Part shown: one piece after another, positions 1 through 63,568 of the stretch | How positions within the stretch are numbered: position 1 is the stretch's first letter | Layout of the letters: each line of letters opens with the position of its first letter | DNA from: a virus | Taxonomy: Duplodnaviria > Caudoviricetes | Direction: 5' to 3' (one strand) | Length of the DNA: 63,568 bases | IMG/VR virus record: IMGVR_UViG_3300034064_001787 | Coordinates: 1-63,568 of that record | The notes under the pieces: generated by a model | Database searches by the model: none | Seen by the model: only the letters and a program-made list of their open reading frames with translations | What the model was told of the DNA's origin: nothing | Position numbers and translations under genes: made by a program

Positions 1-127
1 CCTTCCGCAGCGCGGAATGCAGCACCTGCCCGCCCGCCACATCCACCGCCTTGTTGGCTTTGATGTCGGCCATCGCCCCTTGAATCTTGGCGATCTGCTC
101 CGGCGTCAAATCCCGGCCCAGCAGACG
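1..127. repeat. Terminal direct repeat (circular contig overlap), copy 1
   Basis: 1-127 is identical to 63442-63568, and an ORF reads through the junction. Confidence 0.95.
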
Positions 128-3100
128 ACGGCGCAGCTTGTGGTAATCCCCCACATCCGCCCGGCGATACCCCTTCTCACCCTTGAGCCACTTCGAGAAT
201 GGATCCACGAAACGGCTGTTCTCGAGATCGGCAAGTTGTTCATTGCCCCCGAACTCATGAATCGCCCGCAGCGCCAGCGCATTGAACTCCCCCTCCTCCT
301 TCCGCTGCCGCAGCCCCCCGGTCAGGAACGAACCCGCCGCACCTCCGACAATCCCACCTGCGTTCTCCGTCGCCAAAGCGCCGACGCGAGCAGCCCGCTT
401 TGCCCAGACACCCGGCCCATACTTTTGGCGAATAGCCCGATACACCTTGCTGCGCATTTGACTCCCCGCATATGCCCCGCCCAGCGTCCCTGCAACGGTC
501 CCCAGCGCCCCCAGGATGAACTCGTTCAACGCCTGCCGCGACTGCATCCGCTTCTCCGGCAGTGCCCGCACGGGTAGCCCAGTATCCGCGTCGATCAGCG
601 GCCCTTTACCCCGATGCACCGTCTTGTCGCGCTTCGCCGGATTCCGGCGGCGGGCCATCACCTCCCGCTTCCGCGCCGCTTTCTTCGCCCATTTCATCAA
701 GCCAGGACGCGCCTTCACAAGGCCTGCCGCCCCCAATCCCAGGCCAATCCCTGGCAGCAGATTGTCCTTGATGTTGCGGCCGATCGCCCCAACCACCTTC
801 GCCGCGCGATTGTGCAGTTTGGGTGTGTTCAATTCTTCATCTTCAGCGCGGTTGATTTTCTTCTGCTTCATTGCCCGTGCCAGCAGCGCCGCCGCCGCAC
901 CCGCACCCGCCACCTTGCGGTTCACCCCACGCCGACCCTTGAGCAGCCCACCCCCGGCCAGCGCCAAACCCGCGCCTCCCGCCGCATGCAGCGGATAGGA
1001 CATCGTGCCACCCTCCGCATACGCCTTGGCGAGCGCCGCCTTCGTTTTACCCATCACCGGTTGCTTGTCCTTGGGCGTCATTTTCTCATGCGCTTTGCGG
1101 GCCAGCTTCTCGGCAATCTTCCCGCCAGCCAGTTGCGCAGCCACCGGCAGCAAACCTGCCGCGATGGCGTAGCCTTTTTTCGGCCCCACATCAATCTTTA
1201 CGCCACCCAAAGGATGCCCACCCATCTTCGGCATGGTGAACGTGTCACGCGGCGCTTTTTTCAAGAGGCTCATCGAACCTTTCAAACCAGCCACCAGACC
1301 ACCCGCTTGGCCCACCTTGTCCGCTCCAGCCGCTAGGTATTCACGCTTCCGCCAGCCGTCCAACCGCTCATTCTTCGGCTCCTGATCCTTGGAACTTGGC
1401 ACCTTGAACGTGAAACTTGGAACTTGGCTTTCCAACAGCCGCAGCTTCTTGCCGATCCGCACCGTGCGCTTCGCCCACAACGGCGCAGGCTTGGCAGCGG
1501 CCTCCCGCATGCCACCCTTGAACGCATCCGCCGAATCCGTGACCACCTTGCGGGCCTTGCGATACACGCGGCCCATGTCGGCACCGATGCTGGTGGCGTT
1601 CTGAATGTTGTCCGTCACCTGCGGCACCTGGCGCATGGCGGCACGCCCGCGCTTCGCCAGTCCGGCGATGGCCTTGCCGCCTTGGTGCGCCAGATACCCA
1701 GCACCTCCCACGGTGGCCGCACCGCCCGCGATGAGCGCCCCATCCCGCGTCTTCTGCCAGTTGTCCCGCTGCGGTAGCTGGACGATCACCGGCTCACGCC
1801 GCCGGGCAAAGGCCTGCACCGGACGTGGATCATCGTGCATCCATGAGCCGACAACCTTGGCAGCTTTGATGAACGGTTCTACAACCGCCTTACCGCCTTT
1901 AGCCACCGCCCGTCCCACGGCTTTCCCCCCCCGCGTGACCGCACTCGGCAGCGCCACTGCCTCCTCGATATTGGCCGCTGCTTTGCGGCTGCGGATCGCT
2001 GTGCGCCCCCAGGCACGAGCGGAGGCCTTCACCTGCGGCGCAACGTCGTTGATAGCCTTCCGCCCCGCACGATAGAGCTTCACGCCGCCGATCCCCGCCG
2101 CCGTGATTCCACCCAGCCCGGCCACATCTTTGGCAAGGCCGATCTTGTCCCGCAGATCCCGCACGCGGTTCTTGCGGGCCTCCTCAAAGAGGTGCAGGAG
2201 CATGGCATTGACGCTCATCTGCTTCTCTTCACGCTTGCGTTTCGTCATCGCACCCACGGCAGCACCACCAACCGCCGCGCCTCCCACCGCGCCGCCCACC
2301 AAGGCACGGGTCTGGTAGCTCTTGCGGCCCTGCCCGGCGATGTCGCGGGCGTGATGCTCGCAGTTGTTGCCGATGAGGCACAGATCCCCCCGCTTGGCCT
2401 TGCCCTGCGCGGCATCGTGGCGTTTCTCCATGCCTTTGGCCCACTCACCCCACTTGCTGGAATCCTTCGGCAGCGTGTCGCTGTCCACATGGATGCGATT
2501 TCCCCGGGAGAAACCGTCCTTATCCACCATGCGCTGGCCGTGCGCCTTGGTCTTTTCGATCACGCGACCACCTCCGGCACCCACACCGTAATGCCGCTGT
2601 GGGACGCCCAGGAAGTCATCCACCTTCAGCGCCGCACCAGCCAGCTTCGATCCCTTGAGCGCCTTCTTTTCGAGGCGACGCCGCACCGTCTTGCCGCCGA
2701 TGTTTACCACACTGGCAGGCGTGGTCAGACCCTCATGAGTGTAAAGCACCTTACCCGCCAGCTCCTCACCGTCCTTCAAAGGACGCCCCCGCCGGATTAG
2801 GCGCGGCAGCGTGCGGGCACCCAGCACCGCGCCCGCCGTGGCTCCTGCCGCAATCGCCGCTTTGCGCTTCCATCCAGATTTCTTTTTCTCCTGCTCGAAC
2901 TGAGTCAAAGCCGCGCCATTCGCCATCTGGCAGCCGCATCCGCCCGCCTTCGTGCCCAGCCGCGCCGGCGTCAAATCCAGCACATTCAATGAACTGGTGA
3001 TGCCTGCCCGCTCCGCTTTGGCCAGGAAGTGATGCCCATCGATGATGCGGTCATTCATCAACAGCACATACTTGCCGCCAGCCTTGATCTTCCCCAGCAC

Positions 3101-4036
3101 CTCAGCCGCAGCGCGACTGGCCCGCAGGGTGCCTAGCGCTTTCCGCGCCGTCTTGAGGTTCATGGGGTCGGCCTTGCCGAGCAGTTCTTTCACCGTCATG
3201 CCGTAATGCACCACCGGCGTGCCTTTCTCGGCATCCACAAACCGCAGCACGTCCTGTTGCACCTCCTTGGGCAGGCCAGAGAAGGTCATGTCCTCGATGT
3301 AGGCGCTCAACTGCGTCTCCGCCGGATTCGCGCCGATGTTGGAGACGGCCTTGACCACCTTGCGCTTCAGGCGCTTTTTGACGGTCTTGACCGCGTCTCC
3401 CAGCGTCGGCTCCGTGGGCGCTTTCGGCAGGGCTTCGGCGCGGAACTTGGCACGGGCGGCTTCCACGGCTTGATTGGCCGCGCGGGCATTGCTCAGATCC
3501 TTGCGCTTCTGCTGCGCTTTCATGAGCCGCACCCGGCGCGGATTCCCGCCAGGCGCTTTGGACAGCAGACCGCTCAGCGGATTCCCGCCTGCCATGGCAC
3601 TGCGCAGGGCATTGCGCCCGCGTGCGCTGCCCAGCACCAGCCCACCCGCTGCCAGCGTGCCCCCGGCGGCGAGGGCGGCTTTCTGCCCCGGCGTGAGCGG
3701 TTTTTTACCATCCTCGAAACGCCAGTCGCCACCCCCAGCCACGGAGTCGGCGGTGTCCTTGCTTGGTTTGGCGATGAGGCCCAGGCCCGCGCCTGCGGCC
3801 CCGCCAACCCGAGCGCCATGAATCGTCAGCGTCCTGCGGCGCGTCCGCGCCACCTTGCGCACCACTTGGGGGAGCTTGACCTTGCCATCCAGCACCATGC
3901 TGCCGAGGTAGGCTCCAGCCGTGCCGGAGATGAGCGCGTCCCGCAGGCGATCCCGCACCGTGGGCCGCGCCTCCTTTTTGGCAAAACAGATCAACTTGGA
4001 ACCTAACACTTGAAACTTGAAACGGGGTGAAGCCAT
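1..4036 (-). CDS. 5' part of a giant (~1809 aa) modular, probably virion-internal protein; continues through the junction to 62048
   Basis: Manual translation from ATG 4036 is open to position 1 and in frame with ORF 62048..63550. Contains a ParB/Srx-like IIDGHH motif, LRAT-like HYGV...NNCEH motifs, many Gly/Ala zipper helices and LxxF motifs. Confidence 0.85.
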   Translation of the reverse strand, partial: MASPRFKFQVLGSKLICFAKKEARPTVRDRLRDALISGTAGAYLGSMVLDGKVKLPQVVRKVARTRRRTLTIHGARVGGAAGAGLGLIAKPSKDTADSVAGGGDWRFEDGKKPLTPGQKAALAAGGTLAAGGLVLGSARGRNALRSAMAGGNPLSGLLSKAPGGNPRRVRLMKAQQKRKDLSNARAANQAVEAARAKFRAEALPKAPTEPTLGDAVKTVKKRLKRKVVKAVSNIGANPAETQLSAYIEDMTFSGLPKEVQQDVLRFVDAEKGTPVVHYGMTVKELLGKADPMNLKTARKALGTLRASRAAAEVLGKIKAGGKYVLLMNDRIIDGHHFLAKAERAGITSSLNVLDLTPARLGTKAGGCGCQMANGAALTQFEQEKKKSGWKRKAAIAAGATAGAVLGARTLPRLIRRGRPLKDGEELAGKVLYTHEGLTTPASVVNIGGKTVRRRLEKKALKGSKLAGAALKVDDFLGVPQRHYGVGAGGGRVIEKTKAHGQRMVDKDGFSRGNRIHVDSDTLPKDSSKWGEWAKGMEKRHDAAQGKAKRGDLCLIGNNCEHHARDIAGQGRKSYQTRALVGGAVGGAAVGGAAVGAMTKRKREEKQMSVNAMLLHLFEEARKNRVRDLRDKIGLAKDVAGLGGITAAGIGGVKLYRAGRKAINDVAPQVKASARAWGRTAIRSRKAAANIEEAVALPSAVTRGGKAVGRAVAKGGKAVVEPFIKAAKVVGSWMHDDPRPVQAFARRREPVIVQLPQRDNWQKTRDGALIAGGAATVGGAGYLAHQGGKAIAGLAKRGRAAMRQVPQVTDNIQNATSIGADMGRVYRKARKVVTDSADAFKGGMREAAAKPAPLWAKRTVRIGKKLRLLESQVPSFTFKVPSSKDQEPKNERLDGWRKREYLAAGADKVGQAGGLVAGLKGSMSLLKKAPRDTFTMPKMGGHPLGGVKIDVGPKKGYAIAAGLLPVAAQLAGGKIAEKLARKAHEKMTPKDKQPVMGKTKAALAKAYAEGGTMSYPLHAAGGAGLALAGGGLLKGRRGVNRKVAGAGAAAALLARAMKQKKINRAEDEELNTPKLHNRAAKVVGAIGRNIKDNLLPGIGLGLGAAGLVKARPGLMKWAKKAARKREVMARRRNPAKRDKTVHRGKGPLIDADTGLPVRALPEKRMQSRQALNEFILGALGTVAGTLGGAYAGSQMRSKVYRAIRQKYGPGVWAKRAARVGALATENAGGIVGGAAGSFLTGGLRQRKEEGEFNALALRAIHEFGGNEQLADLENSRFVDPFSKWLKGEKGYRRADVGDYHKLRRRLLGRDLTPEQIAKIQGAMADIKANKAVDVAGGQVLHSALRK

Positions 4037-4122
4037 AGACCTCCCCGCCGTGTCAAATACCCGCGCCGTTGACAAGCGGCGGAAGACCTCTCCGAGGGTG
4101 CACAACCCTCACTCCATAGCCC

Positions 4123-4155
4123 ACGCGGCAGGTCGCAAGACCTGCCGCGTTTTTT
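4123..4155 (+). terminator. Intrinsic terminator, plus-strand orientation
   Basis: ACGCGGCAGGTC-GCAA-GACCTGCCGCGT followed by a T-run. Confidence 0.7.
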
Positions 4156-4159
4156 GTGG

Positions 4160-4384
4160 CTACCCGCCGAACTTCCACGCCTCCTCCTTCTCCCACAGAT
4201 ACACGCGCCGGTTCTGCTCCTCGGAGAGTCCCTCGTGGAAGACGTAGATGTGCGTCTTTTTGGCTTCATCATGGATCCTCACCCGCCGCATGTCCGCCGT
4301 GTGCATGAACTCCTTGCCATCACACGGCCCCCGATGGGCATAACCGCGCAGATGATCAGGTTTGCTGGTGATTGTTTCCGCCAT
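4160..4384 (-). CDS. Hypothetical protein
   Basis: ORF coupled to the upstream gene; contains a GPCDG motif. Confidence 0.6.
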   Translation of the reverse strand: MAETITSKPDHLRGYAHRGPCDGKEFMHTADMRRVRIHDEAKKTHIYVFHEGLSEEQNRRVYLWEKEEAWKFGG

Positions 4385-4386
4385 GC

Positions 4387-4704
4387 TCAATACGGGATGT
4401 CATCATCCGCCGGAGCTGCGCCTGCCTCCTCATCCTCCGCCGCCGGGCCTTTCTTCTTGCGCTCCAGGTCGAACTTCTTTACCCGTGCCGTCGAGCTGCC
4501 CTTGTCCATCATCTGCCGCGCCATGGCGAAGAGCACGGGATTGAGCACGTCGGCATGCAGCCGGATCTCGGACCAGGTGTTGCCATGCCCGTCCTCGAAC
4601 TCCAGCTCGTAACCGATCTCTCGGTAATCAATGGTGGGTTTCTGCGCGCCAGGTTTTTGATATTGCCCCACAGGGAGGCACAGCCGTTTGGTGATGTGAG
4701 CCAT
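4387..4704 (-). CDS. Hypothetical protein
   Basis: 105-aa ORF preceded by TTGAC-N14-ATG. Confidence 0.7.
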   Translation of the reverse strand: MAHITKRLCLPVGQYQKPGAQKPTIDYREIGYELEFEDGHGNTWSEIRLHADVLNPVLFAMARQMMDKGSSTARVKKFDLERKKKGPAAEDEEAGAAPADDDIPY

Positions 4705-4808
4705 GCCCCGCCCACGGCGTCAACGGGAGCCAGACTGGGAGAAGAGGAGACTGGGAGAAGAGGAGTGGAGGAAATTCAGAGTCTCCGAGTCTCAAAGTCT
4801 CCCAGTCT

Positions 4809-6572
4809 TCACCCCTCCGGCACCGCCTCCTCCGCCTCCGCCAGATCCAGCCCATAGCTCACGACGAGGATCTGCACCGCCTGCTCCCGCGTGAGCTCGC
4901 CACGGTTCATCTGCTTCATCACATCGAGCAGGCCTTTGACCGCATCCTTGCCATGCGCCGCCGCGAGTCCTGCTGGCACCGGTGGCATGCCTTCTTGACC
5001 GGATTGACTGGATTGACCAGATGGACCTTGCGGACCAGCCGCCTGATCGAGCACCGCACCCTCGGCAGCGGGATCTCCCCGGCCATTCATGGCGGCCATG
5101 AGCTGCGTGGCATTCTGCCAGCGTTGGCTTTGCAGCTCCACCGGCACGCCGGTCTCCGCCGCCACACGCTGGCGGGTCTGCATCTCGCGGGCCTGGGTGT
5201 AGCAGTGCTCTTCGAAGTCGCCGCCATACTTGCCTTCAATGAGGTTGCTCTCACTGAAAATGCCTGCCGAAAGGAGGGAGATGTCGGCATTCGTGTCGTG
5301 GCCGACGTCGCCGGTGATGTCGGGTCCAAAACCCCAGCGGCCTTTGCCAAACTTCGGATGCGCCGGGATGAGGCCCAGCGCGATCCCCCGCCGCAGCACG
5401 CGATCCTTCAACGGATCCAGCATGCGGGTCATGGCCACCGTGCGGATGTCGTCGAGCGTGCGCTTCATCTGCGCCACCTCGATGCGGGCCGTGACGCCGC
5501 CAAGCAGCGCCAGATTCCACACGAAGCCGAACGGCACATTGAGCCCCACACTGATCTCCCGCACCTTGGCCTCAAACCACGCCATGAAGGCTCCCGAAGG
5601 CCGTGAGGCACCGGGGGCGAATTCGATCCTCTGCCCCCCCGTGAGATTCTGGATGGTGCCGGGCTTGACGCTGTATTTGTTCCCACCGTCCGGCTTCTTC
5701 TCGGAGTCGAAGGCCATCGCCGCCTGCTCACTAAACGGCGTCTCGTTGTAGGTGAAGGCCGCGTAGCTGGCGGCGAACTTGATGGCGTCCATCTCCGCGC
5801 CGAGCGCCTCATAGAGATCCCGCATGTGGGGCAGGGCCGGGGCACCCCAGCTCACCCCGCGATACTGATCCACCCGCAGCGGGTCAAAAACGTGCAGGAA
5901 CCGCTCCGGCGGCAGCTCCGCCTCCAGGTCATACTGATTCGAGGGCTTGCGCTTGTAGATCTCGTAAATCAGCGGCTCTCCGTGCTCGCCCAGTTTGATG
6001 CCTTGCACCTTCTTTTCATCCGGCATCACCGGCATCGTGGGATTGCCAATGCGATCCGCCTCGATCCCCCGGATGCGATATTCCCCGCTGGCCTCGTCGT
6101 CATGCAGCGCCAGGCCGAAATCCCGGTCCCGCAACATGCTGCGGATGCCCAGTCGGGCGATGACAGGGAAGGGGTGCCGCTGCGTCAGGTCGGCGCGTTT
6201 GCCCCACTCCTCCCAGTAAGTTTCATGCGCCTCATCAATCGCCGCGTCCCCGGTGCGGCTCTGCCACACGATCTTGCCCAGCGCATACTGCGTGGTGCGC
6301 GTGAGGATGCCGCGCCAGAGGCAGAAATTGCTCTCCATGTCCCGGCTCTCCCACATGAGCTGGATGGCGTCCTGGGAGACCCGTGAACTCTCCGGGCTGC
6401 CATTGCGAAACAGGCTCCCGCCCGCCGTGCCCCGCCGCCCCGTGTTCTTGGCCCCATCGTAATCGAAGCGAGTCAGGAGCGCCCGCGACGCCATCCGCTC
6501 CACCCCCCATTTCGGCGACACAACGGCCACGGCTTTGTCAATGAACGAGGTGAATGCAGACGGTTTTCCCAT
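4809..6572 (-). CDS. Portal protein, lambda family
   Basis: 587 aa; motifs IEADRI, HVFDPLRVDQYRGVSW; lies next to a gpW-like gene. Confidence 0.9.
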   Translation of the reverse strand: MGKPSAFTSFIDKAVAVVSPKWGVERMASRALLTRFDYDGAKNTGRRGTAGGSLFRNGSPESSRVSQDAIQLMWESRDMESNFCLWRGILTRTTQYALGKIVWQSRTGDAAIDEAHETYWEEWGKRADLTQRHPFPVIARLGIRSMLRDRDFGLALHDDEASGEYRIRGIEADRIGNPTMPVMPDEKKVQGIKLGEHGEPLIYEIYKRKPSNQYDLEAELPPERFLHVFDPLRVDQYRGVSWGAPALPHMRDLYEALGAEMDAIKFAASYAAFTYNETPFSEQAAMAFDSEKKPDGGNKYSVKPGTIQNLTGGQRIEFAPGASRPSGAFMAWFEAKVREISVGLNVPFGFVWNLALLGGVTARIEVAQMKRTLDDIRTVAMTRMLDPLKDRVLRRGIALGLIPAHPKFGKGRWGFGPDITGDVGHDTNADISLLSAGIFSESNLIEGKYGGDFEEHCYTQAREMQTRQRVAAETGVPVELQSQRWQNATQLMAAMNGRGDPAAEGAVLDQAAGPQGPSGQSSQSGQEGMPPVPAGLAAAHGKDAVKGLLDVMKQMNRGELTREQAVQILVVSYGLDLAEAEEAVPEG

Positions 6573-6676
6573 GCCTGCCCCGCCGCGTCAACAGAACCAA
6601 ACCGTTTCAAGTTTCAGGTTCAAAGTTCCAAGCTCCCAAACCTTGAACTTTGAACTTTGAACCTGAAACTCAAAAC

Positions 6677-6937
6677 TCACAACCCCAACACCTTCCGCAC
6701 CAGCTTCCGCTGCTCCTCCGCCCCGGCGGCCCGCGCTTGCTCCACGATGAGCTTCATCGCCCCGGTGACGTCCACCTCGATGTCGGAGGGGATTTGCAGC
6801 GTGACGCCGTAGCCCATGAACACGCCCCAGAGGGGGGATTCCGTGGGCATCGCCTTCATGCCCACCGCCGCCATGGCCCGCATCGTCACCGGCGGGCAGG
6901 CGGTGTCGAGTTCTTGAAGGTGATCGTAGTGCGCCAT
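6677..6937 (-). CDS. Hypothetical protein
   Basis: ORF from ATG 6937, directly after an upstream stop. Confidence 0.55.
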   Translation of the reverse strand: MAHYDHLQELDTACPPVTMRAMAAVGMKAMPTESPLWGVFMGYGVTLQIPSDIEVDVTGAMKLIVEQARAAGAEEQRKLVRKVLGL

Positions 6938-6939
6938 GG

Positions 6940-7101
6940 TCAGAAGGAAATCCAGGTGATGGTGAAAAATGAACGCTGGATGAGCACATTGCGCAGGACC
7001 GCGATCTCCGGGCAGCAAGTCCACACCAGCGGCATCATGAACGCCAGCATGCAGATTCTAAGGCGTGGCCGAAGGTTAAAAAAAACACGCATCAACTTCA
7101 T
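6940..7101 (-). CDS. Small hydrophobic protein (53 aa)
   Basis: Not in the ORF track; ATG is preceded by TTGAC-N14. Confidence 0.45.
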   Translation of the reverse strand: MKLMRVFFNLRPRLRICMLAFMMPLVWTCCPEIAVLRNVLIQRSFFTITWISF

Positions 7102-7116
7102 GCTTTACCCCTCCCG

Positions 7117-7356
7117 TCAATACCCGCTGAAACTCACCGTGCCCCGATGGCTGGTGCTGGCGTGGCTGCGCTCATTCTGCACCCGCACCGCTGCCCGCAG
7201 CATGTCGTCGATCCGGCGCAAATCCTGCGTGTAGGCCTTGCTGCCCACGCTTTGGGAAAGGTAGCCACTCCGGGACTTTTTCAGCCGCGTGACCTCCTCC
7301 GTCAGCTCCTGCGTGGAAAACGACTGATAGACTTCGAGGTGATCCGTGTAGGCCAT
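7117..7356 (-). CDS. Head-tail joining protein, gpW-like
   Basis: 79 aa, SQSVGSKAYT pattern, upstream of the portal; TTGAC-N14-ATG. Confidence 0.6.
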   Translation of the reverse strand: MAYTDHLEVYQSFSTQELTEEVTRLKKSRSGYLSQSVGSKAYTQDLRRIDDMLRAAVRVQNERSHASTSHRGTVSFSGY

Positions 7357-7371
7357 GCCTGCCACGCCCCG

Positions 7372-7467
7372 TCAACGCCGCCACATCGCGAGGATCATCC
7401 ACACCAGCAACACGCCAGCGGCAAACACCGCGCCGCAGGCTGTGGCCAGGTTGTGCGGCGTCATCAT
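7372..7467 (-). CDS. Small single-TM peptide (31 aa), possible lysis accessory
   Basis: MMTPHNLATACGAVFAAGVLLVWMILAMWRR; ATGA overlap with the lysin stop. Confidence 0.45.
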   Translation of the reverse strand: MMTPHNLATACGAVFAAGVLLVWMILAMWRR

Positions 7468-7967
7468 ACCGTGAAACGGATGCGGCTGCGGATGCTGGAC
7501 GCAGCGCGTTTCTTGCGTAGCACGGCACCCCCCTCCCGACTGCCCGCGCCATCCGTGTTGCCTTCGATGGTGGGCACATCGCCGTTTTTATCGACCGCGC
7601 CCGTGGCGATGCCGACGTGTGAAAACTTGAAAATCACGATGTCCCCGGCACGGATGTCATTGCGGTGCGGCTTGCGTGTGTGTGTGCTGGCATCCTGTGT
7701 CTGGCTCCAGTTCTCCAGATCCCACGCGCCCGCCGTGCGGGGCCGCTTGAAAGTCTTCGTTTCCGGCACACCGCTGATGCGCAGCGCCTCGCGCACGCAC
7801 CAGCACACAAACGCCGCGCACCACGGCCAGGACTTGTCCGCTGGTAGCCAGGTCGCCGCCTTGTATTCATTCACGCGCGGACCGCAGTTGCTGCCGTTGA
7901 TTTCAGTCACACCGAGTTCCTGCGAGGCCACAGCCACCAACACAGGAGGTAGTAAAGGAGCGCTCAT
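7464..7967 (-). CDS. Endolysin, CHAP/NlpC-P60-type peptidase
   Basis: PWCAAFV, SHVGI and TIEGNT motifs. Confidence 0.85.
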   Translation of the reverse strand: MSAPLLPPVLVAVASQELGVTEINGSNCGPRVNEYKAATWLPADKSWPWCAAFVCWCVREALRISGVPETKTFKRPRTAGAWDLENWSQTQDASTHTRKPHRNDIRAGDIVIFKFSHVGIATGAVDKNGDVPTIEGNTDGAGSREGGAVLRKKRAASSIRSRIRFTV

Positions 7968-8132
7968 GCCCCGCGCCCCGCGTCAACGCCCCGCCTGCTT
8001 TCATCCATCATCCTTCCTCCTTCCTCCTTCATCATTCATCATTCATCCTTCATCCTTCCTCTTTCCGCCCTTCCCACCTTGACGCCCAGCGTGAAAGCCC
8101 GCACGCTCCACCCCCCTCGCCACGCCGACACC

Positions 8133-8489
8133 ATGCAGACGCTCCACATCCCATCCAGCTACGACGTGTGGCTCACGGGATTGAAGCACCACCTCGACCG
8201 CCATCGCGGCTCCAAAGCGGAGCTGGCCCGGCATCTGGCGCGGAGTCACGAGATCTCCGAAGCCGGGGCCGTGGTGAAACTCTCCCGCATCCTGGGCGGC
8301 ACGCGCAAACCAGAGATCGAAGTCTTCTTCGACATCGCCGTATGGCTCCAGCAGCGCCAGGACGCGCTGAGTGAGCCGCCCCTGCCAGAGGACGCCCCAC
8401 TCCCACCGCGCCAGGCCGTGACCTACTGGCAGACCCCGCCACCGGCCCCGGCCAAAGTGGCCGAAGGCCAGGCCAGGGAAGGGGAGTAG
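8133..8489 (+). CDS. HTH (XRE-like) transcriptional regulator
   Basis: SKAELARHL...LSRILGGTRKP helix-turn-helix pattern; TTGACG upstream at 8079. Confidence 0.6.
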   Translation: MQTLHIPSSYDVWLTGLKHHLDRHRGSKAELARHLARSHEISEAGAVVKLSRILGGTRKPEIEVFFDIAVWLQQRQDALSEPPLPEDAPLPPRQAVTYWQTPPPAPAKVAEGQAREGE

Positions 8490-8608
8490 CCCCGCACCAG
8501 TCAACACGGTCAATCCGGTTGCCCCTCCCCGCGGCACGCTGCGGCTGCACACGCACGCGGACGTTTAATTATGAATAGTTAAGCATAACGAGAAAGATCA
8601 ACTTTCGT

Positions 8609-8636
8609 TTGCAAATCCTATCCAAACGGATAAGAT
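8609..8636 (+). promoter_or_regulatory. Probable sigma70 early promoter
   Basis: TTGCAA-N16-TAAGAT in an AT-rich patch, with an inverted repeat TATCC/GGATA in the spacer. Confidence 0.45.
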
Positions 8637-8744
8637 AGTGATGTTCTCCGATGTGAATCAGCTGAACGTGAAGCAGGGCATCCCCTGCAATGGATTTTTT
8701 CAAAAGATGCCCCGCGCGTCTTACGGAAGTCCGTGCCCATAGGC

Positions 8745-8760
8745 TTCCCTATATAGGGAA
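8745..8760. promoter_or_regulatory. Palindromic operator-like site
   Basis: Perfect palindrome TTCCCTATATAGGGAA; near-copy at 9716-9731. Confidence 0.5.
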
Positions 8761-8817
8761 GCCGCCCAAACGGAAAAGCGAGCCGTTTAACTCGCTACTT
8801 CTAGCCCCCTACCTCTT

Positions 8818-9609
8818 ATGTCTCAAAATTCTAAATGGTTCAGCATCGCCAAAGATGCCATTGCCCCCCGCGCTACGGAAATTCTCGATAGCATTCACAG
8901 TGCCATCACTGGCGCGATTCCATGCCTTGGCATTGTGCGATACAATGCCAAAATTGAAGGCGTCTCTTTGAAAGAACTGGTGGCCAAGTATGGCGACGGC
9001 ACGCGCAAAACTTTCGATAATGCACTGCCCCACGCTGAAGTTTTGCGTTTTTGTGAAGGAAAGTTGCCAGAATCGGCTTACTTCGCCATCACCTACGCGA
9101 AAGCAAGAGAAATTCGTGCCGCGTTTGAAGCGCACAAAGACAATACCGCCGCGAAAGAAGCCGCCGAAAAATATCTCTCCGTTTCCAAGTTTCGCGGAGC
9201 ATGGGCGGATGAACTCATTAAACGCATTAATGAGGCCGCTAAGAAGCCGGAAGCCAAGCCGGAAGATGGCAAGCCGGAAGATGGCAAGCCCGAAGATGGC
9301 AAGCCCGAAGATGGCAAGCCCGAAGATGGCAAGCCGGAAGATGGCAAGCCGGAAGATGGCAAGCCCGAAGATGGCAAGCCCGAAGAAACGGCTACGCTAG
9401 ATCAATTCCAGTTTATCACTGAGCTGGAAAAGCTCACACGCCGACTTTCGCCAGATAAGGCGGAAATCACGCGCTCCATGCTGGCTCGCGCGGTGAATGA
9501 TGCGACCGCATGGCGCAAATTCTGCGGTCTTAGCGAGGAAGCCGCCCCCCCTGTCAACGTGATTCCACTTCACACGCCAGCGAAGAAACGCGAGAAAAAG
9601 GCTGCTTAA
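8818..9609 (+). CDS. Hypothetical early protein with (KPEDG)8 repeat
   Basis: 263-aa ORF followed by a terminator. Confidence 0.8.
   Translation: MSQNSKWFSIAKDAIAPRATEILDSIHSAITGAIPCLGIVRYNAKIEGVSLKELVAKYGDGTRKTFDNALPHAEVLRFCEGKLPESAYFAITYAKAREIRAAFEAHKDNTAAKEAAEKYLSVSKFRGAWADELIKRINEAAKKPEAKPEDGKPEDGKPEDGKPEDGKPEDGKPEDGKPEDGKPEDGKPEETATLDQFQFITELEKLTRRLSPDKAEITRSMLARAVNDATAWRKFCGLSEEAAPPVNVIPLHTPAKKREKKAA
9256..9386 (+). repeat. 15-bp tandem repeat AAGCC(G/C)GAAGATGGC, 8 full copies plus a partial
   Basis: Read directly. Confidence 0.95.
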
Positions 9610-9625
9610 CCTGCCAAGCCTCACG

Positions 9626-9658
9626 CGAGGCGCGGAGAAATCCGCGCCTCGTTTTTTT
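9626..9658 (+). terminator. Intrinsic terminator
   Basis: CGAGGCGCGGA-GAAA-TCCGCGCCTCG-T7. Confidence 0.85.
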
Positions 9659-9715
9659 GACCTGGTTCCCGAAAGTGGCGCGTCCGCGCTCACCGGGAGA
9701 ATCATGCCCACCCCT

Positions 9716-9731
9716 GTCCCTATGTAGGGAC
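9716..9731. promoter_or_regulatory. Palindromic operator-like site
   Basis: GTCCCTATGTAGGGAC, matching 8745-8760. Confidence 0.5.
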
Positions 9732-9761
9732 GCTGTTTGAAACGTCCACTGCTCTTTTGCC

Positions 9762-10325
9762 ATGAAATCGTCCGACTCATTTTTCCAAGAGGGGCTGCCG
9801 CCCCACCTCTCCCGCCCGCGCTGCCACGGTGAATTTTTCGAGGAACCCCTCACCTACGAGAGCGGCTTCCACAACGCGGACATCGTGCTCTCCGGCGACG
9901 GCGTGCATGCCGCCACCTCCGGCGGGCAGGTCATCCTCGTTCGCCATCCGAACGCGCTGTCTCCCGGCATCTACGGCAAGTTCAAGGGCCGCCTCATCAA
10001 GGCCCGCAGCAAGGCGTCCATCCGCGATCGCCGTTGGCTCGATCCCGCCGAGCACGCCCGCATCACCGCGCATCAGGAGCGCAAGCACCGCCTCGCCCAT
10101 CCGCTCACCTACCGCAAGCCGCCACCCAAGCCCTCCAAGGCCGAGCGCGAGCACCTGCACACGGAGCGTGAACGCGCCGACTACGCTGCCGAGCAGAAAC
10201 GCCTGGCCACCGCCGTGCCGCCGGCCCCGCCGGAAATCGTCTGCCCCATGGAAGCTGATCGCCTAACCCTGCTGGCCCGCATCGCCGCGCACAACGCCCG
10301 CTTTGGCAATAAACGCCGCGCCTGA
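9762..10325 (+). CDS. Hypothetical protein
   Basis: 187-aa ORF with C-ending codon bias. Confidence 0.7.
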   Translation: MKSSDSFFQEGLPPHLSRPRCHGEFFEEPLTYESGFHNADIVLSGDGVHAATSGGQVILVRHPNALSPGIYGKFKGRLIKARSKASIRDRRWLDPAEHARITAHQERKHRLAHPLTYRKPPPKPSKAEREHLHTERERADYAAEQKRLATAVPPAPPEIVCPMEADRLTLLARIAAHNARFGNKRRA

Positions 10326-10451
10326 TCTCCCCACCCCAAAACCAAACCAGCCCGTGTCCGCCTCCGTGCGGCACGGGCTTTCTTCTGCCCACCTTTCATC
10401 CTTCATCCTTCCTCCTTCATCCTTCATCCTTCCTCCTTCATCCTTTTCCCC

Positions 10452-10655
10452 ATGACTCTCTCCTTCACCCCCACCGTCCGCACCGCCGCGCCCGATCTCC
10501 TCGAATCCACCGGCGATGAATCCACCGTCCGCGCCCACTGCGCCAACATCCTGCGCGCCGCCCGCGCCCGTGGGGAGCGGCCCCGTGCCGTGCTCACCGG
10601 CGTCCTGAAGCGCGTCTATCAGCTCTCCAACGGCCTGCTCAAACTCTGCCTGTGA
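10452..10655 (+). CDS. Hypothetical protein
   Basis: 67-aa ORF after a TTCATCC repeat leader. Confidence 0.6.
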   Translation: MTLSFTPTVRTAAPDLLESTGDESTVRAHCANILRAARARGERPRAVLTGVLKRVYQLSNGLLKLCL

Positions 10656-10660
10656 CCGCC

Positions 10661-11140
10661 ATGAAACGCCGCGCCCGCTATTCCTTCGGCCAGTTCCGCA
10701 TCGAGACGCTCCGGGAGACGCCCCACGAGGGCCACCTCGAAAGCCCCGCGCAGATCCACACCTACTGGCACCAGCACGTCGCCCCCAGCCCACAGATGCA
10801 GCTCCCAGACAAGGAGCACCTTGTCGTCGTGCTGCTCAACACCCACCTCCGCCCGCTCGGCTGGCACCTGGTGTCCATGGGCAGCCTGAACTCGTGCGAT
10901 TCCCATCCCCGCGAGATCCTGCGCCCCGTCCTCATCGGCGCGGCGCACGGCTTCCTCCTCATGCACAACCACCCCAGTGGCGATCCCACGCCGTCCGATC
11001 CCGACCGCCGCCTCACCCGCCGCATGAAGGACTGCGCCGCGAGCCTCGGCCTCCACTTCATCGACCACGTCATCATCGGCCACGAACTCCCCCACCAATC
11101 CCGGCCCTTCTTCTCCTTCCGCGAACACGGCCTGCTTTAA
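10661..11140 (+). CDS. radC: RadC-like JAB domain protein
   Basis: E...HPREI...HNHPSGDPTPSDPD...DHVIIG motifs. Confidence 0.9.
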   Translation: MKRRARYSFGQFRIETLRETPHEGHLESPAQIHTYWHQHVAPSPQMQLPDKEHLVVVLLNTHLRPLGWHLVSMGSLNSCDSHPREILRPVLIGAAHGFLLMHNHPSGDPTPSDPDRRLTRRMKDCAASLGLHFIDHVIIGHELPHQSRPFFSFREHGLL

Positions 11141-11352
11141 TCCCTTTCAACCATGCCTCGAAACACCCGTCCCTGCCGCCGCGCTGCCGAGCGCGAATTC
11201 CTCCACACCCTCATCGCCACCGGCAAAACCCTCGCCCAGCGAGCGCCAGAGCCAGAAAAACGCCAAGCCGCCACCCGCGTCACCCGCCGCCTCAAACTGC
11301 TGCTGCTGTGAGGTCTTCATCCTTCCTCCTTCCTCCTTCATCCTTTCCCCGC

Positions 11353-12213
11353 ATGTCTCTCCCCAACACCGCCCTCCTCGCCCGGCTGCGCATCTGCATG
11401 CCGGGAAATCGCCACAAGGACGCCACCCTGACCCATGACGTGCATGCCCGGCACGGCATGTCCGCAGATTCCGGCCTCTACCAGAAGCTGCTGCTGCCAG
11501 AGACGGCCTACCACCAGCACAAGCGCGTGGCCCACGCCGCCCGCAAGGAGCACCAGCGCCGCACCTTCAGCACGGACTACGGGGCCATCCTGCCCGCCGC
11601 GAAGGTGGACGACTTCATCGAAACCCTGACCGCCCGCCGCACCGAGTGGGACGCAGCAAACACCGACTTCTTCCGCCACTACCCCAAATACCTGGACACG
11701 GCCCGCCGCAAGCTCAACGGAGCCTTCAAGCCGGAGGACTACCCCGCGCCGTCCGAACTGCCACGGCTGTTTGTCTTCGAGTTCCAACTGCTGCCCATGC
11801 CCAGTGTGGACGCGCTGGATCACATCATCGGCCTGGCCGATGGCCGCGTGGCGGAGATGCGGCAGCAGCTCACCCGCACGGCGCAGGCCGCCGGGGAGGC
11901 CACACGCCACCAGCTCCTCCAGCGCATCCTCGACCGCCTGCAACGCCTCGGCTTGTCTTTGGCAAACCCGGACTCACCCCTGCGCCATGACACCGTGGAC
12001 CGCTTCCGCGAGCTCCTCGATGACGCAGCGGCGATGAACCTCACGAACGATCCCGGCATCACCCGCCTCGTCGCCGACTGCCGCGCGCACCTCACCCTCG
12101 CCACCGAGTCCCTGCGCCACGATCCCGTCGTCCGCAACCGCACCCTGGCCGCCACCAGCCTCCTCCTCCAGTCCCACGGCCGCCGCATCGAAACACCGAA
12201 GGCCAGTGCCTGA
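11353..12213 (+). CDS. DUF3150-like protein
   Basis: Helical ORF with LNGAFKPEDYP...F.F pattern, recalled similarity; start placed after the repeat leader. Confidence 0.55.
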   Translation: MSLPNTALLARLRICMPGNRHKDATLTHDVHARHGMSADSGLYQKLLLPETAYHQHKRVAHAARKEHQRRTFSTDYGAILPAAKVDDFIETLTARRTEWDAANTDFFRHYPKYLDTARRKLNGAFKPEDYPAPSELPRLFVFEFQLLPMPSVDALDHIIGLADGRVAEMRQQLTRTAQAAGEATRHQLLQRILDRLQRLGLSLANPDSPLRHDTVDRFRELLDDAAAMNLTNDPGITRLVADCRAHLTLATESLRHDPVVRNRTLAATSLLLQSHGRRIETPKASA

Positions 12214-12251
12214 GTTCATCCTTCATCCTTCACCCTTCATCCTTTCCTCCC

Positions 12252-12446
12252 ATGCCCCGCGAACTCCTCCTCCCTATCCCGCACGCCATCGCCGACAAAG
12301 TGCATCACCTACTCACCGACGAGGCCGAATTCCACCTCGACCCCTCGCGCTGCGATAATCCCAATCCAACCCTTGGCCGCGATTTCGAGCAACTCGCCGA
12401 AAAGCTCGAAACCCTTGCCCGCGAAGCCGGAGTGATCGGCTGGTAA
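12252..12446 (+). CDS. Hypothetical protein
   Basis: 64-aa ORF. Confidence 0.6.
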   Translation: MPRELLLPIPHAIADKVHHLLTDEAEFHLDPSRCDNPNPTLGRDFEQLAEKLETLAREAGVIGW

Positions 12447-12475
12447 CTTCCCCCAAACCCACACCCACACCACCC

Positions 12476-12652
12476 ATGAAAGCCACCATCAAAAACAACA
12501 TCCTCACCATCGAAATCCCGCTCCAGCCACCCACGGCCTCCAAGAGCGGCAAAAGCCTCGTCGTCGCCACCTCCGGCGGCAACATCGCCACCACCGCAGA
12601 GGTGAACGGCAAACCCGTGACCATCGGCCTCAACGCCTACATCAAAGCCTAG
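12476..12652 (+). CDS. Small beta-rich phage protein (58 aa)
   Basis: MKATIKNNILTIEI...SKSGKSLVVATSGGN...GLNAY; below the ORF-track cutoff. Confidence 0.7.
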   Translation: MKATIKNNILTIEIPLQPPTASKSGKSLVVATSGGNIATTAEVNGKPVTIGLNAYIKA

Positions 12653-12878
12653 TTCCCCGTCTCCCAGTCTCCCCGTCTGCATTGACAGACGCCGTCCCTC
12701 GAAGCCCGTCCGCTGGCTGCACGCTCTGCTTCTCCTTCTGTGAGTCGCCACCTGAGCTGCCCCGGACGGGCTTCGCTTTGACACCTCACGAAGCCCGTGC
12801 CGCCCCATGCGCCACGGGCTTCGTCTTTCTCCCCGTTTCATCCTTCCTCCTTCATCCTTCATCCTTGCCACCCCACCC

Positions 12879-13136
12879 ATGGCCTCCCCCTTCGACATGC
12901 GCCCGGACGCGCGGCAAACGCAAGCCCGGCAGATGCTGCGCGATGCCGCCGCGCACCTCACCCAACTCTCCCACCGCACCGACCTCGACGACGACGAGTT
13001 CGAGATGGCGCTGGCCAATGAACTCCTCCTCGTGACCAACGCCCGCCAGTGGTGGAAGAAGGCCCGCGAGGAAAAACAGCAGGTGCTCCAACACCACCGC
13101 GCCCACCTGAAGCGCGCCGCCCTGCTGGATGTGTGA
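12879..13136 (+). CDS. Hypothetical protein
   Basis: ORF after a repeat leader. Confidence 0.6.
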   Translation: MASPFDMRPDARQTQARQMLRDAAAHLTQLSHRTDLDDDEFEMALANELLLVTNARQWWKKAREEKQQVLQHHRAHLKRAALLDV

Positions 13137-13162
13137 CCCTCAACCCTCCGCCTCTTCCCGCC

Positions 13163-13450
13163 ATGAACCGACACACCACCGAACGCCTCTACCCAGGCCA
13201 GCAACCCAGCGCCCTCCAGCACATCGACCTCACCCGGCATCTGCCCAGCCTCAAAAGCAGCCTGTCGCCCCAGCCGATCAAACGCTTCGATGAAGCGCCT
13301 GAATTTACCCGGCTGCGCCCACCGCCCACCGCGAAGCCCGACCTCACCCCTCGCCTCCTGCTCGGCGCATTTCTCCTCCTCACCGTCCTCCCCGTGGCCG
13401 CCCTGCTTTACAAGCAGTGGCGGCCCGTGACGACGTCCCAACGCCCATGA
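13163..13450 (+). CDS. Hypothetical protein with C-terminal TM helix
   Basis: LLLGAFLLLTVLPVAALLY. Confidence 0.55.
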   Translation: MNRHTTERLYPGQQPSALQHIDLTRHLPSLKSSLSPQPIKRFDEAPEFTRLRPPPTAKPDLTPRLLLGAFLLLTVLPVAALLYKQWRPVTTSQRP

Positions 13451-13666
13451 ACTTTTCCGACCTCTCCCCCGCCGCCGAAATCAGTCTGCTGCTGGGGATC
13501 ACCCTCCTCCTCCTCACCGGCCTCCGGCTGCTCCTCAAACGCTGACCATGGACCTCGCCCCACCACCTCCCTTCTCCGGCCTGCGCGTCCTCGCGCTGCT
13601 GGCCTTGCTCTTCTGGACCGTCCTCCTCTTCGTCATTTCCCACTAATTCATCCTTCATCCCTCCCC

Positions 13667-14200
13667 ATGACTCTCACCTTCCGCCCCAACGGCACCTACG
13701 CCTGCCCCGGCCTCGGCTCCACCCGTGACCTCGCCGTCTTCTCCACCCTCGGCCTGCCACCCGTGCTCGAACAGCGCGGCTGCAGCGACTGCCCCGTCTT
13801 CACCTCTTGCAAGATGTCCCACTGGACGCAGATGGCTGTGGAAATCTCCGACATCCCCGCCCTCCAGCAGGCCGCGCAGGAACTCGGCTGCTTCTTCATC
13901 GAAAGCGGCCAGGCCCGTGGCTACGCCGGGCGGAACCGGCACGCCGCCTACGTCCTCCAAACCCCCGAACCCTGCCGCTACGACATCGCCGTCGATCCCG
14001 CCGCTGATGGCAAGCTGGCCCTCACCACCGACTGGTGGGGTGGGGACGTGGCCCGCGTCGTCGGCGACAACTACGGCAAGCTCCTCCAGCACTACGGCAT
14101 CGCCAAAGCCGAACTGGCCGCCCACGCCGAAGGCTACCTCACCACCCGCGAAACCTGCGCCAACGGCGACCTCAAGCTCCACATCGACATCCTGGCTTAA
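13667..14200 (+). CDS. DUF1257 (Ycf35-like) protein; possible start at 13814
   Basis: MSHWTQ...D..AL..A..ELG N-terminus and L.Q.Y...A...GY C-terminus. Confidence 0.75.
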   Translation: MTLTFRPNGTYACPGLGSTRDLAVFSTLGLPPVLEQRGCSDCPVFTSCKMSHWTQMAVEISDIPALQQAAQELGCFFIESGQARGYAGRNRHAAYVLQTPEPCRYDIAVDPAADGKLALTTDWWGGDVARVVGDNYGKLLQHYGIAKAELAAHAEGYLTTRETCANGDLKLHIDILA

Positions 14201-14221
14201 CCAAGCACCCCTCTTTTCCCC

Positions 14222-14416
14222 ATGAAAAAACTCATCGTCACCGCCACGCCAACCGGTAAAACCACCATCGAAGCCGAAGGCTTCCAAGGCCAAGGCTGCA
14301 CCCAGGCCAGCGACTTCCTCGTCCGCGCCCTCGGCACCATCGAGTCCCGCACCGACAAACCCGAGATGCACGAAATCGCCCCCGCGCTGGATCAAGGCCT
14401 CCACCTCAACGCATGA
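14222..14416 (+). CDS. DUF2997 protein
   Basis: G.TTIEAEGFQGQGC..AS..L..ALG pattern; adjacent to DUF1257. Confidence 0.8.
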   Translation: MKKLIVTATPTGKTTIEAEGFQGQGCTQASDFLVRALGTIESRTDKPEMHEIAPALDQGLHLNA

Positions 14417-14823
14417 GCCTGTCCGCCGAACTGCGCGCTGAGCGCCTCATGACCTGCGCGGAGCGTGATCGCCTGCTCACGCAGGGATTCTCCGCTGCCG
14501 TGATCGACGCGCTGGCCGAGCGCGGCTACCGCCCCTGCCAACCGCCGGGAAACCCACCCAAGCAGGAAAACCGCTGCGGGTTCCTGCGCCAGACCACCCT
14601 GCCGCACCTCCACCTCTCCCTGTGCCCTGGCGATGGCCTGGAAGAGCTGGACACCGCCCTCTACGAGGCCGGACGTCGCGACGGGCACGACACCCTCGCT
14701 AGTTACTTCATGCGCTTCTTCGAGTGCGTGAAGGCCCGCCCCGCCGCGCCCGACCTCAGCACCCTGGAGCAGCGCCTCGCTGCCCTCGAAGCCCGCCTCT
14801 CAACCGAAACCCCTCCCTCATGA
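14413..14823 (+). CDS. Hypothetical protein
   Basis: ATGA-coupled ORF. Confidence 0.65.
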   Translation: MSLSAELRAERLMTCAERDRLLTQGFSAAVIDALAERGYRPCQPPGNPPKQENRCGFLRQTTLPHLHLSLCPGDGLEELDTALYEAGRRDGHDTLASYFMRFFECVKARPAAPDLSTLEQRLAALEARLSTETPPS

Positions 14824-15131
14824 AAAGCTCCGACTACCTCTTCCTCCCACCGTCCCATGAGACCTGGATCATGCACGTCCCCGTGATCAACACCTGCCAC
14901 ATTCAGCAAGAAGACGATGCCCGTCTGTCACAAGACGACATCGGCAACGGCCCCGTCATGGCCGACCTCAAACCCGGCTACCTGCTCTCGATCGACGATC
15001 TGGCCGACTTTGAAGGCTACTCCGACGCCTTCCTCCACCTCCTCGAAACCTTCCACAACCTCGGCTTCCACTACCTGCGCCTCGACCCCGATGGCAACGT
15101 CCTCGACGACCTGCCGCAGTTCGACTGGTGA
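14820..15131 (+). CDS. DUF5983-like protein
   Basis: C-terminal YLRLDPDG.VLDDLPQFDW. Confidence 0.6.
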   Translation: MKSSDYLFLPPSHETWIMHVPVINTCHIQQEDDARLSQDDIGNGPVMADLKPGYLLSIDDLADFEGYSDAFLHLLETFHNLGFHYLRLDPDGNVLDDLPQFDW

Positions 15132-15163
15132 TCCTCCTCGTCCTCCCACTCCTACTCAACCCG

Positions 15164-15186
15164 CCCGCTTCACGCGGGCTTTTTTA
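15164..15186 (+). terminator. Intrinsic terminator
   Basis: GCCCGC-TTCAC-GCGGGC-T6. Confidence 0.7.
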
Positions 15187-15212
15187 TACCCACCCTCCAC
15201 CCTCACACTCCT

Positions 15213-15641
15213 ATGGGCGACCGCTGCCACATGACCATCTACTGCCGTCCGCAAGACACGGCCCGCTTCGAAGAACTCGGCTTCACCGCGCAAATCCCTG
15301 AAACCGCCTTCAACGACGGCACCGTCGAAATGCTCGACGAAGAAGCCAACTACGCGCACCACGGGTCACTTCCCACCGACATCCCGTGGACCGGTTCCCA
15401 CCATGAAGGCGGCAACTACGGCCCCGCCGAGCTGCACTGCCCCGGCGAAGGCCGCATCTGGGAATGGGAAACCAACACCAACCACAGCGCCTACTGCTTC
15501 TCCCATCCCATCACCGATTCCCACGACTTCATCACCGAGATCCTCCAGTTCAACGCCTTCTACGAAGCCTACCTTCGAACCACCCACCTGCTATGCCCTC
15601 CCGCCCCCGATCCCGCGAGCAGCGCTACGAACGCTGCCTGA
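15213..15641 (+). CDS. Hypothetical protein
   Basis: 142-aa ORF. Confidence 0.7.
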   Translation: MGDRCHMTIYCRPQDTARFEELGFTAQIPETAFNDGTVEMLDEEANYAHHGSLPTDIPWTGSHHEGGNYGPAELHCPGEGRIWEWETNTNHSAYCFSHPITDSHDFITEILQFNAFYEAYLRTTHLLCPPAPDPASSATNAA

Positions 15642-15813
15642 AGACCGTCCACGCCGCCCTGTGCCAGCAAGCAGAAGATTTGGAAAGCATCGGTGCCACA
15701 CCATACAGCAACGACACCCTCGCCCTCATGAACCGCCTCTGCGCCCGCATCACCCGCACCCTCACCCCACGCCCCATCACCTCCAAGCAAATCCACCGCC
15801 TCCTCTCAAAACC

Positions 15814-16107
15814 ATGACTCTTTCCGATTTCCTTAATCTCCGAGGAGAGAACCACCAGTTCACAGAGGATGCTGAGCAAGCCTCCTTTCGAGCCCGTGGG
15901 TATCAAATCGGTTGGTATAGCACTCAAACCCTTGATGCCCTTCCATCCAAAGCCAAACCCGTCCGATTCAAAGAGATACCCCCGTGCCTCCGCTCCGGCT
16001 TCACCCCCAAAGACATCGTGAAAGCCTGGCGTTACCGCCGCGCCTGCGGCGAGCTCTCCCGCTACTACTTTCAAGACCGCGACGGCGATCTCCAGTCCGC
16101 CCAGTAA
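15814..16107 (+). CDS. Hypothetical protein
   Basis: ORF from ATG 15814. Confidence 0.55.
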   Translation: MTLSDFLNLRGENHQFTEDAEQASFRARGYQIGWYSTQTLDALPSKAKPVRFKEIPPCLRSGFTPKDIVKAWRYRRACGELSRYYFQDRDGDLQSAQ

Positions 16108-16144
16108 TTCCCCATTCATCCTTCATCCTTCATCCTTCATCATT

Positions 16145-17689
16145 ATGAACCTCAGCCTCCACATCCGCGCCGGTTACGCCGGCCTACTCATCACCACGCA
16201 CGAAGAATCCCGCGCGCTGGACACCTGCCGCAGCGTCGCCACCGAGCTGGACCGCCCGCTCCTCGCGTGGTCCTGCGCCACCGGCCTGTCCGATCTCAAC
16301 GCCACGCCCCAGTTCTCCAATCCCGGCCTCAAGACACCCATCCAGCTCTTCGAGGCGCTGGGAAACCTCCCCGCGCCCTGCCTGCTCGTCCTGTATGACC
16401 TGCCCATCTTCTTCTCGGCACCGAATCCGTCCCTCACCCGCACCTTCCGCCTCGCGCTGAACACCGCGAAGGCCAAGGGCATCACCCTGCTCGTCCTCAG
16501 CCCCGGCACACCCGCCCTGCCGCCAGACATCGCCAAACTCCTCACCCCACTGCCGCTCCCGCTGCCCACGCGGGAGGAACTGGCCGCCGTGATCGACCGC
16601 CTGTGCCACCACCCCAGCGAGTCCGGCGAGATGCACCGCCTGCGCGAGATCCCCACCGGGGATGAGTTGCAAGCCCTCACCGACGCCGCCAGCGGCCTCA
16701 CCGAAAACGAGGCGGAGGACGCCTACGCCCTCTCCCTCGTCCAACACGGACGCTTTGACCCGCCCACCGTCGAGGCGCAAAAAGCCGCCACCCTGGCCGC
16801 CAACGGCCTGCTGCACTACCTCAAACCCAAAGGCACCCTGGCCGACATCGGCGGCTGGGACGCTTACAAAGCGCACCTGCGCACCACCCGTGGCCAGTTC
16901 TCCCAGGCCGCCAAGGACTACGGCCTCGTGCCCACCAAAGGAGACCTCTTCGTCGGCAGCCCCGGCTGCGGCAAATCCCTCGCCGCCAGCATCCTCGGCG
17001 CGGAATTCAAGATCGCCACGCTGCGCTGCCGCCTGGACAGCCTGCGCGGCTCTCTCCTCGGCCAGACGGAGGCGAACTGGCGCAGCGTCGTGGAGACCGC
17101 CCGCACGCTGGCCCCGTGCATCCTCCACCTGGAGGAGCCGGACGGCCTGCTCTCTGGCCACGCCAGCAGCGGCAAGACGGACGGCGGCACCACCGCCACC
17201 CTCGTCAAAGCCATGCTGCAGGACATCGAAGCCAGCGACGGCATCTACTGGATCCTCACCACCAACGACATCGACTGCCTGCCGGATCCCCTCATCGACC
17301 GCCTCAACGTCTGGAACGTCGATCTCCCGAACGAAACTGAGCGCGGCGAAATCTGGCAGATCCAGATGCGCCACACCAAGCGCGATCCCCACACCGTGTG
17401 CCCCAAAGGCCTCGTCGGCATCGTCAAAGCCACGGACGGCTTCTCCGGCCGCCAGATCGAGCGCGTGTGGCACAAAGCCCTCTCCCTGGCCTTTGCCGAT
17501 GCCGCCCGCGAACCGCAGGAGAAGGACATCCTCTCCGCCCTCATCGGCGAGGTGCCCACCAGCAAGACCATGGCCGCCACCATCGAAGCCCGCCGCACCC
17601 GCCTCGAAGGCAAAGCCAAACCCGTCACCAGCCCCACCCTCGGCAAACTCATGACCGCCAAAGGCCGCAACGTCCAAGCCGCAGGGTGA
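16145..17689 (+). CDS. Ycf46-like AAA+ ATPase
   Basis: N-terminal T.EE.R motif, DIGG, Walker A GSPGCGKS, atypical Walker B LHLEE, GFSG..IE. Confidence 0.85.
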   Translation: MNLSLHIRAGYAGLLITTHEESRALDTCRSVATELDRPLLAWSCATGLSDLNATPQFSNPGLKTPIQLFEALGNLPAPCLLVLYDLPIFFSAPNPSLTRTFRLALNTAKAKGITLLVLSPGTPALPPDIAKLLTPLPLPLPTREELAAVIDRLCHHPSESGEMHRLREIPTGDELQALTDAASGLTENEAEDAYALSLVQHGRFDPPTVEAQKAATLAANGLLHYLKPKGTLADIGGWDAYKAHLRTTRGQFSQAAKDYGLVPTKGDLFVGSPGCGKSLAASILGAEFKIATLRCRLDSLRGSLLGQTEANWRSVVETARTLAPCILHLEEPDGLLSGHASSGKTDGGTTATLVKAMLQDIEASDGIYWILTTNDIDCLPDPLIDRLNVWNVDLPNETERGEIWQIQMRHTKRDPHTVCPKGLVGIVKATDGFSGRQIERVWHKALSLAFADAAREPQEKDILSALIGEVPTSKTMAATIEARRTRLEGKAKPVTSPTLGKLMTAKGRNVQAAG

Positions 17690-17760
17690 TCCTACCTCGC
17701 TGCGAGGGCAGGGGCTTTCCCTCTGCTTTCATCCTTCATCTTTTATCCTTCATCCTTTTC

Positions 17761-18057
17761 ATGAACGACCTCAACGACATCTCCCTCCTCATCCTGGCCG
17801 ATCTCGGCTGCCAACCGCGCCGCCTCAAAGCCCGCATTGATTCGCTCTGCCAGAGCCAACAGGGCGTCGGCCACACGCTGCCGCCCAAGCCCCTCCGCGC
17901 GCTGGAGCAGCGCGGCTGGCTCATCCTGCGCGGCGGCCACGAGAGAAAAGCCAACTACTCCATCGAAGTGACCGATGAAGGCCTGGCCGTCCACCGCTCC
18001 CTCATGCAACACCTCCGCGCCTTCCCCGTCGCCGCCCCAGCCGCCGTAGCCGCGTGA
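17761..18057 (+). CDS. Winged-helix protein
   Basis: LRALEQRGWL...Y.IEVTDEG pattern. Confidence 0.55.
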   Translation: MNDLNDISLLILADLGCQPRRLKARIDSLCQSQQGVGHTLPPKPLRALEQRGWLILRGGHERKANYSIEVTDEGLAVHRSLMQHLRAFPVAAPAAVAA

Positions 18058-18078
18058 TCGGACTTCCCTTGACTTCCC

Positions 18079-18978
18079 GTGATGAACACGCATCCTGATT
18101 TTGGCCACGTGCCAATGACCGCTGCGGCCTCGAAGGCTCTCGCCGCAGGAGGGGCAGCCCGTAAGGGCTGCCCCTCACCTTTTCACCGCGCCCTCCAAAA
18201 CCCGGACCTCTCCTACCACCACTGGTGGATACTCACCGCGCTGCGCGTCCGCACCGCCGCCACCGCCCTCAAACTGCAGGAGCAGGAAAAGCAAAAACTC
18301 CGCGCCGGATTCAAAACCAACGGCTACGGCGACCTCACCACCCTCACCTACGGCCACACCACGCAAGACCGCAGCGTCCAACGCTACGGCTTCACCGTCA
18401 CGAAACTGCACGGCTTCCGCAAATGGAAGAAGCGCTATTCGCCGGAGAAATCCACCCACTACGTCACCAGCCACCTCTTCGACGCCCTCCACGCCGTCCT
18501 CAAGATCACCACGCAGATCGAGAAGCAGGACACCCAGGAAAAAGCCGCCGCGAAGGCCGGGTTTGTCTCGGTGCAGGCGCACTGGCGCTGGCATCAGCGG
18601 CAGGAGCAGGAGAAAGACCGCGCCCGCGCCGATGGCTTCAACAGTGGCGTGCAAGACGAGCGCCGCCGCGCCGCCGAAGCCGACAAGCCCACCGGCTCTT
18701 ACAATGACCTCAACGACTACGGCATCGCCCCTGATCGCGATTGCATCATCGGCCCCACACTCGTGCTGGTGAACTACCAACGCACCCGCGAGCACCGCGT
18801 GAGCCTCATCGAATACCTCAATCTCAGACTCGGAAACATCCGGAAAAACGACTGGCGTGACGCCGGTTGGCGGCTTCCCGCCTACACCCCACCCAAACAA
18901 CCCCGTCCGATCAAACTACGCCTGCAAAGCCACGAACGCCACATTGACGGCATGCCGCCACTCCAACAAACTTCCTGA
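18079..18978 (+). CDS. Hypothetical protein
   Basis: 299-aa ORF. Confidence 0.65.
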   Translation: MMNTHPDFGHVPMTAAASKALAAGGAARKGCPSPFHRALQNPDLSYHHWWILTALRVRTAATALKLQEQEKQKLRAGFKTNGYGDLTTLTYGHTTQDRSVQRYGFTVTKLHGFRKWKKRYSPEKSTHYVTSHLFDALHAVLKITTQIEKQDTQEKAAAKAGFVSVQAHWRWHQRQEQEKDRARADGFNSGVQDERRRAAEADKPTGSYNDLNDYGIAPDRDCIIGPTLVLVNYQRTREHRVSLIEYLNLRLGNIRKNDWRDAGWRLPAYTPPKQPRPIKLRLQSHERHIDGMPPLQQTS

Positions 18979-18981
18979 CCC

Positions 18982-19314
18982 ATGCCACCTCTCGATCTCC
19001 AGCCTTACATTGACCACACCCTGCGCCAAGCCCGCCTTTTGAAACAACGGCACGGCCAGCCGGATGTTCTCACCCTCAGCCTCTACGCCACGGATGACGA
19101 CCTGCACCAACTCCGCCCGGAGGACGGGCCTGATGCCACCGTGAAAGTCCAGCACCGCATCACCCACGCCTGCGCCGACGCACTGCGCCGAGAGGGCTTC
19201 CCCGTGCGGCTCATCACCGTGCGCGCAACCGATTACCTCAAATGGCTCACTGAAAACGAACTCCCCAACCTCCCCGAAAACCGCGCCAAGTGGCTCACCT
19301 GGCAACAGCAGTAA
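18982..19314 (+). CDS. Hypothetical protein
   Basis: 110-aa ORF. Confidence 0.65.
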   Translation: MPPLDLQPYIDHTLRQARLLKQRHGQPDVLTLSLYATDDDLHQLRPEDGPDATVKVQHRITHACADALRREGFPVRLITVRATDYLKWLTENELPNLPENRAKWLTWQQQ

Positions 19315-19444
19315 CCTCTCCCAGTCTCCCCCTCTCCCCATCTCCTCCTCTTCTTTTCCTGCGGCCTGAGAGCCCGCAGGCATGGCAAGCAAGGCCCCCC
19401 CCACGAGCCCCTGTCCTCCACGCGAGGGCAGGGGCTTTTCTCTG

Positions 19445-19532
19445 CCTTCATCCTTCATCCTTCATCCTTCATCCTTCATCCTTCATCCTTCATCCTTCAT
19501 CCTTCATCCTTCATCCTTCATCCTTCATCCTT
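19445..19532 (+). repeat. Heptamer tandem repeat (CCTTCAT)12
   Basis: Read directly; shorter arrays occur before many early genes. Confidence 0.95.
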
Positions 19533-19537
19533 TCCTT

Positions 19538-19816
19538 ATGCAAGACCTCCTCCCCCTCAAACGCCACGCCGAAGCGCACGGCCTCACCCTCAACCTGTTC
19601 TCCGTCCTTCTGGCCGTGCAAAAGCAATCCCGCACGCACACCGAGATCGCCAAACTGCTCGGCAACTCCACCGCCGCCGTCACCGGCCTGATCGACCGCC
19701 TCGCCGCCGCCGAGTGCGTCTCCTCCCTCCCCAGCGACGGCGACCGCCGCTGCAAATACGTCACCCTCACCGAGCGCGGCCAGACCATCCTGGCCACCGC
19801 GCCGAAGGCCGCGTGA
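19538..19816 (+). CDS. MarR-family winged-helix regulator
   Basis: TEIAKLLG.STAAVTGLIDRL...DRR...VTLTERG. Confidence 0.85.
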   Translation: MQDLLPLKRHAEAHGLTLNLFSVLLAVQKQSRTHTEIAKLLGNSTAAVTGLIDRLAAAECVSSLPSDGDRRCKYVTLTERGQTILATAPKAA

Positions 19817-19903
19817 TCCCCACTTGAAACTTGAAACCTGAAACCCTTTCCGGCCCCCGCCGAAACCAAGAACAACGAACCAAGAACAACGAACCCACCG
19901 CCC

Positions 19904-21106
19904 ATGAAAAAAAACCGCCCCACCCCCGCCGCCGAAACCGACGCCTCCTCCCCCTCCATCCTCACGCTGGACACCCTGCGTGAGATGGCGGAGGCGCAGC
20001 GCGTCGATCTCTACGTCACCACCGAAAACCGCCAGCGCCTCGGCTTCCTACTGCAAGGCAAGATCCTCCACACCCTCGGCATCGAGGGCACGGAGCTCCT
20101 TCGCGCCGCCGGCATCAAGCCCTCCTCCCTCTGCAATGCCCGCAAGGCCGAGTGGGTGCTCCGCGCCTTCACCGAGCCGGACACCGACACCCTGCGCAAC
20201 GCCCGCTTCCACGTCCCCGGCGAGGAAGAGCCCGTCGCGTTCAGTGAGGCACTCTACAACACCCTGACGCTGCGCCAGTGCGAGCTGCTGCAGATCGGCT
20301 TCACCACCATGGGCACCTTCCGCCACCGCCCCACCAGCCGCGAGATGAGTGAGATGCTCACCAAACCGGACTGGGACGAGCATGTGGAGTGCTTCCTCGA
20401 CTACGGCACCGACCTCGACGGCAAAGCCGAGCGCGAGGCCGCCTCCGCCCGCGCCCTGGAGGAGGAACGCCTCCGCCGCGAGGACATGGCACGCCAGATC
20501 GAAGAACTCCAGGCCCGCAACGCCGTCCTGGAAAGCTCCGAGCCGCCACCCCCACCCGTGGTCAACACCGCGCCGACTCCCGGCGAAGCCGAAACCGACG
20601 CCGCCCCCAACAACGTCGTCGCCTTCCCCACCAGTCAATCCAGTCAATCCAGTCAATCCAGTCAATCCAGTCCCACCGCTGAAGACACCGAAACCACCCC
20701 CGAAGCTGAAGTCGCCAACGAACCCGAAGCCACCCCAGAACCCGAACCCGAGACCGAAGACGCCGAAACCGTCGAAATCCCGCCGGCAGACCCCGATGCC
20801 GTCACCCACGAGGAGATCGCCTCCGCCGTGGCCGATGCCACCGAGGGCATGGAGAACTACACCGAAGACGGCCCCACCGTCCTCGCCTCCTGCCTCGACG
20901 AGATGGAAGCCGTCCTCAACGACGGCGCGGTGCATCAGTGCAGCGTGGAGACCCTCACCAGCCTCCTTGTCCGCCTTGACGACATCACCGCCGCTCTGCG
21001 CACCGCCCTCACCGCCAAAGCCGCCCCGCAGGACGACCTGCCCGTCCAGCAGCCCAAGGCCAAAGGCGGCAAACGCAGCAAAAAAACCGACCTCGCCGCC
21101 GCGTAA
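19904..21106 (+). CDS. Hypothetical protein with acidic, low-complexity C-terminal half
   Basis: 400 aa; contains an in-frame CAGTCAATC x4 repeat (SQS). Confidence 0.8.
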   Translation: MKKNRPTPAAETDASSPSILTLDTLREMAEAQRVDLYVTTENRQRLGFLLQGKILHTLGIEGTELLRAAGIKPSSLCNARKAEWVLRAFTEPDTDTLRNARFHVPGEEEPVAFSEALYNTLTLRQCELLQIGFTTMGTFRHRPTSREMSEMLTKPDWDEHVECFLDYGTDLDGKAEREAASARALEEERLRREDMARQIEELQARNAVLESSEPPPPPVVNTAPTPGEAETDAAPNNVVAFPTSQSSQSSQSSQSSPTAEDTETTPEAEVANEPEATPEPEPETEDAETVEIPPADPDAVTHEEIASAVADATEGMENYTEDGPTVLASCLDEMEAVLNDGAVHQCSVETLTSLLVRLDDITAALRTALTAKAAPQDDLPVQQPKAKGGKRSKKTDLAAA

Positions 21107-21184
21107 CCCGCGCAGATGACAGCCCACGTCCAGTGCCGGCCTGAGAAACCGGCACTCTGATACGAGGCACTTCAATGGTTGAGG

Positions 21185-21222
21185 CACCCGGCTCCCGTCA
21201 CACGGAGCCGGGTGTTTTTTTT
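21185..21222 (+). terminator. Intrinsic terminator
   Basis: CACCCGGCTCC-loop-GGAGCCGGGTG-T8. Confidence 0.85.
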
Positions 21223-21261
21223 GCGCTGGCCTCTATTCCAAACCAGCTACTTTCACCCACC

Positions 21262-21687
21262 ATGAACCTCCCCGCCTGCCACATCCCCACCCATCTCCGC
21301 AAAGCCCTGGCACTCGACTACATTCTTTACCCCTACGAGCTGCATGGCTCCCTCGTGTTTGATGATCCCGCGTTTGATCTTGTGGCCGAGGAGCTGGTCT
21401 GTGGGGCCGATACCTTTGTGCGCTATTGCTCACAGCACATCACGCATCCCGCCGTGCATGTCTCCAACACCCACCGCCCTGCCTCCAACTGCCTTCACTT
21501 CCTGCGCATGGAGAACAACGGTTATCACACTTACACCACCGACATCCCGGAGGTGCCACAAATGCAACTGTGCCCGAACTTCCGCTTGTATTATCCCGAT
21601 CCGCCCGCGCACCTGTGGATCAACGTCGCGGAAGTCTCACCATCGGAACAGCACCTTTATACATGGCCTCAGCCTGTTTTGTCGTGA
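21262..21687 (+). CDS. DUF6717-like protein
   Basis: VFDDP...E.LV.GAD...LCP...YY..PP..LW pattern. Confidence 0.6.
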   Translation: MNLPACHIPTHLRKALALDYILYPYELHGSLVFDDPAFDLVAEELVCGADTFVRYCSQHITHPAVHVSNTHRPASNCLHFLRMENNGYHTYTTDIPEVPQMQLCPNFRLYYPDPPAHLWINVAEVSPSEQHLYTWPQPVLS

Positions 21688-22975
21688 TGCCATTCCTTCG
21701 TTGCACCCGCTCAATTTCTTTTGCTTTACGATCCACAAACCCCATGCCTGCGTAATGCCTGGCCAGTTTTTCCGAAGGAACAGACGCATGCCCATACGCA
21801 TTCGCCGTGGTCTTAATGAGGCGGTTGCGTTTGTCCGCGTTCTGCAACAACGGCGTCGCCACCGCTTTCAACGCCCTACCCGAACGAATCATGGAACCTC
21901 CTTGCGGAGCAGACATGACATCCACTTCCCGCAAGCGCCGCCCGCTCCGAATATAATCAAGATGCACATCCGTCGCGGGATTGAACTTCCGTTTGGCTGC
22001 ATCCGCCGCCGTTTGCGGCATCTCCGCCTCATTCACTGGACGAAACAGCCTCACCGGCCTGTCTTTGCCAGACCCATGCTTATTCCAACCACGCGACCCA
22101 CCTCGGAGAGGCGGGCGCTCCACCAAATATCCTGACTTCAACAACGCAAACTCCAACAATCGATCCACCCGATGCAATACCGTCAAAAATTCCCCTGGCG
22201 CGAAGTGCTGCTTGCTTGCGGCATCATCCTTCTGCCTCTCACCTGCGCCAAACTTGCTCGCCGCGGCGCGGAGCGGCTTGAGTCCGTGATATACCGCGTT
22301 TTGGGTCTGTGACAGCATGGGTGATCCCAGCAAATCCGTCACTGCCCGTGATACTCCACTTGCTTTTTTACCCTTCAACCCCGCCATGCCCGCTTTACGA
22401 ACCAAAGCATCTCCCCACGGATGCTTCGCAAGCAAGGCCCGCCCTCCGTTGATCAATGGCATCACGGGCTCCACCAAAGCGGCACCTACTCCAGTCGCCG
22501 CCGCTGCCGACCGGCCTAGCCATTTGCTTTTCGGTGTTGCCGCCTCCTTGGAGGACACCCTCGGCAGTTTTTTCATTAAAGCATCCATGTGCTTGCTGCG
22601 CGGCCCCGCGATGATGCGGGAAACCTGACCCGCCTCGTCATTCCCTGGCATCTTTGCACGCGCTGAGGCGATCAAACGCTGCACCCGCGTGCTTTCACCT
22701 CCTGCCTTGTAAAGGTGGCTGTATTCCGGCCCCAACAGCACATCCGCGCTGCGCTGCAGCATCGGATGCAGCACCTTGCCCTGCTTGGCGTCACGATGTC
22801 CCGCTTGTGCGATGGATGCCAGCACACGCTGCCCGCGTTTGGATTTCAGCAACCCTTTCGTTAGCAGATTCTGGCCGACATGAATCGCCGCACCCATGCC
22901 CAATGTCCCCAGCAAACTGAATTGCCTCAATGAAGCGTCCATCTGGCGGTTCAAACGTGTCAATTCAAGCAACAT
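21620..22975 (-). CDS. Antisense late 'moron': modular protein with conserved N-terminal leader, Gly-rich helices and C-terminal GNAT-like domain
   Basis: MLLELTRLNRQMDASLRQF leader; TTGAT-N14-ATG; L..AD....I...A....L..HY.GMGF resembles a GNAT C-terminus. Confidence 0.75.
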   Translation of the reverse strand: MLLELTRLNRQMDASLRQFSLLGTLGMGAAIHVGQNLLTKGLLKSKRGQRVLASIAQAGHRDAKQGKVLHPMLQRSADVLLGPEYSHLYKAGGESTRVQRLIASARAKMPGNDEAGQVSRIIAGPRSKHMDALMKKLPRVSSKEAATPKSKWLGRSAAAATGVGAALVEPVMPLINGGRALLAKHPWGDALVRKAGMAGLKGKKASGVSRAVTDLLGSPMLSQTQNAVYHGLKPLRAAASKFGAGERQKDDAASKQHFAPGEFLTVLHRVDRLLEFALLKSGYLVERPPLRGGSRGWNKHGSGKDRPVRLFRPVNEAEMPQTAADAAKRKFNPATDVHLDYIRSGRRLREVDVMSAPQGGSMIRSGRALKAVATPLLQNADKRNRLIKTTANAYGHASVPSEKLARHYAGMGFVDRKAKEIERVQRRNGITTKQAEAMYKGAVPMVRLPRR

Positions 22976-23050
22976 CCCTCTCTCCTCATATCAACCACCC
23001 CAAACCCGCCTGATCCCCACTTCATCCTTCCTCCTTCCTCCTTCATCCTT

Positions 23051-24262
23051 ATGAAACTCCCCCACACCCTCCTCCGCCGCCTCACCGCCATCCTCGCCTG
23101 CCTGAACCGCAAGCCCTCGCTCCGCATCCTCGGCCACCTCTATTTCACGCCCGTCGGCCCAAACACCCTCATCACCGCGTCTGATCTGGAGCTCCACCTC
23201 CACTGGCCGCTGCCCACCGTCACCTTCGGCTCCCTAGACCAGCCTGCCTCCTGCCCGCTCGACTGGTTCCTCAAGCTCGCCAAGGCCGTGCGCAAAGACG
23301 GGCACCTAGAACTCCGCCTCACCGAAGACGGCCGCACCCTCTGCGCCTATCCCAGCACCGGCCCCAGCGCCCGCAGCCCGGAGCGCAGCCTCCCCATCGC
23401 TGACATGCCACTCTTCAGCACCGCCTCCCACCGCCGAGGCGGCTGGCTTTCCCACGAGACCCTGCAGCACCTGACCGCCGCCAAGGACTTCATCTCCACC
23501 GATGAAACCCGCTACGTCCTGCAAGGTTCCTTCATCAGCGCCACCGGCCACTGCGTGGCCACCGATGGCCGCCGCCTCTGCCACCGCGCCACCGCCGGCA
23601 CCCGCCTGCCAGACGACATCATCGTGCCGGCCAAGTGGTTCCCCGCGCTGCTCGAACTCAGCGACGGACTGCTCCTCGAAAACGGCAGCGGGCGATTCTG
23701 GAAGGGCGAAGTCGGTGGCACCCGCCTCCCCATCTGGCTCAACGGCGGGCACAACCCTGAAACGGACGTGACTCACGCCACCGACTGGATGCTCGTGCAG
23801 TCCGGCGACTGCCTGCTCAACTGCCGTCTCATCGACGGCAACTACCCCAACTGGCGGCAGGTCATTCCCAGCAGCTTCAACGCCCTGGCCGATCTCAACG
23901 ACGACTTCCTCGACACCCTGCGCACCACCCTGGCGCGCAGCCCGAAGCGCAAAGAAACCCGCGTCACCTTCCACCTCGACCCGGACGGCCACCTCCGCGC
24001 GGACATTTACACCAGCAGCGGTCAAAGCCGCACCGATCTCGTCGATGCCCACTTCCTGGCTGGCAAACACGTCATCGACCTGCGCCAGCAGCACTTCAGC
24101 ATCACGTTTGACGCCAACCTGCTCCTCTCCGCCCTCACCACCACCGGTCCCCGCCTCCGCTTCACCAACGACATCAGCCCCATCCTCATCGGCGACCCCG
24201 TCCAAGGCGAAGCCGTCCTCATGCCCATGCGTAATGCAACCCCCGCCACCGCGAAGGCGTGA
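23051..24262 (+). CDS. dnaN: DNA polymerase III beta-clamp-like protein
   Basis: ASDLE, STDETRYVLQG, ATDGRRL, LIDGNYPNWRQVIP and VLMPMR motifs. Confidence 0.85.
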   Translation: MKLPHTLLRRLTAILACLNRKPSLRILGHLYFTPVGPNTLITASDLELHLHWPLPTVTFGSLDQPASCPLDWFLKLAKAVRKDGHLELRLTEDGRTLCAYPSTGPSARSPERSLPIADMPLFSTASHRRGGWLSHETLQHLTAAKDFISTDETRYVLQGSFISATGHCVATDGRRLCHRATAGTRLPDDIIVPAKWFPALLELSDGLLLENGSGRFWKGEVGGTRLPIWLNGGHNPETDVTHATDWMLVQSGDCLLNCRLIDGNYPNWRQVIPSSFNALADLNDDFLDTLRTTLARSPKRKETRVTFHLDPDGHLRADIYTSSGQSRTDLVDAHFLAGKHVIDLRQQHFSITFDANLLLSALTTTGPRLRFTNDISPILIGDPVQGEAVLMPMRNATPATAKA

Positions 24263-24372
24263 GCCTGCAACAATCGTATTCCTCATTCCTCATTCCTCAT
24301 TCATCATTCCTCATTCCCACCGGCTGACACCCCACGCTCTCCGAGTCTCCTCTTCTCCAAGTCTCCCAGTCC

Positions 24373-24624
24373 ATGCCTTCCCTCGTCAAACCGCCCCGCG
24401 AACTCCTCTTCCACACCTACCTCGGCGTCGAAATCTACCTCTTCGATGCCACTCACGGCCACCGCCGTGAAGGCTGGAACCACCACCAGGACCCATACTG
24501 CCTCGTCCAGCTCGATCCCGTCCTCCCTCACAAAGACTTCGGCCTAGTCGGCGACGACCTCGACACCCTCCTCCTCGAAACCAAACACGTCATCGACCGC
24601 CGCAAGAAGGTGAAGCTGAATTGA
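24373..24624 (+). CDS. Hypothetical protein
   Basis: 83-aa ORF. Confidence 0.65.
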   Translation: MPSLVKPPRELLFHTYLGVEIYLFDATHGHRREGWNHHQDPYCLVQLDPVLPHKDFGLVGDDLDTLLLETKHVIDRRKKVKLN

Positions 24625-24629
24625 AGGGG

Positions 24630-24719
24630 AACAAAAAGGATCAGGCACAAAATGGGCGGACTTGATGCCGCCTCGTCTAGTGCCTCTCCGCCCATTTTGT
24701 TGCTCTGCATCCGCTGGTT
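24630..24719 (-). mobile_element. attC-like recombination site (array 1)
   Basis: AAC-6nt-GATCAGGCACAAAATGGGCGGA...TCCGCCCATTTTGT(T)GC(T)CTG(C)ATC-5nt-GTT; long inverted repeat with extrahelical bases. Confidence 0.8.
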
Positions 24720-24767
24720 CTCATTCCGTTCCCCTCGACTGCCGCAATAGATTCTTTGAATTGTGTA

Positions 24768-24796
24768 TTGACACAATTATCGGCCTATGCAATACT
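24768..24796 (+). promoter_or_regulatory. sigma70 promoter with overlapping operator
   Basis: TTGACA-N17-AATACT; inverted repeat AATTGTGT/ACACAATT at 24759-24778. Confidence 0.65.
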
Positions 24797-24861
24797 GCTC
24801 TCGTTCCAAAAAGGAACAACGTCCCGGCGTCTCCGGCTCAACTCAGCAAAGAATACAAGCC

Positions 24862-25479
24862 ATGAAACTCAGCATCCGCAATATCACCGCCTCAATCTCC
24901 AGCATGATTGAGGAATACGCCCAAGAATCCGACTCAATCGCCAGCGGAGTCGTTGGACCGTCCTTTTCCTGCTCTGGCCCTGGTTCAGGATGGCAGAAAA
25001 ACCATGATGTCACCGATTACGCCGAGCGGGCACTCTCAGACGATTACGGTGCCAGCAGCTACATCGACAGCGAGGATGGCCGCGAGGCCACGCTAGAAGA
25101 CGGCGAAGTGGTATGGTCTGAGGAATCTGTCGTCGAGATCGAGCTGCCGACTGTCGAGCAAGCTCTCGAAGACATGGAGACTTGGAAGATCATCAAAAGG
25201 GAGGCCGCGAACTACGGCGTCGATCAAAGCGAGATCGACGAACTGGCTGAAACAATTGAAGAGTGCCGGGAGATTATCGCTGAAATCACAACGGCCAAAA
25301 AAGCCGCTGGAGAAGACGCCTATCTCTGGCTGCATGACTCAGGAGATTGCATCCTCTGGGAGTCTGAAGAAGACAGCGAAAACGACAACGGTAGTCGCGC
25401 CATTGAGCGCTGGTCGCTAAGCAAAGCGCAGCGCGATGCACTGATCGAAACCACCAGCCTCGTCGATTGCAACGCCTAA
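24862..25479 (+). CDS. Highly acidic hypothetical protein (cassette gene)
   Basis: D/E-rich 205 aa; inside an attC-bounded cassette. Confidence 0.75.
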   Translation: MKLSIRNITASISSMIEEYAQESDSIASGVVGPSFSCSGPGSGWQKNHDVTDYAERALSDDYGASSYIDSEDGREATLEDGEVVWSEESVVEIELPTVEQALEDMETWKIIKREAANYGVDQSEIDELAETIEECREIIAEITTAKKAAGEDAYLWLHDSGDCILWESEEDSENDNGSRAIERWSLSKAQRDALIETTSLVDCNA

Positions 25480-25482
25480 CCC

Positions 25483-25923
25483 ATGACACTCCACCACTAC
25501 ACCGTCCAAACCGGCCACCTCACCCTGCAAACGCGGGGTGAGGTGGATCAAAAAGCGCTCGATCTCCTCGCGCCCATGATCAAGCCTGGCACGCACGCAC
25601 TGCCCGGAACAACGATCAAGCTCGACATACCGGCGGGCAACATGGGGCAGACCTCTGGCGTTGGCTCATTCCGCCTCCTCGCCGCCGATGGCGAGCCTGT
25701 GGCGCTCGCCATGCTGGCCTGGAGAGCCAGTGCAGAGGCAGGTGTCATCTGGGGCACATGTCTGCCGAATACACCCCTGCCAGACGCTCCGGCTGGCTAC
25801 CCATGGCTCGCCATCGTCCTCATGCCAGCCATCGCCACACTCAGCCGCGACGATACGCTCATGCTCGGAGACATCGAGAGATGTGTCGCATGGTCAATCA
25901 TCACCCAACAGCCAGCCGGATGA
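25483..25923 (+). CDS. Hypothetical protein (cassette gene)
   Basis: 146-aa ORF. Confidence 0.7.
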   Translation: MTLHHYTVQTGHLTLQTRGEVDQKALDLLAPMIKPGTHALPGTTIKLDIPAGNMGQTSGVGSFRLLAADGEPVALAMLAWRASAEAGVIWGTCLPNTPLPDAPAGYPWLAIVLMPAIATLSRDDTLMLGDIERCVAWSIITQQPAG

Positions 25924-26120
25924 AAAACGATCTCACACCCACACGCGGAGCGCCCCCCAAACGGGGCGCTACCGCCTCCGCCATCATCAACGTCCGGGTG
26001 GACGCTGATCGCAAAAACCACTACACGCGCTTCGCGAAAAAGCGCCGTGATGGAGACAAGACCCTCGCTGGCCTCGTGATCGAAACACTCGACGCGGCGA
26101 CTGGCTACCGTGAGGAATGA
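25920..26120 (+). CDS. Ribbon-helix-helix-like regulator (cassette gene)
   Basis: RGAPPK...INVRVD..RK..Y...A......LAGLVIETLD. Confidence 0.65.
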   Translation: MKNDLTPTRGAPPKRGATASAIINVRVDADRKNHYTRFAKKRRDGDKTLAGLVIETLDAATGYREE

Positions 26121-26121
26121 G

Positions 26122-26206
26122 AACGATTAAAATCAGGCGACGGCGAGCGCAAAAGATCGAAACCACGATAGACGCCCTATGAGCCGTTCCTCTCCATCCA
26201 ATTGTT
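26122..26206 (-). mobile_element. attC-like site with imperfect or hybrid arms (array 1)
   Basis: AAC at 26122 and GTT at 26204, ACGGC/GCCGT core; flanks complement the cassette ends. Confidence 0.6.
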
Positions 26207-26388
26207 CGTCTTCCGTTCCGTGGTGGGCATGGGTGTTCATTGCGCCCGCCGCCATCATACTCTCGCCAATCGGCACCTGTATCCTAACGGAATGGCTGCA
26301 TTTAGACTTTATAGGATGCTGCAAGCTCATTGCTGGACAGGTCATCGTGTTTCTCAGTTTAGCGATCTTCGCAGGAGGTGAAGATTGA
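26179..26388 (+). CDS. Small 2-TM membrane protein (cassette gene)
   Basis: Hydrophobic ORF; start codon inside the attC-like site. Confidence 0.6.
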   Translation: MSRSSPSNCSSSVPWWAWVFIAPAAIILSPIGTCILTEWLHLDFIGCCKLIAGQVIVFLSLAIFAGGED

Positions 26389-26483
26389 AGACGAACGACA
26401 AGGATCACGCGACCGATTACACCGCCCTGCGCAAAGCCGCCTTCCCGTAGCGACTCTCCCCGTCTCAAAACCTCATACTCCCC

Positions 26484-26507
26484 AAGCCCGCCCCGCGCGG
26501 GCTTTTT
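26484..26507 (+). terminator. Intrinsic terminator
   Basis: AAGCCCGC-CCCGC-GCGGGC-T5. Confidence 0.6.
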
Positions 26508-26513
26508 CATGCC

Positions 26514-28346
26514 ATGAAACTCGTCCAACAACTCCAAGCCGCCGGTCAGGACCACGAATTCTACCCGACCACAAACGAAATCCTTCACGCTCTCTTCACG
26601 CACCTTTGCCGGGGTGATGAGGAAGCCGAATCTCCCCAAAAACAGCGCTTCCACGGCACCGTCATGGACATCGGCGCTGGCAATGGCAAAGTCCTCGCCG
26701 AGTTTGCCAAACGCGGCGCGGACACACTCTACGCCATCGAGAAAAGCCCGCTCCTGCAGCGGGAGCTGCCACCGCAAGTGCTCGTCATCGGCACCGACTT
26801 TGCGGAGCAGTCCCTTTTCACCAAACCGGTCGATCTCCTCTTCTGCAACCCGCCCTACTCGCAGTTCATCTGCTGGATGGTCAAGATCATCCGCACTGCC
26901 GCGGCCAAGGAACTCTACCTCGTCGTCCCCCGCCGCTGGCAGGACAATCCTGACGTCATCGCCGCGCTACGCTTCCGTGGCGTGCTCCTACCCCACGAAA
27001 AAGATCCCAAAGAACCACCGCCAAAGCCTACCCACCTCGTCACCGACCACCCTGAAAACCAAGCCTGGGATGCGCAATGGGGGCCAATCCGAAGCAGCAG
27101 CGGCCAGATCATCAGGTGCCGCTACTACACCCCTCACATTCGCGTCACCATCGTCGGCGAGTTCGACTTCGAAGATGCCGAAGACCGCAAGGCGCGCGCC
27201 AAGGTCCACCTCTTGCACATCCCGCTCGAAACCTCCGGCAAGCACCAGGAAAACGACGATGCCTTCGAACGCTTCTTCCAGGAGCAGTTCGCCGATCTCA
27301 TCGCCCGCTTCCAAGGTCAGAAGGAGAAACCCTCCGCCTATGAGCAGCCCCCGCCACCGCCGGATCGCTTCCCGCTCGTCACCGCAGAGAGCTACATCGA
27401 AGCCCTCGTCCAGTGCTACCACGCCGAGCTGGCGAACATCGAGAAGAACTACAACGCCGTGGCCACGCTCGATGCGGATCTGCTCCGCGAGTTCGAGGTC
27501 TATCCCGCGAAAATCATGGCCTGCCTCAAGCAGCGCCTCAGCGGCCTCCGCCACGACTACTGGCACGAGCTCTTTGACCGCATGGACAAGCTCACCTCCC
27601 GCCTCACCACCGCCAGCCGGGAATCCATGCTCGGCACCCTGCGCCGGCACGTCCAGGTCGATTTCACCGTCTCCAACATCCACGCCATCGTCCTCTGGGC
27701 GCTGAAGAACGTCAATCGCTACATCGACGCGCAGTTCATCGACACCTACGAAACCATGGTGGAGCACTGCAACATCCAGAACTACCACAGCAACCAGCGC
27801 ACCTGGCAGAAGGGTGACTGGCGCTACAACCACGCCCGCGGCCGCAACGAATGGGCGCACGACAACACCCACTTCAAGCTGGATTACCGCATCGTTTTGC
27901 AAGGCGTCGGCGGCATCGCCACCTACGAATACGACTTCCAAAAAGAAGCGCACAATTACCTCAAAGAGAAGTGCTACCACTTACTCCGCGATCTCCTCAC
28001 CATCGCCAACAATCTCGGCTTTTTCTGCTCGGTCAATCCCTACCAACTCGTCGGCAGATGCCACTCCTGGCAGAGCAACCAACGCGAGGAATTCTACTGG
28101 ACCCCAGAACCCGGCAAACAAGAGATTCTCTTCGACGCCCGCGCCTTCAAAAACGGCAATCTCCATCTCCGCCTCCACCCGCGCTTCATCCTGGCCCTCA
28201 ACGTCGAGCACGGCCGCCTCAAAGGCTGGCTCAAGGATCAGCACGATGCCGTCACCGAACTCGGCGACATGGAAGCCGCCCACTTCTGGAAAGCCAATCT
28301 TCACCTCCCCATGCCCACCAACCCCGCCCTGCTCCTCGCCGCATGA
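26514..28346 (+). CDS. Amino-DNA methyltransferase with DUF4942-like C-terminus
   Basis: EFYPT, DIGAGNG (motif I), NPPY (motif IV), FKNGNLH. Confidence 0.85.
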   Translation: MKLVQQLQAAGQDHEFYPTTNEILHALFTHLCRGDEEAESPQKQRFHGTVMDIGAGNGKVLAEFAKRGADTLYAIEKSPLLQRELPPQVLVIGTDFAEQSLFTKPVDLLFCNPPYSQFICWMVKIIRTAAAKELYLVVPRRWQDNPDVIAALRFRGVLLPHEKDPKEPPPKPTHLVTDHPENQAWDAQWGPIRSSSGQIIRCRYYTPHIRVTIVGEFDFEDAEDRKARAKVHLLHIPLETSGKHQENDDAFERFFQEQFADLIARFQGQKEKPSAYEQPPPPPDRFPLVTAESYIEALVQCYHAELANIEKNYNAVATLDADLLREFEVYPAKIMACLKQRLSGLRHDYWHELFDRMDKLTSRLTTASRESMLGTLRRHVQVDFTVSNIHAIVLWALKNVNRYIDAQFIDTYETMVEHCNIQNYHSNQRTWQKGDWRYNHARGRNEWAHDNTHFKLDYRIVLQGVGGIATYEYDFQKEAHNYLKEKCYHLLRDLLTIANNLGFFCSVNPYQLVGRCHSWQSNQREEFYWTPEPGKQEILFDARAFKNGNLHLRLHPRFILALNVEHGRLKGWLKDQHDAVTELGDMEAAHFWKANLHLPMPTNPALLLAA

Positions 28347-28771
28347 AACCTCCACCCATCCTCCGCGCCACCATCGCGCACCCGGTCATCATCTACTACT
28401 GCAAGGCAGGCATTCAAACTGGCACCACCATCCGCGTCCAGCATCACGGCCAGGTGCATGCCTGCCGTGGCGTGTTTCTGCACGGCTGCAATGCCGGCAT
28501 GTTCCACGACAACAGCACCGGCAAACCGAAGGCCAGCGGTGCCCGCTGCGTGCTCACCGTCACCACCGGCATCGTCGGCCTCGAAACCCACCCCCGAAGC
28601 ACCCGCGAATTGGAGATCGCCGACATGCACGCCCTCGAACGCGACTGCCTCATCTTCTTCGACGAAGCAGGCGAGGAGAACCTTTACTACCGCGACGTCT
28701 TCCAGCGCCGCTACGTCTGCAAACCCGGCGGACAGTCCCTCAACGGCCACAAACTCCTCGGATGCCCATGA
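28343..28771 (+). CDS. Hypothetical protein
   Basis: ATGA-coupled ORF. Confidence 0.6.
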   Translation: MKPPPILRATIAHPVIIYYCKAGIQTGTTIRVQHHGQVHACRGVFLHGCNAGMFHDNSTGKPKASGARCVLTVTTGIVGLETHPRSTRELEIADMHALERDCLIFFDEAGEENLYYRDVFQRRYVCKPGGQSLNGHKLLGCP

Positions 28772-28980
28772 GCACCACCGTCGCAGAATGTATTCAAGGC
28801 CAATGGGCCGTGGCTGGCTGGCGATTGCACACCCTCCACGAAACGACCGCCACTCTTCGATCTCAGTCCGCTTGCTGCGCGGGACGCATCACCTACAAAA
28901 CCGTCCTCACCGGCCAAATCCGCCTCGTCGGCAAAAACGGCAACCTCGAAAAAGTCCATCCGTCTCCTTTCGATCCATGA
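28768..28980 (+). CDS. Hypothetical protein
   Basis: ATGA-coupled ORF. Confidence 0.55.
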   Translation: MSTTVAECIQGQWAVAGWRLHTLHETTATLRSQSACCAGRITYKTVLTGQIRLVGKNGNLEKVHPSPFDP

Positions 28981-29195
28981 GCACCCTGCTACGACCGGAC
29001 CTCAACCAAATGATTCGCCGCCGCCTCCATCAGCCTGTGCCGGTCATCGAAATGCACACGGATGCCACCACCCTGCATTACACCTCCGGCAGCAAACGCT
29101 GGCAGATCCCCAACGACGATCTCCGCGCCATCGCCACACGCCCCGGCGCTGCTTACGAACTCGAAATCGAAACCGCACTCAAACACATCACATGA
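28977..29195 (+). CDS. Hypothetical protein
   Basis: ATGA-coupled ORF. Confidence 0.55.
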   Translation: MSTLLRPDLNQMIRRRLHQPVPVIEMHTDATTLHYTSGSKRWQIPNDDLRAIATRPGAAYELEIETALKHIT

Positions 29196-29482
29196 GCACA
29201 CCCCTCCTCGATCCCATCCTGTTCGATGATCCCCGGCTTTCCCACGTCCGCCGCTGCTGGTGTGCCCATGGCAGTAAAAAGGTCAACGGTCCCCACCAGA
29301 AGACCAAGACGCGCGACACCGTGATCTACATCAATGCCAGCCGCGAAACCGTCGCCCGGCGTGTCGCCCGGAAAGAACTCAGCCTCCGCAACTTCAACCT
29401 CACTCACGTCCACGAAATCTCGTGGAACGAATACGCCCGCAGTTTGCCGCAGGAGTATGTCAGCTACGTCACTTCCCGCTGA
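29192..29482 (+). CDS. Hypothetical protein
   Basis: ATGA-coupled ORF. Confidence 0.6.
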   Translation: MSTPLLDPILFDDPRLSHVRRCWCAHGSKKVNGPHQKTKTRDTVIYINASRETVARRVARKELSLRNFNLTHVHEISWNEYARSLPQEYVSYVTSR

Positions 29483-29819
29483 TGTAGCCTTTAGTTTTGC
29501 GTTCTGGCTTGTAACCCCACATGGCCTGACCACGAATCTGGTCATTGATCGTTTTGGCGGTCGAATCTTTCGAATACGCCAACTGCGACGGCACCACCTC
29601 ATTAGGCTGGAGAACCCGATCACCAAAACGCATCTTACCCTTTTTCATCAAGCGCAGATCCGCCGCTTCACGCGCCAGTTTTTTCGCTGACCACTTGCCA
29701 CGCGGGAACTCCGGCAAAGCCGTCTTCCTTCCGATCAATTTAGCCACCTGGTCACCACGAGCGAACTCATTCAAAGCGGCATCCAACTGGGTATTCAGGC
29801 GTGTCAATTCACGAAGCAT
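29469..29819 (-). CDS. Antisense late 'moron': basic protein with conserved N-terminal leader
   Basis: MLRELTRLNTQLDAALNEF leader; TTGAC-N14-ATG. Confidence 0.75.
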   Translation of the reverse strand: MLRELTRLNTQLDAALNEFARGDQVAKLIGRKTALPEFPRGKWSAKKLAREAADLRLMKKGKMRFGDRVLQPNEVVPSQLAYSKDSTAKTINDQIRGQAMWGYKPERKTKGYISGK

Positions 29820-29837
29820 TCCCTTCTTTCCTTGTCA

Positions 29838-30506
29838 ATGAACGTCCAACTCGAAATCCCTTTCAATCCCATCTGGCAAACCGAGGTGGCCCGCCGGTTT
29901 GCGGAAGGCACCGAGCACACCATGGGTCGCGTCATCGGCGTCATCTTACAGCTTCATCTCCACACCGATCCCCACCAATGCACCGCTGTTTTCGTCGGAC
30001 TCCGGTGGAAGAACCCTCGACTCATCGGGCATCGAAATGTGACTCGTGACCACTGGGACCACTCCATCATTCACCTATCCGAACAACCTGATCTCCCGCC
30101 TGTCCCAATCACACGCCACGGCACTACTCCCTTTTGGGCTCAGGACTCTGGAATACCCAAGAAATTGCCCTTTCGTCCGATTTCTCCATTAACCCCTCAA
30201 ATCCTCGAAAAGACAAGCGTTCCACAACCGCAGGAAAGTCTATTTCTTGATGTTTCAAGGCCAAAAGCCAGCATGACATCGTGGAACGCCCATCAATACG
30301 GCCTTCCAGCGCCCTCCTGCAACGGTGCCAGGCTTTTTCGCCCTCCCCGACCCATTCAAACAACACGTTGGACCCCTCAATTCCCCGTTCCCCGTTCCCA
30401 AACCACCTATGCAACCTATGCAAGCATGACACTCTCTGCGTTCCACAAAGCAACGACCAGCGTTCCACACTGCACACCTGTTCACCTGCACCTAAACACA
30501 CCATGA
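29838..30506 (+). CDS. Hypothetical protein
   Basis: ORF with weak coding signal in the C-terminal half. Confidence 0.45.
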   Translation: MNVQLEIPFNPIWQTEVARRFAEGTEHTMGRVIGVILQLHLHTDPHQCTAVFVGLRWKNPRLIGHRNVTRDHWDHSIIHLSEQPDLPPVPITRHGTTPFWAQDSGIPKKLPFRPISPLTPQILEKTSVPQPQESLFLDVSRPKASMTSWNAHQYGLPAPSCNGARLFRPPRPIQTTRWTPQFPVPRSQTTYATYASMTLSAFHKATTSVPHCTPVHLHLNTP

Positions 30507-30706
30507 CACGCAAACCAGACTCGGAGACCGGGAGACAAGGAGAAGAGGAAACACCTTGCTTCATGCGGTGTGACCGTTGTTACCGCACCTCTGAGTCAGC
30601 AGCGGCAGGCAGCCAATGCCTACGCGGCTACCTCAATCCACCAGGACATGAAGTGCCTCGCTGCACGGGCCGGATGCGGGCCAATCAAATCCCCAGCGTC
30701 TGCTGA
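30503..30706 (+). CDS. Small Cys-rich protein
   Basis: CDRC...C...C pattern; ATGA-coupled. Confidence 0.45.
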   Translation: MTRKPDSETGRQGEEETPCFMRCDRCYRTSESAAAGSQCLRGYLNPPGHEVPRCTGRMRANQIPSVC

Positions 30707-32424
30707 GTCGGCCCCGAGCCACTGAAGAGACCCGCCGCCGCTGCCATGCAGATCTGCATACGCTCGCAGGCCTCGCCGTGGTCGTCGGTGCGTTTTTGAT
30801 ACCACTCATACGAAGCCACGCCGCGCCCGTTCGTGGTGAGGCGACGGTCCCAGGCGGTGACCTGCTTCTTGTATTCGAGATCGGTATCCTGCGGGATGCA
30901 CCAATCACCGAGGTCGCCATACTGCATCATCACGAGGCGGTCGCGGGTGCCTTCCTTCGAGAACAGCCACAGGGGCACGTTTTGAACCTTGCCCTGCATG
31001 GCGGTGCCGAGCGCGGGATCAAAGTGGCTCATGGTCCAGATGGCCTTGGTGCCATCGGGCTGCGTGAAGAACTTCTTGTCCTCACCGCGCAGGGCCTTCC
31101 ACAGCCCGCCGCTCTCGACGACGAGTTTATACACGTCCGCCGTGGAGTAAGCAGAGTCCACACCGACACAGCGCGGATCCACTTTCCACTCGTTTTGCAG
31201 GCGCACGATGTCCTCGCGATTCCACACCTTCTCAAAATGCAACAACCTCGATCGACCCTGATGTCCCCACGCCCGAATCGCCACCCAGTAGTGCCGTCCC
31301 CCTTTGCCTTGCACATCGACCGTCATGAACCGGCGCACCTCGTGCTCCCACGGATCGCCGACGAGGTAAGCCCGCTGGCGGGCCTTCAGGAAGTCGTCCT
31401 CCTTCGCGAAGCGCAAGCGGTCTGCCCAAGGCAGGCCCCGCGTCTCGTTCCAGTGGTCCTTCATCGCGGTGAAGTCGGCATTGCGCAGCGCCTCGGAGGC
31501 TCGCAGGAATTCCTTGAGCTGATCGTCCCAGCTCGTGAAGTGCGGCAGCAGGGCGTTCCAGGTGAAACTGACGTAGTCGGAAGGCGCGTTCGGATTGTGC
31601 GCGATCCACCGGCCCTCCCGGCAGAACCACTTGCGGTCGCTGCCACCGGGGCGGATGTCGCGGTGCTGATGGCCACAGGCCTCGCACTCGTAGTGAAGGG
31701 TCTTGCACGCCTCCTCCTCGTTCCAGCGTCCACCGGGGCACGTCACCTCGTTTTTGTCCCATTTCACGCCTCCTTTCTTCTCCTTCTCGCCCCAGCGAAG
31801 CTCCTGCTCATGGCCACACTCGGGCGCGCGGCATCGAATATACCAGTGCTCCTGTGAGCCGGCCTGGAAGGCGCGGTCCATCATGTCGCCCTCCATGTCG
31901 GGGCAGGAGATCATGAACTGCTTGTAGTTGTGCGGGAAGGAGCGCGTGCGCTTGCTCACCATCTCCAGCGTGCCTGGTTTCCACTGGCGCACCTCATCGA
32001 GAAAGAGGTAGCGGTAGGGCAGGGACTGCAGCGCGGCTTTGGTATCCGCGCCCGCGATGCGGAAGTAGTTACCGTTGACGTAGAGGTGGAGCTTCTTCTT
32101 TTTCTGCCGGTCCTCTGGTAGCCGGGCACTGAGGCTGGCGGTGTTTTCCCAGAACGGCCACAGGTAGGCCTCAGCGATGGTGACGGCCTCGGGCTTCGAT
32201 TTGGTCACCCACATCATCGGGCCTGGATCCTCCAGGAACGACCAGCCGAGGCAGCCATACATGAGCACCGTCTTGGTGGACTGCGCGGAGCACTGCGCAG
32301 CGATTTTTCGGATGGTCGGATTCTTGTAGCAATCCATGATCCGATGCTGGAACCTCAAGTCCGGGTCCCAGGCGTCGCCATTATGCAGCTTGAAGTTGCG
32401 CTGGGCATACTGCCAGACAGGCAC
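30685..32424 (-). CDS. terL: Terminase large subunit, lambda GpA family (5' end probably supplied by a frameshift)
   Basis: SAQSTKT Walker A variant, YLFLDE Walker B, C..C zinc motifs, MTVDVQ nuclease motif. Confidence 0.9.
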   Translation of the reverse strand: MPVWQYAQRNFKLHNGDAWDPDLRFQHRIMDCYKNPTIRKIAAQCSAQSTKTVLMYGCLGWSFLEDPGPMMWVTKSKPEAVTIAEAYLWPFWENTASLSARLPEDRQKKKKLHLYVNGNYFRIAGADTKAALQSLPYRYLFLDEVRQWKPGTLEMVSKRTRSFPHNYKQFMISCPDMEGDMMDRAFQAGSQEHWYIRCRAPECGHEQELRWGEKEKKGGVKWDKNEVTCPGGRWNEEEACKTLHYECEACGHQHRDIRPGGSDRKWFCREGRWIAHNPNAPSDYVSFTWNALLPHFTSWDDQLKEFLRASEALRNADFTAMKDHWNETRGLPWADRLRFAKEDDFLKARQRAYLVGDPWEHEVRRFMTVDVQGKGGRHYWVAIRAWGHQGRSRLLHFEKVWNREDIVRLQNEWKVDPRCVGVDSAYSTADVYKLVVESGGLWKALRGEDKKFFTQPDGTKAIWTMSHFDPALGTAMQGKVQNVPLWLFSKEGTRDRLVMMQYGDLGDWCIPQDTDLEYKKQVTAWDRRLTTNGRGVASYEWYQKRTDDHGEACERMQICMAAAAGLFSGSGPTQQTLGI

Positions 32425-33116
32425 CTCCGAAGGTGGTCGAAGAGCTCCGTAGAGACGATCCGCCAGAATGTTTTTTTTTTGGCTGCCTCGGGAATGGCCG
32501 CCAATCGTTCGAGCGTGGCGTCGATGGCGGCCTTGATCCGCGTCGCCGCCTCCGGCACCGTTTCGCCCACGACGGCGGGTGCCAATGGATGATGCACCTG
32601 GCGCATCTCATTCACCACTCGCGTCACCAGTTCCAGAAGGACACCGGTGCATTCTTCACGCGAGATGGTCTCCCCACGCTTCTCAGCAAGCTCAAGCTGC
32701 TTCAGCTCCACGTCGAGGCCAATCGCACGCGAACGCTGATCCTCGATCGTTGCCTTCGGCCTGCCAGCACGCTTGCCTTTGCGCTCCATCCAGTCGCGCC
32801 AGCGGTTCACCGAGTAGCGTCCATCCGGCTCCTGCCCCGGCGCATCCGCCTCCTTCATCCATCGCTGGATCGATTTGCGATCCGAGATGTCCAGAGCCTT
32901 TGCCAACTGCTCCTGCGAGGCCACAAAGACTTCCTCTGACTCCTTCTCCCCCACGGCCATCTCCAGCCGCTTCATTTGCTCGCGAGTCAGCACCTCTCCA
33001 TCGGCCGATTTGAGCCGGATGTTCTGCACATCCATCTTGCGGATACGCTCCAACTCCTCCGCTGTGAATTCACCTAGAGGAGCTTTCTCACCGTCAACCG
33101 TATCCGCTTGCGCCAT
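32355..33116 (-). CDS. terS: Terminase small subunit, Nu1-like
   Basis: wHTH (SQEQLAKAL.IS...IQRW...AP...GRY) plus coiled coil; upstream of terL; TTGAC-N14-ATG. Confidence 0.8.
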   Translation of the reverse strand: MAQADTVDGEKAPLGEFTAEELERIRKMDVQNIRLKSADGEVLTREQMKRLEMAVGEKESEEVFVASQEQLAKALDISDRKSIQRWMKEADAPGQEPDGRYSVNRWRDWMERKGKRAGRPKATIEDQRSRAIGLDVELKQLELAEKRGETISREECTGVLLELVTRVVNEMRQVHHPLAPAVVGETVPEAATRIKAAIDATLERLAAIPEAAKKKTFWRIVSTELFDHLRRCLSGSMPSATSSCIMATPGTRT

Positions 33117-33311
33117 ACGGGACACGTCCCGTCAACCTGTCCCAACACACTACCACCTTCCAAAAACAATGGGACACTCTCAAAAAAACCGAACTCTCCG
33201 CGTCTTCTTGCCCTTCGGGTAACCTAAATGTCCCACGCGAGAAAAAGATTCCTTGCCCTATGGTGGTGGTCAGTCTGAAATTCGCGGATTCATCACTGAT
33301 GTGTTGTCATG

Positions 33312-33680
33312 CTAAGCGCTCAAATCCCCACCGGGGAAACGGGGGTATTCCCTCTTTGAGCACGCCAACAACAACAAATCAATCATGATAACGATGAGCC
33401 ACGCCACAAAGAACTCCAAGCTCCACAGTTGTGGCCAGAACAAATACGCGCACAAAGGAGCGACAAGCAGCAGCGCCAACCAAGCTCGCGCATGCTCATA
33501 ATTGGTCACAGTGAGCGTTCCATTACACTTCCAGCGCCGAGCAGGCCACCACTCATGGCCTCCATCAATAGCCACCAGCGATTCCGAAGGAAGCTCGCAT
33601 ACCTCATCGAAGGCCAATGGCCCCACGACCTGCCCATCGGCAGCACGATACGTATAAAATCGCGTCTCTCCAATCTCCAT
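33312..33680 (-). CDS. GYF_2-like domain membrane protein
   Basis: Y.Y...GQVVGP.....L......V...G..EW motif plus 2 TM helices; follows the repressor. Confidence 0.6.
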   Translation of the reverse strand: MEIGETRFYTYRAADGQVVGPLAFDEVCELPSESLVAIDGGHEWWPARRWKCNGTLTVTNYEHARAWLALLLVAPLCAYLFWPQLWSLEFFVAWLIVIMIDLLLLACSKREYPRFPGGDLSA

Positions 33681-33689
33681 AAGTTTATC

Positions 33690-34157
33690 TCAGCGTGCTC
33701 CTACCTCTTTGTCAAGCCCAACCCACATCGCCTGCTTCTCCAGCATCGCCACCACCGTCGGGTCACGTCGCGACTCACGCGCCAGGAACTTCAAATAAGC
33801 CTCAGCCAGCGGCGAGATCGGGCTCATACGTTCATCCAGCTCCACCTCACCCTCACGGAAAAGCAGGCCCACATACGGCTCCGGCACCGCATCCAGCACC
33901 GCTGCCGTGATCAGCTTCCGTTGCATCTCCTCATCCAGCACACTCGCCAGTTTCGACAGCGTCTCAGGCTCCGCACGCTTCGTGTGCATCGACGCATACA
34001 CCGTCGAAGGATTCAGGTCCGCACGCGTCGCCAAAGCCACCTGCGTAGCGAACAGCTTATCATCTCCGATCAGCGACCGCACAAACGCAGCCACATGACC
34101 AGACAGTTTCGAAGAGGGGGAAGGTGAGGAAGAATTTCTCATGCAATAAATATCCAT
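33690..34157 (-). CDS. XRE-family repressor (CI-like)
   Basis: TQVALATRADLNPSTVY HTH; divergent from the early operon, near the integrase. Confidence 0.7.
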   Translation of the reverse strand: MDIYCMRNSSSPSPSSKLSGHVAAFVRSLIGDDKLFATQVALATRADLNPSTVYASMHTKRAEPETLSKLASVLDEEMQRKLITAAVLDAVPEPYVGLLFREGEVELDERMSPISPLAEAYLKFLARESRRDPTVVAMLEKQAMWVGLDKEVGAR

Positions 34158-34229
34158 TGCGTTAAAGATTATGCAAGGGGAAATTTAACGCGACAAATGC
34201 GACTCGGTAGAATATCCATCGTGTGAAAT

Positions 34230-34433
34230 ATGGCCGCACCCACTGACACCCTCCCTCCCGAAGTCGCCGAAGTCCAAGCCGAAGACGAGCTCATCGACAT
34301 CCTCATCGACCACACCGCGCACCTCGGCCGCCACTCCGGTTCACCCCTCCGCCGCATCGCCTCCGGACGCGTCCAGGTAAAGCTCCAAGGCCTCAAGCAA
34401 GACCTACAGCCCCAGCTCACACCCGCCTGCTGA
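34230..34433 (+). CDS. Small protein divergent from the repressor (Cro position)
   Basis: 67-aa ORF; AATATCCAT direct repeats in the intergenic region. Confidence 0.55.
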   Translation: MAAPTDTLPPEVAEVQAEDELIDILIDHTAHLGRHSGSPLRRIASGRVQVKLQGLKQDLQPQLTPAC

Positions 34434-34457
34434 TCACCACGCACATCTCTCCCACCC

Positions 34458-34694
34458 ATGCGCGAAATCCCCCTCCCACCCAAAGCCAACCTCACCACCG
34501 CCGAAGCCCACGAATACGTCGGCAACCGCCCCTTCTTCGACTTCCTCATCGAGCACTACGGCCTCAAACCCATCTGGCAAGGCAAAGGCCACAAAACCAT
34601 CCTCTACCGCGTCACCGCCATCGAAACCGCACTCGCCGCTTTGGAAATAAACGGCGGCTTTGACTTCGAGAAGCCCGCCCCCACCGCGCCATGA
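34458..34694 (+). CDS. Excisionase-like winged-helix protein
   Basis: LTTAEAHEYVG...LKP...ILYR..IE pattern, beside the integrase. Confidence 0.6.
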   Translation: MREIPLPPKANLTTAEAHEYVGNRPFFDFLIEHYGLKPIWQGKGHKTILYRVTAIETALAALEINGGFDFEKPAPTAP

Positions 34695-34966
34695 GCCCTG
34701 AACTCTCCACCGCCATCGCCTGCGCCACCGCCGTGAGAGGCCAACTCCAAAGCGACATCGCAACAACCTTCACACCCGACAAAGCAGCGTTGAGCAAAGC
34801 CATCGACCAATTCCTCACCCAAGCCTTCAGCGGCAGATTCGCAGATCGTGAAGCCCAACAAAACAGCGCAGCACCCCTCAAAAATCGCAGCGGACACAGC
34901 AGTGAGTGCCCTAAAGCCCCGCATTCACATGCTCCCGCACCGGAGCATAGCCCACGTAATTCTTGA
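34691..34966 (+). CDS. Hypothetical protein
   Basis: ATGA-coupled ORF, convergent with the integrase. Confidence 0.45.
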   Translation: MSPELSTAIACATAVRGQLQSDIATTFTPDKAALSKAIDQFLTQAFSGRFADREAQQNSAAPLKNRSGHSSECPKAPHSHAPAPEHSPRNS

Positions 34967-35996
34967 ACGTCACCTCGATCCCATCGCCCAGCCACTGCGC
35001 CACCGTCGCGATCGGGCACCCACCCATCACCAGCAAAGTCGCAAACGTATGACGCATCGAATGCCACCCCACCCACGGCAGCCCAGCCGCCACCACCAGC
35101 CGCTTCAATGGCTTCCGTGGTTCCCAGCGATACTTATGCTTTGCATGCCCCACATCAGGTCGCACCACGAACGGCCCATCAAACCGCTGGCCATGCAGGA
35201 ACTCATACAGCCGGTCATTCATCGGGATCCGACGAGCCTCCTTATCCTTCGGCACAAAAGTCGAAGTCTCCATCACACACACCTCACCACCACCCGGCCA
35301 GAAGCGCAGCCACTCCGGCCTCATCTCGATCATCTCATGCAGCCGCAGCCCCGCATGAAAGCCCAACATCAGCATCAGCCTCAAATCCTCCCGATCACAC
35401 AGATCGATCAGCCGCTCACGCTCCTCACGCGTGCAGAAACGATCCGCCCGCGTCTTCCGCACCACCGGCACCTTCACCTCATCCGCCACATTCCTCGGCA
35501 GCACCCCACGCTCCACCAACCAGGCCAGGAAAGCATGCAGCCGCAGCAGGTAAGTCTTCACCGTCGCCACCGCCTTCCCAGCCTCACGCAGCCCCTTCAG
35601 CCAACCCTCCACACGCCTTGCCGTGATCAGCGCCACCGGCGTCTCCACCCCCAGGAACACACCAAACAACTTCAAAGCCGACGCATCCGAATCCAGCGTC
35701 CATCGGCTCATCACCCGCTCACGCCGCACCTCCAAAAAACGCTCCCTCTCGAAAGCAAACGTCCCCGGCGTAAACTCCACTGGACGATCCCGATGCAGAT
35801 CCAGCGCCAGCTTCACCGCCTCATCGTAAGAGCGAGTCCCCAGCGCCACCCTCGGCGGCCGACGCCCCTCCCGTTGAGCCGGCCTAAAATACCACCAGCC
35901 CCCGATCTCCGTCAGTCCCTTGATCTTCACGCGACCCCTCAGCGCCCCTCTCGGAGCCTTTTTTTGACCACTTTGGTTGACCACTTTGGAGCGCAT
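34911..35996 (-). CDS. int: Tyrosine integrase
   Basis: GLRLHE (R), PKDK (K), HSMRHTF (HxxR), WLG and catalytic Y; adjacent to attP. Confidence 0.92.
   Translation of the reverse strand: MRSKVVNQSGQKKAPRGALRGRVKIKGLTEIGGWWYFRPAQREGRRPPRVALGTRSYDEAVKLALDLHRDRPVEFTPGTFAFERERFLEVRRERVMSRWTLDSDASALKLFGVFLGVETPVALITARRVEGWLKGLREAGKAVATVKTYLLRLHAFLAWLVERGVLPRNVADEVKVPVVRKTRADRFCTREERERLIDLCDREDLRLMLMLGFHAGLRLHEMIEMRPEWLRFWPGGGEVCVMETSTFVPKDKEARRIPMNDRLYEFLHGQRFDGPFVVRPDVGHAKHKYRWEPRKPLKRLVVAAGLPWVGWHSMRHTFATLLVMGGCPIATVAQWLGDGIEVTFKNYVGYAPVREHVNAGL
35964..35987 (+). repeat. Integrase arm-type direct repeats TTGACCACTTT x2
   Basis: The same pair recurs at 36139-36161 on the other side of the core. 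Confidence 0.7.
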
Positions 35997-36052
35997 AACG
36001 TGTGTTATATGGTCAAAAAGAGGGACTTTACAAGCCCCATCCCTGTGACCGA

Positions 36053-36101
36053 TGGTGGAGATAAGGGGATTCGAACCCCTGACCTTCTCATTGCGAATGA
36101 G
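36053..36101 (-). mobile_element. attP core, the 3' half of tRNA-Ala(CGC)
   Basis: Minus strand CTCATTCGCAATGAGAAGGTCAGGGGTTCGAATCCCCTTATCTCCACCA (anticodon arm, T arm, CCA); 5' half absent. Confidence 0.88.
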
Positions 36102-36104
36102 CAG

Positions 36105-36120
36105 CGTTCCACATGGAACA
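36105..36120. promoter_or_regulatory. parS-like site
   Basis: CGTTCCACATGGAACA compared with consensus TGTT(T/C)CACGTG(A/G)AACA. Confidence 0.5.
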
Positions 36121-36138
36121 CCTCTTAGTGTCACGAAT

Positions 36139-36161
36139 TTGACCACTTTCGTTGACCACTT
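36139..36161 (+). repeat. Integrase arm-type direct repeats TTGACCACTT x2
   Basis: Matches 35964-35987. Confidence 0.7.
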
Positions 36162-36178
36162 CTTGCCCGTCTCGCACC

Positions 36179-36841
36179 ATGTCCTCGCACTCTCACAAAC
36201 ACCGTCAAAGCTCGCCTGCTGCTCATGCGGGCAACCCTGATACCGATTTCATCCACCGCACCGATGAGAAGAACAAGGAGTATCAAAGGGCCTACAAGGA
36301 ATGGATTTCCAAACAACCTCCCCAGGAGCGGGAAAAACTCGAAAAACTGGGTCTCAGCACCCCGGTGGAGAACCAGTATCGCGTCTCCGGCCACTCCCCC
36401 GATCAGGATCGCGATGCGGCTGAATCCACCCAGAGCCGCACCGAGTTTGATCCAGGCAGCATCGACGACTCACCCGCTTTAGCGGGCAGCAGCGTCATGT
36501 CCCCAGAGGTCATGCAGGTCATCACCCGCATCGTCGGCACGATCATCGCCCATGAGAATGTGAAGATCGCCACCGCCGCCCTCGCCTTCGCCTTGAACAT
36601 GGATGGCCTCAACGGCCTCGGCAGCATCCGTGAATACGCCGCCAACATCGGCGTCTCGCCAGAGGCCATCAGCAAGGCCAAGCGCAAATGGGAAAGCGAG
36701 CTGCAGCTTCCTCCGAACGCCTTCGCGAAAACCGACAAGGCCAAAGCAGCCCTCTCCCTCGCTCAGCGCACGAAGCACTGGAAAAAGGCCCACTGGAAAG
36801 CGCCCAAGAGGTCCACCCACATCACCGAAGCCCTCCCCTGA
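36179..36841 (+). CDS. Protein with C-terminal HTH; possible transcription regulator
   Basis: SIREYAANIGVSPEAISKA HTH pattern. Confidence 0.6.
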   Translation: MSSHSHKHRQSSPAAHAGNPDTDFIHRTDEKNKEYQRAYKEWISKQPPQEREKLEKLGLSTPVENQYRVSGHSPDQDRDAAESTQSRTEFDPGSIDDSPALAGSSVMSPEVMQVITRIVGTIIAHENVKIATAALAFALNMDGLNGLGSIREYAANIGVSPEAISKAKRKWESELQLPPNAFAKTDKAKAALSLAQRTKHWKKAHWKAPKRSTHITEALP

Positions 36842-36867
36842 TCCCTCACCCTTCACCACCTTGCCCC

Positions 36868-37749
36868 ATGCCCACCGATTCCACCAGCACCCTCACCCTC
36901 GCCTCACAGAGCCCACAGGCACGCCTGCTCTACCTCATCACCGCCATCGGCCCTGGCTGCGATCTCGACACGCTCGACGAGACCCTGCTCAACGAAGGCC
37001 TACAGGCCCACATCTGCCGCATCGTCAATCCCGTCACGGCGGGCGAACCCGTTCGCGTCCACCTCACCGCCCACGGCTTACAGCGCAGCCTAGAGCTGCA
37101 AAAAGGCGGCCACCTACTCATCGGCACCGAGATCACCCGCCACGGCCTCAGCATCACGCATGACCTCAGCATGGAGCAGTGGCGCAGCATGATCGAGCGC
37201 CTTCGCCTCGTGAAGGAGTGCTACCACACCGCCCTCAGCGATGCCATCCGCTACGGCCGCACCCGCTTTGGCAATGACATCGTCGATCAAACCATCGAGC
37301 AGCTCCAGTTCCCTTTTGCCGACATCACCCACGCCGAGAGCATTGGCGAGGTGCCACGCCTTCTGCGGGAGACCTACTCCCTCACGGCAGAGCACTACTA
37401 CATCCTCGGCCTGCTCTTCCCAGGCGATACCACCAGTCAGGAGATGTGGGCACAGCGCACCGTGGAGCACCACCTTTCCCCCATCGCCCTGCGCCGGTCC
37501 ATCGAGACCGGGCAGATCCTCACCGATGAGGCGCTGAAGCAACGCACCGGCAATGGCTCTGGCATCCACGTCCTGCAAGCCGTGAGCCTCCCCTTCACCC
37601 GCTGGACTCGCAGCATCGGCGGTCTTGACGGCGTGAAGAAACTCAAGCGCACCGACCAAATCGCCATCCTCGATGAGCTCACCCCCATTGTCGAATTCGC
37701 CCTTGAGCTGCGTCAGCAGGCCTTTCCAGAGGAGGAGTCCGAGGCATGA
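36868..37749 (+). CDS. Hypothetical protein
   Basis: 293-aa ORF. Confidence 0.7.
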   Translation: MPTDSTSTLTLASQSPQARLLYLITAIGPGCDLDTLDETLLNEGLQAHICRIVNPVTAGEPVRVHLTAHGLQRSLELQKGGHLLIGTEITRHGLSITHDLSMEQWRSMIERLRLVKECYHTALSDAIRYGRTRFGNDIVDQTIEQLQFPFADITHAESIGEVPRLLRETYSLTAEHYYILGLLFPGDTTSQEMWAQRTVEHHLSPIALRRSIETGQILTDEALKQRTGNGSGIHVLQAVSLPFTRWTRSIGGLDGVKKLKRTDQIAILDELTPIVEFALELRQQAFPEEESEA

Positions 37750-37973
37750 AAGTCACGCCCGTTCACTTCAGCGCAGCCGCCGTCGTTCGCTTGGGTGTCG
37801 ATGTCCAGGCCGGACAGATGCTCTTCTCCGATGGCACCAGCCAGCGCATTGAGTCACCCCGCCCATCCCACGCGGCACCCCCACCCGCACGCACTCCCGC
37901 CTGCCTCATCGCCGCCCTCTGCCGCCGGGGCCGCTTCATCCAAGCCCCACCACCCGGGGACACGGGGGCCTGA
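37746..37973 (+). CDS. Hypothetical protein
   Basis: ATGA-coupled ORF. Confidence 0.5.
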   Translation: MKVTPVHFSAAAVVRLGVDVQAGQMLFSDGTSQRIESPRPSHAAPPPARTPACLIAALCRRGRFIQAPPPGDTGA

Positions 37974-38015
37974 TCTTTCCACCGCCCTCCAAGCCGCTCA
38001 CCTCAAATCTGCCGC

Positions 38016-38351
38016 ATGACCGCCGACCAAATCAACGAACTCCGCGACGATTTCCGCCTCGACACCCTGCGCACCACCCTGGCGTGCAGCCCGGCCGACC
38101 AAATCAACGAACTCCGCGACAATTTCCGCGTCGCCTTACTCGACTGGGATATTCCCGTCTCCATCACCATTGAGGACGACTACGCCATCGTCCGCTTCAC
38201 GCTTTGGGGCACCAAAATCGAAGGCTGGTTCCACCGCTACAAAAACGAGTGGATCACAAATCCCGACTGCCCACACGCCATCACTGGCAGCACCTCCGTC
38301 TGGCAATGGATTGCCATGCACCTCCACGAACGTCTTCCCGCGCCCAAATGA
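38016..38351 (+). CDS. Hypothetical protein with duplicated N-terminus
   Basis: ADQINELRD occurs twice (27-bp direct repeat). Confidence 0.6.
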   Translation: MTADQINELRDDFRLDTLRTTLACSPADQINELRDNFRVALLDWDIPVSITIEDDYAIVRFTLWGTKIEGWFHRYKNEWITNPDCPHAITGSTSVWQWIAMHLHERLPAPK

Positions 38352-39832
38352 CCCCCACCATTCCCATCCGTGAACGCATCGACCGCGTGAAGCACGCCCT
38401 GCCACTCCTCCGCTACCTGGAGAGCACACTCAGCTTCAAGTTCCGCCCGGTCAAAAGCGGCCAGTGGCTCACCCTCTGCCCCTTTCACAGCGAGAAGACC
38501 CCCTCCTTCCACCTCTTCGAGCAGGATCACCACTACCACTGCTACGGCTGCGGCGCTCATGGCGACATCGTCGATTTCATCCAGGCCACCAAAGGCTGCA
38601 GCAAGCTCGAAGCCCTCCAAATGCTCGAGCAGGACGCCCCCGGCCTCCGCTACCTCAATGCCGCCCCACCGCCCAAACCCGAGCCCGAGGCCCCACTCCT
38701 CCCGCTCAAAGACAGCCGCCATCAGGCCTGGCTCAGCGCCTGCGAAAAACTCGCCTCCAACGACCCCGAACTGAAGCGTCTCGCCGACTGGCGCGGCTTC
38801 TCCCCAGACACCTTTCGCGGAGCCGCCCGCGCCGGTCTCATGGCCCTCTGGCGTTACTGGGACCAGCCCCGCGAAGCCTTCCTCGTCCTCGCCCCCCGTT
38901 CCTTCTTCACCGGCCTTCCCCCTGCATGCAGCCCCTCCACCTCTTCCTCATCGTCTTCATCCTCGGACTCAGCCACATCTTCGCTTACCTCCTTGGACGA
39001 CTCCGAGGACAGCGCCTCCGCCCATCTCCCCGTCTCCCCCTCTCCCTATCTCGAACTCCTCCCCCACGCCTTCCACTGCCGCCTCGCCCCAGACACCCCG
39101 GGAAATCCGCATAAAAAGCAGTCCTGGCGTTACGATCCCGCTGGCAGCAAGGCCTGGCCCTTCTTCTGGGGAAATCCCTTCGAGGCACGTTACCTCTTCA
39201 TCCTGGAAGGCCAGTGGGACGCCCTCGCCCTCGCCGATCTCTGCGGCTGGCACAGCCCCGAGAGCATGCCACCGAAGACCTGCATCATCGGCCTGCGCGG
39301 AGCCACGAGCTGGCGACTCCTCCTCCACAAAGAGCACGGCCTCCCCATCGACCCCGAGGCCACCGCTATCTGCATTGGCGATGCCGATGCCGCCGGAGCC
39401 AAATGGTATGAGCCGGACGGCTTCCTCGCCACCCTGCGGCCCCGCGTGAAGCAGCTCCTCACCTACCGCCCCACTGCCAGCGGCTGCAAAGACTTCAACG
39501 ACCTCACCAAAGGCGGCCACCTCACCGCCGCCGACTTCCTTGGTTGGGTCAAGGCCCGCCTCAAACGCCACCCCTGGCGGCAGCCCGGCCCGCCCCTCAC
39601 CTTCGGCGCGTGGTGCAAGTCCGCCGCCCTCCGGGAGGACGATCTCGGCCGCGCCGCTCGCCTCGTCGCCACCGATCCCACCCGTCCCAAAGGCCGGAAA
39701 AACCCCAAGCACTGGCGCTCCTACTGGCGCGCCCAAAAACACCTCACCGAAGCCGATCTCCTCCTCCTCTACACCCTCCTCGACACCTGGAAAACCCGCG
39801 CCGCCCCCGACACCGCCATTCTCGCTGAATAA
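38348..39832 (+). CDS. DNA primase (CHC2 zinc finger plus TOPRIM)
   Basis: CPFHSEKTPSF...HCYGCG; ILEGQWD; GDAD; KDFND. Confidence 0.88.
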   Translation: MTPTIPIRERIDRVKHALPLLRYLESTLSFKFRPVKSGQWLTLCPFHSEKTPSFHLFEQDHHYHCYGCGAHGDIVDFIQATKGCSKLEALQMLEQDAPGLRYLNAAPPPKPEPEAPLLPLKDSRHQAWLSACEKLASNDPELKRLADWRGFSPDTFRGAARAGLMALWRYWDQPREAFLVLAPRSFFTGLPPACSPSTSSSSSSSSDSATSSLTSLDDSEDSASAHLPVSPSPYLELLPHAFHCRLAPDTPGNPHKKQSWRYDPAGSKAWPFFWGNPFEARYLFILEGQWDALALADLCGWHSPESMPPKTCIIGLRGATSWRLLLHKEHGLPIDPEATAICIGDADAAGAKWYEPDGFLATLRPRVKQLLTYRPTASGCKDFNDLTKGGHLTAADFLGWVKARLKRHPWRQPGPPLTFGAWCKSAALREDDLGRAARLVATDPTRPKGRKNPKHWRSYWRAQKHLTEADLLLLYTLLDTWKTRAAPDTAILAE

Positions 39833-39870
39833 TCCGTCAATCCCGTCACCCCGGTCAATCCGGTCACCCC

Positions 39871-40065
39871 ATGAAATACCTTCCCCACATCCTCGCCTCC
39901 CTCTACCTCACTGGCTTCATCCCCACCTTCGGCCACGCCTACGCCCACCACGCGGATCCACCAAAGGCTCCCTTCGCTCCCCCTGGCTGGCGCGTCATCT
40001 CATCGACCATCTGCGCTGCCTTCTGGCCCTTTTACTGGAGTGTTCAGGCCCACACACCGGACTGA
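39871..40065 (+). CDS. Small membrane protein
   Basis: Hydrophobic, with WPFYW. Confidence 0.5.
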   Translation: MKYLPHILASLYLTGFIPTFGHAYAHHADPPKAPFAPPGWRVISSTICAAFWPFYWSVQAHTPD

Positions 40066-40134
40066 TTTTCAAAAAATTCAGCCCACCCGGAATCCCAATT
40101 CTAAAATTTCGATGACACCCCGCGCCTCCTTGCT

Positions 40135-40680
40135 GTGCCGCCTCCCCCTCTCCATGAAACCGCCCCTTCTCCCACGCGGGCTCGTCCCGGCACCCAGCGT
40201 TCCCGTGGCACCTCTGCCACCGCTCCCCCGGCACTCCTCATCGTCCACATGCCGGATGGCGAGCGCCGCCTCTCCGAGACCGCCCACGATCTCGGCCTCG
40301 CCCTCGCCAGCCTCGCCACCCCGCTCCTCTACCGGCGCGGTCGCCTCCCCGTCTATCCCGACTGGATCGAGCAGGACGGCGAGCGCCGCCGCGCTCTCAT
40401 TCCCCTCGAAGCCGCCGAAGCCCGCACCTTCTTTGACGAGTCCATTCTCTTCGTGCGGATGAAATACGATCAGCGCAGCGAGACCGAGCGCCAGGAGCAC
40501 GTCACCCTGTCCAAATCCGAAGCCGAAGGCCTCCTCGTCGCCAAGCAGCTCCTCCAGCACCTCCCCGAGATCACCGCCATCCATCCACGCCCCCTTCCCA
40601 TCCTCAACCCCGATGGCACCCTCCGCCTCCTCCCTCCCGGCTACGACCCCGATACCGGCATCTACACCTACGGGGAGTGA
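40135..40680 (+). CDS. N-terminal part of a primase-associated helicase/ATPase (split gene)
   Basis: Ends in P.L..DG.L....GYDP.TGIY, a motif I recall lying just upstream of 'EFPF' in this family. Confidence 0.6.
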   Translation: MPPPPLHETAPSPTRARPGTQRSRGTSATAPPALLIVHMPDGERRLSETAHDLGLALASLATPLLYRRGRLPVYPDWIEQDGERRRALIPLEAAEARTFFDESILFVRMKYDQRSETERQEHVTLSKSEAEGLLVAKQLLQHLPEITAIHPRPLPILNPDGTLRLLPPGYDPDTGIYTYGE

Positions 40681-40748
40681 GGAGCGCCGCAACGTCCCTG
40701 CTCTGGCACAGAGCGTGGGAGAGAAAACTAAACCGAAGGAAAAGGCCA

Positions 40749-41186
40749 ATGAATAAAAACCAACTCAATGATGCCACAGCGCCCCGTTCGGCTTTTCTTG
40801 TGGCGAAAATGTCCGATGGCAGCCGATGGAAATTGCCCGTGGCGAAGCTCTTGGAAAGTATAGCAGATAGCTGGCAGAAATACTGGGAAGATGAAGGAAA
40901 ACCAGGGACACGAGAGGAAGCTCTGGAGGAAGCATGGCTGGAACGCCTGCATCCGATTGTTGTGCCTTGGGTTGGAAAGCTCAGGCATGACCGTGAAAAG
41001 TTCGCTGATTGGGGATGGATCAGAGACGAGGCAGGCGAGTTGATCTTTAAAGTGCCGATTCCACTTTGTCTTTCCGAGGAAGATTTGCAGAAATACCGCC
41101 GCGAGAAAATCGACCCGACTCAAGCGCGGGTCGATGCGCTGCTAAATGCTCTCAATGGGCACAACGGAAAGGATGACCCACGATGA
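40749..41186 (+). CDS. Fused cassette protein (cassettes 1 and 2)
   Basis: In-frame fusion across a collapsed attC; C-terminal half identical to the 41499 protein. Confidence 0.7.
   Translation: MNKNQLNDATAPRSAFLVAKMSDGSRWKLPVAKLLESIADSWQKYWEDEGKPGTREEALEEAWLERLHPIVVPWVGKLRHDREKFADWGWIRDEAGELIFKVPIPLCLSEEDLQKYRREKIDPTQARVDALLNALNGHNGKDDPR
40944..41165 (+). repeat. 222-bp duplication, copy 1 (copy 2 at 41550-41771)
   Basis: Five substitutions, all synonymous. Confidence 0.95.
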
Positions 41187-41497
41187 CCGCGAATAACGGC
41201 TCCGCTTCACCCTCGACTCCAACGCGGTCAGCGTTGGGTCAATCCGCTGGTTCGGCATTGTGCGCCGGGTGCCAGTGGATAGCCGATAAACCCGGCCAAT
41301 GGTGCGATATGCTCCGTGACGCACCGGAGGAACTGCCATGCACACAACACGACCAATTCGCTCCGATCAGGGAAACAATGGTTAAAACCGGCATGGCAAA
41401 ACTCGTCATCGCTGCGGCGGTTATCGGTATGCCGAACACCAAGGATCAGGCGACCGATGGGGCGCATAACCAGAATCAACCAACGAAGTCCAAGTGA
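41183..41497 (+). CDS. Cys-rich cassette protein
   Basis: CAGC...C...C; ATG inside the attC; ATGA-coupled. Confidence 0.65.
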   Translation: MTANNGSASPSTPTRSALGQSAGSALCAGCQWIADKPGQWCDMLRDAPEELPCTQHDQFAPIRETMVKTGMAKLVIAAAVIGMPNTKDQATDGAHNQNQPTKSK

Positions 41498-41498
41498 T

Positions 41499-41783
41499 AT
41501 GAGCGAAGGAATCCAAACTGAAAAGTCCGGCAGCAGCGCCCCATCTGGTCGCCTGCATCCGATTGTTGTGCCTTGGGTTGGAAAGCTCAGGCATGACCGT
41601 GAAAAGTTCGCTGATTGGGGATGGATCAGAGACGAGGCAGGCGAGTTGATCTTCAAAGTGCCGATTCCACTTTGTCTTTCCGAGGAAGATTTGCAGAAAT
41701 ACCGCCGCGAGAAAATAGACCCGACTCAAGCCCGTGTCGATGCGCTGCTAAATGCTCTCAATGGTCACAACCGCCGATGGTGA
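41499..41783 (+). CDS. Cassette protein (duplicate of cassette 2)
   Basis: ATG in the attC loop; stop in the next attC. Confidence 0.7.
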   Translation: MSEGIQTEKSGSSAPSGRLHPIVVPWVGKLRHDREKFADWGWIRDEAGELIFKVPIPLCLSEEDLQKYRREKIDPTQARVDALLNALNGHNRRW

Positions 41784-41870
41784 TGGACGGCGCGAACCCG
41801 CTCCGCCTACTCACTGACTTCCTCGCCGTTCCATCCACCTACTTGTTCTCTGAATCAGCCCGAAATACCT

Positions 41871-42206
41871 ATGAACTTTGACATCAATACAAACGTCCGC
41901 CTCTTCGATCTTGTGCGCTTCATGCGCTCGAAACTCTACGAAGCGGAACTCATCACCGACCGCGAATACATATGGCTCTGTGCCGAAGCCCCAATGGCTA
42001 AAGGCCAAGGAAGCCCTTCACCACGCCGACTGGAAGACTACGACGAGATCCGTGCGAAGATGAAGCGCATGGAAAGCGCACTGAAAAGCATCGCCGCTCA
42101 CGATGGCCCCGGATTCCCGCATGGGACATGTGCCAAGATCGCCGCCGAAGGCTTGGATTCAGAGAACGCCGAGGCCATCCACGGCGAGAAAGGAGTATCG
42201 AAATGA
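41871..42206 (+). CDS. Cassette protein
   Basis: 111 aa; stop inside the next attC loop. Confidence 0.7.
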   Translation: MNFDINTNVRLFDLVRFMRSKLYEAELITDREYIWLCAEAPMAKGQGSPSPRRLEDYDEIRAKMKRMESALKSIAAHDGPGFPHGTCAKIAAEGLDSENAEAIHGEKGVSK

Positions 42207-42448
42207 AGAAAGACGATGAACGCCGTTGGATGCGCCGCCTTGTTCGCTGGGGCTGGTTTGCATGTTTTCTTGGTAACTACGAGTGGTATCGACGCCTCTA
42301 CGGAGGGCTTTGGGCGCATGTCCACGTAGAGGAACCTTGCTACTCCTGCATGTGGCTCAACTGCCCTGCGGGTGCTGATGAAAGCTACCGCGAATGGAAC
42401 TGGCGTGGCACTCCCGAGTTCCGCAATTACGATTCAGCGAACAGTTAA
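42203..42448 (+). CDS. Trp-rich cassette protein
   Basis: AGGAG plus ATG inside the attC loop; ATGA-coupled. Confidence 0.65.
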   Translation: MKKDDERRWMRRLVRWGWFACFLGNYEWYRRLYGGLWAHVHVEEPCYSCMWLNCPAGADESYREWNWRGTPEFRNYDSANS

Positions 42449-42534
42449 TATCCCGAACACAATTCGGTATATCACCAGCCAAACCAGAACACTCCCCCTC
42501 TCCCAGTCTCCTCTTCTCCAAGTCTCCCCACCCC

Positions 42535-43947
42535 ATGCCCCCCAGCGCCGCCTATCTCATCGCCCTCTACAAGGAGTTCCCCTTCCAGGAAGGCCGCCTC
42601 GATGACCTCCTACGCCGGCACCGTGTCCGCATCCAGGACGGACAGGTCGTTGAGGGAGACCTCAACACCATCCCCGCCGAGCAATGGCCGCGCTCCTTCC
42701 GCGTCCATCTCGCGTTCATGGTCACCCTGGCCGCCACCGCTCTGCTGCCGAAAGGATCCAACCGCCTCGGCTTCGCCTACAACGCCAACGCGCCCCGCTC
42801 CGGGAAGACGCTCCTCGTCCAGTCCGCCATCTGCCCCATCTACGGCTGGACGAGCGGACGCTCCTGGCCCGTGAGCGGGCAGGGGAAGAACCACAGCGAT
42901 GAAGCCGAACTGCGGAAATCTCTCGATGCCATCGCCCTCGAAGGCACTCCCTACATCTTCTTCGACAACATCCGCTGCCAGGTCGAATCCCAAGCCCTCG
43001 AAAGCTACATGACCACGCCCACCTGGAGCGGGCGCTTCATGGGCAGGAACGACAAAACCTTCACTGCCGCGGCCTGCGCCACCATCGCCCTCACTGGGAA
43101 CGGCCTCAAAGCCTCCACCGACAACATGGAGCGCTTTCTCTTCTGTGACCTCTTCGTCGAGGAAGTCGAGGCCACCTCGCGCCCCATCGAAAACGTCATC
43201 GAGCAGCCCTGGATCATGGAGAACCGGGAAGAAATCTTCACCGCCGTCATGGGCCTCATCACCCACTGGGATGCCATGGGTCGCCCACCACCGCCCGCCC
43301 GCGTCCGCCGTGGCTTCGAGACCTTTGGAAACATCATCGGCGGCATCATCTCCGCCGCCGGTTTCGGGGATCTCTTTGAGCGCCGTCCCGACAACGAATC
43401 CTCCGGCAACAGCGCCGACACCGACATGCGCCGCCTAGTCCACCTCATGGTCGAAGCCATCGGCCCCCACCTCACCGATCCACGCCCCCGCCACGAGTTC
43501 ACCTTCGATCACCTCGTGCAGATCTCCTTCCAAGACGGCCTCTTCACCTACTACCTCGAAGGCAAGGAGCAGTTCGATGCCCCCACCCAGACCACCAAGC
43601 TCCACCTCACCAATCAGAGCAATGCCCGCTTTGGTGCCGCCCTGCGCTCCTACGCCCCGGAAAAGAAAGGCCGCACCTGGGAGCTGCCCCACAACAGCCG
43701 CCTACGCCTGCAAAGCAACGGCAACGGCCGCAGCAAGCGCTACATCGCCACCCTGGAGCTCACCCCACGCGGGCGGCTGCATCAGCTCCTCCACTACCAC
43801 GAGATCGGCATCGCCACCTTTGACCAATGGTTGCTTGATCAAGGCTTCCCCGTGCTCTCCGGCACCACCGAGGAGGAGCAGCAGCTCCTCCTCCAGGGCT
43901 GGCCCGCCACCTTGCAGGAACTCAAGGCCAGCATGCCCACGAGTTAG
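42535..43947 (+). CDS. P-loop helicase/ATPase, C-terminal part of the split gene
   Basis: EFPF; Walker A APRSGKT; IFFDN; TGN; D..ERF. Confidence 0.8.
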   Translation: MPPSAAYLIALYKEFPFQEGRLDDLLRRHRVRIQDGQVVEGDLNTIPAEQWPRSFRVHLAFMVTLAATALLPKGSNRLGFAYNANAPRSGKTLLVQSAICPIYGWTSGRSWPVSGQGKNHSDEAELRKSLDAIALEGTPYIFFDNIRCQVESQALESYMTTPTWSGRFMGRNDKTFTAAACATIALTGNGLKASTDNMERFLFCDLFVEEVEATSRPIENVIEQPWIMENREEIFTAVMGLITHWDAMGRPPPPARVRRGFETFGNIIGGIISAAGFGDLFERRPDNESSGNSADTDMRRLVHLMVEAIGPHLTDPRPRHEFTFDHLVQISFQDGLFTYYLEGKEQFDAPTQTTKLHLTNQSNARFGAALRSYAPEKKGRTWELPHNSRLRLQSNGNGRSKRYIATLELTPRGRLHQLLHYHEIGIATFDQWLLDQGFPVLSGTTEEEQQLLLQGWPATLQELKASMPTS

Positions 43948-46835
43948 TTCAGTCGCTGCGCCGCGCCACCCACGTTCAGGCCTTTCACGGTCTGAATGAG
44001 CTTGTCCAGCCGCTCCACCACTTTCTTCGTATCCGCCCCGGCACTCACCCCGCCGCCGCCGCCGATCCGCTGCAGGCTGTCCACCTGCTGGCCGCGTCCC
44101 ATCAAAGCCTGGAATAACCCGCCTTCACGCTCCAGCTCGCGCCCCATGCGGTTGCGCTGCACTTCGGTGTCGGCTTGTTTCTCCGCCTCGGCTTTAGACA
44201 GGCCGGTTTGATCCATCAATTCCCGCGCGCGGCGGGCCTTCCCCGCGTCTTCTTCGATGCGGGCCGCGTCTTCCTCCAGCTTCCGCGCCTCCGCGCCCCG
44301 CCCGCCCAAACGCGCCGCCTGCGCCTCCAGTTTTTTCTGCGCGGACTGTTGATCTGCCGTGTTTTCCGCCACCGCCAGCGCTTTTTTCAGCGCCAGCATC
44401 CGCTCCTCCGCCTTCAGCGCCTTCAAGCGGTTGCGATAAACCTCATCGTCAATTTCTTTGTAAGAGCGCTGCTGCTCCAGCCTCTCCTTTTCAATGCGGA
44501 GCTGCGCCTCCGCCGCCGCCAAAGCGCCCCGCGTTTCCTCCGTGCCCGCCATCCGCGCCGCTTGGCCAGACTCCGCCACCGCCCGCTCCCGCGCCCGTTT
44601 TTCCTGCTCCGCTTGCGCCCGTGCCGCGATTTCCTGCGGCTTATTCACCAGCGCCTGCTGCAGCTCGCGTTTCAGCCGCTCCACCTCCGCGCTCATGACC
44701 TGTGCGGACGCTGGGGTGATCCCCGCCGCGCCCGCCACATTTTCCAGCATGGCACGTTGCTTCTGCGCCTGCACCAGCGCCCGCTCGGCGGCTTCGATGG
44801 CCGCCGCCCGCTTCTCAGCATCCTCACCGCCTTCCGTCTCGGAGTTTTGCAGCTCCCGCAGCTTCGTTTCTGCTGCGCCGATGCTTTGCACCGCAGCTTG
44901 ATACTTCGCATACAGCGTCAGCTTGGCTTGCATCTTCACGATGGCACTGTCCTGGGCCTCCGCCAGTTGCAGCTCCTGCTGCAGCAGCGCCTGCTCTTCC
45001 GTCCTCAGCGCGTCCATCGCACGGACAGCGGCGTCATATTGCGCGAATGCCGCTTCACTCGGGTTGGCCTTGTAGGCGCTCATCGCCATGTCCATCCGCC
45101 CTGTTTGCTCCGCCTGTTGCGCCTGGTTTTTCATCAGGGCCGTGCCCACCCCCTGCTTGTTCTGCTCAAAGGTTTGGATCTCCAGGTTCTCCTTCACCGC
45201 CGCCGCCCGCTCATTGCCCAGCTTCTCCGCCTCCTTGCGCAGGGAGGCCTCCCGCGCCAGCGGGCTCATCGTCTGCCGATCGGCATCGATCTGCGCCTGA
45301 GTTTCCGCCCGCGCATTGCCCCGGCGGGCCGTCTGGTTTTCCACATAAAACGCGTTTTTCTCCAACGTGTCCCGTGGCAAACTGTCCATCTTCTCCAACT
45401 CACGTTTGAGCCGGATCTGCCGCTCAATCGCCGCCGTGCGCCGGTCGGACTGGCCCGCCCCCGCGGCCGCCGCCTCATCACGGTAAGCCTGCGCCAACTC
45501 ATCCAGCGTGCCTTTGTAAGCCGCAGAAAGCTGGTCCAGCGTTTTCACCGCCTGCCGCTGCGCTTCCAGTTTCGCCAGCAGTGCGTCAGTGGCACCCTCA
45601 TACTCGCGCAGCGCCCGGGCGTTTCCCTGGACCCTGTTGGAATACATCTGCCACAGGGCCGCCGCTGCTGCCAACACCACCACCACCGCCCCCAGCGACC
45701 CCGTGACCAAAGCCTTCGCCGCTCTTCCTAGCAAAGCCAGTGCCTTGGAAAGGTTCGTCAGCGCCCGCCCCGTCAGCGTGGACGCACCCGCCAGCCCCGT
45801 GAGCCACACCACGGCCTTCCCACCCACCGCCGAGCCCGCCAGCGCCACCAGTGCCACCGACAGCGTCCCCACGGCCCGCGTCACAAATTCCAAACCTTGA
45901 GCCACCAACGGCAAACCGGTGACAAACGCCAAAAACCGCGATCCCAACGAGTTGACCACGGAAACCAAGCCCCCCAGGCTGTCCCCCAGGCTGGCCACCA
46001 CAGGCTGCAGGTTCTCCATCGCCTTGATCTGCGCTTGCAGGCTTTCTTTCTGGCCTTCCAGGAAATTCTCACTGAACGCCACCTTCAGTGCGTCCGCCGT
46101 GTCATTGGCCGTCTCCTGCAGGCCTTCAAAGGACTTGCTGGTGTAGCTCATGGTGCCGCTGGAACGGGCCAGCTCGCTTTCCACCACCCGCCACACCTCG
46201 GAAAAGCCCGCGCCGCTCTCTTGCAGCCGCTCCAGCGCCGTGCGGGCCTGCCCAGAGATCACCCCCAGCTCCGCCAGTCGGAACAGCACCTCCCCCACCG
46301 GTCGGCCGGCCGCCAAACCGTCATAGAGACGCCCCACATACACCGCCATGTCTTGAAATCCCACCCCCGCTTGGGAGGCCGCATCGCCGATCATGCGCAT
46401 GGCCGCGGCGTTCGAGAGCGCCCCGCGCGTCAGGCTTTCCAGCGCTCGGTTCCCTTGCAGGATGTCCTGCAGATTGAACGGAGACTCCACCCCAAAGCTG
46501 CGCAGCTCCCGCAACCGCTGCTTGGCCGCATCCAGGCCTTTCAGCAGCACCCGGAGCTGGTTCTGCGCCGTCTCGATCTTCGCCGCCGAGCCCGTGCCCA
46601 TGCTGGCAAAGGCCTTGGTCAAGGCGTAAATCCCCTTCGTGGCCCCGTAGGCCACGCCCACAAACTTACCCATCGGCCCCAGCAGATGCGTGGCGATGGC
46701 CTGCCCCACGCCATTGAGCGCCGCCTCCGCCTTGGAGCCTCCCAAGATCAGCGTGCCCAACGCCGCCGCACCACCTTCTTTCAAAGACTGCGAGTTTGCG
46801 TCGATTCGTTTGCGGATGTTGCCGATGTCAGCCAT
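43944..46835 (-). CDS. Tail tape measure protein
   Basis: 963 aa, Ala-rich helical, tape-measure N-terminal domain (SPF.L..I), VDSLQRIGGGG; TTGAC-N14-ATG. Confidence 0.88.
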   Translation of the reverse strand: MADIGNIRKRIDANSQSLKEGGAAALGTLILGGSKAEAALNGVGQAIATHLLGPMGKFVGVAYGATKGIYALTKAFASMGTGSAAKIETAQNQLRVLLKGLDAAKQRLRELRSFGVESPFNLQDILQGNRALESLTRGALSNAAAMRMIGDAASQAGVGFQDMAVYVGRLYDGLAAGRPVGEVLFRLAELGVISGQARTALERLQESGAGFSEVWRVVESELARSSGTMSYTSKSFEGLQETANDTADALKVAFSENFLEGQKESLQAQIKAMENLQPVVASLGDSLGGLVSVVNSLGSRFLAFVTGLPLVAQGLEFVTRAVGTLSVALVALAGSAVGGKAVVWLTGLAGASTLTGRALTNLSKALALLGRAAKALVTGSLGAVVVVLAAAAALWQMYSNRVQGNARALREYEGATDALLAKLEAQRQAVKTLDQLSAAYKGTLDELAQAYRDEAAAAGAGQSDRRTAAIERQIRLKRELEKMDSLPRDTLEKNAFYVENQTARRGNARAETQAQIDADRQTMSPLAREASLRKEAEKLGNERAAAVKENLEIQTFEQNKQGVGTALMKNQAQQAEQTGRMDMAMSAYKANPSEAAFAQYDAAVRAMDALRTEEQALLQQELQLAEAQDSAIVKMQAKLTLYAKYQAAVQSIGAAETKLRELQNSETEGGEDAEKRAAAIEAAERALVQAQKQRAMLENVAGAAGITPASAQVMSAEVERLKRELQQALVNKPQEIAARAQAEQEKRARERAVAESGQAARMAGTEETRGALAAAEAQLRIEKERLEQQRSYKEIDDEVYRNRLKALKAEERMLALKKALAVAENTADQQSAQKKLEAQAARLGGRGAEARKLEEDAARIEEDAGKARRARELMDQTGLSKAEAEKQADTEVQRNRMGRELEREGGLFQALMGRGQQVDSLQRIGGGGGVSAGADTKKVVERLDKLIQTVKGLNVGGAAQRLN

Positions 46836-46850
46836 GCCCACCCGCCCGCG

Positions 46851-47525
46851 TCAACAGTTGACGCCGCGCATCTTCCGCATCAGCGCCCAGGCCCGCTCCC
46901 GCGCCTCCTCCACCGGGCACAGTTCCGGCTCGGTGATGGCGCGTGTCTGCCGTGCCTTCTCCATCATCTCCCGGTCGGCCTCAGTCTCGAACTTCCGCCC
47001 GCCCTCGCGGCTGTTGATCGTCTCATACAGCCACCGCGCCAGCCCTGCCGGCCATTCCATGATGATCTGCTCCGCTGGCAGCCCGCACTCCGCCAGCCGC
47101 GTCCACACCTCCAGCAGCGGCGGCGCATCCCGCCGGAAAAACACCCCGCCCGCCCCCTCCTCGGCCTCGCGCTCCAGCATTTCCGGCGCGTGCTCGCAGC
47201 TCTTCAGCCAGGCCCGCAGCACCTCGAAGTGTTTCGGCATGCGCCAGCCGTGGCACAGCACCCGCCACCAGGTGCGTAGCCGCACGCAGCGCCGGGGGCG
47301 TGCCAGCCAGCGTGCCGCCGCCTGTGGATGACGGCGGCAGATTTCCACCACCAGATCCACATCCGGCAGCAGCAGCCGCCCACCGGTCATGATCTCACTG
47401 CCCGCCATGCGCAGCAGTTCGCGGTGCATCAGGCTCAGCGGCCGCAGCTCATGCCCCAGCACGCGCCAGCGCCCCGCCCCCAGCCAAGCCAGCAAACACT
47501 CATCCAGACGTGGAAAGTCATTCAT
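46851..47525 (-). CDS. Tail assembly chaperone (putative)
   Basis: Lies between the tail tube and tape measure genes. Confidence 0.55.
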   Translation of the reverse strand: MNDFPRLDECLLAWLGAGRWRVLGHELRPLSLMHRELLRMAGSEIMTGGRLLLPDVDLVVEICRRHPQAAARWLARPRRCVRLRTWWRVLCHGWRMPKHFEVLRAWLKSCEHAPEMLEREAEEGAGGVFFRRDAPPLLEVWTRLAECGLPAEQIIMEWPAGLARWLYETINSREGGRKFETEADREMMEKARQTRAITEPELCPVEEARERAWALMRKMRGVNC

Positions 47526-47556
47526 GCCCCGCTCAAACCGTCAACAGCCCACCCCA

Positions 47557-47589
47557 AACGGAAAACGGCGGCCCCCACAGGCCGCCGTT
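47557..47589 (-). terminator. Terminator after the tail tube gene
   Basis: AACGGCGGCC/GGCCGCCGTT stem with T-rich tail on the minus strand. Confidence 0.55.
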
Positions 47590-47621
47590 CTCTCATGTGT
47601 CACTACCTACGACCCAAAAAA

Positions 47622-48014
47622 TCAAGCCGCGATCGTCGAGCTCGCGCTGCTGGTGATCTGGCTGAAGTTCACCGCCGTGATCGTGCCCGTGCGGAAATCG
47701 TCCTTCTTCACGCCTTTTTCCGCCGTGCGGCAGATATAGACCAGACCGCCATAGTTGAAGGTCTTGCCCTTCGCGGCGACGAACAGCGCGTTGTTGGAAA
47801 TGTAGCCATTCAGCGTCAGGCTCTTCTTACCGCCATCGTCCATGACGTAGGCCACGGTGCGGTTGTAGGCGTCCTTGCCCTCGGCTTCGATCTCCGGCTC
47901 ATCGGAAACGGTGACTTCTTGCGGGGTCAGGCCGACTGTGGCCGCAATCGCCGCCGCCTCCGCGTCAGTGAAACCATATCCGTAACCCGTGTTGCCAAAT
48001 TGTTTGAGAGCCAT
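47622..48014 (-). CDS. Major tail tube protein (putative)
   Basis: 130 aa, beta-rich; gene position; followed by a terminator. Confidence 0.6.
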   Translation of the reverse strand: MALKQFGNTGYGYGFTDAEAAAIAATVGLTPQEVTVSDEPEIEAEGKDAYNRTVAYVMDDGGKKSLTLNGYISNNALFVAAKGKTFNYGGLVYICRTAEKGVKKDDFRTGTITAVNFSQITSSASSTIAA

Positions 48015-48027
48015 GATGCCCTCCGCC

Positions 48028-48483
48028 TCATGTCAACACCGCGTCAGGCGTGTTGACCGGGCCGCCCTCCTGTTTTTCCAGCACCCCGCAGCCCACACTC
48101 ATCTCAAACAGCGTGCCCTGTTCCTGCTCAGTATTCGCCGCCGTGCTGCGCTGCATCACAAAGCCGTAGAGCCGCAGCTCATGCGTCTCATCCACCCCCG
48201 GACGCGGCAGCATTTCCAGCGCGTCCCGCACTTCCTGCACCACCTTCGCGTGCTCAAGCCCGCTGCCTTCATCGAGTCCATGTGTCACCAGGATCGCCAC
48301 TGAGACGTAAAAAACACCGCTCTCCGGCGTTGTTTCCCGGGCTTCATCGCACTGCACCACGCCATAAGGCGGGTTTCCTTCGGGGCAGTCCTGGCTGGCA
48401 TGCCACGTCAGCTTAGGCACACGCCCGGTCAGTTCCTCACACAGGCTTTTTTCCAGACGGTATTGAATTGGCAGCAGGCTCAT
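48028..48483 (-). CDS. Tail completion/terminator protein (putative)
   Basis: PPYGVV pattern; gene position. Confidence 0.55.
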   Translation of the reverse strand: MSLLPIQYRLEKSLCEELTGRVPKLTWHASQDCPEGNPPYGVVQCDEARETTPESGVFYVSVAILVTHGLDEGSGLEHAKVVQEVRDALEMLPRPGVDETHELRLYGFVMQRSTAANTEQEQGTLFEMSVGCGVLEKQEGGPVNTPDAVLT

Positions 48484-48498
48484 GCCCTGGCCTGCGCG

Positions 48499-48846
48499 TC
48501 AACGCCGCGAGGACAACGCCTCCACCTGCAAGTCCAACCCCGCGCCACCCAGATCCTCCACCACCGTCACTTTGCCCGTGAACGCCCCGCGCTGCACCTT
48601 CAGCCCCTTCAGCGTCAGTGCCGCCTGCTCCGCGTCTGGCACCAGCGCCTGAACCTGTGCCCGGCTCAGATGCACCACGAAGGCGATGCCGCTGTTGCGC
48701 AGGCCCCTCTCGCCCAAAAACGAGCCAGCGGCGGCGGGCGCACCCACCACCGCTGTCACGCGTGCTTCACCCAGAATCAACTCCTCACCCATTTCCGTCT
48801 CCAGAAACGCATCAGAAGCCGCCCAGGCGTCGTCAAAAGCGCCCAT
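48499..48846 (-). CDS. Head-tail joining protein (FII-like, putative)
   Basis: 115 aa; gene position. Confidence 0.5.
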   Translation of the reverse strand: MGAFDDAWAASDAFLETEMGEELILGEARVTAVVGAPAAAGSFLGERGLRNSGIAFVVHLSRAQVQALVPDAEQAALTLKGLKVQRGAFTGKVTVVEDLGGAGLDLQVEALSSRR

Positions 48847-48849
48847 GGC

Positions 48850-49296
48850 TTATGGAGTGGTGCCACCTGCCAAGAAGCCCAGCTTGATCTGCGTGGCGGT
48901 GTTCGCCACGCCAGCGATGAGCAGTTTGTCACCGCTGTCCGCAGGCGCGGGTTGCAGCTTGCCTGCCGTGCCAGAAAGCACCAGCACCTGCCCTGCCGCC
49001 ATGACTTCCGTGGTCGTTGCCCCAGTGTCCAGGGCGGTGTCGGTGTTCACCACCGAGAAACGGCAGCCATTGCCCGCGCAAGCGCTGGCCGCGAGGCCTT
49101 CGATGCCCGCGTTGGGAGCCGTGCTGCCGCCGCTGGCCGGAGTGCTGCTGTCCGCGTCGCACTTAAACCACTTGTCCAGCGTGGCATCGCGGTAAACCGC
49201 GTCACCCACGGCGATGGACTCGCCCCCGATCACGGTTTGGACGGCGGCGGAGGAAGACGGTTTGAAATCAGCAGCGGTGAAGACGTAGAGGCCCAT
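48850..49296 (-). CDS. Virion structural protein (decoration/fibre-like)
   Basis: GESIAVGDAVY...W.K.DAD...G.LVLSGTAG. Confidence 0.55.
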   Translation of the reverse strand: MGLYVFTAADFKPSSSAAVQTVIGGESIAVGDAVYRDATLDKWFKCDADSSTPASGGSTAPNAGIEGLAASACAGNGCRFSVVNTDTALDTGATTTEVMAAGQVLVLSGTAGKLQPAPADSGDKLLIAGVANTATQIKLGFLAGGTTP

Positions 49297-49319
49297 AATG
49301 CCTCACGCAGGATGTCAAC

Positions 49320-49661
49320 TCACCATTGCCCCATCGGGCACCGGCTCGTCGGCAGCGCATGCTTCGCCGCACTGCAGCCGCAGCCCGGATGCCGGCAGCG
49401 GCCCGTGCCTGCAAAAGCGGCCGCATCCCAGTGCGGACACTCTTGGCAGATGGCTCGGCGCTGGGCGATGAGCTCGGGGTCTGCTTTGGGCGCTCCACTG
49501 GCGATCCATTGGCCGACTTCTTTGGCGGCCCGCACGGCGAGCGTGGGCAGGCCCGGCAGTGGCGCTGGCCAGTGCTCACAGTGCGCGGTCGGATCTCGCG
49601 GGAGGCGGCAGAGCGCCCGCTGCGGACAGCGCATGCAGATGGAAAGATGCGCGGGCTTCAT
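49320..49661 (-). CDS. Cys-rich zinc-binding protein (DUF6171-like)
   Basis: R..IC..C...C...CGC...K......CP.G.W. Confidence 0.6.
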   Translation of the reverse strand: MKPAHLSICMRCPQRALCRLPRDPTAHCEHWPAPLPGLPTLAVRAAKEVGQWIASGAPKADPELIAQRRAICQECPHWDAAAFAGTGRCRHPGCGCSAAKHALPTSRCPMGQW

Positions 49662-50518
49662 GATTCGGGCGCAAATTTCATGGGGCAGACACAACGCAGG
49701 ACTTTATCCAAGGATTGCCAGTCTTCAGCCCAGGTAGGCATGGTGGAGCTGAAGAGCTGGGGGATGCCAGGAACCAGGGTGACACGCGTGAGGGGCAGAT
49801 CCGCAAGAAGCCCTGTGCCTTGGCCGATGACAAGATGCAACGAGAACCCTCCAACGCTGCGCAGCTCACTCTCGTATTGGGCGACGCTGGCGAGCAAGGG
49901 TGGGCCCTCAAGACCGCGGCTGGCACCAGCGAGGTAGAAGCTCAAGTAACCGCCCGCTTCACTGCCTCTGTAAGCGTCCACGGTTAGAACATCTGTCCAG
50001 TCGGACCATGCGCCCCATTCAAAGGCTTCAACCGCTTCAGCCTTGACTGCATCTTCGGTGGTGGAAGCACCACCATAAGTGAGGGTTGGAGTTTCAATGA
50101 TGGAGTAATCGGCTGGCGGGTCAAGCAGCGTTTCCAAACAGTTTTCTGGGTCATAAGTGGTGTCAGCAGGCTCGCCGGCACAGTCGGGCACCTCCTCAGT
50201 GCCCCCCCAAGAGACGAGTGCAGCGGGACCCGCATATTCAAACACGGTTTCTTCACAGGAGCGCACAAGCATGTCGGGCGTGGGAGCGCTGTCGTAGGCC
50301 TTGCGAATGGTGGCGGTGGTGAGTTCGGTGTGGTAAGCGTCGGTTTCAGGGTTTTGGTAGGCAGCGCACTTTTGAGCGTAGGCACCGCCATAACGGGTGC
50401 GGATCTGCAGGCGGAGGTCGCGGTCACAACAACCCACAAGGCAGTGGCTCAAGGGCGGGATACCAGGACCAACGCCGGTGAGCACCTCACTTTCATCATA
50501 TTCCGGCAGGCAAAGCAT
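49658..50518 (-). CDS. Tail-associated hypothetical protein
   Basis: ORF in the tail operon. Confidence 0.6.
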   Translation of the reverse strand: MLCLPEYDESEVLTGVGPGIPPLSHCLVGCCDRDLRLQIRTRYGGAYAQKCAAYQNPETDAYHTELTTATIRKAYDSAPTPDMLVRSCEETVFEYAGPAALVSWGGTEEVPDCAGEPADTTYDPENCLETLLDPPADYSIIETPTLTYGGASTTEDAVKAEAVEAFEWGAWSDWTDVLTVDAYRGSEAGGYLSFYLAGASRGLEGPPLLASVAQYESELRSVGGFSLHLVIGQGTGLLADLPLTRVTLVPGIPQLFSSTMPTWAEDWQSLDKVLRCVCPMKFAPES

Positions 50519-50522
50519 GCGG

Positions 50523-51179
50523 TTAGGGTGTCCAAATTGCGCCGACGTTGCGGCCTTCCTCGGTGCCGTCAGAGGCGTCACACACGCTCACGTTAAGGTT
50601 GGTTGTGGTGGGCTGCTGGCGCATTACCGCCCCATCCACCACATGAGCGATCAAGCGGTAGGTGATGAGCGTGTTGAGCGTCGCGTCAAAATCATCCACC
50701 ACCGGCGACCCACTGGTATGAATCACCAACGGGTCTGCGTCTGTGAACTCCGCCGACGTCAGAAAAAAGTGGGCACCGAAGACCAGATCAAAGGTCGCCT
50801 TCACATACACCCAAAAACTTCCCGTCAAACTCAGATCATTGCCATCTTCACCGATGGGCTCACCACTCAAGGTTGGAATCCGCCCCCGTGCCGTGCCCGC
50901 GTGGATCGTCCCCTCATAATCCCCTGCCTCATGGATGTAAAAAGGGTGGATCACCAAACCACCCCCGCCACCGCGCCGAAACCGCCCACTCATTGAGATC
51001 GTCGTGCCTTGCGGCCCACTGCGCACACGCACCCCTGGCCCACCGCGCACATGCTTCCCCATCGCCGCTTCCTGCGCCAGCTTACCCATCGCGTTGAACC
51101 GCGCCGCCGTCAGCGCCGCGCTCACTCGGTCTCCCGGCGTCAGCGGTGCCAGATGTTCATTGAATCGGGCCGCGCTCAT
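50523..51179 (-). CDS. Tail tip-associated protein (putative)
   Basis: GD..SA..FN...G.GVRV...P.GT.I...HPF pattern. Confidence 0.55.
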   Translation of the reverse strand: MSAARFNEHLAPLTPGDRVSAALTAARFNAMGKLAQEAAMGKHVRGGPGVRVRSGPQGTTISMSGRFRRGGGGGLVIHPFYIHEAGDYEGTIHAGTARGRIPTLSGEPIGEDGNDLSLTGSFWVYVKATFDLVFGAHFFLTSAEFTDADPLVIHTSGSPVVDDFDATLNTLITYRLIAHVVDGAVMRQQPTTTNLNVSVCDASDGTEEGRNVGAIWTP

Positions 51180-51937
51180 GACGTGTAAATCTGGGTGTCC
51201 CAGCCGTTGCGCCCGGAAAGTTTCCACTCCCGTGAAATTTCATACACGACGCGGTTCACCACCCCACTCGGGTCGCCTCGGCGGCGGTAAGTAAAGCCCA
51301 CATACAGCCAGTTCCGCCGCCCCAGGCTGCCGCGGAAGCCCGGGCCTGGCACATCGCCGCTGATTTCCCCAAACCCGCTAACGTGAGGCAGAGAGTAGCT
51401 CACGTAATTCTCCCGGTAGGTCATCACCGCGTCCAGATAACTCTCAATGCCCGCCTTGCGGTTCAGGCTCCCATCCACATACGGGTAAAAGCTGTCGAAA
51501 ACCGCCAACGTATTATCCGCCGAAGGGTATCCCGTGCTTGGGTCGATGAACAAGGCCCCATTCACCGGGGCGCTCGGTTTTCCCGCGATCGTCAGGAATT
51601 TCGGATGCGTGGAGATGGGCTGCTCCTCCATGCCGATGATCAGCTCATAACTTGGCTTCTCCAGGTTCTCGTAATTGACCCCGGCATACGAGCACACCGC
51701 CTCCGCACCATCCGCCCCATAGACCAACTCCTGCTGCTCCATCCACAACCGCCCATTGTAGGGGTGCGCTCCGCCCAGAGGGCGCGCCCCCTGCAGGATC
51801 AGCCCGGCGCCGTAAGGTTCACCCTTGCAAGAGAACACACACTCCCCCTGCTCCAGTCCGTTGCGCTCACGCCGCGTGCGGGCCGAACCCGGCACGACAT
51901 GAATCGCATAAGCACCTCCGAAAATCTTGATCGCCAT
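51176..51937 (-). CDS. Distal tail/baseplate protein (putative)
   Basis: EQPISTHPKF...GIESYL...NWL...GWD..IY; TTGAT-N14-ATG. Confidence 0.6.
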   Translation of the reverse strand: MAIKIFGGAYAIHVVPGSARTRRERNGLEQGECVFSCKGEPYGAGLILQGARPLGGAHPYNGRLWMEQQELVYGADGAEAVCSYAGVNYENLEKPSYELIIGMEEQPISTHPKFLTIAGKPSAPVNGALFIDPSTGYPSADNTLAVFDSFYPYVDGSLNRKAGIESYLDAVMTYRENYVSYSLPHVSGFGEISGDVPGPGFRGSLGRRNWLYVGFTYRRRGDPSGVVNRVVYEISREWKLSGRNGWDTQIYTS

Positions 51938-51965
51938 ACCCCCGCTCCTCTATCAACCCACCCAT

Positions 51966-52109
51966 TCAAGGCTGCACTTGACGCGCCCGCTTTTGACGGG
52001 CCGCCTCGCGATCCGCGAGGGCAAACAGAGCGATGAGTCCAAGCGCTCCAACAGCGACCAGCGCAAACAAAATGCCCGCCACCCACGCGATGATTTGCAG
52101 CCAGGTCAT
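51966..52109 (-). CDS. Small single-TM protein (47 aa)
   Basis: MTWLQIIAWVAGILFALVAVGALGLIALFALAD...; not in the ORF track. Confidence 0.55.
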   Translation of the reverse strand: MTWLQIIAWVAGILFALVAVGALGLIALFALADREAARQKRARQVQP

Positions 52110-52141
52110 GGGATCGCGGAGGTGGTGAAGGTGGTGAAGGT

Positions 52142-52573
52142 TTAATTTTTCGGCTGGACGAGCACCGGCTGCTTCGCGCTGGTGAGCACCTCACGCACCT
52201 CACGCAGAGCGGCAGCGTCGTCAGCGGTGAAAAGCTGCTTACGCTCGCCGTAGCCGATGGCGATGGCGGAGAGGGGCGCGAGGTAGGAGCAGCTCGGCAG
52301 ACTCAGGAGGCAGAGGCAGGCGATGAGGAGCTTCGGCGTGTTGGTGCCGAGCCAAATGGCGGAGAGCCAGCCGCGCATGCCGGTGCCGTTTTGCAGCGCT
52401 TTGAGCCAGCGCCCGAGCATCATGAGGGTGATGAGGGCAAGGCTCGTGTAACCGGCATACTGCGCAGGCACGGCGGTATCCACGGCGGCTTGCAGCGCGG
52501 GATCAACGGCCTGTGCGGAGAGTAGGGGGCAGAGGGCGAAGAGCAGGAGGCAGGAGAGTAGGAGGGTTTTCAT
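52142..52573 (-). CDS. Membrane protein (holin- or spanin-like candidate)
   Basis: Signal-like N-terminus, TM helices, internal lipobox-like LPSC. Confidence 0.5.
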   Translation of the reverse strand: MKTLLLSCLLLFALCPLLSAQAVDPALQAAVDTAVPAQYAGYTSLALITLMMLGRWLKALQNGTGMRGWLSAIWLGTNTPKLLIACLCLLSLPSCSYLAPLSAIAIGYGERKQLFTADDAAALREVREVLTSAKQPVLVQPKN

Positions 52574-52640
52574 GATATTGGAAGCTGCGTGTCAAAAGTG
52601 GGAGGGACGAGGTTGACGGGATTGACCGGAGTGACGGTGC

Positions 52641-52928
52641 TCATTGTTCTCCCTCGCTCATTTTCGCGGCGACTTTGCCGGGCACTTTGCCAAGCTGACT
52701 GGCGATGCCGTGGAGACGGCCTTCGAGGTTGCTGATCTGCTGGCCGTGAGCCTTCACGTCTGGGGAGATGCGGCTTTGCTCGGCTTCGACGCTGCGCAGT
52801 CTCAGCTCCATGGTCGCGGCCCAAATAGCCCCACTGACGATGATCATGAGCGCGGCCAGGAGGAGCTTGGCGAGACGCTCCAGGCGAGAGAGAATGAGGT
52901 CGATACGGGAGAGGGAATCTTCGCTCAT
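52641..52928 (-). CDS. Single-TM coiled-coil protein (holin-like candidate)
   Basis: TM segment followed by heptad repeats. Confidence 0.5.
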   Translation of the reverse strand: MSEDSLSRIDLILSRLERLAKLLLAALMIIVSGAIWAATMELRLRSVEAEQSRISPDVKAHGQQISNLEGRLHGIASQLGKVPGKVAAKMSEGEQ

Positions 52929-52942
52929 GTGTGGTTCAAGGT

Positions 52943-53395
52943 TCAAATTTGCGCGGCAGCGGCGAAGATGGCGTCGATTTGCTCGGGGGTTTGGCCGATG
53001 GCTAAAGCGAGGGCGATGACGAATGGGTGATCTCGTTGCACCGTGGTGCTCTGCGCCGTTTGCCACCAGATCTTGCCTTCGACGGTGGCGAGTGCGGCGA
53101 CTTCGACTTGCTCGTAAAGCCCGGCTTGAAGGAGTGCAAAGGCCAGGGAGCGAAACGGGACGATGACTGGAGTCGATGGGATGTCGTGGATCTGCCAGCC
53201 AAATGTCAGCGTCTTGGCGGTGTGATCTGCTGTCTCGGTGCGCGTGACGAATTGATTGGCGGTGATTTCCGGCTGCGGGGTTTCGATGACCTCGTAGATT
53301 ACAAGCGAGGGATCAAGTCCGACAATATCGGCATCATCGCTTCGCGGATACGTCGTCAAAAAGGTATGCGTGAGGGTATCGAAGAGTTTTTTCAT
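52943..53395 (-). CDS. Tail fibre-associated protein
   Basis: W..A.TV.R.HP...L...G.T.EQID.IF..A C-terminus. Confidence 0.6.
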   Translation of the reverse strand: MKKLFDTLTHTFLTTYPRSDDADIVGLDPSLVIYEVIETPQPEITANQFVTRTETADHTAKTLTFGWQIHDIPSTPVIVPFRSLAFALLQAGLYEQVEVAALATVEGKIWWQTAQSTTVQRDHPFVIALALAIGQTPEQIDAIFAAAAQI

Positions 53396-54069
53396 GAGTC
53401 AGGGAAAGCAGCGGTGGGAGGCGTAAAATCAGCGGTATATCGAGCAACGCCTTTAGTGACACGAATCTCCAGTCCTCCCGTGAAATTTCCGTTGCCGCCC
53501 GACATGCCGCCAACGAGGAGTGTGTTGGAACTGTTGTTGTAATTGTATGAATCTGTGACCGACGACACCTCGATGCCATTGATATACATTTTATGAGTTG
53601 TTCCTGACCTCACATGCGCGACGTGCGTCCATAGCCCCAAGTAAGCGCTGAAACTGACGCTGTATAAGTTGCCGTCCGTGATAAAACGCTGCCAATAGAG
53701 TCGCGAGTTGTAAAGTATCACATTCCACGCGCCTTGCACATAGGCACGCAGTCCGAAAATTTGGCCTGCCGTGTTGGACGTTTTGATCCAATACTCGACG
53801 GTAAAATCGCCATTGCCGAACGCCCAATGTGAACCGGCGGGAAATGTTACTGCGTTTGAGCCAGAACAACTCAACGACGCCGTTCCAAATTTGGGATCAG
53901 TGGTGCTCGTGATAACTCCCGTGTTTGCTGTTTGCGTCAGCTCTAGGGCGGAGCTGTCGATGATGTCGGTGCTACCGTTGGTGCCGTCGCCGTGGAGCAG
54001 CAAGACCACGCTGGCGAAATGCGGATCGTTGGGCCCAGTGGCAAAGCGATAGGGATTCACCAGGTTCAT
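53392..54069 (-). CDS. LamG/ConA-like lectin domain tail protein
   Basis: VVLLLHGDG, GDFTVEYW, WTHVA.VR, EIRVTKGVARY. Confidence 0.85.
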   Translation of the reverse strand: MNLVNPYRFATGPNDPHFASVVLLLHGDGTNGSTDIIDSSALELTQTANTGVITSTTDPKFGTASLSCSGSNAVTFPAGSHWAFGNGDFTVEYWIKTSNTAGQIFGLRAYVQGAWNVILYNSRLYWQRFITDGNLYSVSFSAYLGLWTHVAHVRSGTTHKMYINGIEVSSVTDSYNYNNSSNTLLVGGMSGGNGNFTGGLEIRVTKGVARYTADFTPPTAAFPDS

Positions 54070-56729
54070 GCGCGAGTCCCGATAAGGGTTACTTTGAGCC
54101 CCGCGCCCGCGATGGTGCTGCCGATCTGGTCGATGTCGATAGTCATCTCGGCATCATCTGCAAGCCCGGTGTCGGAGATGACAGCGGCGGTGGCGGCGGT
54201 AGTGCTGGTCTTTTCTGTCGCGTCGATGCTGAGCTTGGTGCTCAAAATCGTGCTTCCGCTCTCATTGATGTCCACCACCAACGTGCTACCTGTTGGAGCT
54301 GTATTGACGGAGGCGCGAACGGCTGCCAGCGTCATGGCAAAAGGCATTCGGAAAGTGACTTTTGCGGTGCCCGCCGTGAGGGCTGTGGACTCGTCTGAGA
54401 GAGCCACGCTGTATTCTGCTGGCAGGCCCACAAACGATCCGCCTGCGCGATAGAGCAGATTGCCCTCCACCGTGAGATTGCCAGCCGAGCTGCGTGCTAG
54501 GGTCGTGTCGCTCGCGTGACCGACTTCAAGGCTGCCGACACCTAAAGGAGCGGAAGTGCTGCCGGTGATGCCCGCGAGCGGCAGTCCGGTGGCGTTGGTG
54601 AGGGTGGCTGCGCTTGGGGTGCCGAGGTTCGGCGTGACGAGGGTGGGCGAGTTGCCAAAGACGAGCGCTCCACTGCCGGTTTCGTCGGAGATCACTCCCG
54701 CGAGTTGCGCGGAGGTCGTGGCGGCAAATTGAGAGAGCGGATTGCTGGTGAGCGCATTTCCACCGCCGCTCAGTGTCTGCATCGTTGGGGCCGCGCCCGC
54801 GCCGTTGCTCGTCAGCACTTGACCGGCGGTGCCGGTGGCGACGACGGCAGGGTTGCCGCTGGCGTCGTAGGTGATGAGGTTGCCTGCGGTGCCTGCGGCC
54901 ATCTTGGCAAGAGTCACTGCATCATCCACGAGGCCAGCCGTGGGCAGTCCGGTGGCGTTGGTGAGGGTGAGGCTGCTCGGCGTGCCGCCTGCGCCGTTGA
55001 ATAGAACGGGAGCCCCAGCGGAGCCGATGGCAACCGCGAGCGCATCGTAAACACCAGTGCCGAGCGCTCCACTGACGAGCAGTGTGCCGCTGAAATCTGG
55101 CAGCAGCCATTCGCGGTTGGCGGTAAGTGTGGGCGATCGTAAAAACGAATCAAGAGTCGCAGTGCCGAATTTCAGAAAATCGCTGGCAAGCAACGCATAG
55201 GGGTAAGTGCCAGTGGCAGCCCAAACGACGAGAGCATTAGAGATGGTCGCGCCACCGCTGGCGTCAAAGACGATGGCCTTACCCGCGTCTGCGCTGCCGT
55301 TGGCCCCCTCACTTGAGGCGAGAAGTGCGGCGCTGCCTAAACTCAACAGCGTGCGAATGGCGGCGTAGTCTGCGGCGGAGAGCAGGCTTTGCACATTGCT
55401 GCTTGGCGCGATGCCCGCGAACGTGGTGAGGTTGGCGTTGTAGGCCTGGACGTTGGTGCCGATGACGAGACCCAGTAGGGTGCGCATGGCCGCATAGTCC
55501 GCCGCATTCAGCAGGCTCTGCACGTTGGCCGCGGGTGCAATACCCGCAAACGTGGCGAGGTTGGCGCTGTAGGCCTGGACGTTGGTGCCGATGACGAGAC
55601 CCAGTAGGGTGCGCATGGCCGCATAGTCCGCCGCATTCAGCAGGCTCTGCACGTTGGCCGCTGGCGCGATGCCCGCGAACGTGGTGAGGTTGGCGCTGTA
55701 GGCCTGGACGTTGGTGCCGATGATCAGTCCGAGTAGGGTGCGAATGGCGGCATAGTCCGCCGCATTCAGCAGGCTCTGCACGTTGGCCGCTGGAGCGATG
55801 CCCGCGAACGTGGCGAGGTTGGCGCTGTAGGCCTGGACGTTGGTGCCGATGACGAGTCCGAGAGAAGCGGCGGTTTGATCTCCTGTGTTGGTGCCACTCA
55901 GATTCGCCACCGCCTCATTAGCGAGCATCGCGTTGGTGATCGCCCCGTTGGCGATGCTGGTGGCATTGCCGATGCTGGTGACAGGGCCGGTGAGGTTGGC
56001 ATTGGTGGTGACCGTCGCCGCATTGCCGGTGATGTTGACCTGGTCACCCGTGTTGGTGCCGCTCAGTGTGCCGGTGGCCCCATCGGCGATGGTGATGCCG
56101 CTGGCTTGCACCACCTTACCACTGGTGCCGTTGTAGCGCACGATGGCGTTGTCTGCGGCACTCGCAGGGCCAACGACATCGCCGCTGCCAGAACCACCCG
56201 CGACGGCCAATTCTTCGGCTTCATCGTCGTGCGTGAAACCATTGGCTTCAGGAGCGCGGAGTTTCAGCCATTCCCACGGCGTCAGCATCACCAGCGGATC
56301 ACCGCCGCCAGCGCCGGTGCGGCGTTGCAGGGAGAAGATCAGGTCATCGCTCTCTTCTGGCGCGTCCGCGCCTGGAATGGTCCATTCCAGCGCCGCCAGC
56401 ACTTGAAACAGCTCCTTCGTCGGGCTGGCCGCCAGCAGCGCCAGGATGGCATCTGTGTTCAGGCTCAAACGCCCACTGTAAAAGCCTGTGGCGGCGTTTT
56501 CTGGCACCTCAAACTCCGTCAACTCCGCCAGTAGTCCCGCGCTCTTGGTGGCGCGCACGCGCAGCGCCAGCGTGCTGCCGCTTTCCAGCAGCACCGCCTC
56601 GCCGTCCTGATGGAAGCGCACCTCCACCCGCTCTCCCGTCAGCGCCTTGACTTCTTGAGTCACCGGACCACTGCGGGCAGGCCATTCCGCACTGACCACA
56701 CCATTGAGGAGATTCGCATACAACCGCAT
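54066..56729 (-). CDS. Tail fibre protein
   Basis: G/T/A-rich; GDVVGPASA.DNAIVR, SGTNTGDQ, DETGSGALVF motifs; TTGAT-N14-ATG. Confidence 0.85.
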   Translation of the reverse strand: MRLYANLLNGVVSAEWPARSGPVTQEVKALTGERVEVRFHQDGEAVLLESGSTLALRVRATKSAGLLAELTEFEVPENAATGFYSGRLSLNTDAILALLAASPTKELFQVLAALEWTIPGADAPEESDDLIFSLQRRTGAGGGDPLVMLTPWEWLKLRAPEANGFTHDDEAEELAVAGGSGSGDVVGPASAADNAIVRYNGTSGKVVQASGITIADGATGTLSGTNTGDQVNITGNAATVTTNANLTGPVTSIGNATSIANGAITNAMLANEAVANLSGTNTGDQTAASLGLVIGTNVQAYSANLATFAGIAPAANVQSLLNAADYAAIRTLLGLIIGTNVQAYSANLTTFAGIAPAANVQSLLNAADYAAMRTLLGLVIGTNVQAYSANLATFAGIAPAANVQSLLNAADYAAMRTLLGLVIGTNVQAYNANLTTFAGIAPSSNVQSLLSAADYAAIRTLLSLGSAALLASSEGANGSADAGKAIVFDASGGATISNALVVWAATGTYPYALLASDFLKFGTATLDSFLRSPTLTANREWLLPDFSGTLLVSGALGTGVYDALAVAIGSAGAPVLFNGAGGTPSSLTLTNATGLPTAGLVDDAVTLAKMAAGTAGNLITYDASGNPAVVATGTAGQVLTSNGAGAAPTMQTLSGGGNALTSNPLSQFAATTSAQLAGVISDETGSGALVFGNSPTLVTPNLGTPSAATLTNATGLPLAGITGSTSAPLGVGSLEVGHASDTTLARSSAGNLTVEGNLLYRAGGSFVGLPAEYSVALSDESTALTAGTAKVTFRMPFAMTLAAVRASVNTAPTGSTLVVDINESGSTILSTKLSIDATEKTSTTAATAAVISDTGLADDAEMTIDIDQIGSTIAGAGLKVTLIGTRA
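55347..55862 (-). repeat. Four 129-bp (43-aa) tandem repeats in the tail fibre
   Basis: GGTGCCGAT anchor at 55455, 55584, 55713 and 55842. Confidence 0.9.
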
Positions 56730-56751
56730 CCCCACGCGCTCGTATCAACCC

Positions 56752-56783
56752 AAAACAAAACCGCCACCCCAAAGGGTGGCGGT
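56752..56783 (-). terminator. Terminator after the capsid gene
   Basis: ACCGCCACCC/GGGTGGCGGT stem followed by TTTTGTTTT on the minus strand. Confidence 0.75.
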
Positions 56784-56814
56784 AACTTGAAACTTCAAAC
56801 TTCAAACTTAGAAC

Positions 56815-57786
56815 TTACGCCCACTGCGTGTTGATCAGGTAGCCCTCGTTCGTGTCGATGATGTGCTCGCCGGTGTTCTGGCGCACGCGGACGATGTCCT
56901 CGCGGGTCGTCTCATTGCGGTAGGTTTCGGCCGTGTAAAGGCCGTCGCCATCCTCAGTCCAGGTGATCGTGCGGCCGATGCCGCCGTTGTTGAAGTCACC
57001 CGCAGCCAGGTTCGCGATGAGCACCGTGCTGGTGCCCCAGATGGCCGTCAGGCTGGCACTGCCACCCTTCTTGCCCGCGTCGTAGTGGCGTCCGGAAACG
57101 ATGATCTCCTTGACCTCCAGCGCATCCGCAGCGGCGGTGAGGGAGAGCTTCACATTGCCCACGTTGGCGTTGTTGCCAAAGGTGTAGCTCAGGAGCTTCG
57201 GCGAGCGGCGCAGGCGATCCCACACCTGGCGGGCCAGCACGATGCTCACGTCATCGGGATTCACCCCACGCGCTTCCAGGTAGCGCTTGGCATCCTGCAC
57301 ATCCCGGGCGATGTCGATGTTCGCCAGCCCGGCTTCCGTGTAGGCCGCCACGCTGTTCACGGCAGTGAAGCCGCTGTTCGCCTCGCTCATCACGAGGTTC
57401 GCCACGCGGCGCTCATAGGAGAGCGCCACATTGCGGCGCACCAGCTTGGCTTCCTTGACTTCCACGTCGAAGAACTTCGCCATTTCAGCCTGCTCAGTGT
57501 CGTCCACCGCGCCTTCGAGACCGCGATCCACGCAGTCGTAAGTGCTCCATTCCCAGGAGCGGTTCACGCGCTTGTAGGCGCTGTGCGGCGCACGTTCGGT
57601 TTCGAGCTCAGTCTTGAGCAGTTCGCCCTTGTCGATCTTGTAGCGCGGGTAGCGCCCGGTCTGGGTTTCGGAGGGGTAGATGCCGAGAACTTTCTCGGCG
57701 ATGAGGCCTGTTTCGGCTTCACGAGCCTGCTCAAGGAAAGTCTTGATGTCAGGGCGATGGACGGCAGCGGCGTTGGAGTAAGGCAT
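56815..57786 (-). CDS. Major capsid protein (lambda gpE-like)
   Basis: 323 aa; position after protease and decoration genes; ERRVA and DIVRVR patterns; downstream terminator. Confidence 0.8.
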   Translation of the reverse strand: MPYSNAAAVHRPDIKTFLEQAREAETGLIAEKVLGIYPSETQTGRYPRYKIDKGELLKTELETERAPHSAYKRVNRSWEWSTYDCVDRGLEGAVDDTEQAEMAKFFDVEVKEAKLVRRNVALSYERRVANLVMSEANSGFTAVNSVAAYTEAGLANIDIARDVQDAKRYLEARGVNPDDVSIVLARQVWDRLRRSPKLLSYTFGNNANVGNVKLSLTAAADALEVKEIIVSGRHYDAGKKGGSASLTAIWGTSTVLIANLAAGDFNNGGIGRTITWTEDGDGLYTAETYRNETTREDIVRVRQNTGEHIIDTNEGYLINTQWA

Positions 57787-57831
57787 AATCGGATGTCAGT
57801 GAAAAGTTCGTTCTGGGTTTCAGGAAAAGGA

Positions 57832-58545
57832 TCAGGCCAGGTCGGCATCCACCGCGCCTTTCAGCACGCGGAAGTTGATCACCATCAGCGCATTGAGGGC
57901 GTTGCTGGCGTGCAGGTTCGTGATGACGATGTCGAAGCTGCCGTTCGTCACGTTCTTCACGCTGAAGGCAGGCGTTCCCGCGCCGTTGTAGGTGGTGCTC
58001 AAGGGGATGATGTCCTGTGCCTCCACCGTGGTGTTGGTCACTGTGAAGGTTTCCTCAGCGCCACCGGCAGTGGTCAAAGCCACCGTGGTGATCTGGCCCA
58101 CACGCTTGCTCAAGGTCACCCCCGTGCTGGCGCTGGTGATCTGCGTCACCTTGCCACCTTGACCGGCCACCGGATCAGCGGTCTGCTCCTTGGGCAGGTA
58201 GCGGATGCCCCCTTCAACCGCGCCGATGGCTTCGAGGGCGACGCCGATGAGCGCACCGGCCACACGTTTGGTGATCATGCCATTGGCAGCGGCTTCGAGT
58301 TCATCACCGATGGCGATGGCGGACGCGCCGGAGTTGTGACCCCAGTGCTGGCCGTAGGCGAATTCAATGATCGTGCCGTAGGATTTCGAAACAACGGTGG
58401 AGTCGATGTCCGTTTGCAGCGTGCCATCGGCGCGGGTGCCGGGACCGGCATACACGAGCTTGTTGCTGCTGTTGATGGAGACACGGCGGTTGGCCGCGAG
58501 AGCGCCCGAGTTGGCGTAGAAAGTGTGGCGATTGGAGTCCTGCAT
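57832..58545 (-). CDS. Capsid decoration/cement protein (DUF2190-like, extended)
   Basis: AIAIGD.L.AAANG....G.LIGVALEA. Confidence 0.65.
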   Translation of the reverse strand: MQDSNRHTFYANSGALAANRRVSINSSNKLVYAGPGTRADGTLQTDIDSTVVSKSYGTIIEFAYGQHWGHNSGASAIAIGDELEAAANGMITKRVAGALIGVALEAIGAVEGGIRYLPKEQTADPVAGQGGKVTQITSASTGVTLSKRVGQITTVALTTAGGAEETFTVTNTTVEAQDIIPLSTTYNGAGTPAFSVKNVTNGSFDIVITNLHASNALNALMVINFRVLKGAVDADLA

Positions 58546-58590
58546 GATCGTGAAAAAGTGAAAGGTTCAGGGGATGGGTTTCAGGACGGC

Positions 58591-59973
58591 TCAGGCGTAA
58601 CGCGGGCGGATGCCGCGAGCCACCTGCCAGGTTTCGTAGAGGTCAGGGTGGTGCTTGGTGGCGAACTCGACCGCACGGGCCTGCACCGTCACCTTGCTTT
58701 CCGCAGGAGCCGCTTTGGCGAACTCCGTGGCGTAGTGCGCCGTGGCCTGCTCGAAGGTCGTGATCTGGCCGCCGCCACCCTGCGGCTTGGCCGCGAAGAA
58801 GGTTTCGGCTCCGGCACTGGTTTTGCCCTTGGCAGAGGCGAACTTGCGCAGCTCGGCGTTCTCGGCCTGCAGCGCTTCGATCTGGTCCTTGGCCTGTGCC
58901 GCGAACTCGGTGAGCTGGCCCGTCTTGGCCTGGAGTGCGTTGAACGCGATGACTTCCTGGCGCTTGGCCTCAGCGGCATCGCGGGCGGCGAGCGCCTGAT
59001 TCACCGCGTGCTGGCTCATGATGCTGAACGCGGTGAGGACATCCCCGCGTGCCATGGCCGCCGCAGCTTCGGCAGGCACACCTTCAGCGGCTTCACCGCC
59101 TTCGCCTTCTTCACCCTCGCCACTGCCGTCGTCATCGCCATCGGCGTCCTCGGCTTGCTCAGCCAGCGAGAAGGTGCCGTCGCCGTTATCGACGAGCGTG
59201 CCGTCTTCGAGACCGGCTTGGATTTCCTCTTGGGAGATCGTATTCTGATCGTTCTCACCAGAGTCTTCCATGGCGTCCATACGCTCATTGATGGAATCGA
59301 GTTTGTCAGAGAGTGCCTGAGCCCAGTCGGGCATCTGCGCATCGGCAGCAGGAATTTCAACAGGGGAAGTAGATGGGTTAGCCATGCTCTCAGGCCCGCT
59401 GTCAACACCTCGCGCCGAAAACATCCCCTCGGGATTCGCCGCCGGGCTAGCCACGAGGTCCGTGCTCACCAGCTCCGTGCATCGGGCAAACAGCTTCGTG
59501 CCCGCCACCACCGCTTGGCGCTGCCCCCCCTTGAGCGTGTAGTGCTGCTTCAGTTCTTGGTCGAAATACACCGCTGTGCCATCCGCCAGCTCGGGATCTC
59601 CCCGGAAGGCCACCGAAAGCCCCACGCTCTCCGGCATCTTCTCCGCCATCTCCATGAGATGCGGCGTCGTTGGGTAAGTTTTGAGCAGCACCCAGTCTCC
59701 GCGCACCTTGTCGCCGTCGATGCGGAAGTTGCACAGGTAACCATTCACCGCATCCACCCCACTGCCGTGATTCGTCTTCACCGGCACCTTCCCCATGCCT
59801 ACCGCGCATTCGTAGATCTGCTTCAGCGTGGTCTTATCCACCTGCAACCCGTGGCCCTTGGCCTCCAGATCCCCGGTGATCATCGAGACCCCATGGATGG
59901 TCCCCTTATCCGCATTGACGACGGCGTCCTTGCTCTTGACCTGAAACGTGTGAACGGCAGAAAGTGTGCTCAT
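58591..59973 (-). CDS. Prohead protease plus scaffold
   Basis: KGHG, NHG, GLSVAF, STDLVASPAANP protease motifs; acidic/coiled-coil C-terminal half. Confidence 0.8.
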   Translation of the reverse strand: MSTLSAVHTFQVKSKDAVVNADKGTIHGVSMITGDLEAKGHGLQVDKTTLKQIYECAVGMGKVPVKTNHGSGVDAVNGYLCNFRIDGDKVRGDWVLLKTYPTTPHLMEMAEKMPESVGLSVAFRGDPELADGTAVYFDQELKQHYTLKGGQRQAVVAGTKLFARCTELVSTDLVASPAANPEGMFSARGVDSGPESMANPSTSPVEIPAADAQMPDWAQALSDKLDSINERMDAMEDSGENDQNTISQEEIQAGLEDGTLVDNGDGTFSLAEQAEDADGDDDGSGEGEEGEGGEAAEGVPAEAAAAMARGDVLTAFSIMSQHAVNQALAARDAAEAKRQEVIAFNALQAKTGQLTEFAAQAKDQIEALQAENAELRKFASAKGKTSAGAETFFAAKPQGGGGQITTFEQATAHYATEFAKAAPAESKVTVQARAVEFATKHHPDLYETWQVARGIRPRYA

Positions 59974-60039
59974 AGGCCCACCGCTGCGCGTCAACGATAT
60001 CGTCTATCCTCTACCATCTATCCTCCATCCTCTACCCCC

Positions 60040-60813
60040 TCAATCCCCACTCACCGGGAAATTTAAGCCAGTCTTGCCTTGGCTGTAAAGCACCTCGCCC
60101 AGGCCTGGCACACGCTCACGATGCCGCCCACGTCCCGGCTTGCTCATCCGCACGCGGCCTTGCAGTTTGTCGCGCCCGCTGCGTGCCAGCCCCTCCACCT
60201 TGCGCAGGCCGCCCGCCAGCAAAGAACGCCCTTTGACCGTGCCACCCAGCAGTCCCGCCGTGCCCAGCGCCGCCGCTGCCGCGCCGGGCACCAGCAGCTT
60301 CGACTTCTTCGGATCTTCCCCGTAAGCCTGCCGCATCGTCACCGGGTCCGCCCCACCCGTCACATTCGCCACAAACTGCCCATCGCCGTCACGGGGACGA
60401 GCGAAGGCATGTGAAGGGAGCGCGGACACTCCTGTCCGCATCTCTGTCTTGTTTTTTCGATACCGTGCACGAGCCACGGCACCCGTGCCCAAGACGGCAC
60501 CCGTGCCCAAGACGGCACCCGTGGCGGCTCGTTTAGCAGATTCAGCATTCTGGATCCGGGCAAGCCGCTCACCGATGCGGGAGACTTTTCGCCCCTCAGT
60601 AGCACTAATGTCATCTAACCTGCCCTGCACCTCTATCCCCCTGTCATCAACACGCACCTTACGGCCAGATTTCTGGATTCCAACCTTCATACGCCGTGAA
60701 CGCACCCCGGCCAGATCTTGAACAAAAGTGCCCACCGCTTTCTTGAAGCCCATCGCCTTGAACAGCGTCAAAGCCGCATCGACCTGGTGGGAGAGTTGAG
60801 TGAGGGAAGTCAT
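60040..60813 (-). CDS. Modular basic protein with conserved leader (probably head-internal)
   Basis: MTSLTQLSHQVDAALTLF leader; PRDGDGQF; Gly zippers. Confidence 0.75.
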   Translation of the reverse strand: MTSLTQLSHQVDAALTLFKAMGFKKAVGTFVQDLAGVRSRRMKVGIQKSGRKVRVDDRGIEVQGRLDDISATEGRKVSRIGERLARIQNAESAKRAATGAVLGTGAVLGTGAVARARYRKNKTEMRTGVSALPSHAFARPRDGDGQFVANVTGGADPVTMRQAYGEDPKKSKLLVPGAAAAALGTAGLLGGTVKGRSLLAGGLRKVEGLARSGRDKLQGRVRMSKPGRGRHRERVPGLGEVLYSQGKTGLNFPVSGD

Positions 60814-60855
60814 GGCAGAAAGAAGAGGAGACGAGGAGAAGGGGAGACTTGGAGA

Positions 60856-61668
60856 TCAGACTGGCTGTGCCACTCGCGGCATGCTGCCAAACTTGGATCG
60901 ATACCGCTCACCTCTCATCATGGCGTTGCGCATCTTTGGATGACGTTTGGCATACGCCATCAACGCACCGCCCGCCAAAACGCTCGCAACTTTGGCACCG
61001 GTGCCAATCAGCGCACCCTTCACCGCACCTTTAGCGGTGCGTTGCAGGTATTCCGGCGTCGTTTCACCGTCTTTCTTTTGGATCGCGGCATCCACCGCGC
61101 CGATCACAGCACCCGTAGTGCCAAGACTAAACTCCGCCAGCACCCCGTCCATCTTGGCTTCGAGGGCGATGATCTGGTCGGCGCGGCTGGCATGAATCAC
61201 GGCACGCGCCACGCGTCCGATCATCTTGCCCATGCCCTGCTTTTGAGCTTTGCCACGGGCGTAGCTCAATTTACCGGCGGCGACTTTGCGCTTGAGCGGA
61301 TTCAGCACGGGCGCGGCCATATCTTTGGCCTTGGCGATCATCGGCTCGGCAGCGGCTTTCACCTTCGCCACGCCCCCCTTCATCGCATCATCGGCGCGGT
61401 TCACGAGGTCAGCCGCCCCGGTCTTGACACCATCGACGCCGGAGGTGCCGTAGCGCTTGTTGAGCGCGTCCATGCCTTTCTTCGCGCCATACACGCCCGC
61501 ACCCACGGCAACGGTGCCCACCGCGGCACCAGCCACCCGGCGGTTACGCCGCTCCCGCTGCGCCTGCTGCCACGGGTATTCCCCCGCCGGATTCGCCGCC
61601 AGGGCAAACTCGTTCAAGGTGGTGTCAATCGAAGCAGAAAGAGCGGTGATTTGGGCAAGGCGGTTCAT
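60856..61668 (-). CDS. Modular basic protein with two leader repeats (probably head-internal)
   Basis: QITALSASIDTTLNEF and QIIALEAKMDGVLAEF, each followed by a Gly zipper. Confidence 0.75.
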   Translation of the reverse strand: MNRLAQITALSASIDTTLNEFALAANPAGEYPWQQAQRERRNRRVAGAAVGTVAVGAGVYGAKKGMDALNKRYGTSGVDGVKTGAADLVNRADDAMKGGVAKVKAAAEPMIAKAKDMAAPVLNPLKRKVAAGKLSYARGKAQKQGMGKMIGRVARAVIHASRADQIIALEAKMDGVLAEFSLGTTGAVIGAVDAAIQKKDGETTPEYLQRTAKGAVKGALIGTGAKVASVLAGGALMAYAKRHPKMRNAMMRGERYRSKFGSMPRVAQPV

Positions 61669-61840
61669 GGGTGTGAAAACCTGCGGCGGGTGTCAATCAA
61701 GCCAGACTTGGAGAAGAGGAGGCAAGGAGAAGAGGAGACTCAGAATCTCCCCATCTCAAAGTCTCCCAGTCTCCTAGTCTCCTAGTCTGGCCCTACGCCG
61801 CCGCACTCACCCCCCCGGCTTCGGCACCTCCCACAGCCTT

Positions 61841-62011
61841 TCAACTCTTCTTCTTCATCCGCGCCAATTTCATCTCCAGCTTCCGCGCCAGAGCGCGGTA
61901 ATGCAGCGCTCGTCCATGCGCCGTGGCACCCACCGCATCAAGCTCATGCGTGAGCTTGTCAGTGAGCGGATGCAGCGAGCGTTTTGTCTTGGAAGCAGAG
62001 GAGGTAGGCAT
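61841..62011 (-). CDS. Small basic protein (56 aa)
   Basis: MPTSSASKTK...LARKLEMKLARMKKKS; TTGAC at 62042-62046. Confidence 0.45.
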   Translation of the reverse strand: MPTSSASKTKRSLHPLTDKLTHELDAVGATAHGRALHYRALARKLEMKLARMKKKS

Positions 62012-62047
62012 GGCAGAGAAGGTGAATCATCCCTGCCATGCGTCAAC

Positions 62048-63568
62048 CTACGCCGCCGCTGGCGGTTGCTGCGGGGCACTGTCACTGCCGAACTTCCCGC
62101 GCACGATGTTTGTTTCTTTCTTCTTCCAACGCTTCTTCACCGCCGCGCCGATCTGCTGTGCCTGCCGCTTCAGGGCTTCCTTGACGGCTTTGTCCGACTG
62201 CCGCCCCATCAGCTTCCGCATGGCCGCGCCACCGGCCAGCGTGCTCGTCAGCGCCGCCCCGGCCCACAGCTTGCGCTCGTTCTCCACCTTCTCATGCCAG
62301 CGCTTCGGGCGGCGATCCCGCTGCCCGGCCTGCGGTGCAAACACCCGCGCCGAGTTCCCCCGCGCATCGCGGATGTCCCAGCCCACATCGAGCGGGTCCG
62401 CGAACTGCGTGAGCGCCTGAATCGCCATGCAGTTCCACCGGCGCAGGGCCGCACCCTTCGGCGTGAGCTCACCCCCCTTCGACGTCGCCCCCGGCATGCC
62501 GCCCATGCGGGCGCAGAACGACTTCCGCCGCCCCGCCGCTTCCGAGCCTGCCTTCAGCTTCGAGGGCTTCGTCGTCACCGGCCGCTTGAGGTTGCTGCCA
62601 TGCTCACGGTTGTAGCTCTTCCGAAAGCCATCGTTGAGCCCTCCCGTGCGGGCATGCCGCTTCGCGTTGTAACCCGCGAACGGCTTCTCGAACTGCGTGA
62701 GCGCCTGGAGCAGCAGGCGGTTCATCTCCCACTTGCCGGTCTTGCCGTTGTAAGTCGGCTGCTTGGGAGCCGCCACGCCCGGCTTCGGCTTCCGAGGCTG
62801 CTTCGGCTTCGACGCGGCCTTTTGCGGCGCAGGCGTGTTGGAAATCTGCGACTGCCCCCAAACGGAGCCGCCGCCAGAAGACGCGGAGGCCGGGGGAGGC
62901 GGCGACTTGGAGACGGGAGTTTTGGAGACCGCAGGCTTGGCCGGGGCAGGGGACTTCGGCTCCGGCACCAGATTCAGCTCCGGTCCCTTCGCCGCTGTTT
63001 TCTTCTTGGCCTTATCCAACTCAGCCGCCTTTTTACGCGTGGCTTTGGCCTGCGCCTCCGTCTGCTTCAAGATGTCCGCAGGCGTGCTCTGCGGCTTGCC
63101 CGTGACTTTGGCATTGTGCGCGGCCCGCGCGGCTTCCGTGCCTTCATCCGGGAAGACGTTCGCCAGCTTCTTGTTCGCCCAGGTCCGCGCTTTGCCGATC
63201 GCCTCCTCACCCTTGCGCACGGCCCGTGCTCCCACCTTCGTGTGGCGGCCCACGTAGCCTGCCGCCAGCAGCCCCGCCCCAGCGATGAGCTGATTGCGCC
63301 GGCGCTGGAACCACGGCTTTTCCCACTCGCGCTTCTTCTCGCGGCCCCAGCGATCTTTCTCACGCGCCTCACCCTTGGCCGCCTTCACCGCATCGCGCAC
63401 GAGTCCACCGCCACGCTCGGACACCTTGCGCACGGTGTCCGCCTTCCGCAGCGCGGAATGCAGCACCTGCCCGCCCGCCACATCCACCGCCTTGTTGGCT
63501 TTGATGTCGGCCATCGCCCCTTGAATCTTGGCGATCTGCTCCGGCGTCAAATCCCGGCCCAGCAGACG
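62048..63568 (-). CDS. 3' part of the giant modular protein, including a DUF6321-like module
   Basis: Continuous with 1..4036; GGLN...NLK.PVT...RRKSFCARMGG...AALRRWNC. Confidence 0.85.
   Translation of the reverse strand, partial: RLLGRDLTPEQIAKIQGAMADIKANKAVDVAGGQVLHSALRKADTVRKVSERGGGLVRDAVKAAKGEAREKDRWGREKKREWEKPWFQRRRNQLIAGAGLLAAGYVGRHTKVGARAVRKGEEAIGKARTWANKKLANVFPDEGTEAARAAHNAKVTGKPQSTPADILKQTEAQAKATRKKAAELDKAKKKTAAKGPELNLVPEPKSPAPAKPAVSKTPVSKSPPPPASASSGGGSVWGQSQISNTPAPQKAASKPKQPRKPKPGVAAPKQPTYNGKTGKWEMNRLLLQALTQFEKPFAGYNAKRHARTGGLNDGFRKSYNREHGSNLKRPVTTKPSKLKAGSEAAGRRKSFCARMGGMPGATSKGGELTPKGAALRRWNCMAIQALTQFADPLDVGWDIRDARGNSARVFAPQAGQRDRRPKRWHEKVENERKLWAGAALTSTLAGGAAMRKLMGRQSDKAVKEALKRQAQQIGAAVKKRWKKKETNIVRGKFGSDSAPQQPPAAA
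63442..63568. repeat. Terminal direct repeat (circular overlap), copy 2
   Basis: Identical to 1-127. Confidence 0.95.

Follow-up and report, generated by a model that had tools for sequence, protein, structure and literature searches.

The window, which is the whole stretch of 63,568 bp that was analysed, is a complete virus record with DTR, and the lake-water phage, which encodes a portal, a large terminase and a primase, is a complete, temperate, DTR-bounded genome. Two arrays were delineated in it, having a GC content of 56.4% and 54.6% against 62.2% for the genome (Table 1). Array 1 (24623-26415) comprises the attC sites A and B, the half-site C and two cassettes, and is flanked by the gene of an 83-aa protein (p83), whose stop codon lies 5 nt ahead of the GAAC of site A, and by a DNA methyltransferase-like gene with a terminator-like hairpin (about 26484-26508) upstream of it. 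Clusters of attC sites without integrase (CALINs) are reportedly defined, following Cury et al. 2016, as groups of at least two neighbouring attC sites that have no integrase in their vicinity. In array 1 two full sites and a half-site fall within 1.8 kb, and in array 2 four full sites fall within 1.1 kb. As no integron integrase (intI, TIGR02249) was detected in the phage genome, the arrays were classified as CALINs and not as integrons; neither adjoins intI and attI as in a complete integron, and the closest recombinase, 5-8.5 kb off, is not an IntI.

Table 1. Coordinates of the two arrays, their sites, cassettes and genes, and neighbouring features of the phage genome
Feature	Position	Strand	Description
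p83, flanking phage gene	24373..24624	+	83 aa; from ORF list; no Pfam or PHROG match
attC site A	24623..24727	-	left arm, hairpin, right arm, covariance model match
Cassette c_A	24632..26123		1492 bp; attC A, own promoter and three + strand genes; borders from AA|C rule
Promoter-like site in c_A	24759..24796	+	TTGACA (24768) and AATACT with TG, separated by a 17-nt spacer
c_A gene 1	24862..25479	+	acidic protein of 205 aa without family assignment; 78% aa identity to its counterpart in L206
c_A gene 2	25483..25923	+	146 aa; weak phrog_28365 match only
c_A gene 3	25920..26120	+	66 aa, basic; stop codon within left arm of site B
attC site B	26114..26214	-	best covariance model match; BLAST in host-family genomes
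Cassette c_B	26124..26395		272 bp; attC B and 69-aa hydrophobic ORF
c_B ORF	26179-26388	+	69 aa, hydrophobic; start codon in attC loop
Half-site C	26387..26415	-	GAAGACGAAC (at 26387) and GACAAGGATCACGCGACC; no right arm after
DNA methyltransferase-like gene	26514..28346	+	flanking gene; DUF4942 and weak MTase domains
Tyrosine recombinase	34911..36146	-	sole tyrosine recombinase of genome; not an integron integrase
tRNA-like attP	36053-36125		beside the recombinase gene
Array 2	40944..42442	-	longer than array 1; same polarity
Half-site F	40944-40966	-	array 2
attC site E	41156-41260	-	array 2, full site
attC site D	41427-41574	-	array 2, full site
attC site G	41762-41856	-	array 2, full site
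attC site H	42154-42253	-	array 2, full site
Terminal left arm I	42433-42442	-	array 2
Array 2 ORF	40749-41186	+
Array 2 ORF	41183-41497	+
Array 2 ORF	41499-41783	+
Array 2 ORF	41871-42206	+
Array 2 ORF	42203-42448	+

Site A begins with the left arm GAAGGGGAAC (24623-24632), the AA|C crossover falling between 24631 and 24632, and ends with the right arm GTTCTCATTCC (24717-24727). The hairpin between them (24638-24712) contains a perfect 14-bp stem found by repeat search (24647-24660 with 24687-24700), and 24623-24727 folds as DNA into one extended hairpin (-23.8 kcal/mol), whose three single-base bulges are all in the right arm, in agreement with the initial annotation, which had described a site at 24630 with three extrahelical bases. 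Its L boxes GGATCAGGC / CTGCATCC are identical to the bottom strand of the host type-1 sites. In site B the left arm is GGAATGAGAAC (26114-26124), within which the crossover falls between 26123 and 26124, and the right arm is GTTCGTCTTCC (26204-26214), with the start string of the next unit, GTTCGTCTTC, at 26204; its stem is degenerate and folds weakly (-8.7 kcal/mol). Half-site C corresponds to the L'-R' half alone of a type-1 attC in top-strand terms, and at 26393 it is similar to the left portion of the site at 41434, as noticed earlier for the truncated arm after the second unit and the site then placed at 41435. Exact copies of the left-arm motif GAACnnnnAnrATCAsGC stand solely at 24629, 26121, 26393 and 41434; with up to two mismatches there were 8 matches, which is not above chance, and the four exact ones are the predicted sites. 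The right-arm motif has just two occurrences, 24708 and 26195; the expectation from shuffles is 0. The repeat search returned the same inverted pairs as the initial annotation (11 nt and 10 nt, both at 100%), whose strings for array 1 are all correct to the base, including the 11-bp and 10-nt perfect complements. Rfam at gathering thresholds gave 0 matches on the sequence; to our knowledge it holds no attC family.

An attC site is said, from the work of Bouvier and Nivina, to be an imperfect hairpin of ~57-141 nt with unpaired spacers by the R box, extrahelical bases on one arm only and a variable loop. Sites A, E, D, G and H have an interior of 73-127 nt, spacers of 5-7 and 4-5 nt and 14-23 stem pairs, and the bulges of the phage sites are confined to or concentrated in the + strand right arm. 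The R boxes of attC follow the consensus RYYYAAC / GTTRRRY, with conserved AAC and GTT triplets in R''/R'. Both triplets are present in all six full phage sites; in most of them the outer four bases do not follow RYYY/RRRY, whereas the host sites fit (GCCTAAC / GTTAGGC). The form G|TTRRRY is given by Qi et al. 2023 (PMC9892861).

The two arrays obey a single junction rule, in which all seven right arms pair best outward with the left arm of the next site. The complementary runs measure 11, 10, 8, 9, 6, 12 and 8 nt as against 3-6 nt for unrelated arm pairings. Only two off-diagonal values stand higher (8 and 6), and both belong to X and X', the duplicated units of array 2. At each of the seven junctions the first bases of a cassette thus complement the R'' box of its own attC, as is the case for gene cassettes, because the crossover lies inside the R box. 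Judged from homology with the host sites, the attC top strand is the minus strand of the window, which places the crossover at AA|C within the left arm. The initial annotation had drawn its units from the right-hand GTT; the unit lengths agree (1492 and 272 bp) and the position of the crossover had to be corrected. Its claim that array 1 shares its polarity with the 40.7-42.4 kb array was borne out, and the polarity of A and E, which is ambiguous from their sequence alone, counts against our main reading. Other candidates at 31625, 50241, 55340 and 58216 from our own hairpin scan have another geometry and no covariance model support and were treated as chance, and GTTCCCCTTC at 42576, which complements the left arm of A, lies 14 codons inside a gene and is probably also a chance occurrence.

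In array 2 the reading frames continue across AAC into the following attC. ORFs are translationally coupled over cassette borders. Units X and X' are copies of a 222-nt unit with 97.7% identity that end exactly at an AAC, and all 5 of their differences leave the encoded protein unchanged when read on the + strand but would alter it on the minus strand, which supports + as the coding strand. The first gene of the array is better explained as a fusion made by deletion into attC, which joined an 'MNK...' cassette ORF to unit X. We also considered that C and F are halves of one attC split by the intervening 14.5-kb segment, which is possible and was given low weight, as deletion and fusion explain F better. 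The protein encoded at 41871 has 107 homologues; among those aligned, 17 of 27 keep S-E/Q-N, encoded by the left-arm R box, after which the tails are unrelated.

The attP-like tRNA end of the phage had its best match in Verrucomicrobiota (49-53 nt at 98%). IntI scored above the TIGR02249 cut-off in 3/5 genomes with this tRNA-end match and was encoded by 46/121 genomes of the candidate host family (Verrucomicrobiaceae-like); Verrucomicrobiaceae-like bacteria with chromosomal integrons are the likely hosts. Their arrays adjoining intI carry the L boxes GGATCAGGCGAC...GCCTGCATCC and CATCCACGGCG...CGCCGTTGGATG, as in the phage sites, and follow the identical junction rule. A covariance model (R1) was built from 19 host attC sites only, all from arrays adjoining intI, and was run on the window with filters off; its structure was taken from per-sequence folds, because MAFFT misregistered the arms of the phage sites and RNAalifold failed to yield a plausible structure from the first host alignment. 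The initial annotation had proposed such a scan, and in it the six phage sites were the top six of 13 matches, which upholds its view of a second, separate array of true attC sites. Site B (26119-26210, minus strand) scored 49.3 bits (E 1.4e-10) and site H 41.5 bits (E 1.5e-8). Against the main reading, sites A, D, G and E scored only 16-17 bits (rough E 0.036-0.062), the seventh match having E 0.17, and while five of the top six matches were on the minus strand, site A (17.1 bits) was matched on the + strand via an alternative R box. On the viral loci L002-L005 (about 73 kb) R1 had matches in L005 only. By BLAST of array 1, 99 of 145 host-family genomes matched, among the matches listed all on site B, which matches a repeat family present in these 99 genomes, and the homology between phage and host attC sequences extends to the loops.

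The array proteins had no matches among the host loci examined, and the 41871 protein had none in the 145 host-family genomes at E 1e-8. Apart from one weak PHROG match, searches of Pfam and PHROGs gave nothing on the function of the cargo, the ESM Atlas gave nothing and a PDB sequence search gave nothing credible. The gene 2 protein of c_A has 12 homologue clusters (49-93% identity), and a single-sequence fold of the 66-aa protein of gene 3 is one long helix (pLDDT 73) and uninformative. The promoter-like site of c_A has 10/12 matches, overlaps the palindrome AATTGTGT (24759-24766) / ACACAATT (24771-24778) and is kept in the viral contig L206.

Through comparison with viral contigs, relatives of three cassettes or of their cargo were recovered from L206, L207 and L216, which have no other gene in common with the phage. 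Cassette c_G (window 41772-42167) is 92.9% identical to L207, the identity ending at both AAC triplets, and c_B lies between attC sites in L216; positions 3928-4194 of that contig share 85.8% identity with window 26145-26411 and are succeeded by a complete attC. The interior of c_A (24740-26108) is 80.5% identical to L206 9242-10626; there the cargo stands without flanking attC sites, which counts against the main reading. Two of the three cassettes tested, c_G and c_B, thus behave as mobile units found in unrelated replicons with borders at the crossover. As the relatives of each cassette lie in different unrelated viral contigs, the pattern fits repeated exchange and not one pickup. The earlier proposal of recurrent capture is sustained to this extent; that capture took place within this phage lineage, which has no IntI, rather than that ready-made arrays were inherited, is an inference.

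No near relative was available for comparison of occupied and empty cassette sites. Megablast of the 20-32 kb region against phage records and the primase query for near relatives gave no match, the DnaN-like query gave a single IMG/VR match (24% identity) and 45 metagenome matches, nearly all at 22-34% identity, and three relatives of the methyltransferase (33-41% identity) had no further gene in common with the phage. A 55-kb prophage contig (G006:C74), whose TerL is 56% identical to that of the phage, was rejected as comparator for its too large divergence; used as a control for R1, it gave no attC site (best E 0.48). With these queries no empty cassette site was demonstrable, and in contigs of four lake metagenome runs, patchy in cover beyond the source run, no joint across a cassette was found at 23900-26900. 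Both results count against the main reading, though contigs drop rare variants and the joint search consequently has no bearing on excision.

That the sites are ordinary intergenic hairpins such as terminators or PeSL-kind stem-loops, or that the locus is an assembly chimera with host DNA, is scarcely credible. The hairpins do lie between genes, and in the source run the Logan contigs are interrupted at 24278-24316 and 26088-26117. These points are outweighed by the homology with host attC sites, loops included, and by the junction rule; besides, the 6 terminator-like sites (2.2 expected) include none at the R boxes, the source-run depth is even (35-36) over p83, c_A and the methyltransferase side, and a contig of an independent run extends from p83 into site A with zero differences. 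It is also very unlikely that the Xer-like recombinase of the phage acts on the hairpins, as XerCD does on the folded attP of filamentous phages. There is no other recombinase in the genome and its top NCBIfam models are Xer-type, including XerA 'recombinase/integron integrase' at 53.9 bits; however, all scores are far under the family cut-offs (34 bits against TIGR02249, cut-off 265), the gene adjoins the tRNA-like attP as is typical of a lysogeny integrase, a 47%-identical homologue resides in a prophage without a detectable attC site, and the phage sites are homologous to those served by bona fide IntI in host genomes.

A more serious, still improbable alternative is that the arrays are fossils, that is, true attC homologues gained once en bloc or long ago, which no longer recombine and have inherited the junction rule. 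It would accommodate the lack of IntI in the phage, the fusion at the start of array 2, the translational coupling over cassette borders and the contigs without cassette joints. The weak fold of B and the reduction of C and F to half-sites show that the arrays are in part decaying, which likewise favours it and counts against the main reading. Against such fossils stand the nearest relatives of the cassettes in separate unrelated viral contigs at 86-93% nucleotide identity with AAC borders, the perfect R-box complementarity of 8-12 bp at 6/7 junctions, the 222-nt duplication ending exactly at AAC and the frequency of IntI in the candidate host family. We therefore consider with good confidence that 24623-26415 is a CALIN carried by a phage, that its sites are homologues of the attC of host chromosomal integrons and that an IntI acting in trans would exchange its units. 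The homology, the polarity, the junction rule and the cassettes shared with AAC borders by unrelated phages are shown by the sequences; that an IntI acts on the phage copies at present, and which one, we infer. An integrase supplied by the host, where IntI is common, or by a co-resident phage would fold the + strand of the window, that is the attC bottom strand, and cleave the left arm at 5'-AA|C-3'; whole units consisting of an attC with its downstream gene or genes would be exchanged, excised or inserted, which would diversify the accessory genes of the early region.

The orientation of the genes distinguishes these arrays from those of the hosts. Each of the nine ORFs in the arrays is encoded by the attC bottom strand, the reverse of what holds in host cassettes. 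In a canonical cassette the ORF has no promoter, lies ahead of its attC and is on the attC top strand; the departure of the phage arrays from this plan counts against the main reading. The longest ORF was on the attC top strand in 32/38 host intervals and on the bottom strand in 15/21 viral-array intervals (Fisher p 3.6e-5). Because of this orientation, attC precedes its own gene and often holds its start codon. At least five viral contigs that are not related in other respects have this attC-first architecture; one of them, G148, encodes its own IntI and has 11 attC sites, with all array genes directed towards intI. It is possible, if somewhat short of an even chance, that the phages of freshwater Verrucomicrobia-like hosts keep an 'attC-first' cassette pool of their own, in which a bottom-strand gene would take its ribosome site and start codon from the upstream attC and its frame would run through the AAC crossover into any next attC.

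Among known systems, the phage sites are closest to the Verrucomicrobiaceae-like chromosomal integrons (G003:C1, G054:C1, G004:C127 and others), with which they have in common the attC sequence types, the junction rule and a hairpin geometry of R boxes, spacers of 4-5 nt and bulged bases; the host arrays adjoin intI while the phage arrays do not; sedentary chromosomal integrons are reportedly treated as a general kind by Cury et al. 2016 in NAR. Bacterial superintegrons contain reverse-oriented toxin-antitoxin cassettes with their own promoters, as a minority scattered among forward cassettes. The phage cassettes resemble them in having genes antisense to attC polarity and, in c_A, a promoter-like site, but the phage arrays are wholly reversed, mostly promoterless and have start codons inside attC. 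The PeSL 'mobile regulatory cassettes' of T4-type phages are said (Arbiol et al. 2010) to be promoter-plus-stem-loop repeats for which homologous recombination is suspected; they too flank small accessory genes in plastic phage regions, but unlike the phage sites they lack AAC/GTT R boxes, attC homology and a link to IntI. CALINs in phage genomes were reported only in 2023 and from cultured-phage genomes, 17 of them in a survey of 10,705 NCBI phage genomes (Qi, Rajabal, Ghaly, Tetu & Gillings 2023, Front Microbiol, PMC9892861). As far as that article's main text goes, those phages likewise have at least two attC with cassettes and no IntI, a host integrase being presumed to act in trans, and methyltransferases are common as cargo or neighbours (Qi et al. 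2023). In the searched text of that article the word Verrucomicrobia does not occur and bottom-strand genes are not discussed, and the reversed architecture appears to be unreported. The present phage differs in that its attC can be assigned to one particular family of host attC and its cassette borders are drawn by comparison, on sequence-level evidence.

Integrons are known mainly as bacterial gene-capture platforms. The present case links phage attC to a defined host attC family, with single cassettes moving between unrelated phages, and c_A and its counterpart in L206, a gene module with and without attC, bear on how cassettes arise. Host integrons stockpile anti-phage defences via the same machinery, as two 2024-25 preprints indicate. 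If an attC-first pool exists, the recombinogenic strand would be the sense strand and, provided that replication proceeds in the direction of transcription, also the lagging-strand template; integron recombination would then be a means of phage-to-phage exchange of accessory genes, possibly anti-defence genes, and the phage pool would mirror the anti-phage cassettes of host integrons. Were the reversed layout a general phage adaptation, phages would shuffle their early-region genes with the integron machinery of the host or their own.

The strings that the initial annotation had reported for a cassette array in the early region were all found where it had placed them when re-read in the window, and its complement pairs coincide with two inverted repeats from a repeat search of the window, I11 (11 nt) and I17 (10 nt). 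This region (array 1, 24623-26415) comprises attC sites A and B, half-site C and the cassettes c_A and c_B. Site A (24623-24727) folds into a single long hairpin (-23.8 kcal/mol) with three single-base bulges, all on the right arm, in agreement with its earlier description as a full site with three extrahelical bases. The direct-repeat families consist of left arms at 24620, 26112 and 26384 and right arms at 24699 and 26186; the exact left-arm motif occurs in the window at 24629, 26121, 26393 and 41434 and nowhere else, and the right-arm motif at 24708 and 26195 only, with none in shuffles. The region 40.6-42.5 kb (array 2), where sites were found by reading the sequence and positioned by script, adds four full sites (E, D, G and H), the right-half site F and the terminal left arm I. 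Sites B, C and F are decayed.

Outward complement lengths were compared between seven right arms and eight left arms of both arrays, and the longest complement of each right arm was the left arm of the next downstream site (7/7), with runs of 11, 10, 8, 9, 6, 12 and 8 nt at the seven junctions. Unrelated arm pairs reached 3-6 nt at most, and the only higher off-diagonal complements (8 and 6) connect duplicated units. This junction rule is an integron cassette signature, the crossover of such cassettes falling within the R box.

The attC covariance-model scan proposed in the initial annotation was carried out with a model (R1) of 19 aligned host sites, the candidate hosts being Verrucomicrobiaceae-like bacteria, with a consensus structure from individual folds and zero phage sequence. 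The whole window was searched on both strands with filters off, after a short calibration that makes the E-values rough. The six best matches were exactly the six full sites, four of them with modest scores, and the seventh-best match had an E-value of 0.17. As controls, the best E-value on a 55-kb related prophage contig (G006:C74) was 0.48, with no attC match, and among the viral loci L002-L005 (~73 kb) matches were confined to L005. By BLAST, 24600-26520 matched 99 of 145 host-family genomes; all the listed matches were to site B, often several per genome with cassette-like spacing, and the cargo DNA of this interval had no match among these genomes. Besides, a pair of short hairpin sites with interiors of 47-48 nt, which R1 left uncalled, is present at 1683-2309 of viral contig L004, whose tie to the window is the methyltransferase only (33% identity). 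The first of these has the right arm GTTATACG, which is complementary to the left arm of the second.

In host arrays, the top strand leads away from intI and bears the AAC-side extra bases and the genes. Its phage counterpart is the window minus strand, as judged from model strands, alignment with host sites and global scores for the favoured versus the other strand (B 95 vs 52, H 85 vs 54, D 72 vs 64.5). Sites A and E are ambiguous by global score; the polarity of A rests on L boxes, on a C bulged out ahead of ATCC and on which arm carries the bulges, and its plus-strand model match arises through the alternative pair GGGGAAC/GTTCCCC at 24728. By this homology, the window plus strand is the bottom strand of attC, predicted to be the recombinogenic one, and the predicted crossover lies between AA and C of the left arm, which corrects the polarity and crossover read in the initial annotation. 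By sequence comparison, the sites are attC homologues with defined polarity that obey the junction rule. Both A (24728-24734) and B (26215-26219) have a further GTTCC after the right arm, within a shared CCGTTCC; in A it reads GTTCCCC and is perfectly complementary to the GGGGAAC of A. This further copy could be left over from a former junction or have arisen by chance.

Matches of model R1 in the window, cassettes of array 1 and the viral contig with a complete integron
Feature	Position or record	Strand	Length	Score or completeness
R1 match B	26119-26210	-		49.3 bits, E 1.4e-10
R1 match H	42161-42248	-		41.5 bits, E 1.5e-8
R1 match A	site A	+		17.1 bits, E 0.036
R1 match D	site D	-		E 0.044
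R1 match G	site G	-		E 0.046
R1 match E	site E	-		E 0.062
Cassette c_A	24632-26123		1492 bp	
Cassette c_B	26124-26395		272 bp	
G148, contig behind L208	IMGVR_UViG_3300013800_000011		56.8 kb	92% complete by CheckV

The window, 63,568 bp in length, is a complete virus record bounded by direct terminal repeats, and encodes a portal protein, large terminase, primase, DnaN-like clamp and a methyltransferase bearing DUF4942. Its single tyrosine recombinase, which adjoins a tRNA-like element (36053-36125), scored 34 bits against the integron-integrase model TIGR02249 (cut-off 265) and resembles a generic integrase of the Xer or lysogeny type. An Rfam scan of the window returned 0 families at threshold. 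ARAGORN calls the element tRNA-Ala(CGC); by eye, it is like a bacterial tRNA in its 3' part only (T arm and acceptor end), with the 5' acceptor strand apparently unpaired with the 3' end, and it has the appearance of an attP core, not of a functional tRNA gene. Its last 32 nt (3') are present in many phyla, and Verrucomicrobiota account for all of the longest matches with the phage copy (49-53 nt at 98%), in records titled Prosthecobacter, Brevifollis, Verrucomicrobiaceae and Chthoniobacteraceae. IntI exceeded the curated cut-off in three of five such genomes, with a broken copy in a fourth, and in 46 of 121 sampled genomes from the family of one of them. Arrays of hairpin sites adjoin the host intI genes and follow the junction rule as well, and they share their L boxes with the phage sites, type GGATCAGGCGAC...GCCTGCATCC having its equivalents in A, C and D and type CATCCACGGCG...CGCCGTTGGATG in G and H. 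The attP match and the attC-family distribution, rather than a CRISPR spacer or an isolate, point to this host group. A distantly related prophage (L203-L205, on G006:C74) in a Verrucomicrobiaceae-family genome has amino acid identities to the window of 56% for TerL, 47% each for the integrase and the helicase-like protein and 31% for the DnaN-like protein; its gene order is unlike that of the window, with the helicase-like gene between TerL and the integrase.

Single cassettes of the phage were found elsewhere with borders at AAC. For the 111-aa protein encoded at 41871-42206, 107 homologues were found, of which 27 were aligned; 17 of these 27 keep S-E/Q-N, encoded by R box GATTCAGAGAAC, and then have tails of 1-20 residues that are unrelated to one another. 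The point of divergence within the family is exactly the predicted crossover. Viral contig L207 is 92.9% identical to the window over 397 nt, a stretch that begins just past the site G AAC and ends at that of site H. With no attC downstream of the shared cassette, L207 would have the layout left after insertion at a secondary site. This solo cassette (L207 1796-2198) consists of an attC and a 41871-like gene ending GAGAAC, and is followed by non-attC-like sequence. In viral contig L208, the same gene with the same R boxes stands behind a different attC interior. Cassette c_B recurs in viral contig L216 (85.8% identity over 267 nt), with a shortened B-like site on one side and a complete 32-bit attC on the other. 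Viral contig L206 matches the interior of c_A (24740-26108) at 80.5% identity across the promoter-like site, an operator-like palindrome and three genes (78, 92 and 92% aa identity), and this cargo stands in L206 without flanking attC. Beyond cassette or cargo, none of these contigs has a further gene in common with the phage. In contigs of other lake-water runs, similarity to site A or to the end of c_A gives way to different sequence at 24629, 24719 and 26126, positions that coincide with R boxes; these contigs are short and of low depth, and give no more than a hint of cassette mobility. No empty site was obtained from a close relative.

Both arrays have their ORFs exclusively on the plus strand; the array genes are on the bottom strand of attC, the 'wrong' one compared with host cassettes. 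The duplicated 222-nt unit (40944-41165 and 41550-41771) has five differences, all third-codon and synonymous on the plus strand versus all non-synonymous in the minus-strand ORF. Start codons lie within attC at 26179 (loop of B), 41183 (E), 41499 (D) and 42203 (H, preceded by AAGGAG), and every ORF of array 2 reads the left-arm AAC as Asn and terminates within the site that follows, after 6-60 nt of it. In a crude strand census of the longest ORF per inter-attC interval, bounded by R1 matches and a few hand-set half-sites and noisy for short intervals in this GC-rich DNA, the top strand had the longest ORF in 32 of 38 host intervals; among viral intervals, the bottom strand had it in 15 of 21 (Fisher's p 3.6e-5). 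The first gene of array 2 (40749-41186) is a fusion joined inside the truncated attC of half-site F: its leader and first ~14 codons (40697-40789; MNKNQL...) are 83% identical to an L208 cassette gene (6402-6494), and its last 79 aa duplicate unit X' of the array.

Further viral contigs have the same layout. In L005, three attC matches are on the strand opposite to its genes, and its DPPY methyltransferase gene starts within an attC loop; L209 and L216 have the same arrangement. G148, which would be wholly viral by its IMG/VR classification, encodes an IntI of 280.5 bits (cut-off 265), with 11 attC matches on the strand heading away from intI and array genes directed towards it. The complete integron of this contig (L217, G148:C1:14000-28000) includes a 41871 homologue and a Dam-like gene.

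Short repeats were also noted at the array borders. Tandem heptamers (ATTCCTC/ATTCATC, about 5-6 copies) at 24278-24318, between the DnaN-like and 83-aa genes, are complementary to TGAGGAATGAG in the site B left arm (I9, I10). This is a break point of Logan contigs from several runs, whose loose ends are many and varied, and therefore it is a repeat common to several organisms. An identical 24-nt C-rich element, AGTCTCCTCTTCTCCAAGTCTCCC, of which no copies are expected by chance, occurs at 24344-24367 and 42505-42528, with a third copy (4729-4752, minus strand, 3 mismatches). It lies 5-7 nt upstream of the starts of the 83-aa gene (24373-24624), which borders array 1, and the helicase-like gene, which borders array 2.

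The GC of the arrays is below that of the genome; function searches gave no assignment for the cargo, and c_A looks self-expressed. Phage attC arrays are already known as a kind, since Qi et al. 2023 (PMC9892861) describe complete integrons as well as attC clusters in phages, with five of six tested phage sites recombined by IntI1. The open literature searched, including the searchable text of that paper, yielded no description of phage arrays with genes on the attC bottom strand or of integron elements in Verrucomicrobia phages. We propose that IntI from the host or a co-resident phage may act on the folded phage plus strand and exchange units of attC and gene between phage genomes, perhaps also with host arrays. 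In known systems, IntI comes under SOS induction, which, if it applies here, would coincide with prophage induction. As its own start lies within its attC, each unit would remain translatable at any landing place, with a C-terminal tail that varies with the neighbour.

Follow-up and report, generated by a model that had tools for sequence, protein, structure and literature searches.

The locus examined here raises the question of whether a run of small open reading frames in a phage genome, alternating with hairpins, is an integron-type array of mobile gene cassettes, and, if it is, on which side of its attC site each gene lies. The window (by which we mean the whole stretch of DNA that was analysed, 63.6 kb) is a complete tailed phage genome with direct terminal repeats. 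An earlier reading made from the letters alone (the sequence-only reading) had proposed a phage-borne array of inverted polarity, with an attC site in front of each gene, and we confirm that this array, array B (40691-42479), is genuinely of the integron type: it consists of four small gene cassettes, probably mobile, and has no integrase of its own. It lies between the primase gene and a helicase-like gene of the phage, contains four intact attC sites, all within 1.1 kb, as well as one truncated site, and has a GC content of 51-58% against 60-69% in its flanks. The same phage carries a second array, array A (24630-26420). Feature coordinates for both arrays are collected in Table 1.

Table 1. 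Features of arrays A and B in the 63.6-kb window (ssDNA, single-stranded DNA; shuffles as good, number of 200 shuffled sequences folding as well as the site).
Feature	Coordinates	Strand	Details
attC site 1, truncated (left arm and loop; right arm missing)	40691-40788	+	contains ORF1 start
attC site 2	41163-41252	+ (bottom-strand orientation)	20 bp, 2 extra bases on 3' arm; ssDNA fold -19.5 kcal/mol, z -2.56, 4/200 shuffles as good
attC site 3	41435-41567	+	133 nt; 23-24 paired bases, 71-nt loop; ssDNA fold -27.5 kcal/mol, z -4.35, 0/200 shuffles as good
attC site 4	41769-41847	+	ssDNA fold z -1.79, 10/200 shuffles as good
attC site 5	42165-42244	+	ssDNA fold z -1.60, 15/200 shuffles as good
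Last crossover triplet AAC and attI-like remnant	42440-42479	+	24-nt comparison with phage intI leaders
Predicted cassette (attC then gene)	41165-41436	+	cut within AAC
Predicted cassette (attC then gene)	41437-41770	+	cut within AAC
Predicted cassette (attC then gene)	41771-42166	+	cut within AAC
Predicted cassette (attC then gene)	42167-42441	+	cut within AAC
ORF1, 145 aa	40749-41186	+	unique N-terminal part fused to repeated C-terminal domain
ORF2, 104 aa	41183-41497	+	start in left arm of site 2; stop in site 3 loop
ORF3, 94 aa	41499-41783	+	start in site 3 loop
ORF4, 111 aa	41871-42206	+	within cassette unit matching L032
ORF5, 81 aa	42203-42448	+	start in site 5 loop; stop in attI-like sequence
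Array A attC site	24630-24719	+	23 bp; 0 extra bases on 5' arm, 3 on 3' arm
Array A first cassette body	24720-26124	+	promoter-like leader, three ORFs: 24862-25479, 25483-25923, 25920-26120
Array A degenerate attC site	26122-26206	+	R2 19.0 bits, E 0.0011
Array A second cassette body, ORF 26179-26388, then left half-site from 26394	26204-26420	+	10-bp complementary ends 26204->26396

We scanned both strands of the window for the geometry of an attC site (AAC; 4-8 nt; a stem, 13 bp or longer, in which up to 3 bulges were allowed; 3-6 nt; GTT). The + strand yielded six places, namely the four intact sites of the island, the site at 24630-24719, and a weak match at 56172-56263 that has bulges on both arms; the four matches on the - strand are the same loci read from the opposite strand. 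All four island sites follow the order AAC, 5-7 unpaired nt, stem, 4-5 unpaired nt, GTT, with no extra bases on the 5' arm and two on the 3' arm, extrahelical bases on one arm being a described feature of attC (PMC5027507). A class 1 integron taken as a control gives central spacers of 6 and 5 nt, no extra bases on the 5' arm, and 2-3 on the 3' arm. The scan and the folds of each site as single-stranded DNA (Table 1) together confirm the hairpin geometry that had been assigned to sites 2 to 5; a chance pattern was considered as a reading of the hairpins and rejected. Site 1, which had been called degenerate, is indeed not intact, but it is better described as a truncated attC site: window positions 40690/40697-40786 share 84-85% identity with the leftmost 90-100 nt of two intact sites, each 122 nt long, in other records (L033 5396-5517 and L036 2484-2605). 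As single-stranded DNA it gives no attC-type fold (z -0.64; 50 of 200 shuffles as good), and neither of the covariance models described below matches it.

The two covariance models, R1 and R2, are our own, as distinct from that of IntegronFinder, and were built exclusively from sites outside the window, because MAFFT misplaced the left arms of the window's own sites, whose loop lengths differ. R1 comprises 12 sites from genome (MAG) contigs, of which eight belong to two IntI-adjoining arrays of a Haloferula MAG, and R2 comprises 36 sites. Applied to the whole window with default filters, R1 returned only site 4 (27.3 bits, E 3.4e-6) and the array A site at 24630-24719 (25.6 bits, E 1.3e-5), missing sites 2, 3 and 5. 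R2, which missed site 4, matched site 3 (40.8 bits, E 3e-11), site 5 (40.4 bits, E 4.2e-11), site 2 (29.4 bits, E 2.7e-7), 24630-24719 (48.9 bits) and 26122-26206, at full model length and on the + strand only, although these scores are not fully independent, because the training set of R2 holds close homologues of 24630-24719 and was in part collected with a window-derived motif. Between them, the models searched both strands and matched all four intact sites on the + strand only, with exactly the limits proposed by the sequence-only reading. Compensatory changes occur in 13 of the 17 pairs of the R2 family, values that none of 500 shuffles reached. Without filters, R1 yielded no match of significance anywhere in the window (top island match 11.3 bits, E 0.9), an outcome that we tentatively attribute to a limit on length in that search mode. 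Rfam likewise gave nothing at gathering thresholds over the window, and with E up to 10 over the island it gave only chance-level matches to unrelated families, none of them an attC family. The identification of the array B hairpins as integron attC sites is supported by their structure, by the covariance models, and by relatives linked to IntI (below).

The bodies between the sites also behave as cassettes. A search of the whole window for GTT...AAC pairs 150-600 nt apart, with perfect complementarity of at least 8 bp, found seven pairs, four of them in the 1.75-kb island (40959->41165, 8 bp; 41250->41437, 9 bp; 41845->42167, 12 bp; 42242->42442, 8 bp), one in array A, and two elsewhere. The pair 41565->41771, with one mismatch and 6 bp perfect, falls outside this count. 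The proposal that cassette bodies have complementary ends is borne out at four of four junctions (8-12 bp), with the correction that the first GTT is at 40959-40961 and not 40958. In array A, GTTCTCATTCC at 24717 can pair with its complement, GGAATGAGAAC, at 26114-26124. Reading the + strand as the attC bottom strand, and cutting inside AAC between the second A and the C, we obtain the four predicted cassettes listed in Table 1.

Two of the predicted cassettes recur as units in other viral records: window 41772-42167 is 92.9% identical to L032 1802-2198, and 41433-41771 has counterparts of 87.1% identity in L034 and L035, with unrelated flanks in both cases; elsewhere, L003 5622-5822 matches L010 295-495 in the same way. 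Homology between predicted cassettes and other viral records ends at AAC in some comparisons, and the L032, L034/L035 and L003/L010 comparisons support the idea of shuffleable cassettes with AAC breakpoints that the sequence-only reading had put forward. In L033 and L036, the breakpoints are at GTT, or 10 nt past it, instead of at AAC. We note in passing that breakpoints at or past GTT are not predicted by one-sided IntI cutting alone. A motif pattern taken from two window sites retrieved seven viral loci, in all of which AAC stands five nt upstream, though the pattern did not require it, and most of these loci hold arrays obeying the same rules. The site pattern also matched seven genome contigs, two Verrucomicrobial and the remainder from other phyla.

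A class 1 integron has its extra bases on the 3' arm when the strand coding for intI1 is read, and its cassette genes are encoded by the complementary strand. This control, together with substitution counts and open-frame tallies, supports the view that the coding strand in the phage arrays is the bottom strand, with each site 5' of its gene. Synonymous and non-synonymous differences in the + ORF frames are 5/0, 8/3, 54/25, 7/5, 16/7 and 22/13, and every other frame is worse. The 222-nt repeat 40944-41165 versus 41550-41771 is 98% identical, and all five differences are synonymous in the ORF1 frame; the array A ORF 25920-26120 is 93% identical to L010 289-489 (8 synonymous, 3 non-synonymous); ORF4 compared with L033 has 16 synonymous and 7 non-synonymous differences and 0 stops; and ORF3 compared with L034 has 22, 13 and 0, where the best other frame has 12 synonymous and 20 non-synonymous. 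Among 15 viral cassette bodies, the longest open frame is on the bottom strand in nine and tied in six, with the top strand longer in none, whereas the top strand is longer in 23 of 26 bodies on genome contigs (21 of 21 in the Haloferula arrays). For 31 bodies in IntI-bearing records the tally is noisy (17 bottom, 11 top, 3 ties), and at a margin of at least 0.2 it becomes 10 bottom and 0 top. The canonical arrangement, with the gene on the top strand upstream of attC, is seen in the controls and not in the phage arrays. The reversal of polarity is genuine: genes of the phage arrays lie on the bottom strand, co-directional with the phage intI where one is present, and this is the rule across arrays of many phage records.

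The ORFs are closely interwoven with the sites. As had been stated, and as the ORF list shows, the starts at 40749, 41183, 41499 and 42203 lie inside sites, with stops beyond the next AAC; the start of ORF2 overlaps the stop of ORF1 (ATGA), and the loop of site 5 holds a Shine-Dalgarno-like AAGGAG as well as the ATG of ORF5. The successive ORFs may, as the sequence-only reading proposed, be translationally coupled. The five island ORFs have no Pfam and no PHROG matches, neither the ORFs of array A nor four cassette ORFs from L003 and L010 scored above Pfam cut-offs, and the Protein Atlas gave no usable lead on the cassette proteins. No promoter-like site was found on the + strand of the island. 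Array A has one, TTGACA-17-AATACT at 24768-24796, a count no higher than chance.

The window encodes no IntI, as had been claimed: its top TIGR02249 score is 18 bits (cut-off 265), from an ordinary phage integrase. One of the motif-matched viral records does encode IntI (338.9 bits), in a gene 785 nt downstream of an attC-type site and with 41% identity to IntI1, and a search for this phage-encoded IntI clade returned 25 viral loci, 17 of them at 67-100% identity. An intI gene above the TIGR02249 cut-off, one mark of a complete integron, is present in related viral records and not in the window. In the IntI-bearing viral records, all 42 attC matches are upstream of intI and on the intI strand. 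Related phages encode IntI, so a trans-acting enzyme need not come from the host; to the suggestion that a host integron integrase or an unknown recombinase would act in trans, related phages have to be added as a possible source. Candidate hosts encode IntI as well. As to the host and relatives of this phage, its major head protein found nothing closer than 25-35% identity in the family of the Haloferula MAG, where 5 of 151 genomes gave such distant matches, and the helicase-like flanking gene used as a query found no viral relatives and one distant match (29% identity) among five records.

Array B ends in a sequence resembling attI. The first 24 nt of 42440-42479 match, at 17-19 of 24 positions, the AAC-anchored sequence 54-61 nt before the intI ATG in five records (L039-L043); the window's other AAC-anchored 24-mers, 1345 in number, all stay below 17 matches. 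In L032, L034 and L035, cassettes related to those of array B adjoin attI-like sequence. A CALIN is defined, in the text of Cury et al. 2016 (PMC4889954), as a group of two or more attC sites that share a strand, are spaced by less than 4 kb and have no intI in the vicinity. Array B has at least two sites within that distance, on one strand and without a nearby intI, and because the window lacks IntI we class it as a CALIN; it is a CALIN that keeps an attI-like remnant.

Taking these observations together, the best overall explanation, and in our view a highly probable one, is that array B is a CALIN with an attI-like end, subject to IntI-type exchange in trans, with bottom-strand genes that are probably expressed by read-through. 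Its cassettes would be assembled, and exchanged among phages, through IntI-type recombination of folded single strands, with the recombinase supplied in trans either by a related phage carrying a phage-clade IntI or by a host integron. What the data show directly is the structure of the sites, their family membership, the homology of cassette units, the strand of the genes and the lack of IntI; the identity of the acting recombinase, continued mobility, the mode of expression and the roles of the five orphan proteins are inferred. The genes are co-directional with the early and replication genes of the phage, and with intI in phages having one, and expression would most likely arise by read-through from upstream phage promoters, with predicted starts often inside an attC loop and predicted stops in the next site. 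A wider scheme can be put forward tentatively, and seems to us rather unlikely as a whole: a clade of tailed phages would run its own integron with flipped logic, in which attC is upstream, phage promoters transcribe toward attI and intI, the recombinogenic bottom strand is the non-template strand, and starts lie in attC loops. Phages with and without intI would then share a pool of small orphan cassettes, possibly serving counter-defence, and phage transcription or replication may drive the shuffling.

Several other readings of the locus deserve weight to differing degrees. Array B might be an inert relic of a phage integron that has lost intI, with its hairpins kept by overlapping coding and translation-initiation sequence. 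The arrays are decaying in places, to judge from the truncation of site 1 and from the degenerate site and half-site of array A. A window devoid of IntI, an ORF1 that arose by fusion over a lost site, and reading frames that pass through the sites would all fit such a history. Yet the four intact sites retain full pairing and both extra bases, IntI is encoded by related phages and candidate hosts, and the same cassettes occur at 87-93% identity at other array positions in other phages, so exchange is not ancient; we regard a relic as possible but doubtful. A far smaller probability attaches to canonical polarity, with the real genes on the - strand and the + ORFs spurious. Open frames of 65-142 aa do run across the island on the - strand, and six of the 15 viral bodies are open on both strands, but the - strand frames have synonymous/non-synonymous counts of 0/5, 0/11, 6/73 and 2/33 against 5/0, 8/3, 54/25 and 22/13 in the + frames, and the + ORFs are tiled across the island, stops overlapping with starts, which makes this reading barely credible.

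The remaining alternatives concern what the hairpins do. Modules could be shuffled by homologous recombination between conserved hairpins rather than by an integron integrase, a process to which the promoter/stem-loop cassettes of T4-type phages may be likened. Body-end complementarity is not predicted by such a process, and it is expected if cassettes pass through a circular form that brings its own R box; other breakpoints than those of L033 and L036 are found exactly at AAC, and the same site family occurs in IntI-adjoining arrays that end in a conserved attI-like sequence. The L033 and L036 breakpoints do suit it, as do near-identical hairpins flanking unrelated bodies (sites 91-96% identical to 24630-24719 occur in L003, L008 and L010), and we consider it improbable. 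We give very little credence to the idea that the hairpins are RNA elements for translational coupling or mRNA stability whose likeness to attC is coincidental. It would account for start codons and Shine-Dalgarno-like sequence in loops or arms, and for a first ATG inside the attC site at 23 of 50 viral sites, but it leaves unexplained the AAC/GTT triplets, the extra bases that keep to one strand, the complementarity of body ends, the matches to a model trained on IntI arrays, and the homology of whole cassette units. A role in RNA could exist alongside the role of the hairpins in DNA.

With array B read as a CALIN under IntI-type exchange, the finding of an array family in which every gene is reversed, with site polarity relative to intI and attI unchanged, means that the integron platform works in a second configuration, one that suits genomes transcribed in one direction. 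It gives phages a dedicated route for swapping small accessory genes and connects the cassette pools of phages and bacteria, and it supplies material for standard recombination assays, namely defined sites, a phage IntI and an attI-like sequence. For annotation, attC tools that assume a gene upstream of its site would mispair genes and sites in these arrays.

The phage-borne attC array proposed by the sequence-only reading is real, but phage CALINs as such were already known (PMC9892861), and it is the reversed polarity alone that is new. In the main text of Qi et al. 2023 (PMC9892861), 10,705 NCBI phage genomes were screened, attC arrays were described in temperate and virulent phages, and five of six phage attC sites recombined with IntI1 x attI1. 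The complete integrons of that main text are host or class 1 integron fragments and not a phage-specific IntI clade, and it includes neither Verrucomicrobia-type sites nor genes reversed relative to attC, a point on which the supplementary tables of the paper may bear. Across the main texts of the literature searched, phage CALINs are found, and systematic cassette reversal and a phage IntI clade are unreported. Relative to CALINs as they appear in the text of PMC4889954, array B is alike in attC spacing, in the use of one strand, in the absence of intI, and in cassettes of unknown function, and differs in lying in a phage genome, in keeping an attI-like end, and in having all its genes on the bottom strand.

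Strand selection at attC is held to orient cassettes away from intI, for reading from Pc, and only "few exceptions" to promoterless cassettes are mentioned (Nivina 2016, PMC5027507). Compared with canonical integrons (class 1, pABWA45_2, L011; the Haloferula MAG, L028, L031), the phage arrays have the same cassette-end complementarity and the same attC geometry (AAC, 5-6 nt, 3-4 bp, an extra base, 5-9 bp, an extra base, stem), and their sites have the same orientation with respect to intI and attI as those of L011, L028 and L031. However, the genes of canonical integrons precede their attC on the top strand and are divergent from intI, whereas those of the phage arrays are on the bottom strand, downstream of attC, and point toward intI. 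In the inverted integron-integrase group (Treponema and others), as presented in the texts of Cury 2016 and Ghaly 2022 (PMC9668308), intI and the cassette genes are co-directional, as they are in the phages. The phage intI differs from that group in keeping the canonical placement opposite the attC top strand; in the phages the genes have been turned round instead. Chromosomal integrons also contain reverse-oriented cassettes with their own promoters (e.g., toxin-antitoxin cassettes), in which the gene faces attI and is expressed independently of Pc, as a minority within canonical arrays. Reversal, a minority arrangement in bacteria, is the rule in the phage arrays.

Folded as single-stranded DNA, sites 2 to 5 of array B, the island of small + strand genes at approximately 40691-42479, adopt one common shape at the coordinates where the sequence-only reading had placed attC-type hairpins: AAC, 5-7 unpaired nt, a stem with two single extra bases on its 3' arm, 4-5 unpaired nt, and GTT. 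Site 3 has a fold z-score of -4.35, matched by none of 200 shuffled controls. Taken one by one, the folds of the shorter sites are modest (z -1.6 to -2.6 versus shuffles), but the joint pattern is not: scanning the whole window for this geometry on both strands returned only six + strand places, comprising the four island sites, the intact site of a second array (array A, 24630-26420), and one weak place with bulges on both arms. Likewise, the 63.6 kb contain seven GTT...AAC pairs with 8 bp or more of perfect complementarity at a spacing of 150-600 nt, and four of these are consecutive island junctions, in line with the complementary cassette-body ends described earlier. At site 1, already suspected of being degenerate, folding yielded no site-type structure. 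The island is tiled by five + strand ORFs whose stops and starts overlap or abut.

Features of the two arrays and their neighbours (+ strand sites and island ORFs; R1 and R2 are our attC covariance models)
Feature	Position	Details
Array A, intact attC	24630-24719	R1, 25.6 bits; R2 match
Array A, 1.49-kb cassette		complementary ends (24717 and 26124); promoter-like leader and three ORFs
Array A, degenerate attC	26122-26206	R2 match
Array A, 69-aa membrane-like ORF		after the degenerate site
Array A, left half-site	from 26394	
Primase and its downstream ORF	38204-39832, 40135-40680	left neighbours of array B
Site 1	40691-40788	
ORF1	40749-41186	
Site 2	41163-41252	R2, E 2.7e-7
ORF2	41183-41497	
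Site 3	41435-41567	R2, E 3e-11
ORF3	41499-41783	
Site 4	41769-41847	R1, 27.3 bits, E 3.4e-6
ORF4	41871-42206	
Site 5	42165-42244	R2, E 4.2e-11
ORF5	42203-42448	
Helicase-like gene	42535-43947	right neighbour of array B

The island hairpins are integron attC sites, as had been proposed. A search pattern made of two motifs common to the sites at 24630 and 41435 retrieved seven other viral records, with AAC five nt upstream in all seven although the pattern did not demand it, and most of them carry arrays following the same rules. The viral record G001 encodes an IntI (TIGR02249, 338.9 bits versus a cut-off of 265; 41% identical to IntI1 over 96% of its length) 785 nt downstream of a pattern-matched site, and the pattern also found arrays in bacterial genome contigs, including IntI-encoding Haloferula and Verrucomicrobiaceae MAGs. 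Of our two covariance models, R1 (built from 12 short sites on pattern-matched MAG contigs) has only two matches in the whole window, and R2 was built from 36 non-window sites whose independence from the window is not complete; neither alone recovers all four island sites, which are covered by the two together. All matches lie on the + strand, span the full model length and reproduce the coordinates first read from the sequence. Compensatory changes occur at 13 of 17 pairs in the site family, in an alignment fitted to the model, which favours structure. With filters off, R1 found nothing in the window; two sites of 79-90 nt missed in this way were recovered under default filters, a discrepancy probably due to a hit-length limit of the unfiltered search.

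Which strand carries the genes relative to the sites was calibrated on a class 1 integron. When this integron is oriented so that intI1 reads on the + strand, the extra bases of its two attC sites are on the + strand 3' arm and its cassette genes on the - strand, in agreement with the published bottom (recombinogenic) strand, which has AAC in R' and extrahelical bases near L'' (PMC5027507). The Haloferula chromosomal integrons show the same canonical polarity. In G001 and 16 further viral records (IntI 67-81% identical), all 42 model matches lie upstream of intI on its strand, so site polarity relative to intI is canonical in the phage records; their cassette genes lie on the same strand as intI. 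Synonymous changes are favoured every time in the bottom-strand ORF frames of homologous cassettes (synonymous/non-synonymous 5/0, 8/3, 54/25, 7/5, 16/7, and 22/13), with counts of 0/5, 0/11, 6/73, and 2/33 in open frames of the other strand. The longest open frame lies on the bottom strand in 9 of 15 viral cassette bodies (6 ties, none top) and on the top strand in 23 of 26 bodies on genome contigs (3 bottom; 21 of 21 top in Haloferula arrays). By this crude measure, 17 of 31 bodies in IntI-bearing viral records are bottom and 11 top, with 3 ties; short stretches immediately preceding intI account for many of the top calls. Among bodies with a margin of at least 0.2, 10 are bottom and none top. 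These results bear out the earlier claim that the coding strand is the bottom strand and that each site stands 5' of its gene.

If the + strand is the bottom strand and is cut within AAC, a cassette would consist of a site and the body after it. Cassettes do reappear as units: positions 41772-42167 are found in the viral record L032 with 92.9% identity, and 41433-41771 in L034 and L035 with 87.1%, between flanks that are unrelated on both sides. In those records the cassettes lie directly beside an attI-like sequence, and in the window they are internal, which fits the prediction that newer cassettes insert at attI. The related phages L003 and L010, which are 87% identical in the region downstream of the array, have one cassette end in common as far as AAC; past that triplet they differ, L010 carrying intI where L003 carries further cassettes. 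The expectation that relatives would differ exactly at AAC thus holds in these cases but not in two others: in L033 the ORF4 body is shared from GTT on and follows another hairpin, and in L036 the similarity covers half of site 3 and is lost 10 nt beyond GTT. A likely contribution comes from top-strand events or from homologous recombination at sites of similar sequence. A site and cassette are also shared at 81% identity between L019 (133-684), a 1.5-kb contig binned in a Proteobacteria MAG, and L009 (769-1320), a 61-kb DTR viral record; the L019 contig is probably viral and foreign to its MAG.

At the left end of array B, site 1 corresponds to the left arm plus loop of 122-nt sites that are intact in L033 and L036, with the right arm absent. 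ORF1 is a fusion, its final 74 codons (222 nt) duplicating those of ORF3 at 98%; this repeat begins within what remains of a right arm of the site 3 type and ends precisely at AAC. Counted from the final AAC at the right end, 17-19 of 24 nt agree with a sequence that five phage integrons carry 54-61 nt ahead of the intI start codon; none of the window's other AAC-anchored 24-mers scores at least 17 against the attI-like sequence. The window encodes no IntI, as had been noted, its best TIGR02249 score being 18 bits from an ordinary integrase. Given this and its attI-like right end, array B is a CALIN (a cluster of attC sites lacking an integron integrase) with an attI-like remnant.

Recombination of array B would require IntI in trans. 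Seventeen IMG/VR records (L037-L053) define a clade of phage-encoded IntI, 67-100% identical to one another and about 41% to IntI1, with attC arrays upstream of intI on its strand and, 54-65 nt before the intI ATG, a conserved attI-like sequence. The attI-like end points to an IntI of this clade as the trans-acting enzyme; there are also host IntIs associated with this type of site.

We found no promoter-like site on the + strand within the island, so read-through from the primase operon is the likely source of its transcripts. Start codons do lie inside sites, as had been suggested: that of ORF2 in the left arm of site 2, overlapping the ORF1 stop, and those of ORF3 and ORF5 in the loops of sites 3 and 5, the latter after AAGGAG. 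In a crude measure over 50 viral sites, the frame covering the next body has its first ATG within the site at 23, beyond it at 18, and upstream of it at 7; 2 have no ORF. The next site indeed supplies the stops, which fall 6-60 nt beyond the following AAC; C-terminal tails therefore depend on the neighbouring cassette. Cassette proteins gave no family matches.

The 63,568-bp window, a whole IMG/VR virus record, has direct terminal repeats and encodes a portal protein, large terminase, major head protein, and tail-fibre-like protein, as well as a sliding clamp, DnaG-type primase, and tyrosine integrase. A tRNA-Ala gene (anticodon CGC; 36053-36125, -) adjoins the integrase gene, overlapping the upstream end of its longest ORF (34911-36146, -); this locus is likely an attP or integration module, and the overlap suggests a temperate phage targeting a tRNA gene. 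The island has a GC content of 51-58% versus 60-69% in its flanks and lacks the strong C-over-G skew of its surroundings. A 24-nt exact repeat (24344-24367 and 42505-42528, +) lies just 5' of the starts of ORF 24373 and the helicase-like gene, with a third copy bearing 3 mismatches at 4729-4752 (-); none of these copies is expected by chance, and the repeat could represent a common 5' leader or a regulatory element. A short tandem run of a CTCATTC-like heptamer (24280-24318) lies upstream of ORF 24373 and is similar to the opening bases of the array A cassette (GTTCTCATTCC). The site and leader of array A are 88% identical to L003, and the ORF that follows differs. The gene directly after array A (26514-28343, 610 aa) has weak matches to methyltransferase and DUF4942.

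A 2023 study (PMC9892861) described integrons and CALINs carried by phages and reported recombination of phage attC sites by IntI1. In the main texts of the literature searched, we found no report of systematic gene-orientation reversal in cassette arrays, of phage IntI forming a clade whose arrays lie upstream and are co-directional, or of attC loops that hold start codons. We considered whether the phage arrays represent the known 'inverted integrase' arrangement, in which intI is oriented like the attC sites (PMC4889954); the canonical site polarity relative to intI rules this out. In 'inverted integrase' integrons it is intI that takes the attC orientation, whereas in the phage arrays the polarity between intI and sites is canonical and the genes lie on the intI strand.

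Follow-up and report, generated by a model that had tools for sequence, protein, structure and literature searches.

Integrons are the main known bacterial device for stockpiling and shuffling small adaptive genes, and in an integron array the crossover takes place inside the R box. Therefore, each site is chimeric and the boxes flanking an ORF body match. Clusters of at least two attC sites without an integrase nearby are known as CALINs, and attC clusters in phages have been reported only recently. T4-type phages carry promoter-stem-loop cassettes, which are hairpin modules beside small novel ORFs in plastic regions and for which homologous recombination has been proposed. Like the locus described here, they show repeated hairpin-bearing modules that flank small ORFs; to our knowledge, they have neither AAC/GTT feet nor chimeric boxes.

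As described in the part of Nivina 2016 (PMC5027507) used here, integrases make their cut on the folded bottom strand, between A and C in the AAC triplet, the wild-type bottom strand carries extrahelical bases on the arm opposite this triplet, and attC lengths are 57-70 nt in mobile integrons and 133 nt in VCR2. The part of Qi 2023 (PMC9892861) used here reports CALINs in 17 phage genomes and the validation of five of six tested sites with IntI1. As presented there, these phage CALINs resemble our locus in being co-oriented arrays of attC-type hairpins with small ORFs and without an integrase in cis; exchange with host integrons was proposed for them, and their cargo includes a DNA methylase, as does the related locus L009 (see below). 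They differ in several respects from the arrays of this study, in which the ORFs lie on the strand with the bottom-strand layout, two arrays occur in one genome, and the site precedes the ORF and holds its ribosome-binding site (RBS), start codon and leader. In addition, our sites were defined by criteria of our own instead of by IntegronFinder and are known from sequence alone. Phage CALINs, duplicated cassettes and fused cassettes are already known; sites that are inverted relative to their ORFs and carry the start codons appear to be new.

The viral record that makes up the window, i.e. the whole stretch of DNA analysed, is complete; it measures 63,568 bp and carries direct terminal repeats. 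It contains two cassette arrays, array 1 (24630-26396) and array 2 (40691-42442), both of which are islands of atypical composition. The plus strand is mostly C-rich (GC skew about -0.2 to -0.37); around 41-42 kb the GC content is 54% and the skew is close to 0. Array 2 consists of six cassettes, with four intact and two truncated sites within 1.75 kb. Array 1 has one intact, one degenerate and one half site, and one 1.4-kb cassette with three ORFs. Across this genome and its relatives, the arrays comprise 5 to about 10 cassettes. A 222-bp repeat in array 2 is probably one gene cassette that is present twice in an integron-type array of a lake phage. The relevant features are as follows.

24630-24719, plus strand: site S1 of array 1, 90 nt (-24.5 kcal/mol, z -4.82).
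26122-26206, plus strand: site S2, degenerate (-8.7 kcal/mol).
26390-26420, plus strand: half-site S3 at the end of array 1, a heptamer ending in AAC followed by a left-arm-like stretch, without a right arm.
34911-36146, minus strand: tyrosine recombinase, Xer-like, the sole one in the genome (PF00589, 43.4 bits).
40691-40788, plus strand: site J1-delta, from the first AAC of array 2, just past the stop of ORF 40135-40680, to GTT.
40749-41186, plus strand: fusion ORF of 145 aa, composed of the J1 leader, a truncated cassette-1 body (to 40943) and the copy 1 body (74 codons).
40944-41165, plus strand: copy 1, with the J2 right-arm remnant (40944-40961), a GTT box (40959-40965) and the terminal AAC (41163-41165).
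41163-41252, plus strand: site J3, an attC-like hairpin of 90 nt (arm duplex -24.9 kcal/mol).
41183-41497, plus strand: cassette-3 ORF of 104 aa, no known family, its body ending at a heptamer (41431-41437) that ends in AAC.
41435-41567, plus strand: site J2, intact, 133 nt (-31.9 kcal/mol, z -4.19).
41499-41783, plus strand: cassette-2 ORF of 94 aa, containing copy 2.
41550-41771, plus strand: copy 2, ending at AAC (41769-41771).
41769-41847, plus strand: site J4, a weaker hairpin (-16.1 kcal/mol), with a 33-codon ORF from 41782 and then ORF 41871-42206.
42165-42244, plus strand: site J5, a hairpin (-17.8 kcal/mol) with ATG 42203 in its loop.
42203-42448, plus strand: last cassette ORF of 81 aa; the array ends at heptamer 42436-42442.

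Array 2 is preceded by a DnaG-type primase gene (38204-39832; Zn_ribbon_DnaG, 66 bits) and a core ORF (40135-40680). The core gene on its other side (42535-43947) matched two unannotated phage families, and no relatives of it were found in the viral contigs. A blastn search of positions 38000-44000 against the phages collection returned no match.

The initial annotation had described upstream sites and hairpins, and that these sites are real structured elements was borne out by folding and by a genome-wide hairpin scan. On the coding strand, a site reads as four variable bases plus AAC, a spacer of 3-5 nt, a long imperfect stem with a large loop, extra bases on the 3′ arm, a second spacer, and GTT plus four variable bases. 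This architecture is common to sites of unrelated sequence, and a pattern AAC-N5-GGAT ... ATCC-N4-GTT is shared by S1, J2 and J3. In a scan of the genome for AAC...GTT pairs 45-165 nt apart on both strands (1520 pairs), the three strongest arm duplexes were those of J2, J3 and S1, all inside the two arrays. J2 is the strongest AAC...GTT hairpin of the genome, with two extra bases on its 3′ arm and ATG 41499 in its loop. When ten sites were folded as DNA, z-scores ranged from -1.70 to -4.82, and for four of them none of 200 shuffles folded as well. Another strong AAC...GTT hairpin (9608-9667) was set aside as a terminator-like stem with a T run after gene 8818-9609, and not a cassette site.

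Compared with attC sites, the AAC and GTT triplets stand at the feet of an imperfect palindrome by construction of the scan. The hairpins show the unpaired spacer, the extrahelical bases on one arm and the variable terminal loop, and site lengths (79-133 nt in the window, 57-147 nt in related loci) fall in the attC range. Neighbouring sites have the chimeric R boxes expected of an AAC crossover. At their four variable positions, the boxes depart from the RYYY/RRRY consensus (RYYYAAC/GTTRRRY), and most of the extra bases are C, T or A, while those of studied attC sites are G and T. By these structural and comparative measures, the sites are probably attC-like, as part of the integron-type reading as a whole. 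No Rfam family reached its gathering score in the window, and only chance-level matches were seen in 40500-42700. An IS200/IS605-type element does not fit either, as the genome has no match to PF01797 (Y1) and each unit has one hairpin.

The 222-bp copies of the initial annotation were recovered both by a repeat finder (a family, n = 1, of two copies of 222 nt with 98% identity) and by pairwise alignment, which gave exactly five differences. From copy 1 to copy 2 these are T/C (41048/41654), C/A (41111/41717), G/C (41126/41732), G/T (41129/41735) and G/T (41159/41765). Each falls at codon position 3 of the plus-strand frame and is synonymous, as had been claimed (TTT/TTC, ATC/ATA, GCG/GCC, CGG/CGT and GGG/GGT). 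Identity stops at the shared AAC, after which the sequences are unrelated. An 18-mer from the right arm of the upstream site opens each copy and occurs only at these two places in the window, where 0.10 matches would be expected by chance with up to three mismatches allowed. The repeat spans 74 codons with 49.8 synonymous and 172.2 non-synonymous sites. The probability that five of five random changes are silent is 0.00057, or 0.00045-0.0016 by simulation with transition/transversion ratios of 1-4, which gives statistical support (chance about 0.0005-0.0016) to the purifying selection proposed earlier. The same five differences alter residues in the overlapping minus-strand ORFs; therefore, the plus frame is the frame under selection. 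Both copies retain the same 74 residues. Both may be translated, as the initial annotation proposed, but the silent differences may predate co-residence in one genome; at the five variable positions, the homologue in the related contig L005 agrees with copy 1 at two, with copy 2 at two and with neither at one.

Logan contigs of four lake-water runs, each from its own study, speak clearly against a mis-assembled repeat. In run X1, contigs covering 40300-40973, 41081-41579, 41550-41716 and 41687-42700 matched with no differing letters, and all four copy-specific junctions were present at the flanking single-copy depth of about 38-40; X1 may be the sample behind the window assembly. The other three runs (X2, X3 and X4) come from studies other than that of X1 and cover parts of the stretch. 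In these, the fusion junction was matched exactly by low-depth contigs (X2, 40857-41007; X4, 40917-41144), and X3 had exact contigs running from copy 1 into the next site (41026-41176) and from copy 2 into the next site (41731-41881). Among the contigs listed for the four runs, none spanned both copies, as would be seen if two strain variants of one gene had been joined in tandem by the assembler. Such an artefact is nevertheless extremely improbable given the four junctions at flanking depth and the exact short contigs from three other studies.

The same cassette was found with other neighbours. A related viral contig (L005/L006) shares positions 41433-41771 with the window at 86% identity, a stretch bounded exactly by the J2 AAC and the terminal AAC, with both flanks unrelated. 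Homologues therefore keep the upstream site and not the downstream one, in line with the initial annotation. At the protein level, the leader encoded by J2 is present in all four close homologues (P0002-P0005, 77-97% identical), each of which has a different tail directly past ...GH(N/K). The crossover placed at AAC by the initial annotation agrees with where homology breaks, namely between copy 1 and copy 2, on both sides between the window and L005/L006, and between the related loci L010 and L012. The latter two have a cassette in common up to AAC and then differ, L010 having one extra site-plus-ORF unit at this point.

These breakpoints bear on whether the repeat is a plain local duplication, produced by replication slippage or unequal crossing-over, with the AAC coincident by chance. 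The copies are indeed close (606 nt apart), and the left end of their identity lies off the crossover point. However, the 384 nt between them are a complete different cassette and its site, leaving no tandem unit, and homology stops at this right end also for L005/L006, a variant X1 contig and the four close homologues, whose tails diverge past ...GHN. We regard a local duplication as very improbable.

For the cassette reading, we propose that recombination would cut inside the AAC at the 5′ foot, as integron integrases do on the folded bottom strand. With such a cut, the mobile unit would be one site plus its downstream ORF, ending in ...AA. Copy 2 is an intact unit, J2 plus ORF. In copy 1, the site has lost its left arm and loop and the preceding cassette its 3′ part, giving an in-frame fusion and an immobile pair. 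In the recent homologues it is the downstream site that changes and the upstream one that is retained, which argues for a unit of site plus ORF cut at AAC. The initial annotation had proposed this unit, and three recent comparisons and the polarity of the bulges (see below) agree with it. The older pair L009 and L012 does not: here the ORF bodies are 80% alike and the flanking boxes match perfectly, the upstream sites are different, and the break is at GTT.

Site J1 occurs in six viral contigs and two metagenome contigs, which with the window give seven distinct contexts with different ORFs on both sides, at 82-98% identity between phages. The upstream context ends in AAC in six of the seven; the L010 junction has GCC instead. 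A 21-mer of J1 had no match in genome contigs and two in metagenome contigs. The related contig L007 shares both 108 nt of J2 around the gene junction (98%) and the J1 element (40690-40789, 82%). A domain profile led to a sole genome locus (L022), which was discarded as a phage-like 4.4-kb contig in a Chitinophagaceae MAG bin, without sites and with no reliable host.

The boxes of consecutive sites provide a further line of evidence. In 11 of 24 links between one site and the next, the GTT heptamer of the first reads as the exact reverse complement of the AAC heptamer of the second. Among non-adjacent pairs this is so in 30 of 1032 cases, and for the two boxes of a single site in 2 of 33. The 24 links are raw counts over automatically detected consecutive sites, and some imperfect links are due to a false hairpin inside a gene or to missed weak sites. 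In array 2, exact links join the J2 remnant box (40959-40965) to J3, J3 to J2, the GTT box of J4 to J5 (heptamer 42161-42167), and that of J5 to the array end (heptamer 42436-42442); the boxes from J2 to J4 agree at three of four variable positions. In array 1, S1 is linked exactly to S2, with the S1 box lying 1405 nt upstream, and S2 to S3. L009 has a run of eight sites with six perfect links and one matching at three of four variable positions. Such complementarity is the mark of integron-type recombination inside the AAC/GTT box. The chimeric-box signature by itself is silent as to which foot is cut.

These boxes also weigh on another explanation, by which the sites are conserved intergenic linkers (a regulatory hairpin, RBS and leader) exchanged by homologous recombination between co-infecting phages without any site-specific enzyme. 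The high identity of J1 in seven contexts with unrelated ORFs and of the J2 stretch in L007 is what such linkers would show, no integron integrase was found in the phage, and L009 and L012 break at the other edge of the site. Linker exchange leaves unexplained, however, the reverse-complement boxes as well as the AAC/GTT feet and one-sided bulges of sites unrelated in sequence, and the breaks fall at AAC and not within the shared stretch. We therefore consider it unlikely and retain the integron-type reading.

In canonical cassettes, the ORF lies on the top strand with attC downstream, whereas here the site travels with the downstream ORF. The folded structures show a corresponding polarity. 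On the coding strand, the excess of unpaired bases is on the arm opposite AAC in 20 of 26 sites, on the AAC arm in 5 and equal in 1. As a control, the same script was run on a Vibrio integron fragment in phage MK672802, in which the minus strand encodes intI (27091-28053) and the plus strand the cassettes. In all nine sites detected there (89-128 nt), the coding strand has its surplus of unpaired bases on the AAC arm, and several of these sites, where compared with annotated genes, lie just downstream of an ORF. The lake-phage polarity is opposite to that of the control, and the coding strand therefore has the bottom-strand layout. Sedentary chromosomal integrons, of which MK672802 is an example, are like the window in having sites of about 90-133 nt, chimeric R boxes and duplicated cassettes. 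Their attC sites form a family highly similar across cassettes, and J1 resembles such a repeat family. Unlike the window, MK672802 has intI adjoining the array, the sites downstream of the ORFs and the extra bases on the AAC arm.

There is no complete integron in the window, i.e. no intI and attI beside an array. The tyrosine recombinase gene (34911-36146) lies 5-9 kb from the arrays; its product scored 18-34 bits against the integron integrase model TIGR02249, for which the cut-off is 265. Neither a Y1 transposase nor a resolvase was found in the genome. In five related viral records, one of which is estimated to be at least 90% complete, no integron integrase was found above the cut-off, and weak matches to the model below it were present in two (100%- and 85%-complete). 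Lacking an integron integrase, the arrays fit the CALIN description, provided that the sites are attC. Since the phage has no such enzyme, the recombinase acting on the sites is most likely an integron integrase of the host. The same cassette system might instead be served by the phage's own Xer-like enzyme. Its gene is the only recombinase gene found, its best family matches are Xer-type, and the weak matches in the two related records point in the same direction; Xer enzymes are known to act on the folded single-stranded phage site of the Vibrio CTX phage. However, the gene stands apart from the arrays and beside a tRNA-like stretch near 36.05 kb, as would an ordinary lysogeny integrase, and all its family scores are far below the cut-offs. 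A phage enzyme thus seems quite unlikely, and the host integrase remains our preferred candidate.

According to the initial annotation, the site upstream of copy 1 had collapsed and fused cassettes 1 and 2 in frame. An in-frame join at a partly lost site is present, with AAC abutting the J2 right arm at the position given earlier (40942-40944). The fusion is not explained by mere collapse at the AAC that ends cassette 1. The cassette-1 homologues P0006 (134 aa) and P0007 (129 aa) match the fusion protein as far as ...EEAWLE, beyond which they have about 60 more residues, down to ...CQPN; therefore, the AAC at 40942-40944 is internal to the cassette-1 ORF. By these alignments, the fusion is a deletion in which cassette 1 lost its 3′ part and terminal box and J2 its left arm and loop, with the two frames left joined. 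The left end of the 222-bp identity (40944) is inside a site arm and at no crossover point, so that a second, illegitimate event is needed. No locus for P0007 was found in the viral contigs, and the unfused cassette 1 is known as a protein only. In an independent event, J1-delta, which holds an RBS and ATG 40749, lost 24 nt (8 codons) of the right arm that are kept in the six other aligned J1 copies. With the sites on either side of cassette 1 both disabled, the cassette pair is frozen in place.

In the section on fused cassettes of mobile integrons (PMC8876359, section 2.4.4), partial loss of attC likewise produces one immobile unit; the causes proposed there are hairpin slippage or illegitimate integrase events, and in-frame bifunctional fusions are known. 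The present fusion differs in that the deletion also took part of the upstream ORF and joined reading frames. The duplicated cassette acts as an internal marker: it pins down where the crossover takes place, and it shows how cassettes are frozen into fusion genes once a site arm is lost.

Judging from the sequence, the large loop of each site brings the ribosome-binding region and the ATG of the ORF that follows, and the site also encodes a leader of about 20 codons. At each of the four junctions past the fusion, the stop of one ORF overlaps or adjoins the start of the next (41183-41186, where the ATG of J3 at 41183 overlaps the fusion-ORF stop, 41495-41501, 41781-41784 and 42203-42206), so the array is probably one translationally coupled operon, read from one message. 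Tentatively, and at somewhat less than even chance, lake phages may share a pool of "site-first" cassettes, an inverted form of integron in which the folded upstream site doubles as the translation start and the coding strand is recombined by a host integron integrase or a phage Xer-like recombinase. If so, a site with RBS, ATG and leader would make every cassette expression-ready wherever it lands in a coupled phage operon. If confirmed, the inverted site-to-gene layout would be a distinct solution to the expression of promoterless cassettes, and the flanking sites would offer a direct handle on phage accessory genes, including candidate anti-defence genes.

The cargo is a pool of small genes without known family, plus a DNA methylase, common to different lake phages. 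The cassette proteins of array 2 had no Pfam or PHROGs family, and Pfam gave no family for the four array 1 ORFs, P0006 or P0009. The predicted structure of the 94-aa protein had a low mean pLDDT (58.9); the ESM Atlas gave no usable match, and a PDB profile search found nothing below E = 0.5. One cassette of L009 encodes an N6_N4 DNA methylase, with 59.7 bits against a cut-off of 26.7.

The intact attC-like site of array 2 that lies upstream of the cassette-2 ORF (J2, 41435-41567) has a counterpart in one of the four lake-water sequencing runs matching the window. A contig of this run (X3) carries a J2-type site in which both arms are present, corresponding to window positions 41439-41463 and 41538-41567. 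The loop of this site differs from that of J2 (69 letters against 74), and the sequence past the GTT foot also differs from the window. The occurrence of both J2-type arms with another loop and another sequence after GTT indicates that J2 is a site family common to other cassettes.

In a related viral contig (L009), one cassette ORF encodes a predicted DNA methylase and is flanked by a site on each side:

L009 1654-2364 (-), 237-aa cassette ORF, N6_N4 DNA methylase (PF01555, 59.7 bits)

In array 1, inspection by eye of 24740-24800 revealed TTGACA and AATACT separated by a 17-nt spacer, upstream of the first ORF in the 1.4-kb cassette. This motif pair could be a promoter carried by the cassette.

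ARAGORN called a tRNA-Ala(cgc) at 36053-36125 (-) that overlaps the recombinase ORF (34911-36146, -) at its 5′ end, and an Rfam search of the whole window yielded no tRNA at gathering score. The tRNA-like stretch may be an attP remnant. An apparent tRNA gene, read by eye, is located in another related contig (L010, 5775-5850) between the array end and the next core genes. In the viral record from which the related locus L005 comes, a 102-aa ORF (L018, 1384-1692) matches integron/Xer-type recombinases in their C-terminal catalytic part only (40.8 bits against the integron-integrase model TIGR02249, model positions 263-315). This ORF looks like a truncated recombinase, and a primase-like gene is found immediately downstream.

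A recurrent C/T-rich element, about 35-52 nt long and with a start codon at its end, precedes core genes on both strands and also comes directly after array 2. This element may represent a common 5′ leader or promoter region. Short repeat runs adjoin these elements on their upstream side:

42489-42539 and 24327-24377, C/T-rich element, longer copies
near 4732-4767, 19315-19351, 60821-60855 and 61704-61788, C/T-rich element, shorter copies
24270-24320 and 8000-8060, short CATTCCT/CATCATT-type repeat runs

ORF 8818-9609 encodes a protein of 263 aa, in which 15-nt tandem repeats (9240-9385) specify about eight PEDGK units. A strong terminator-like hairpin (9608-9667) follows this ORF.
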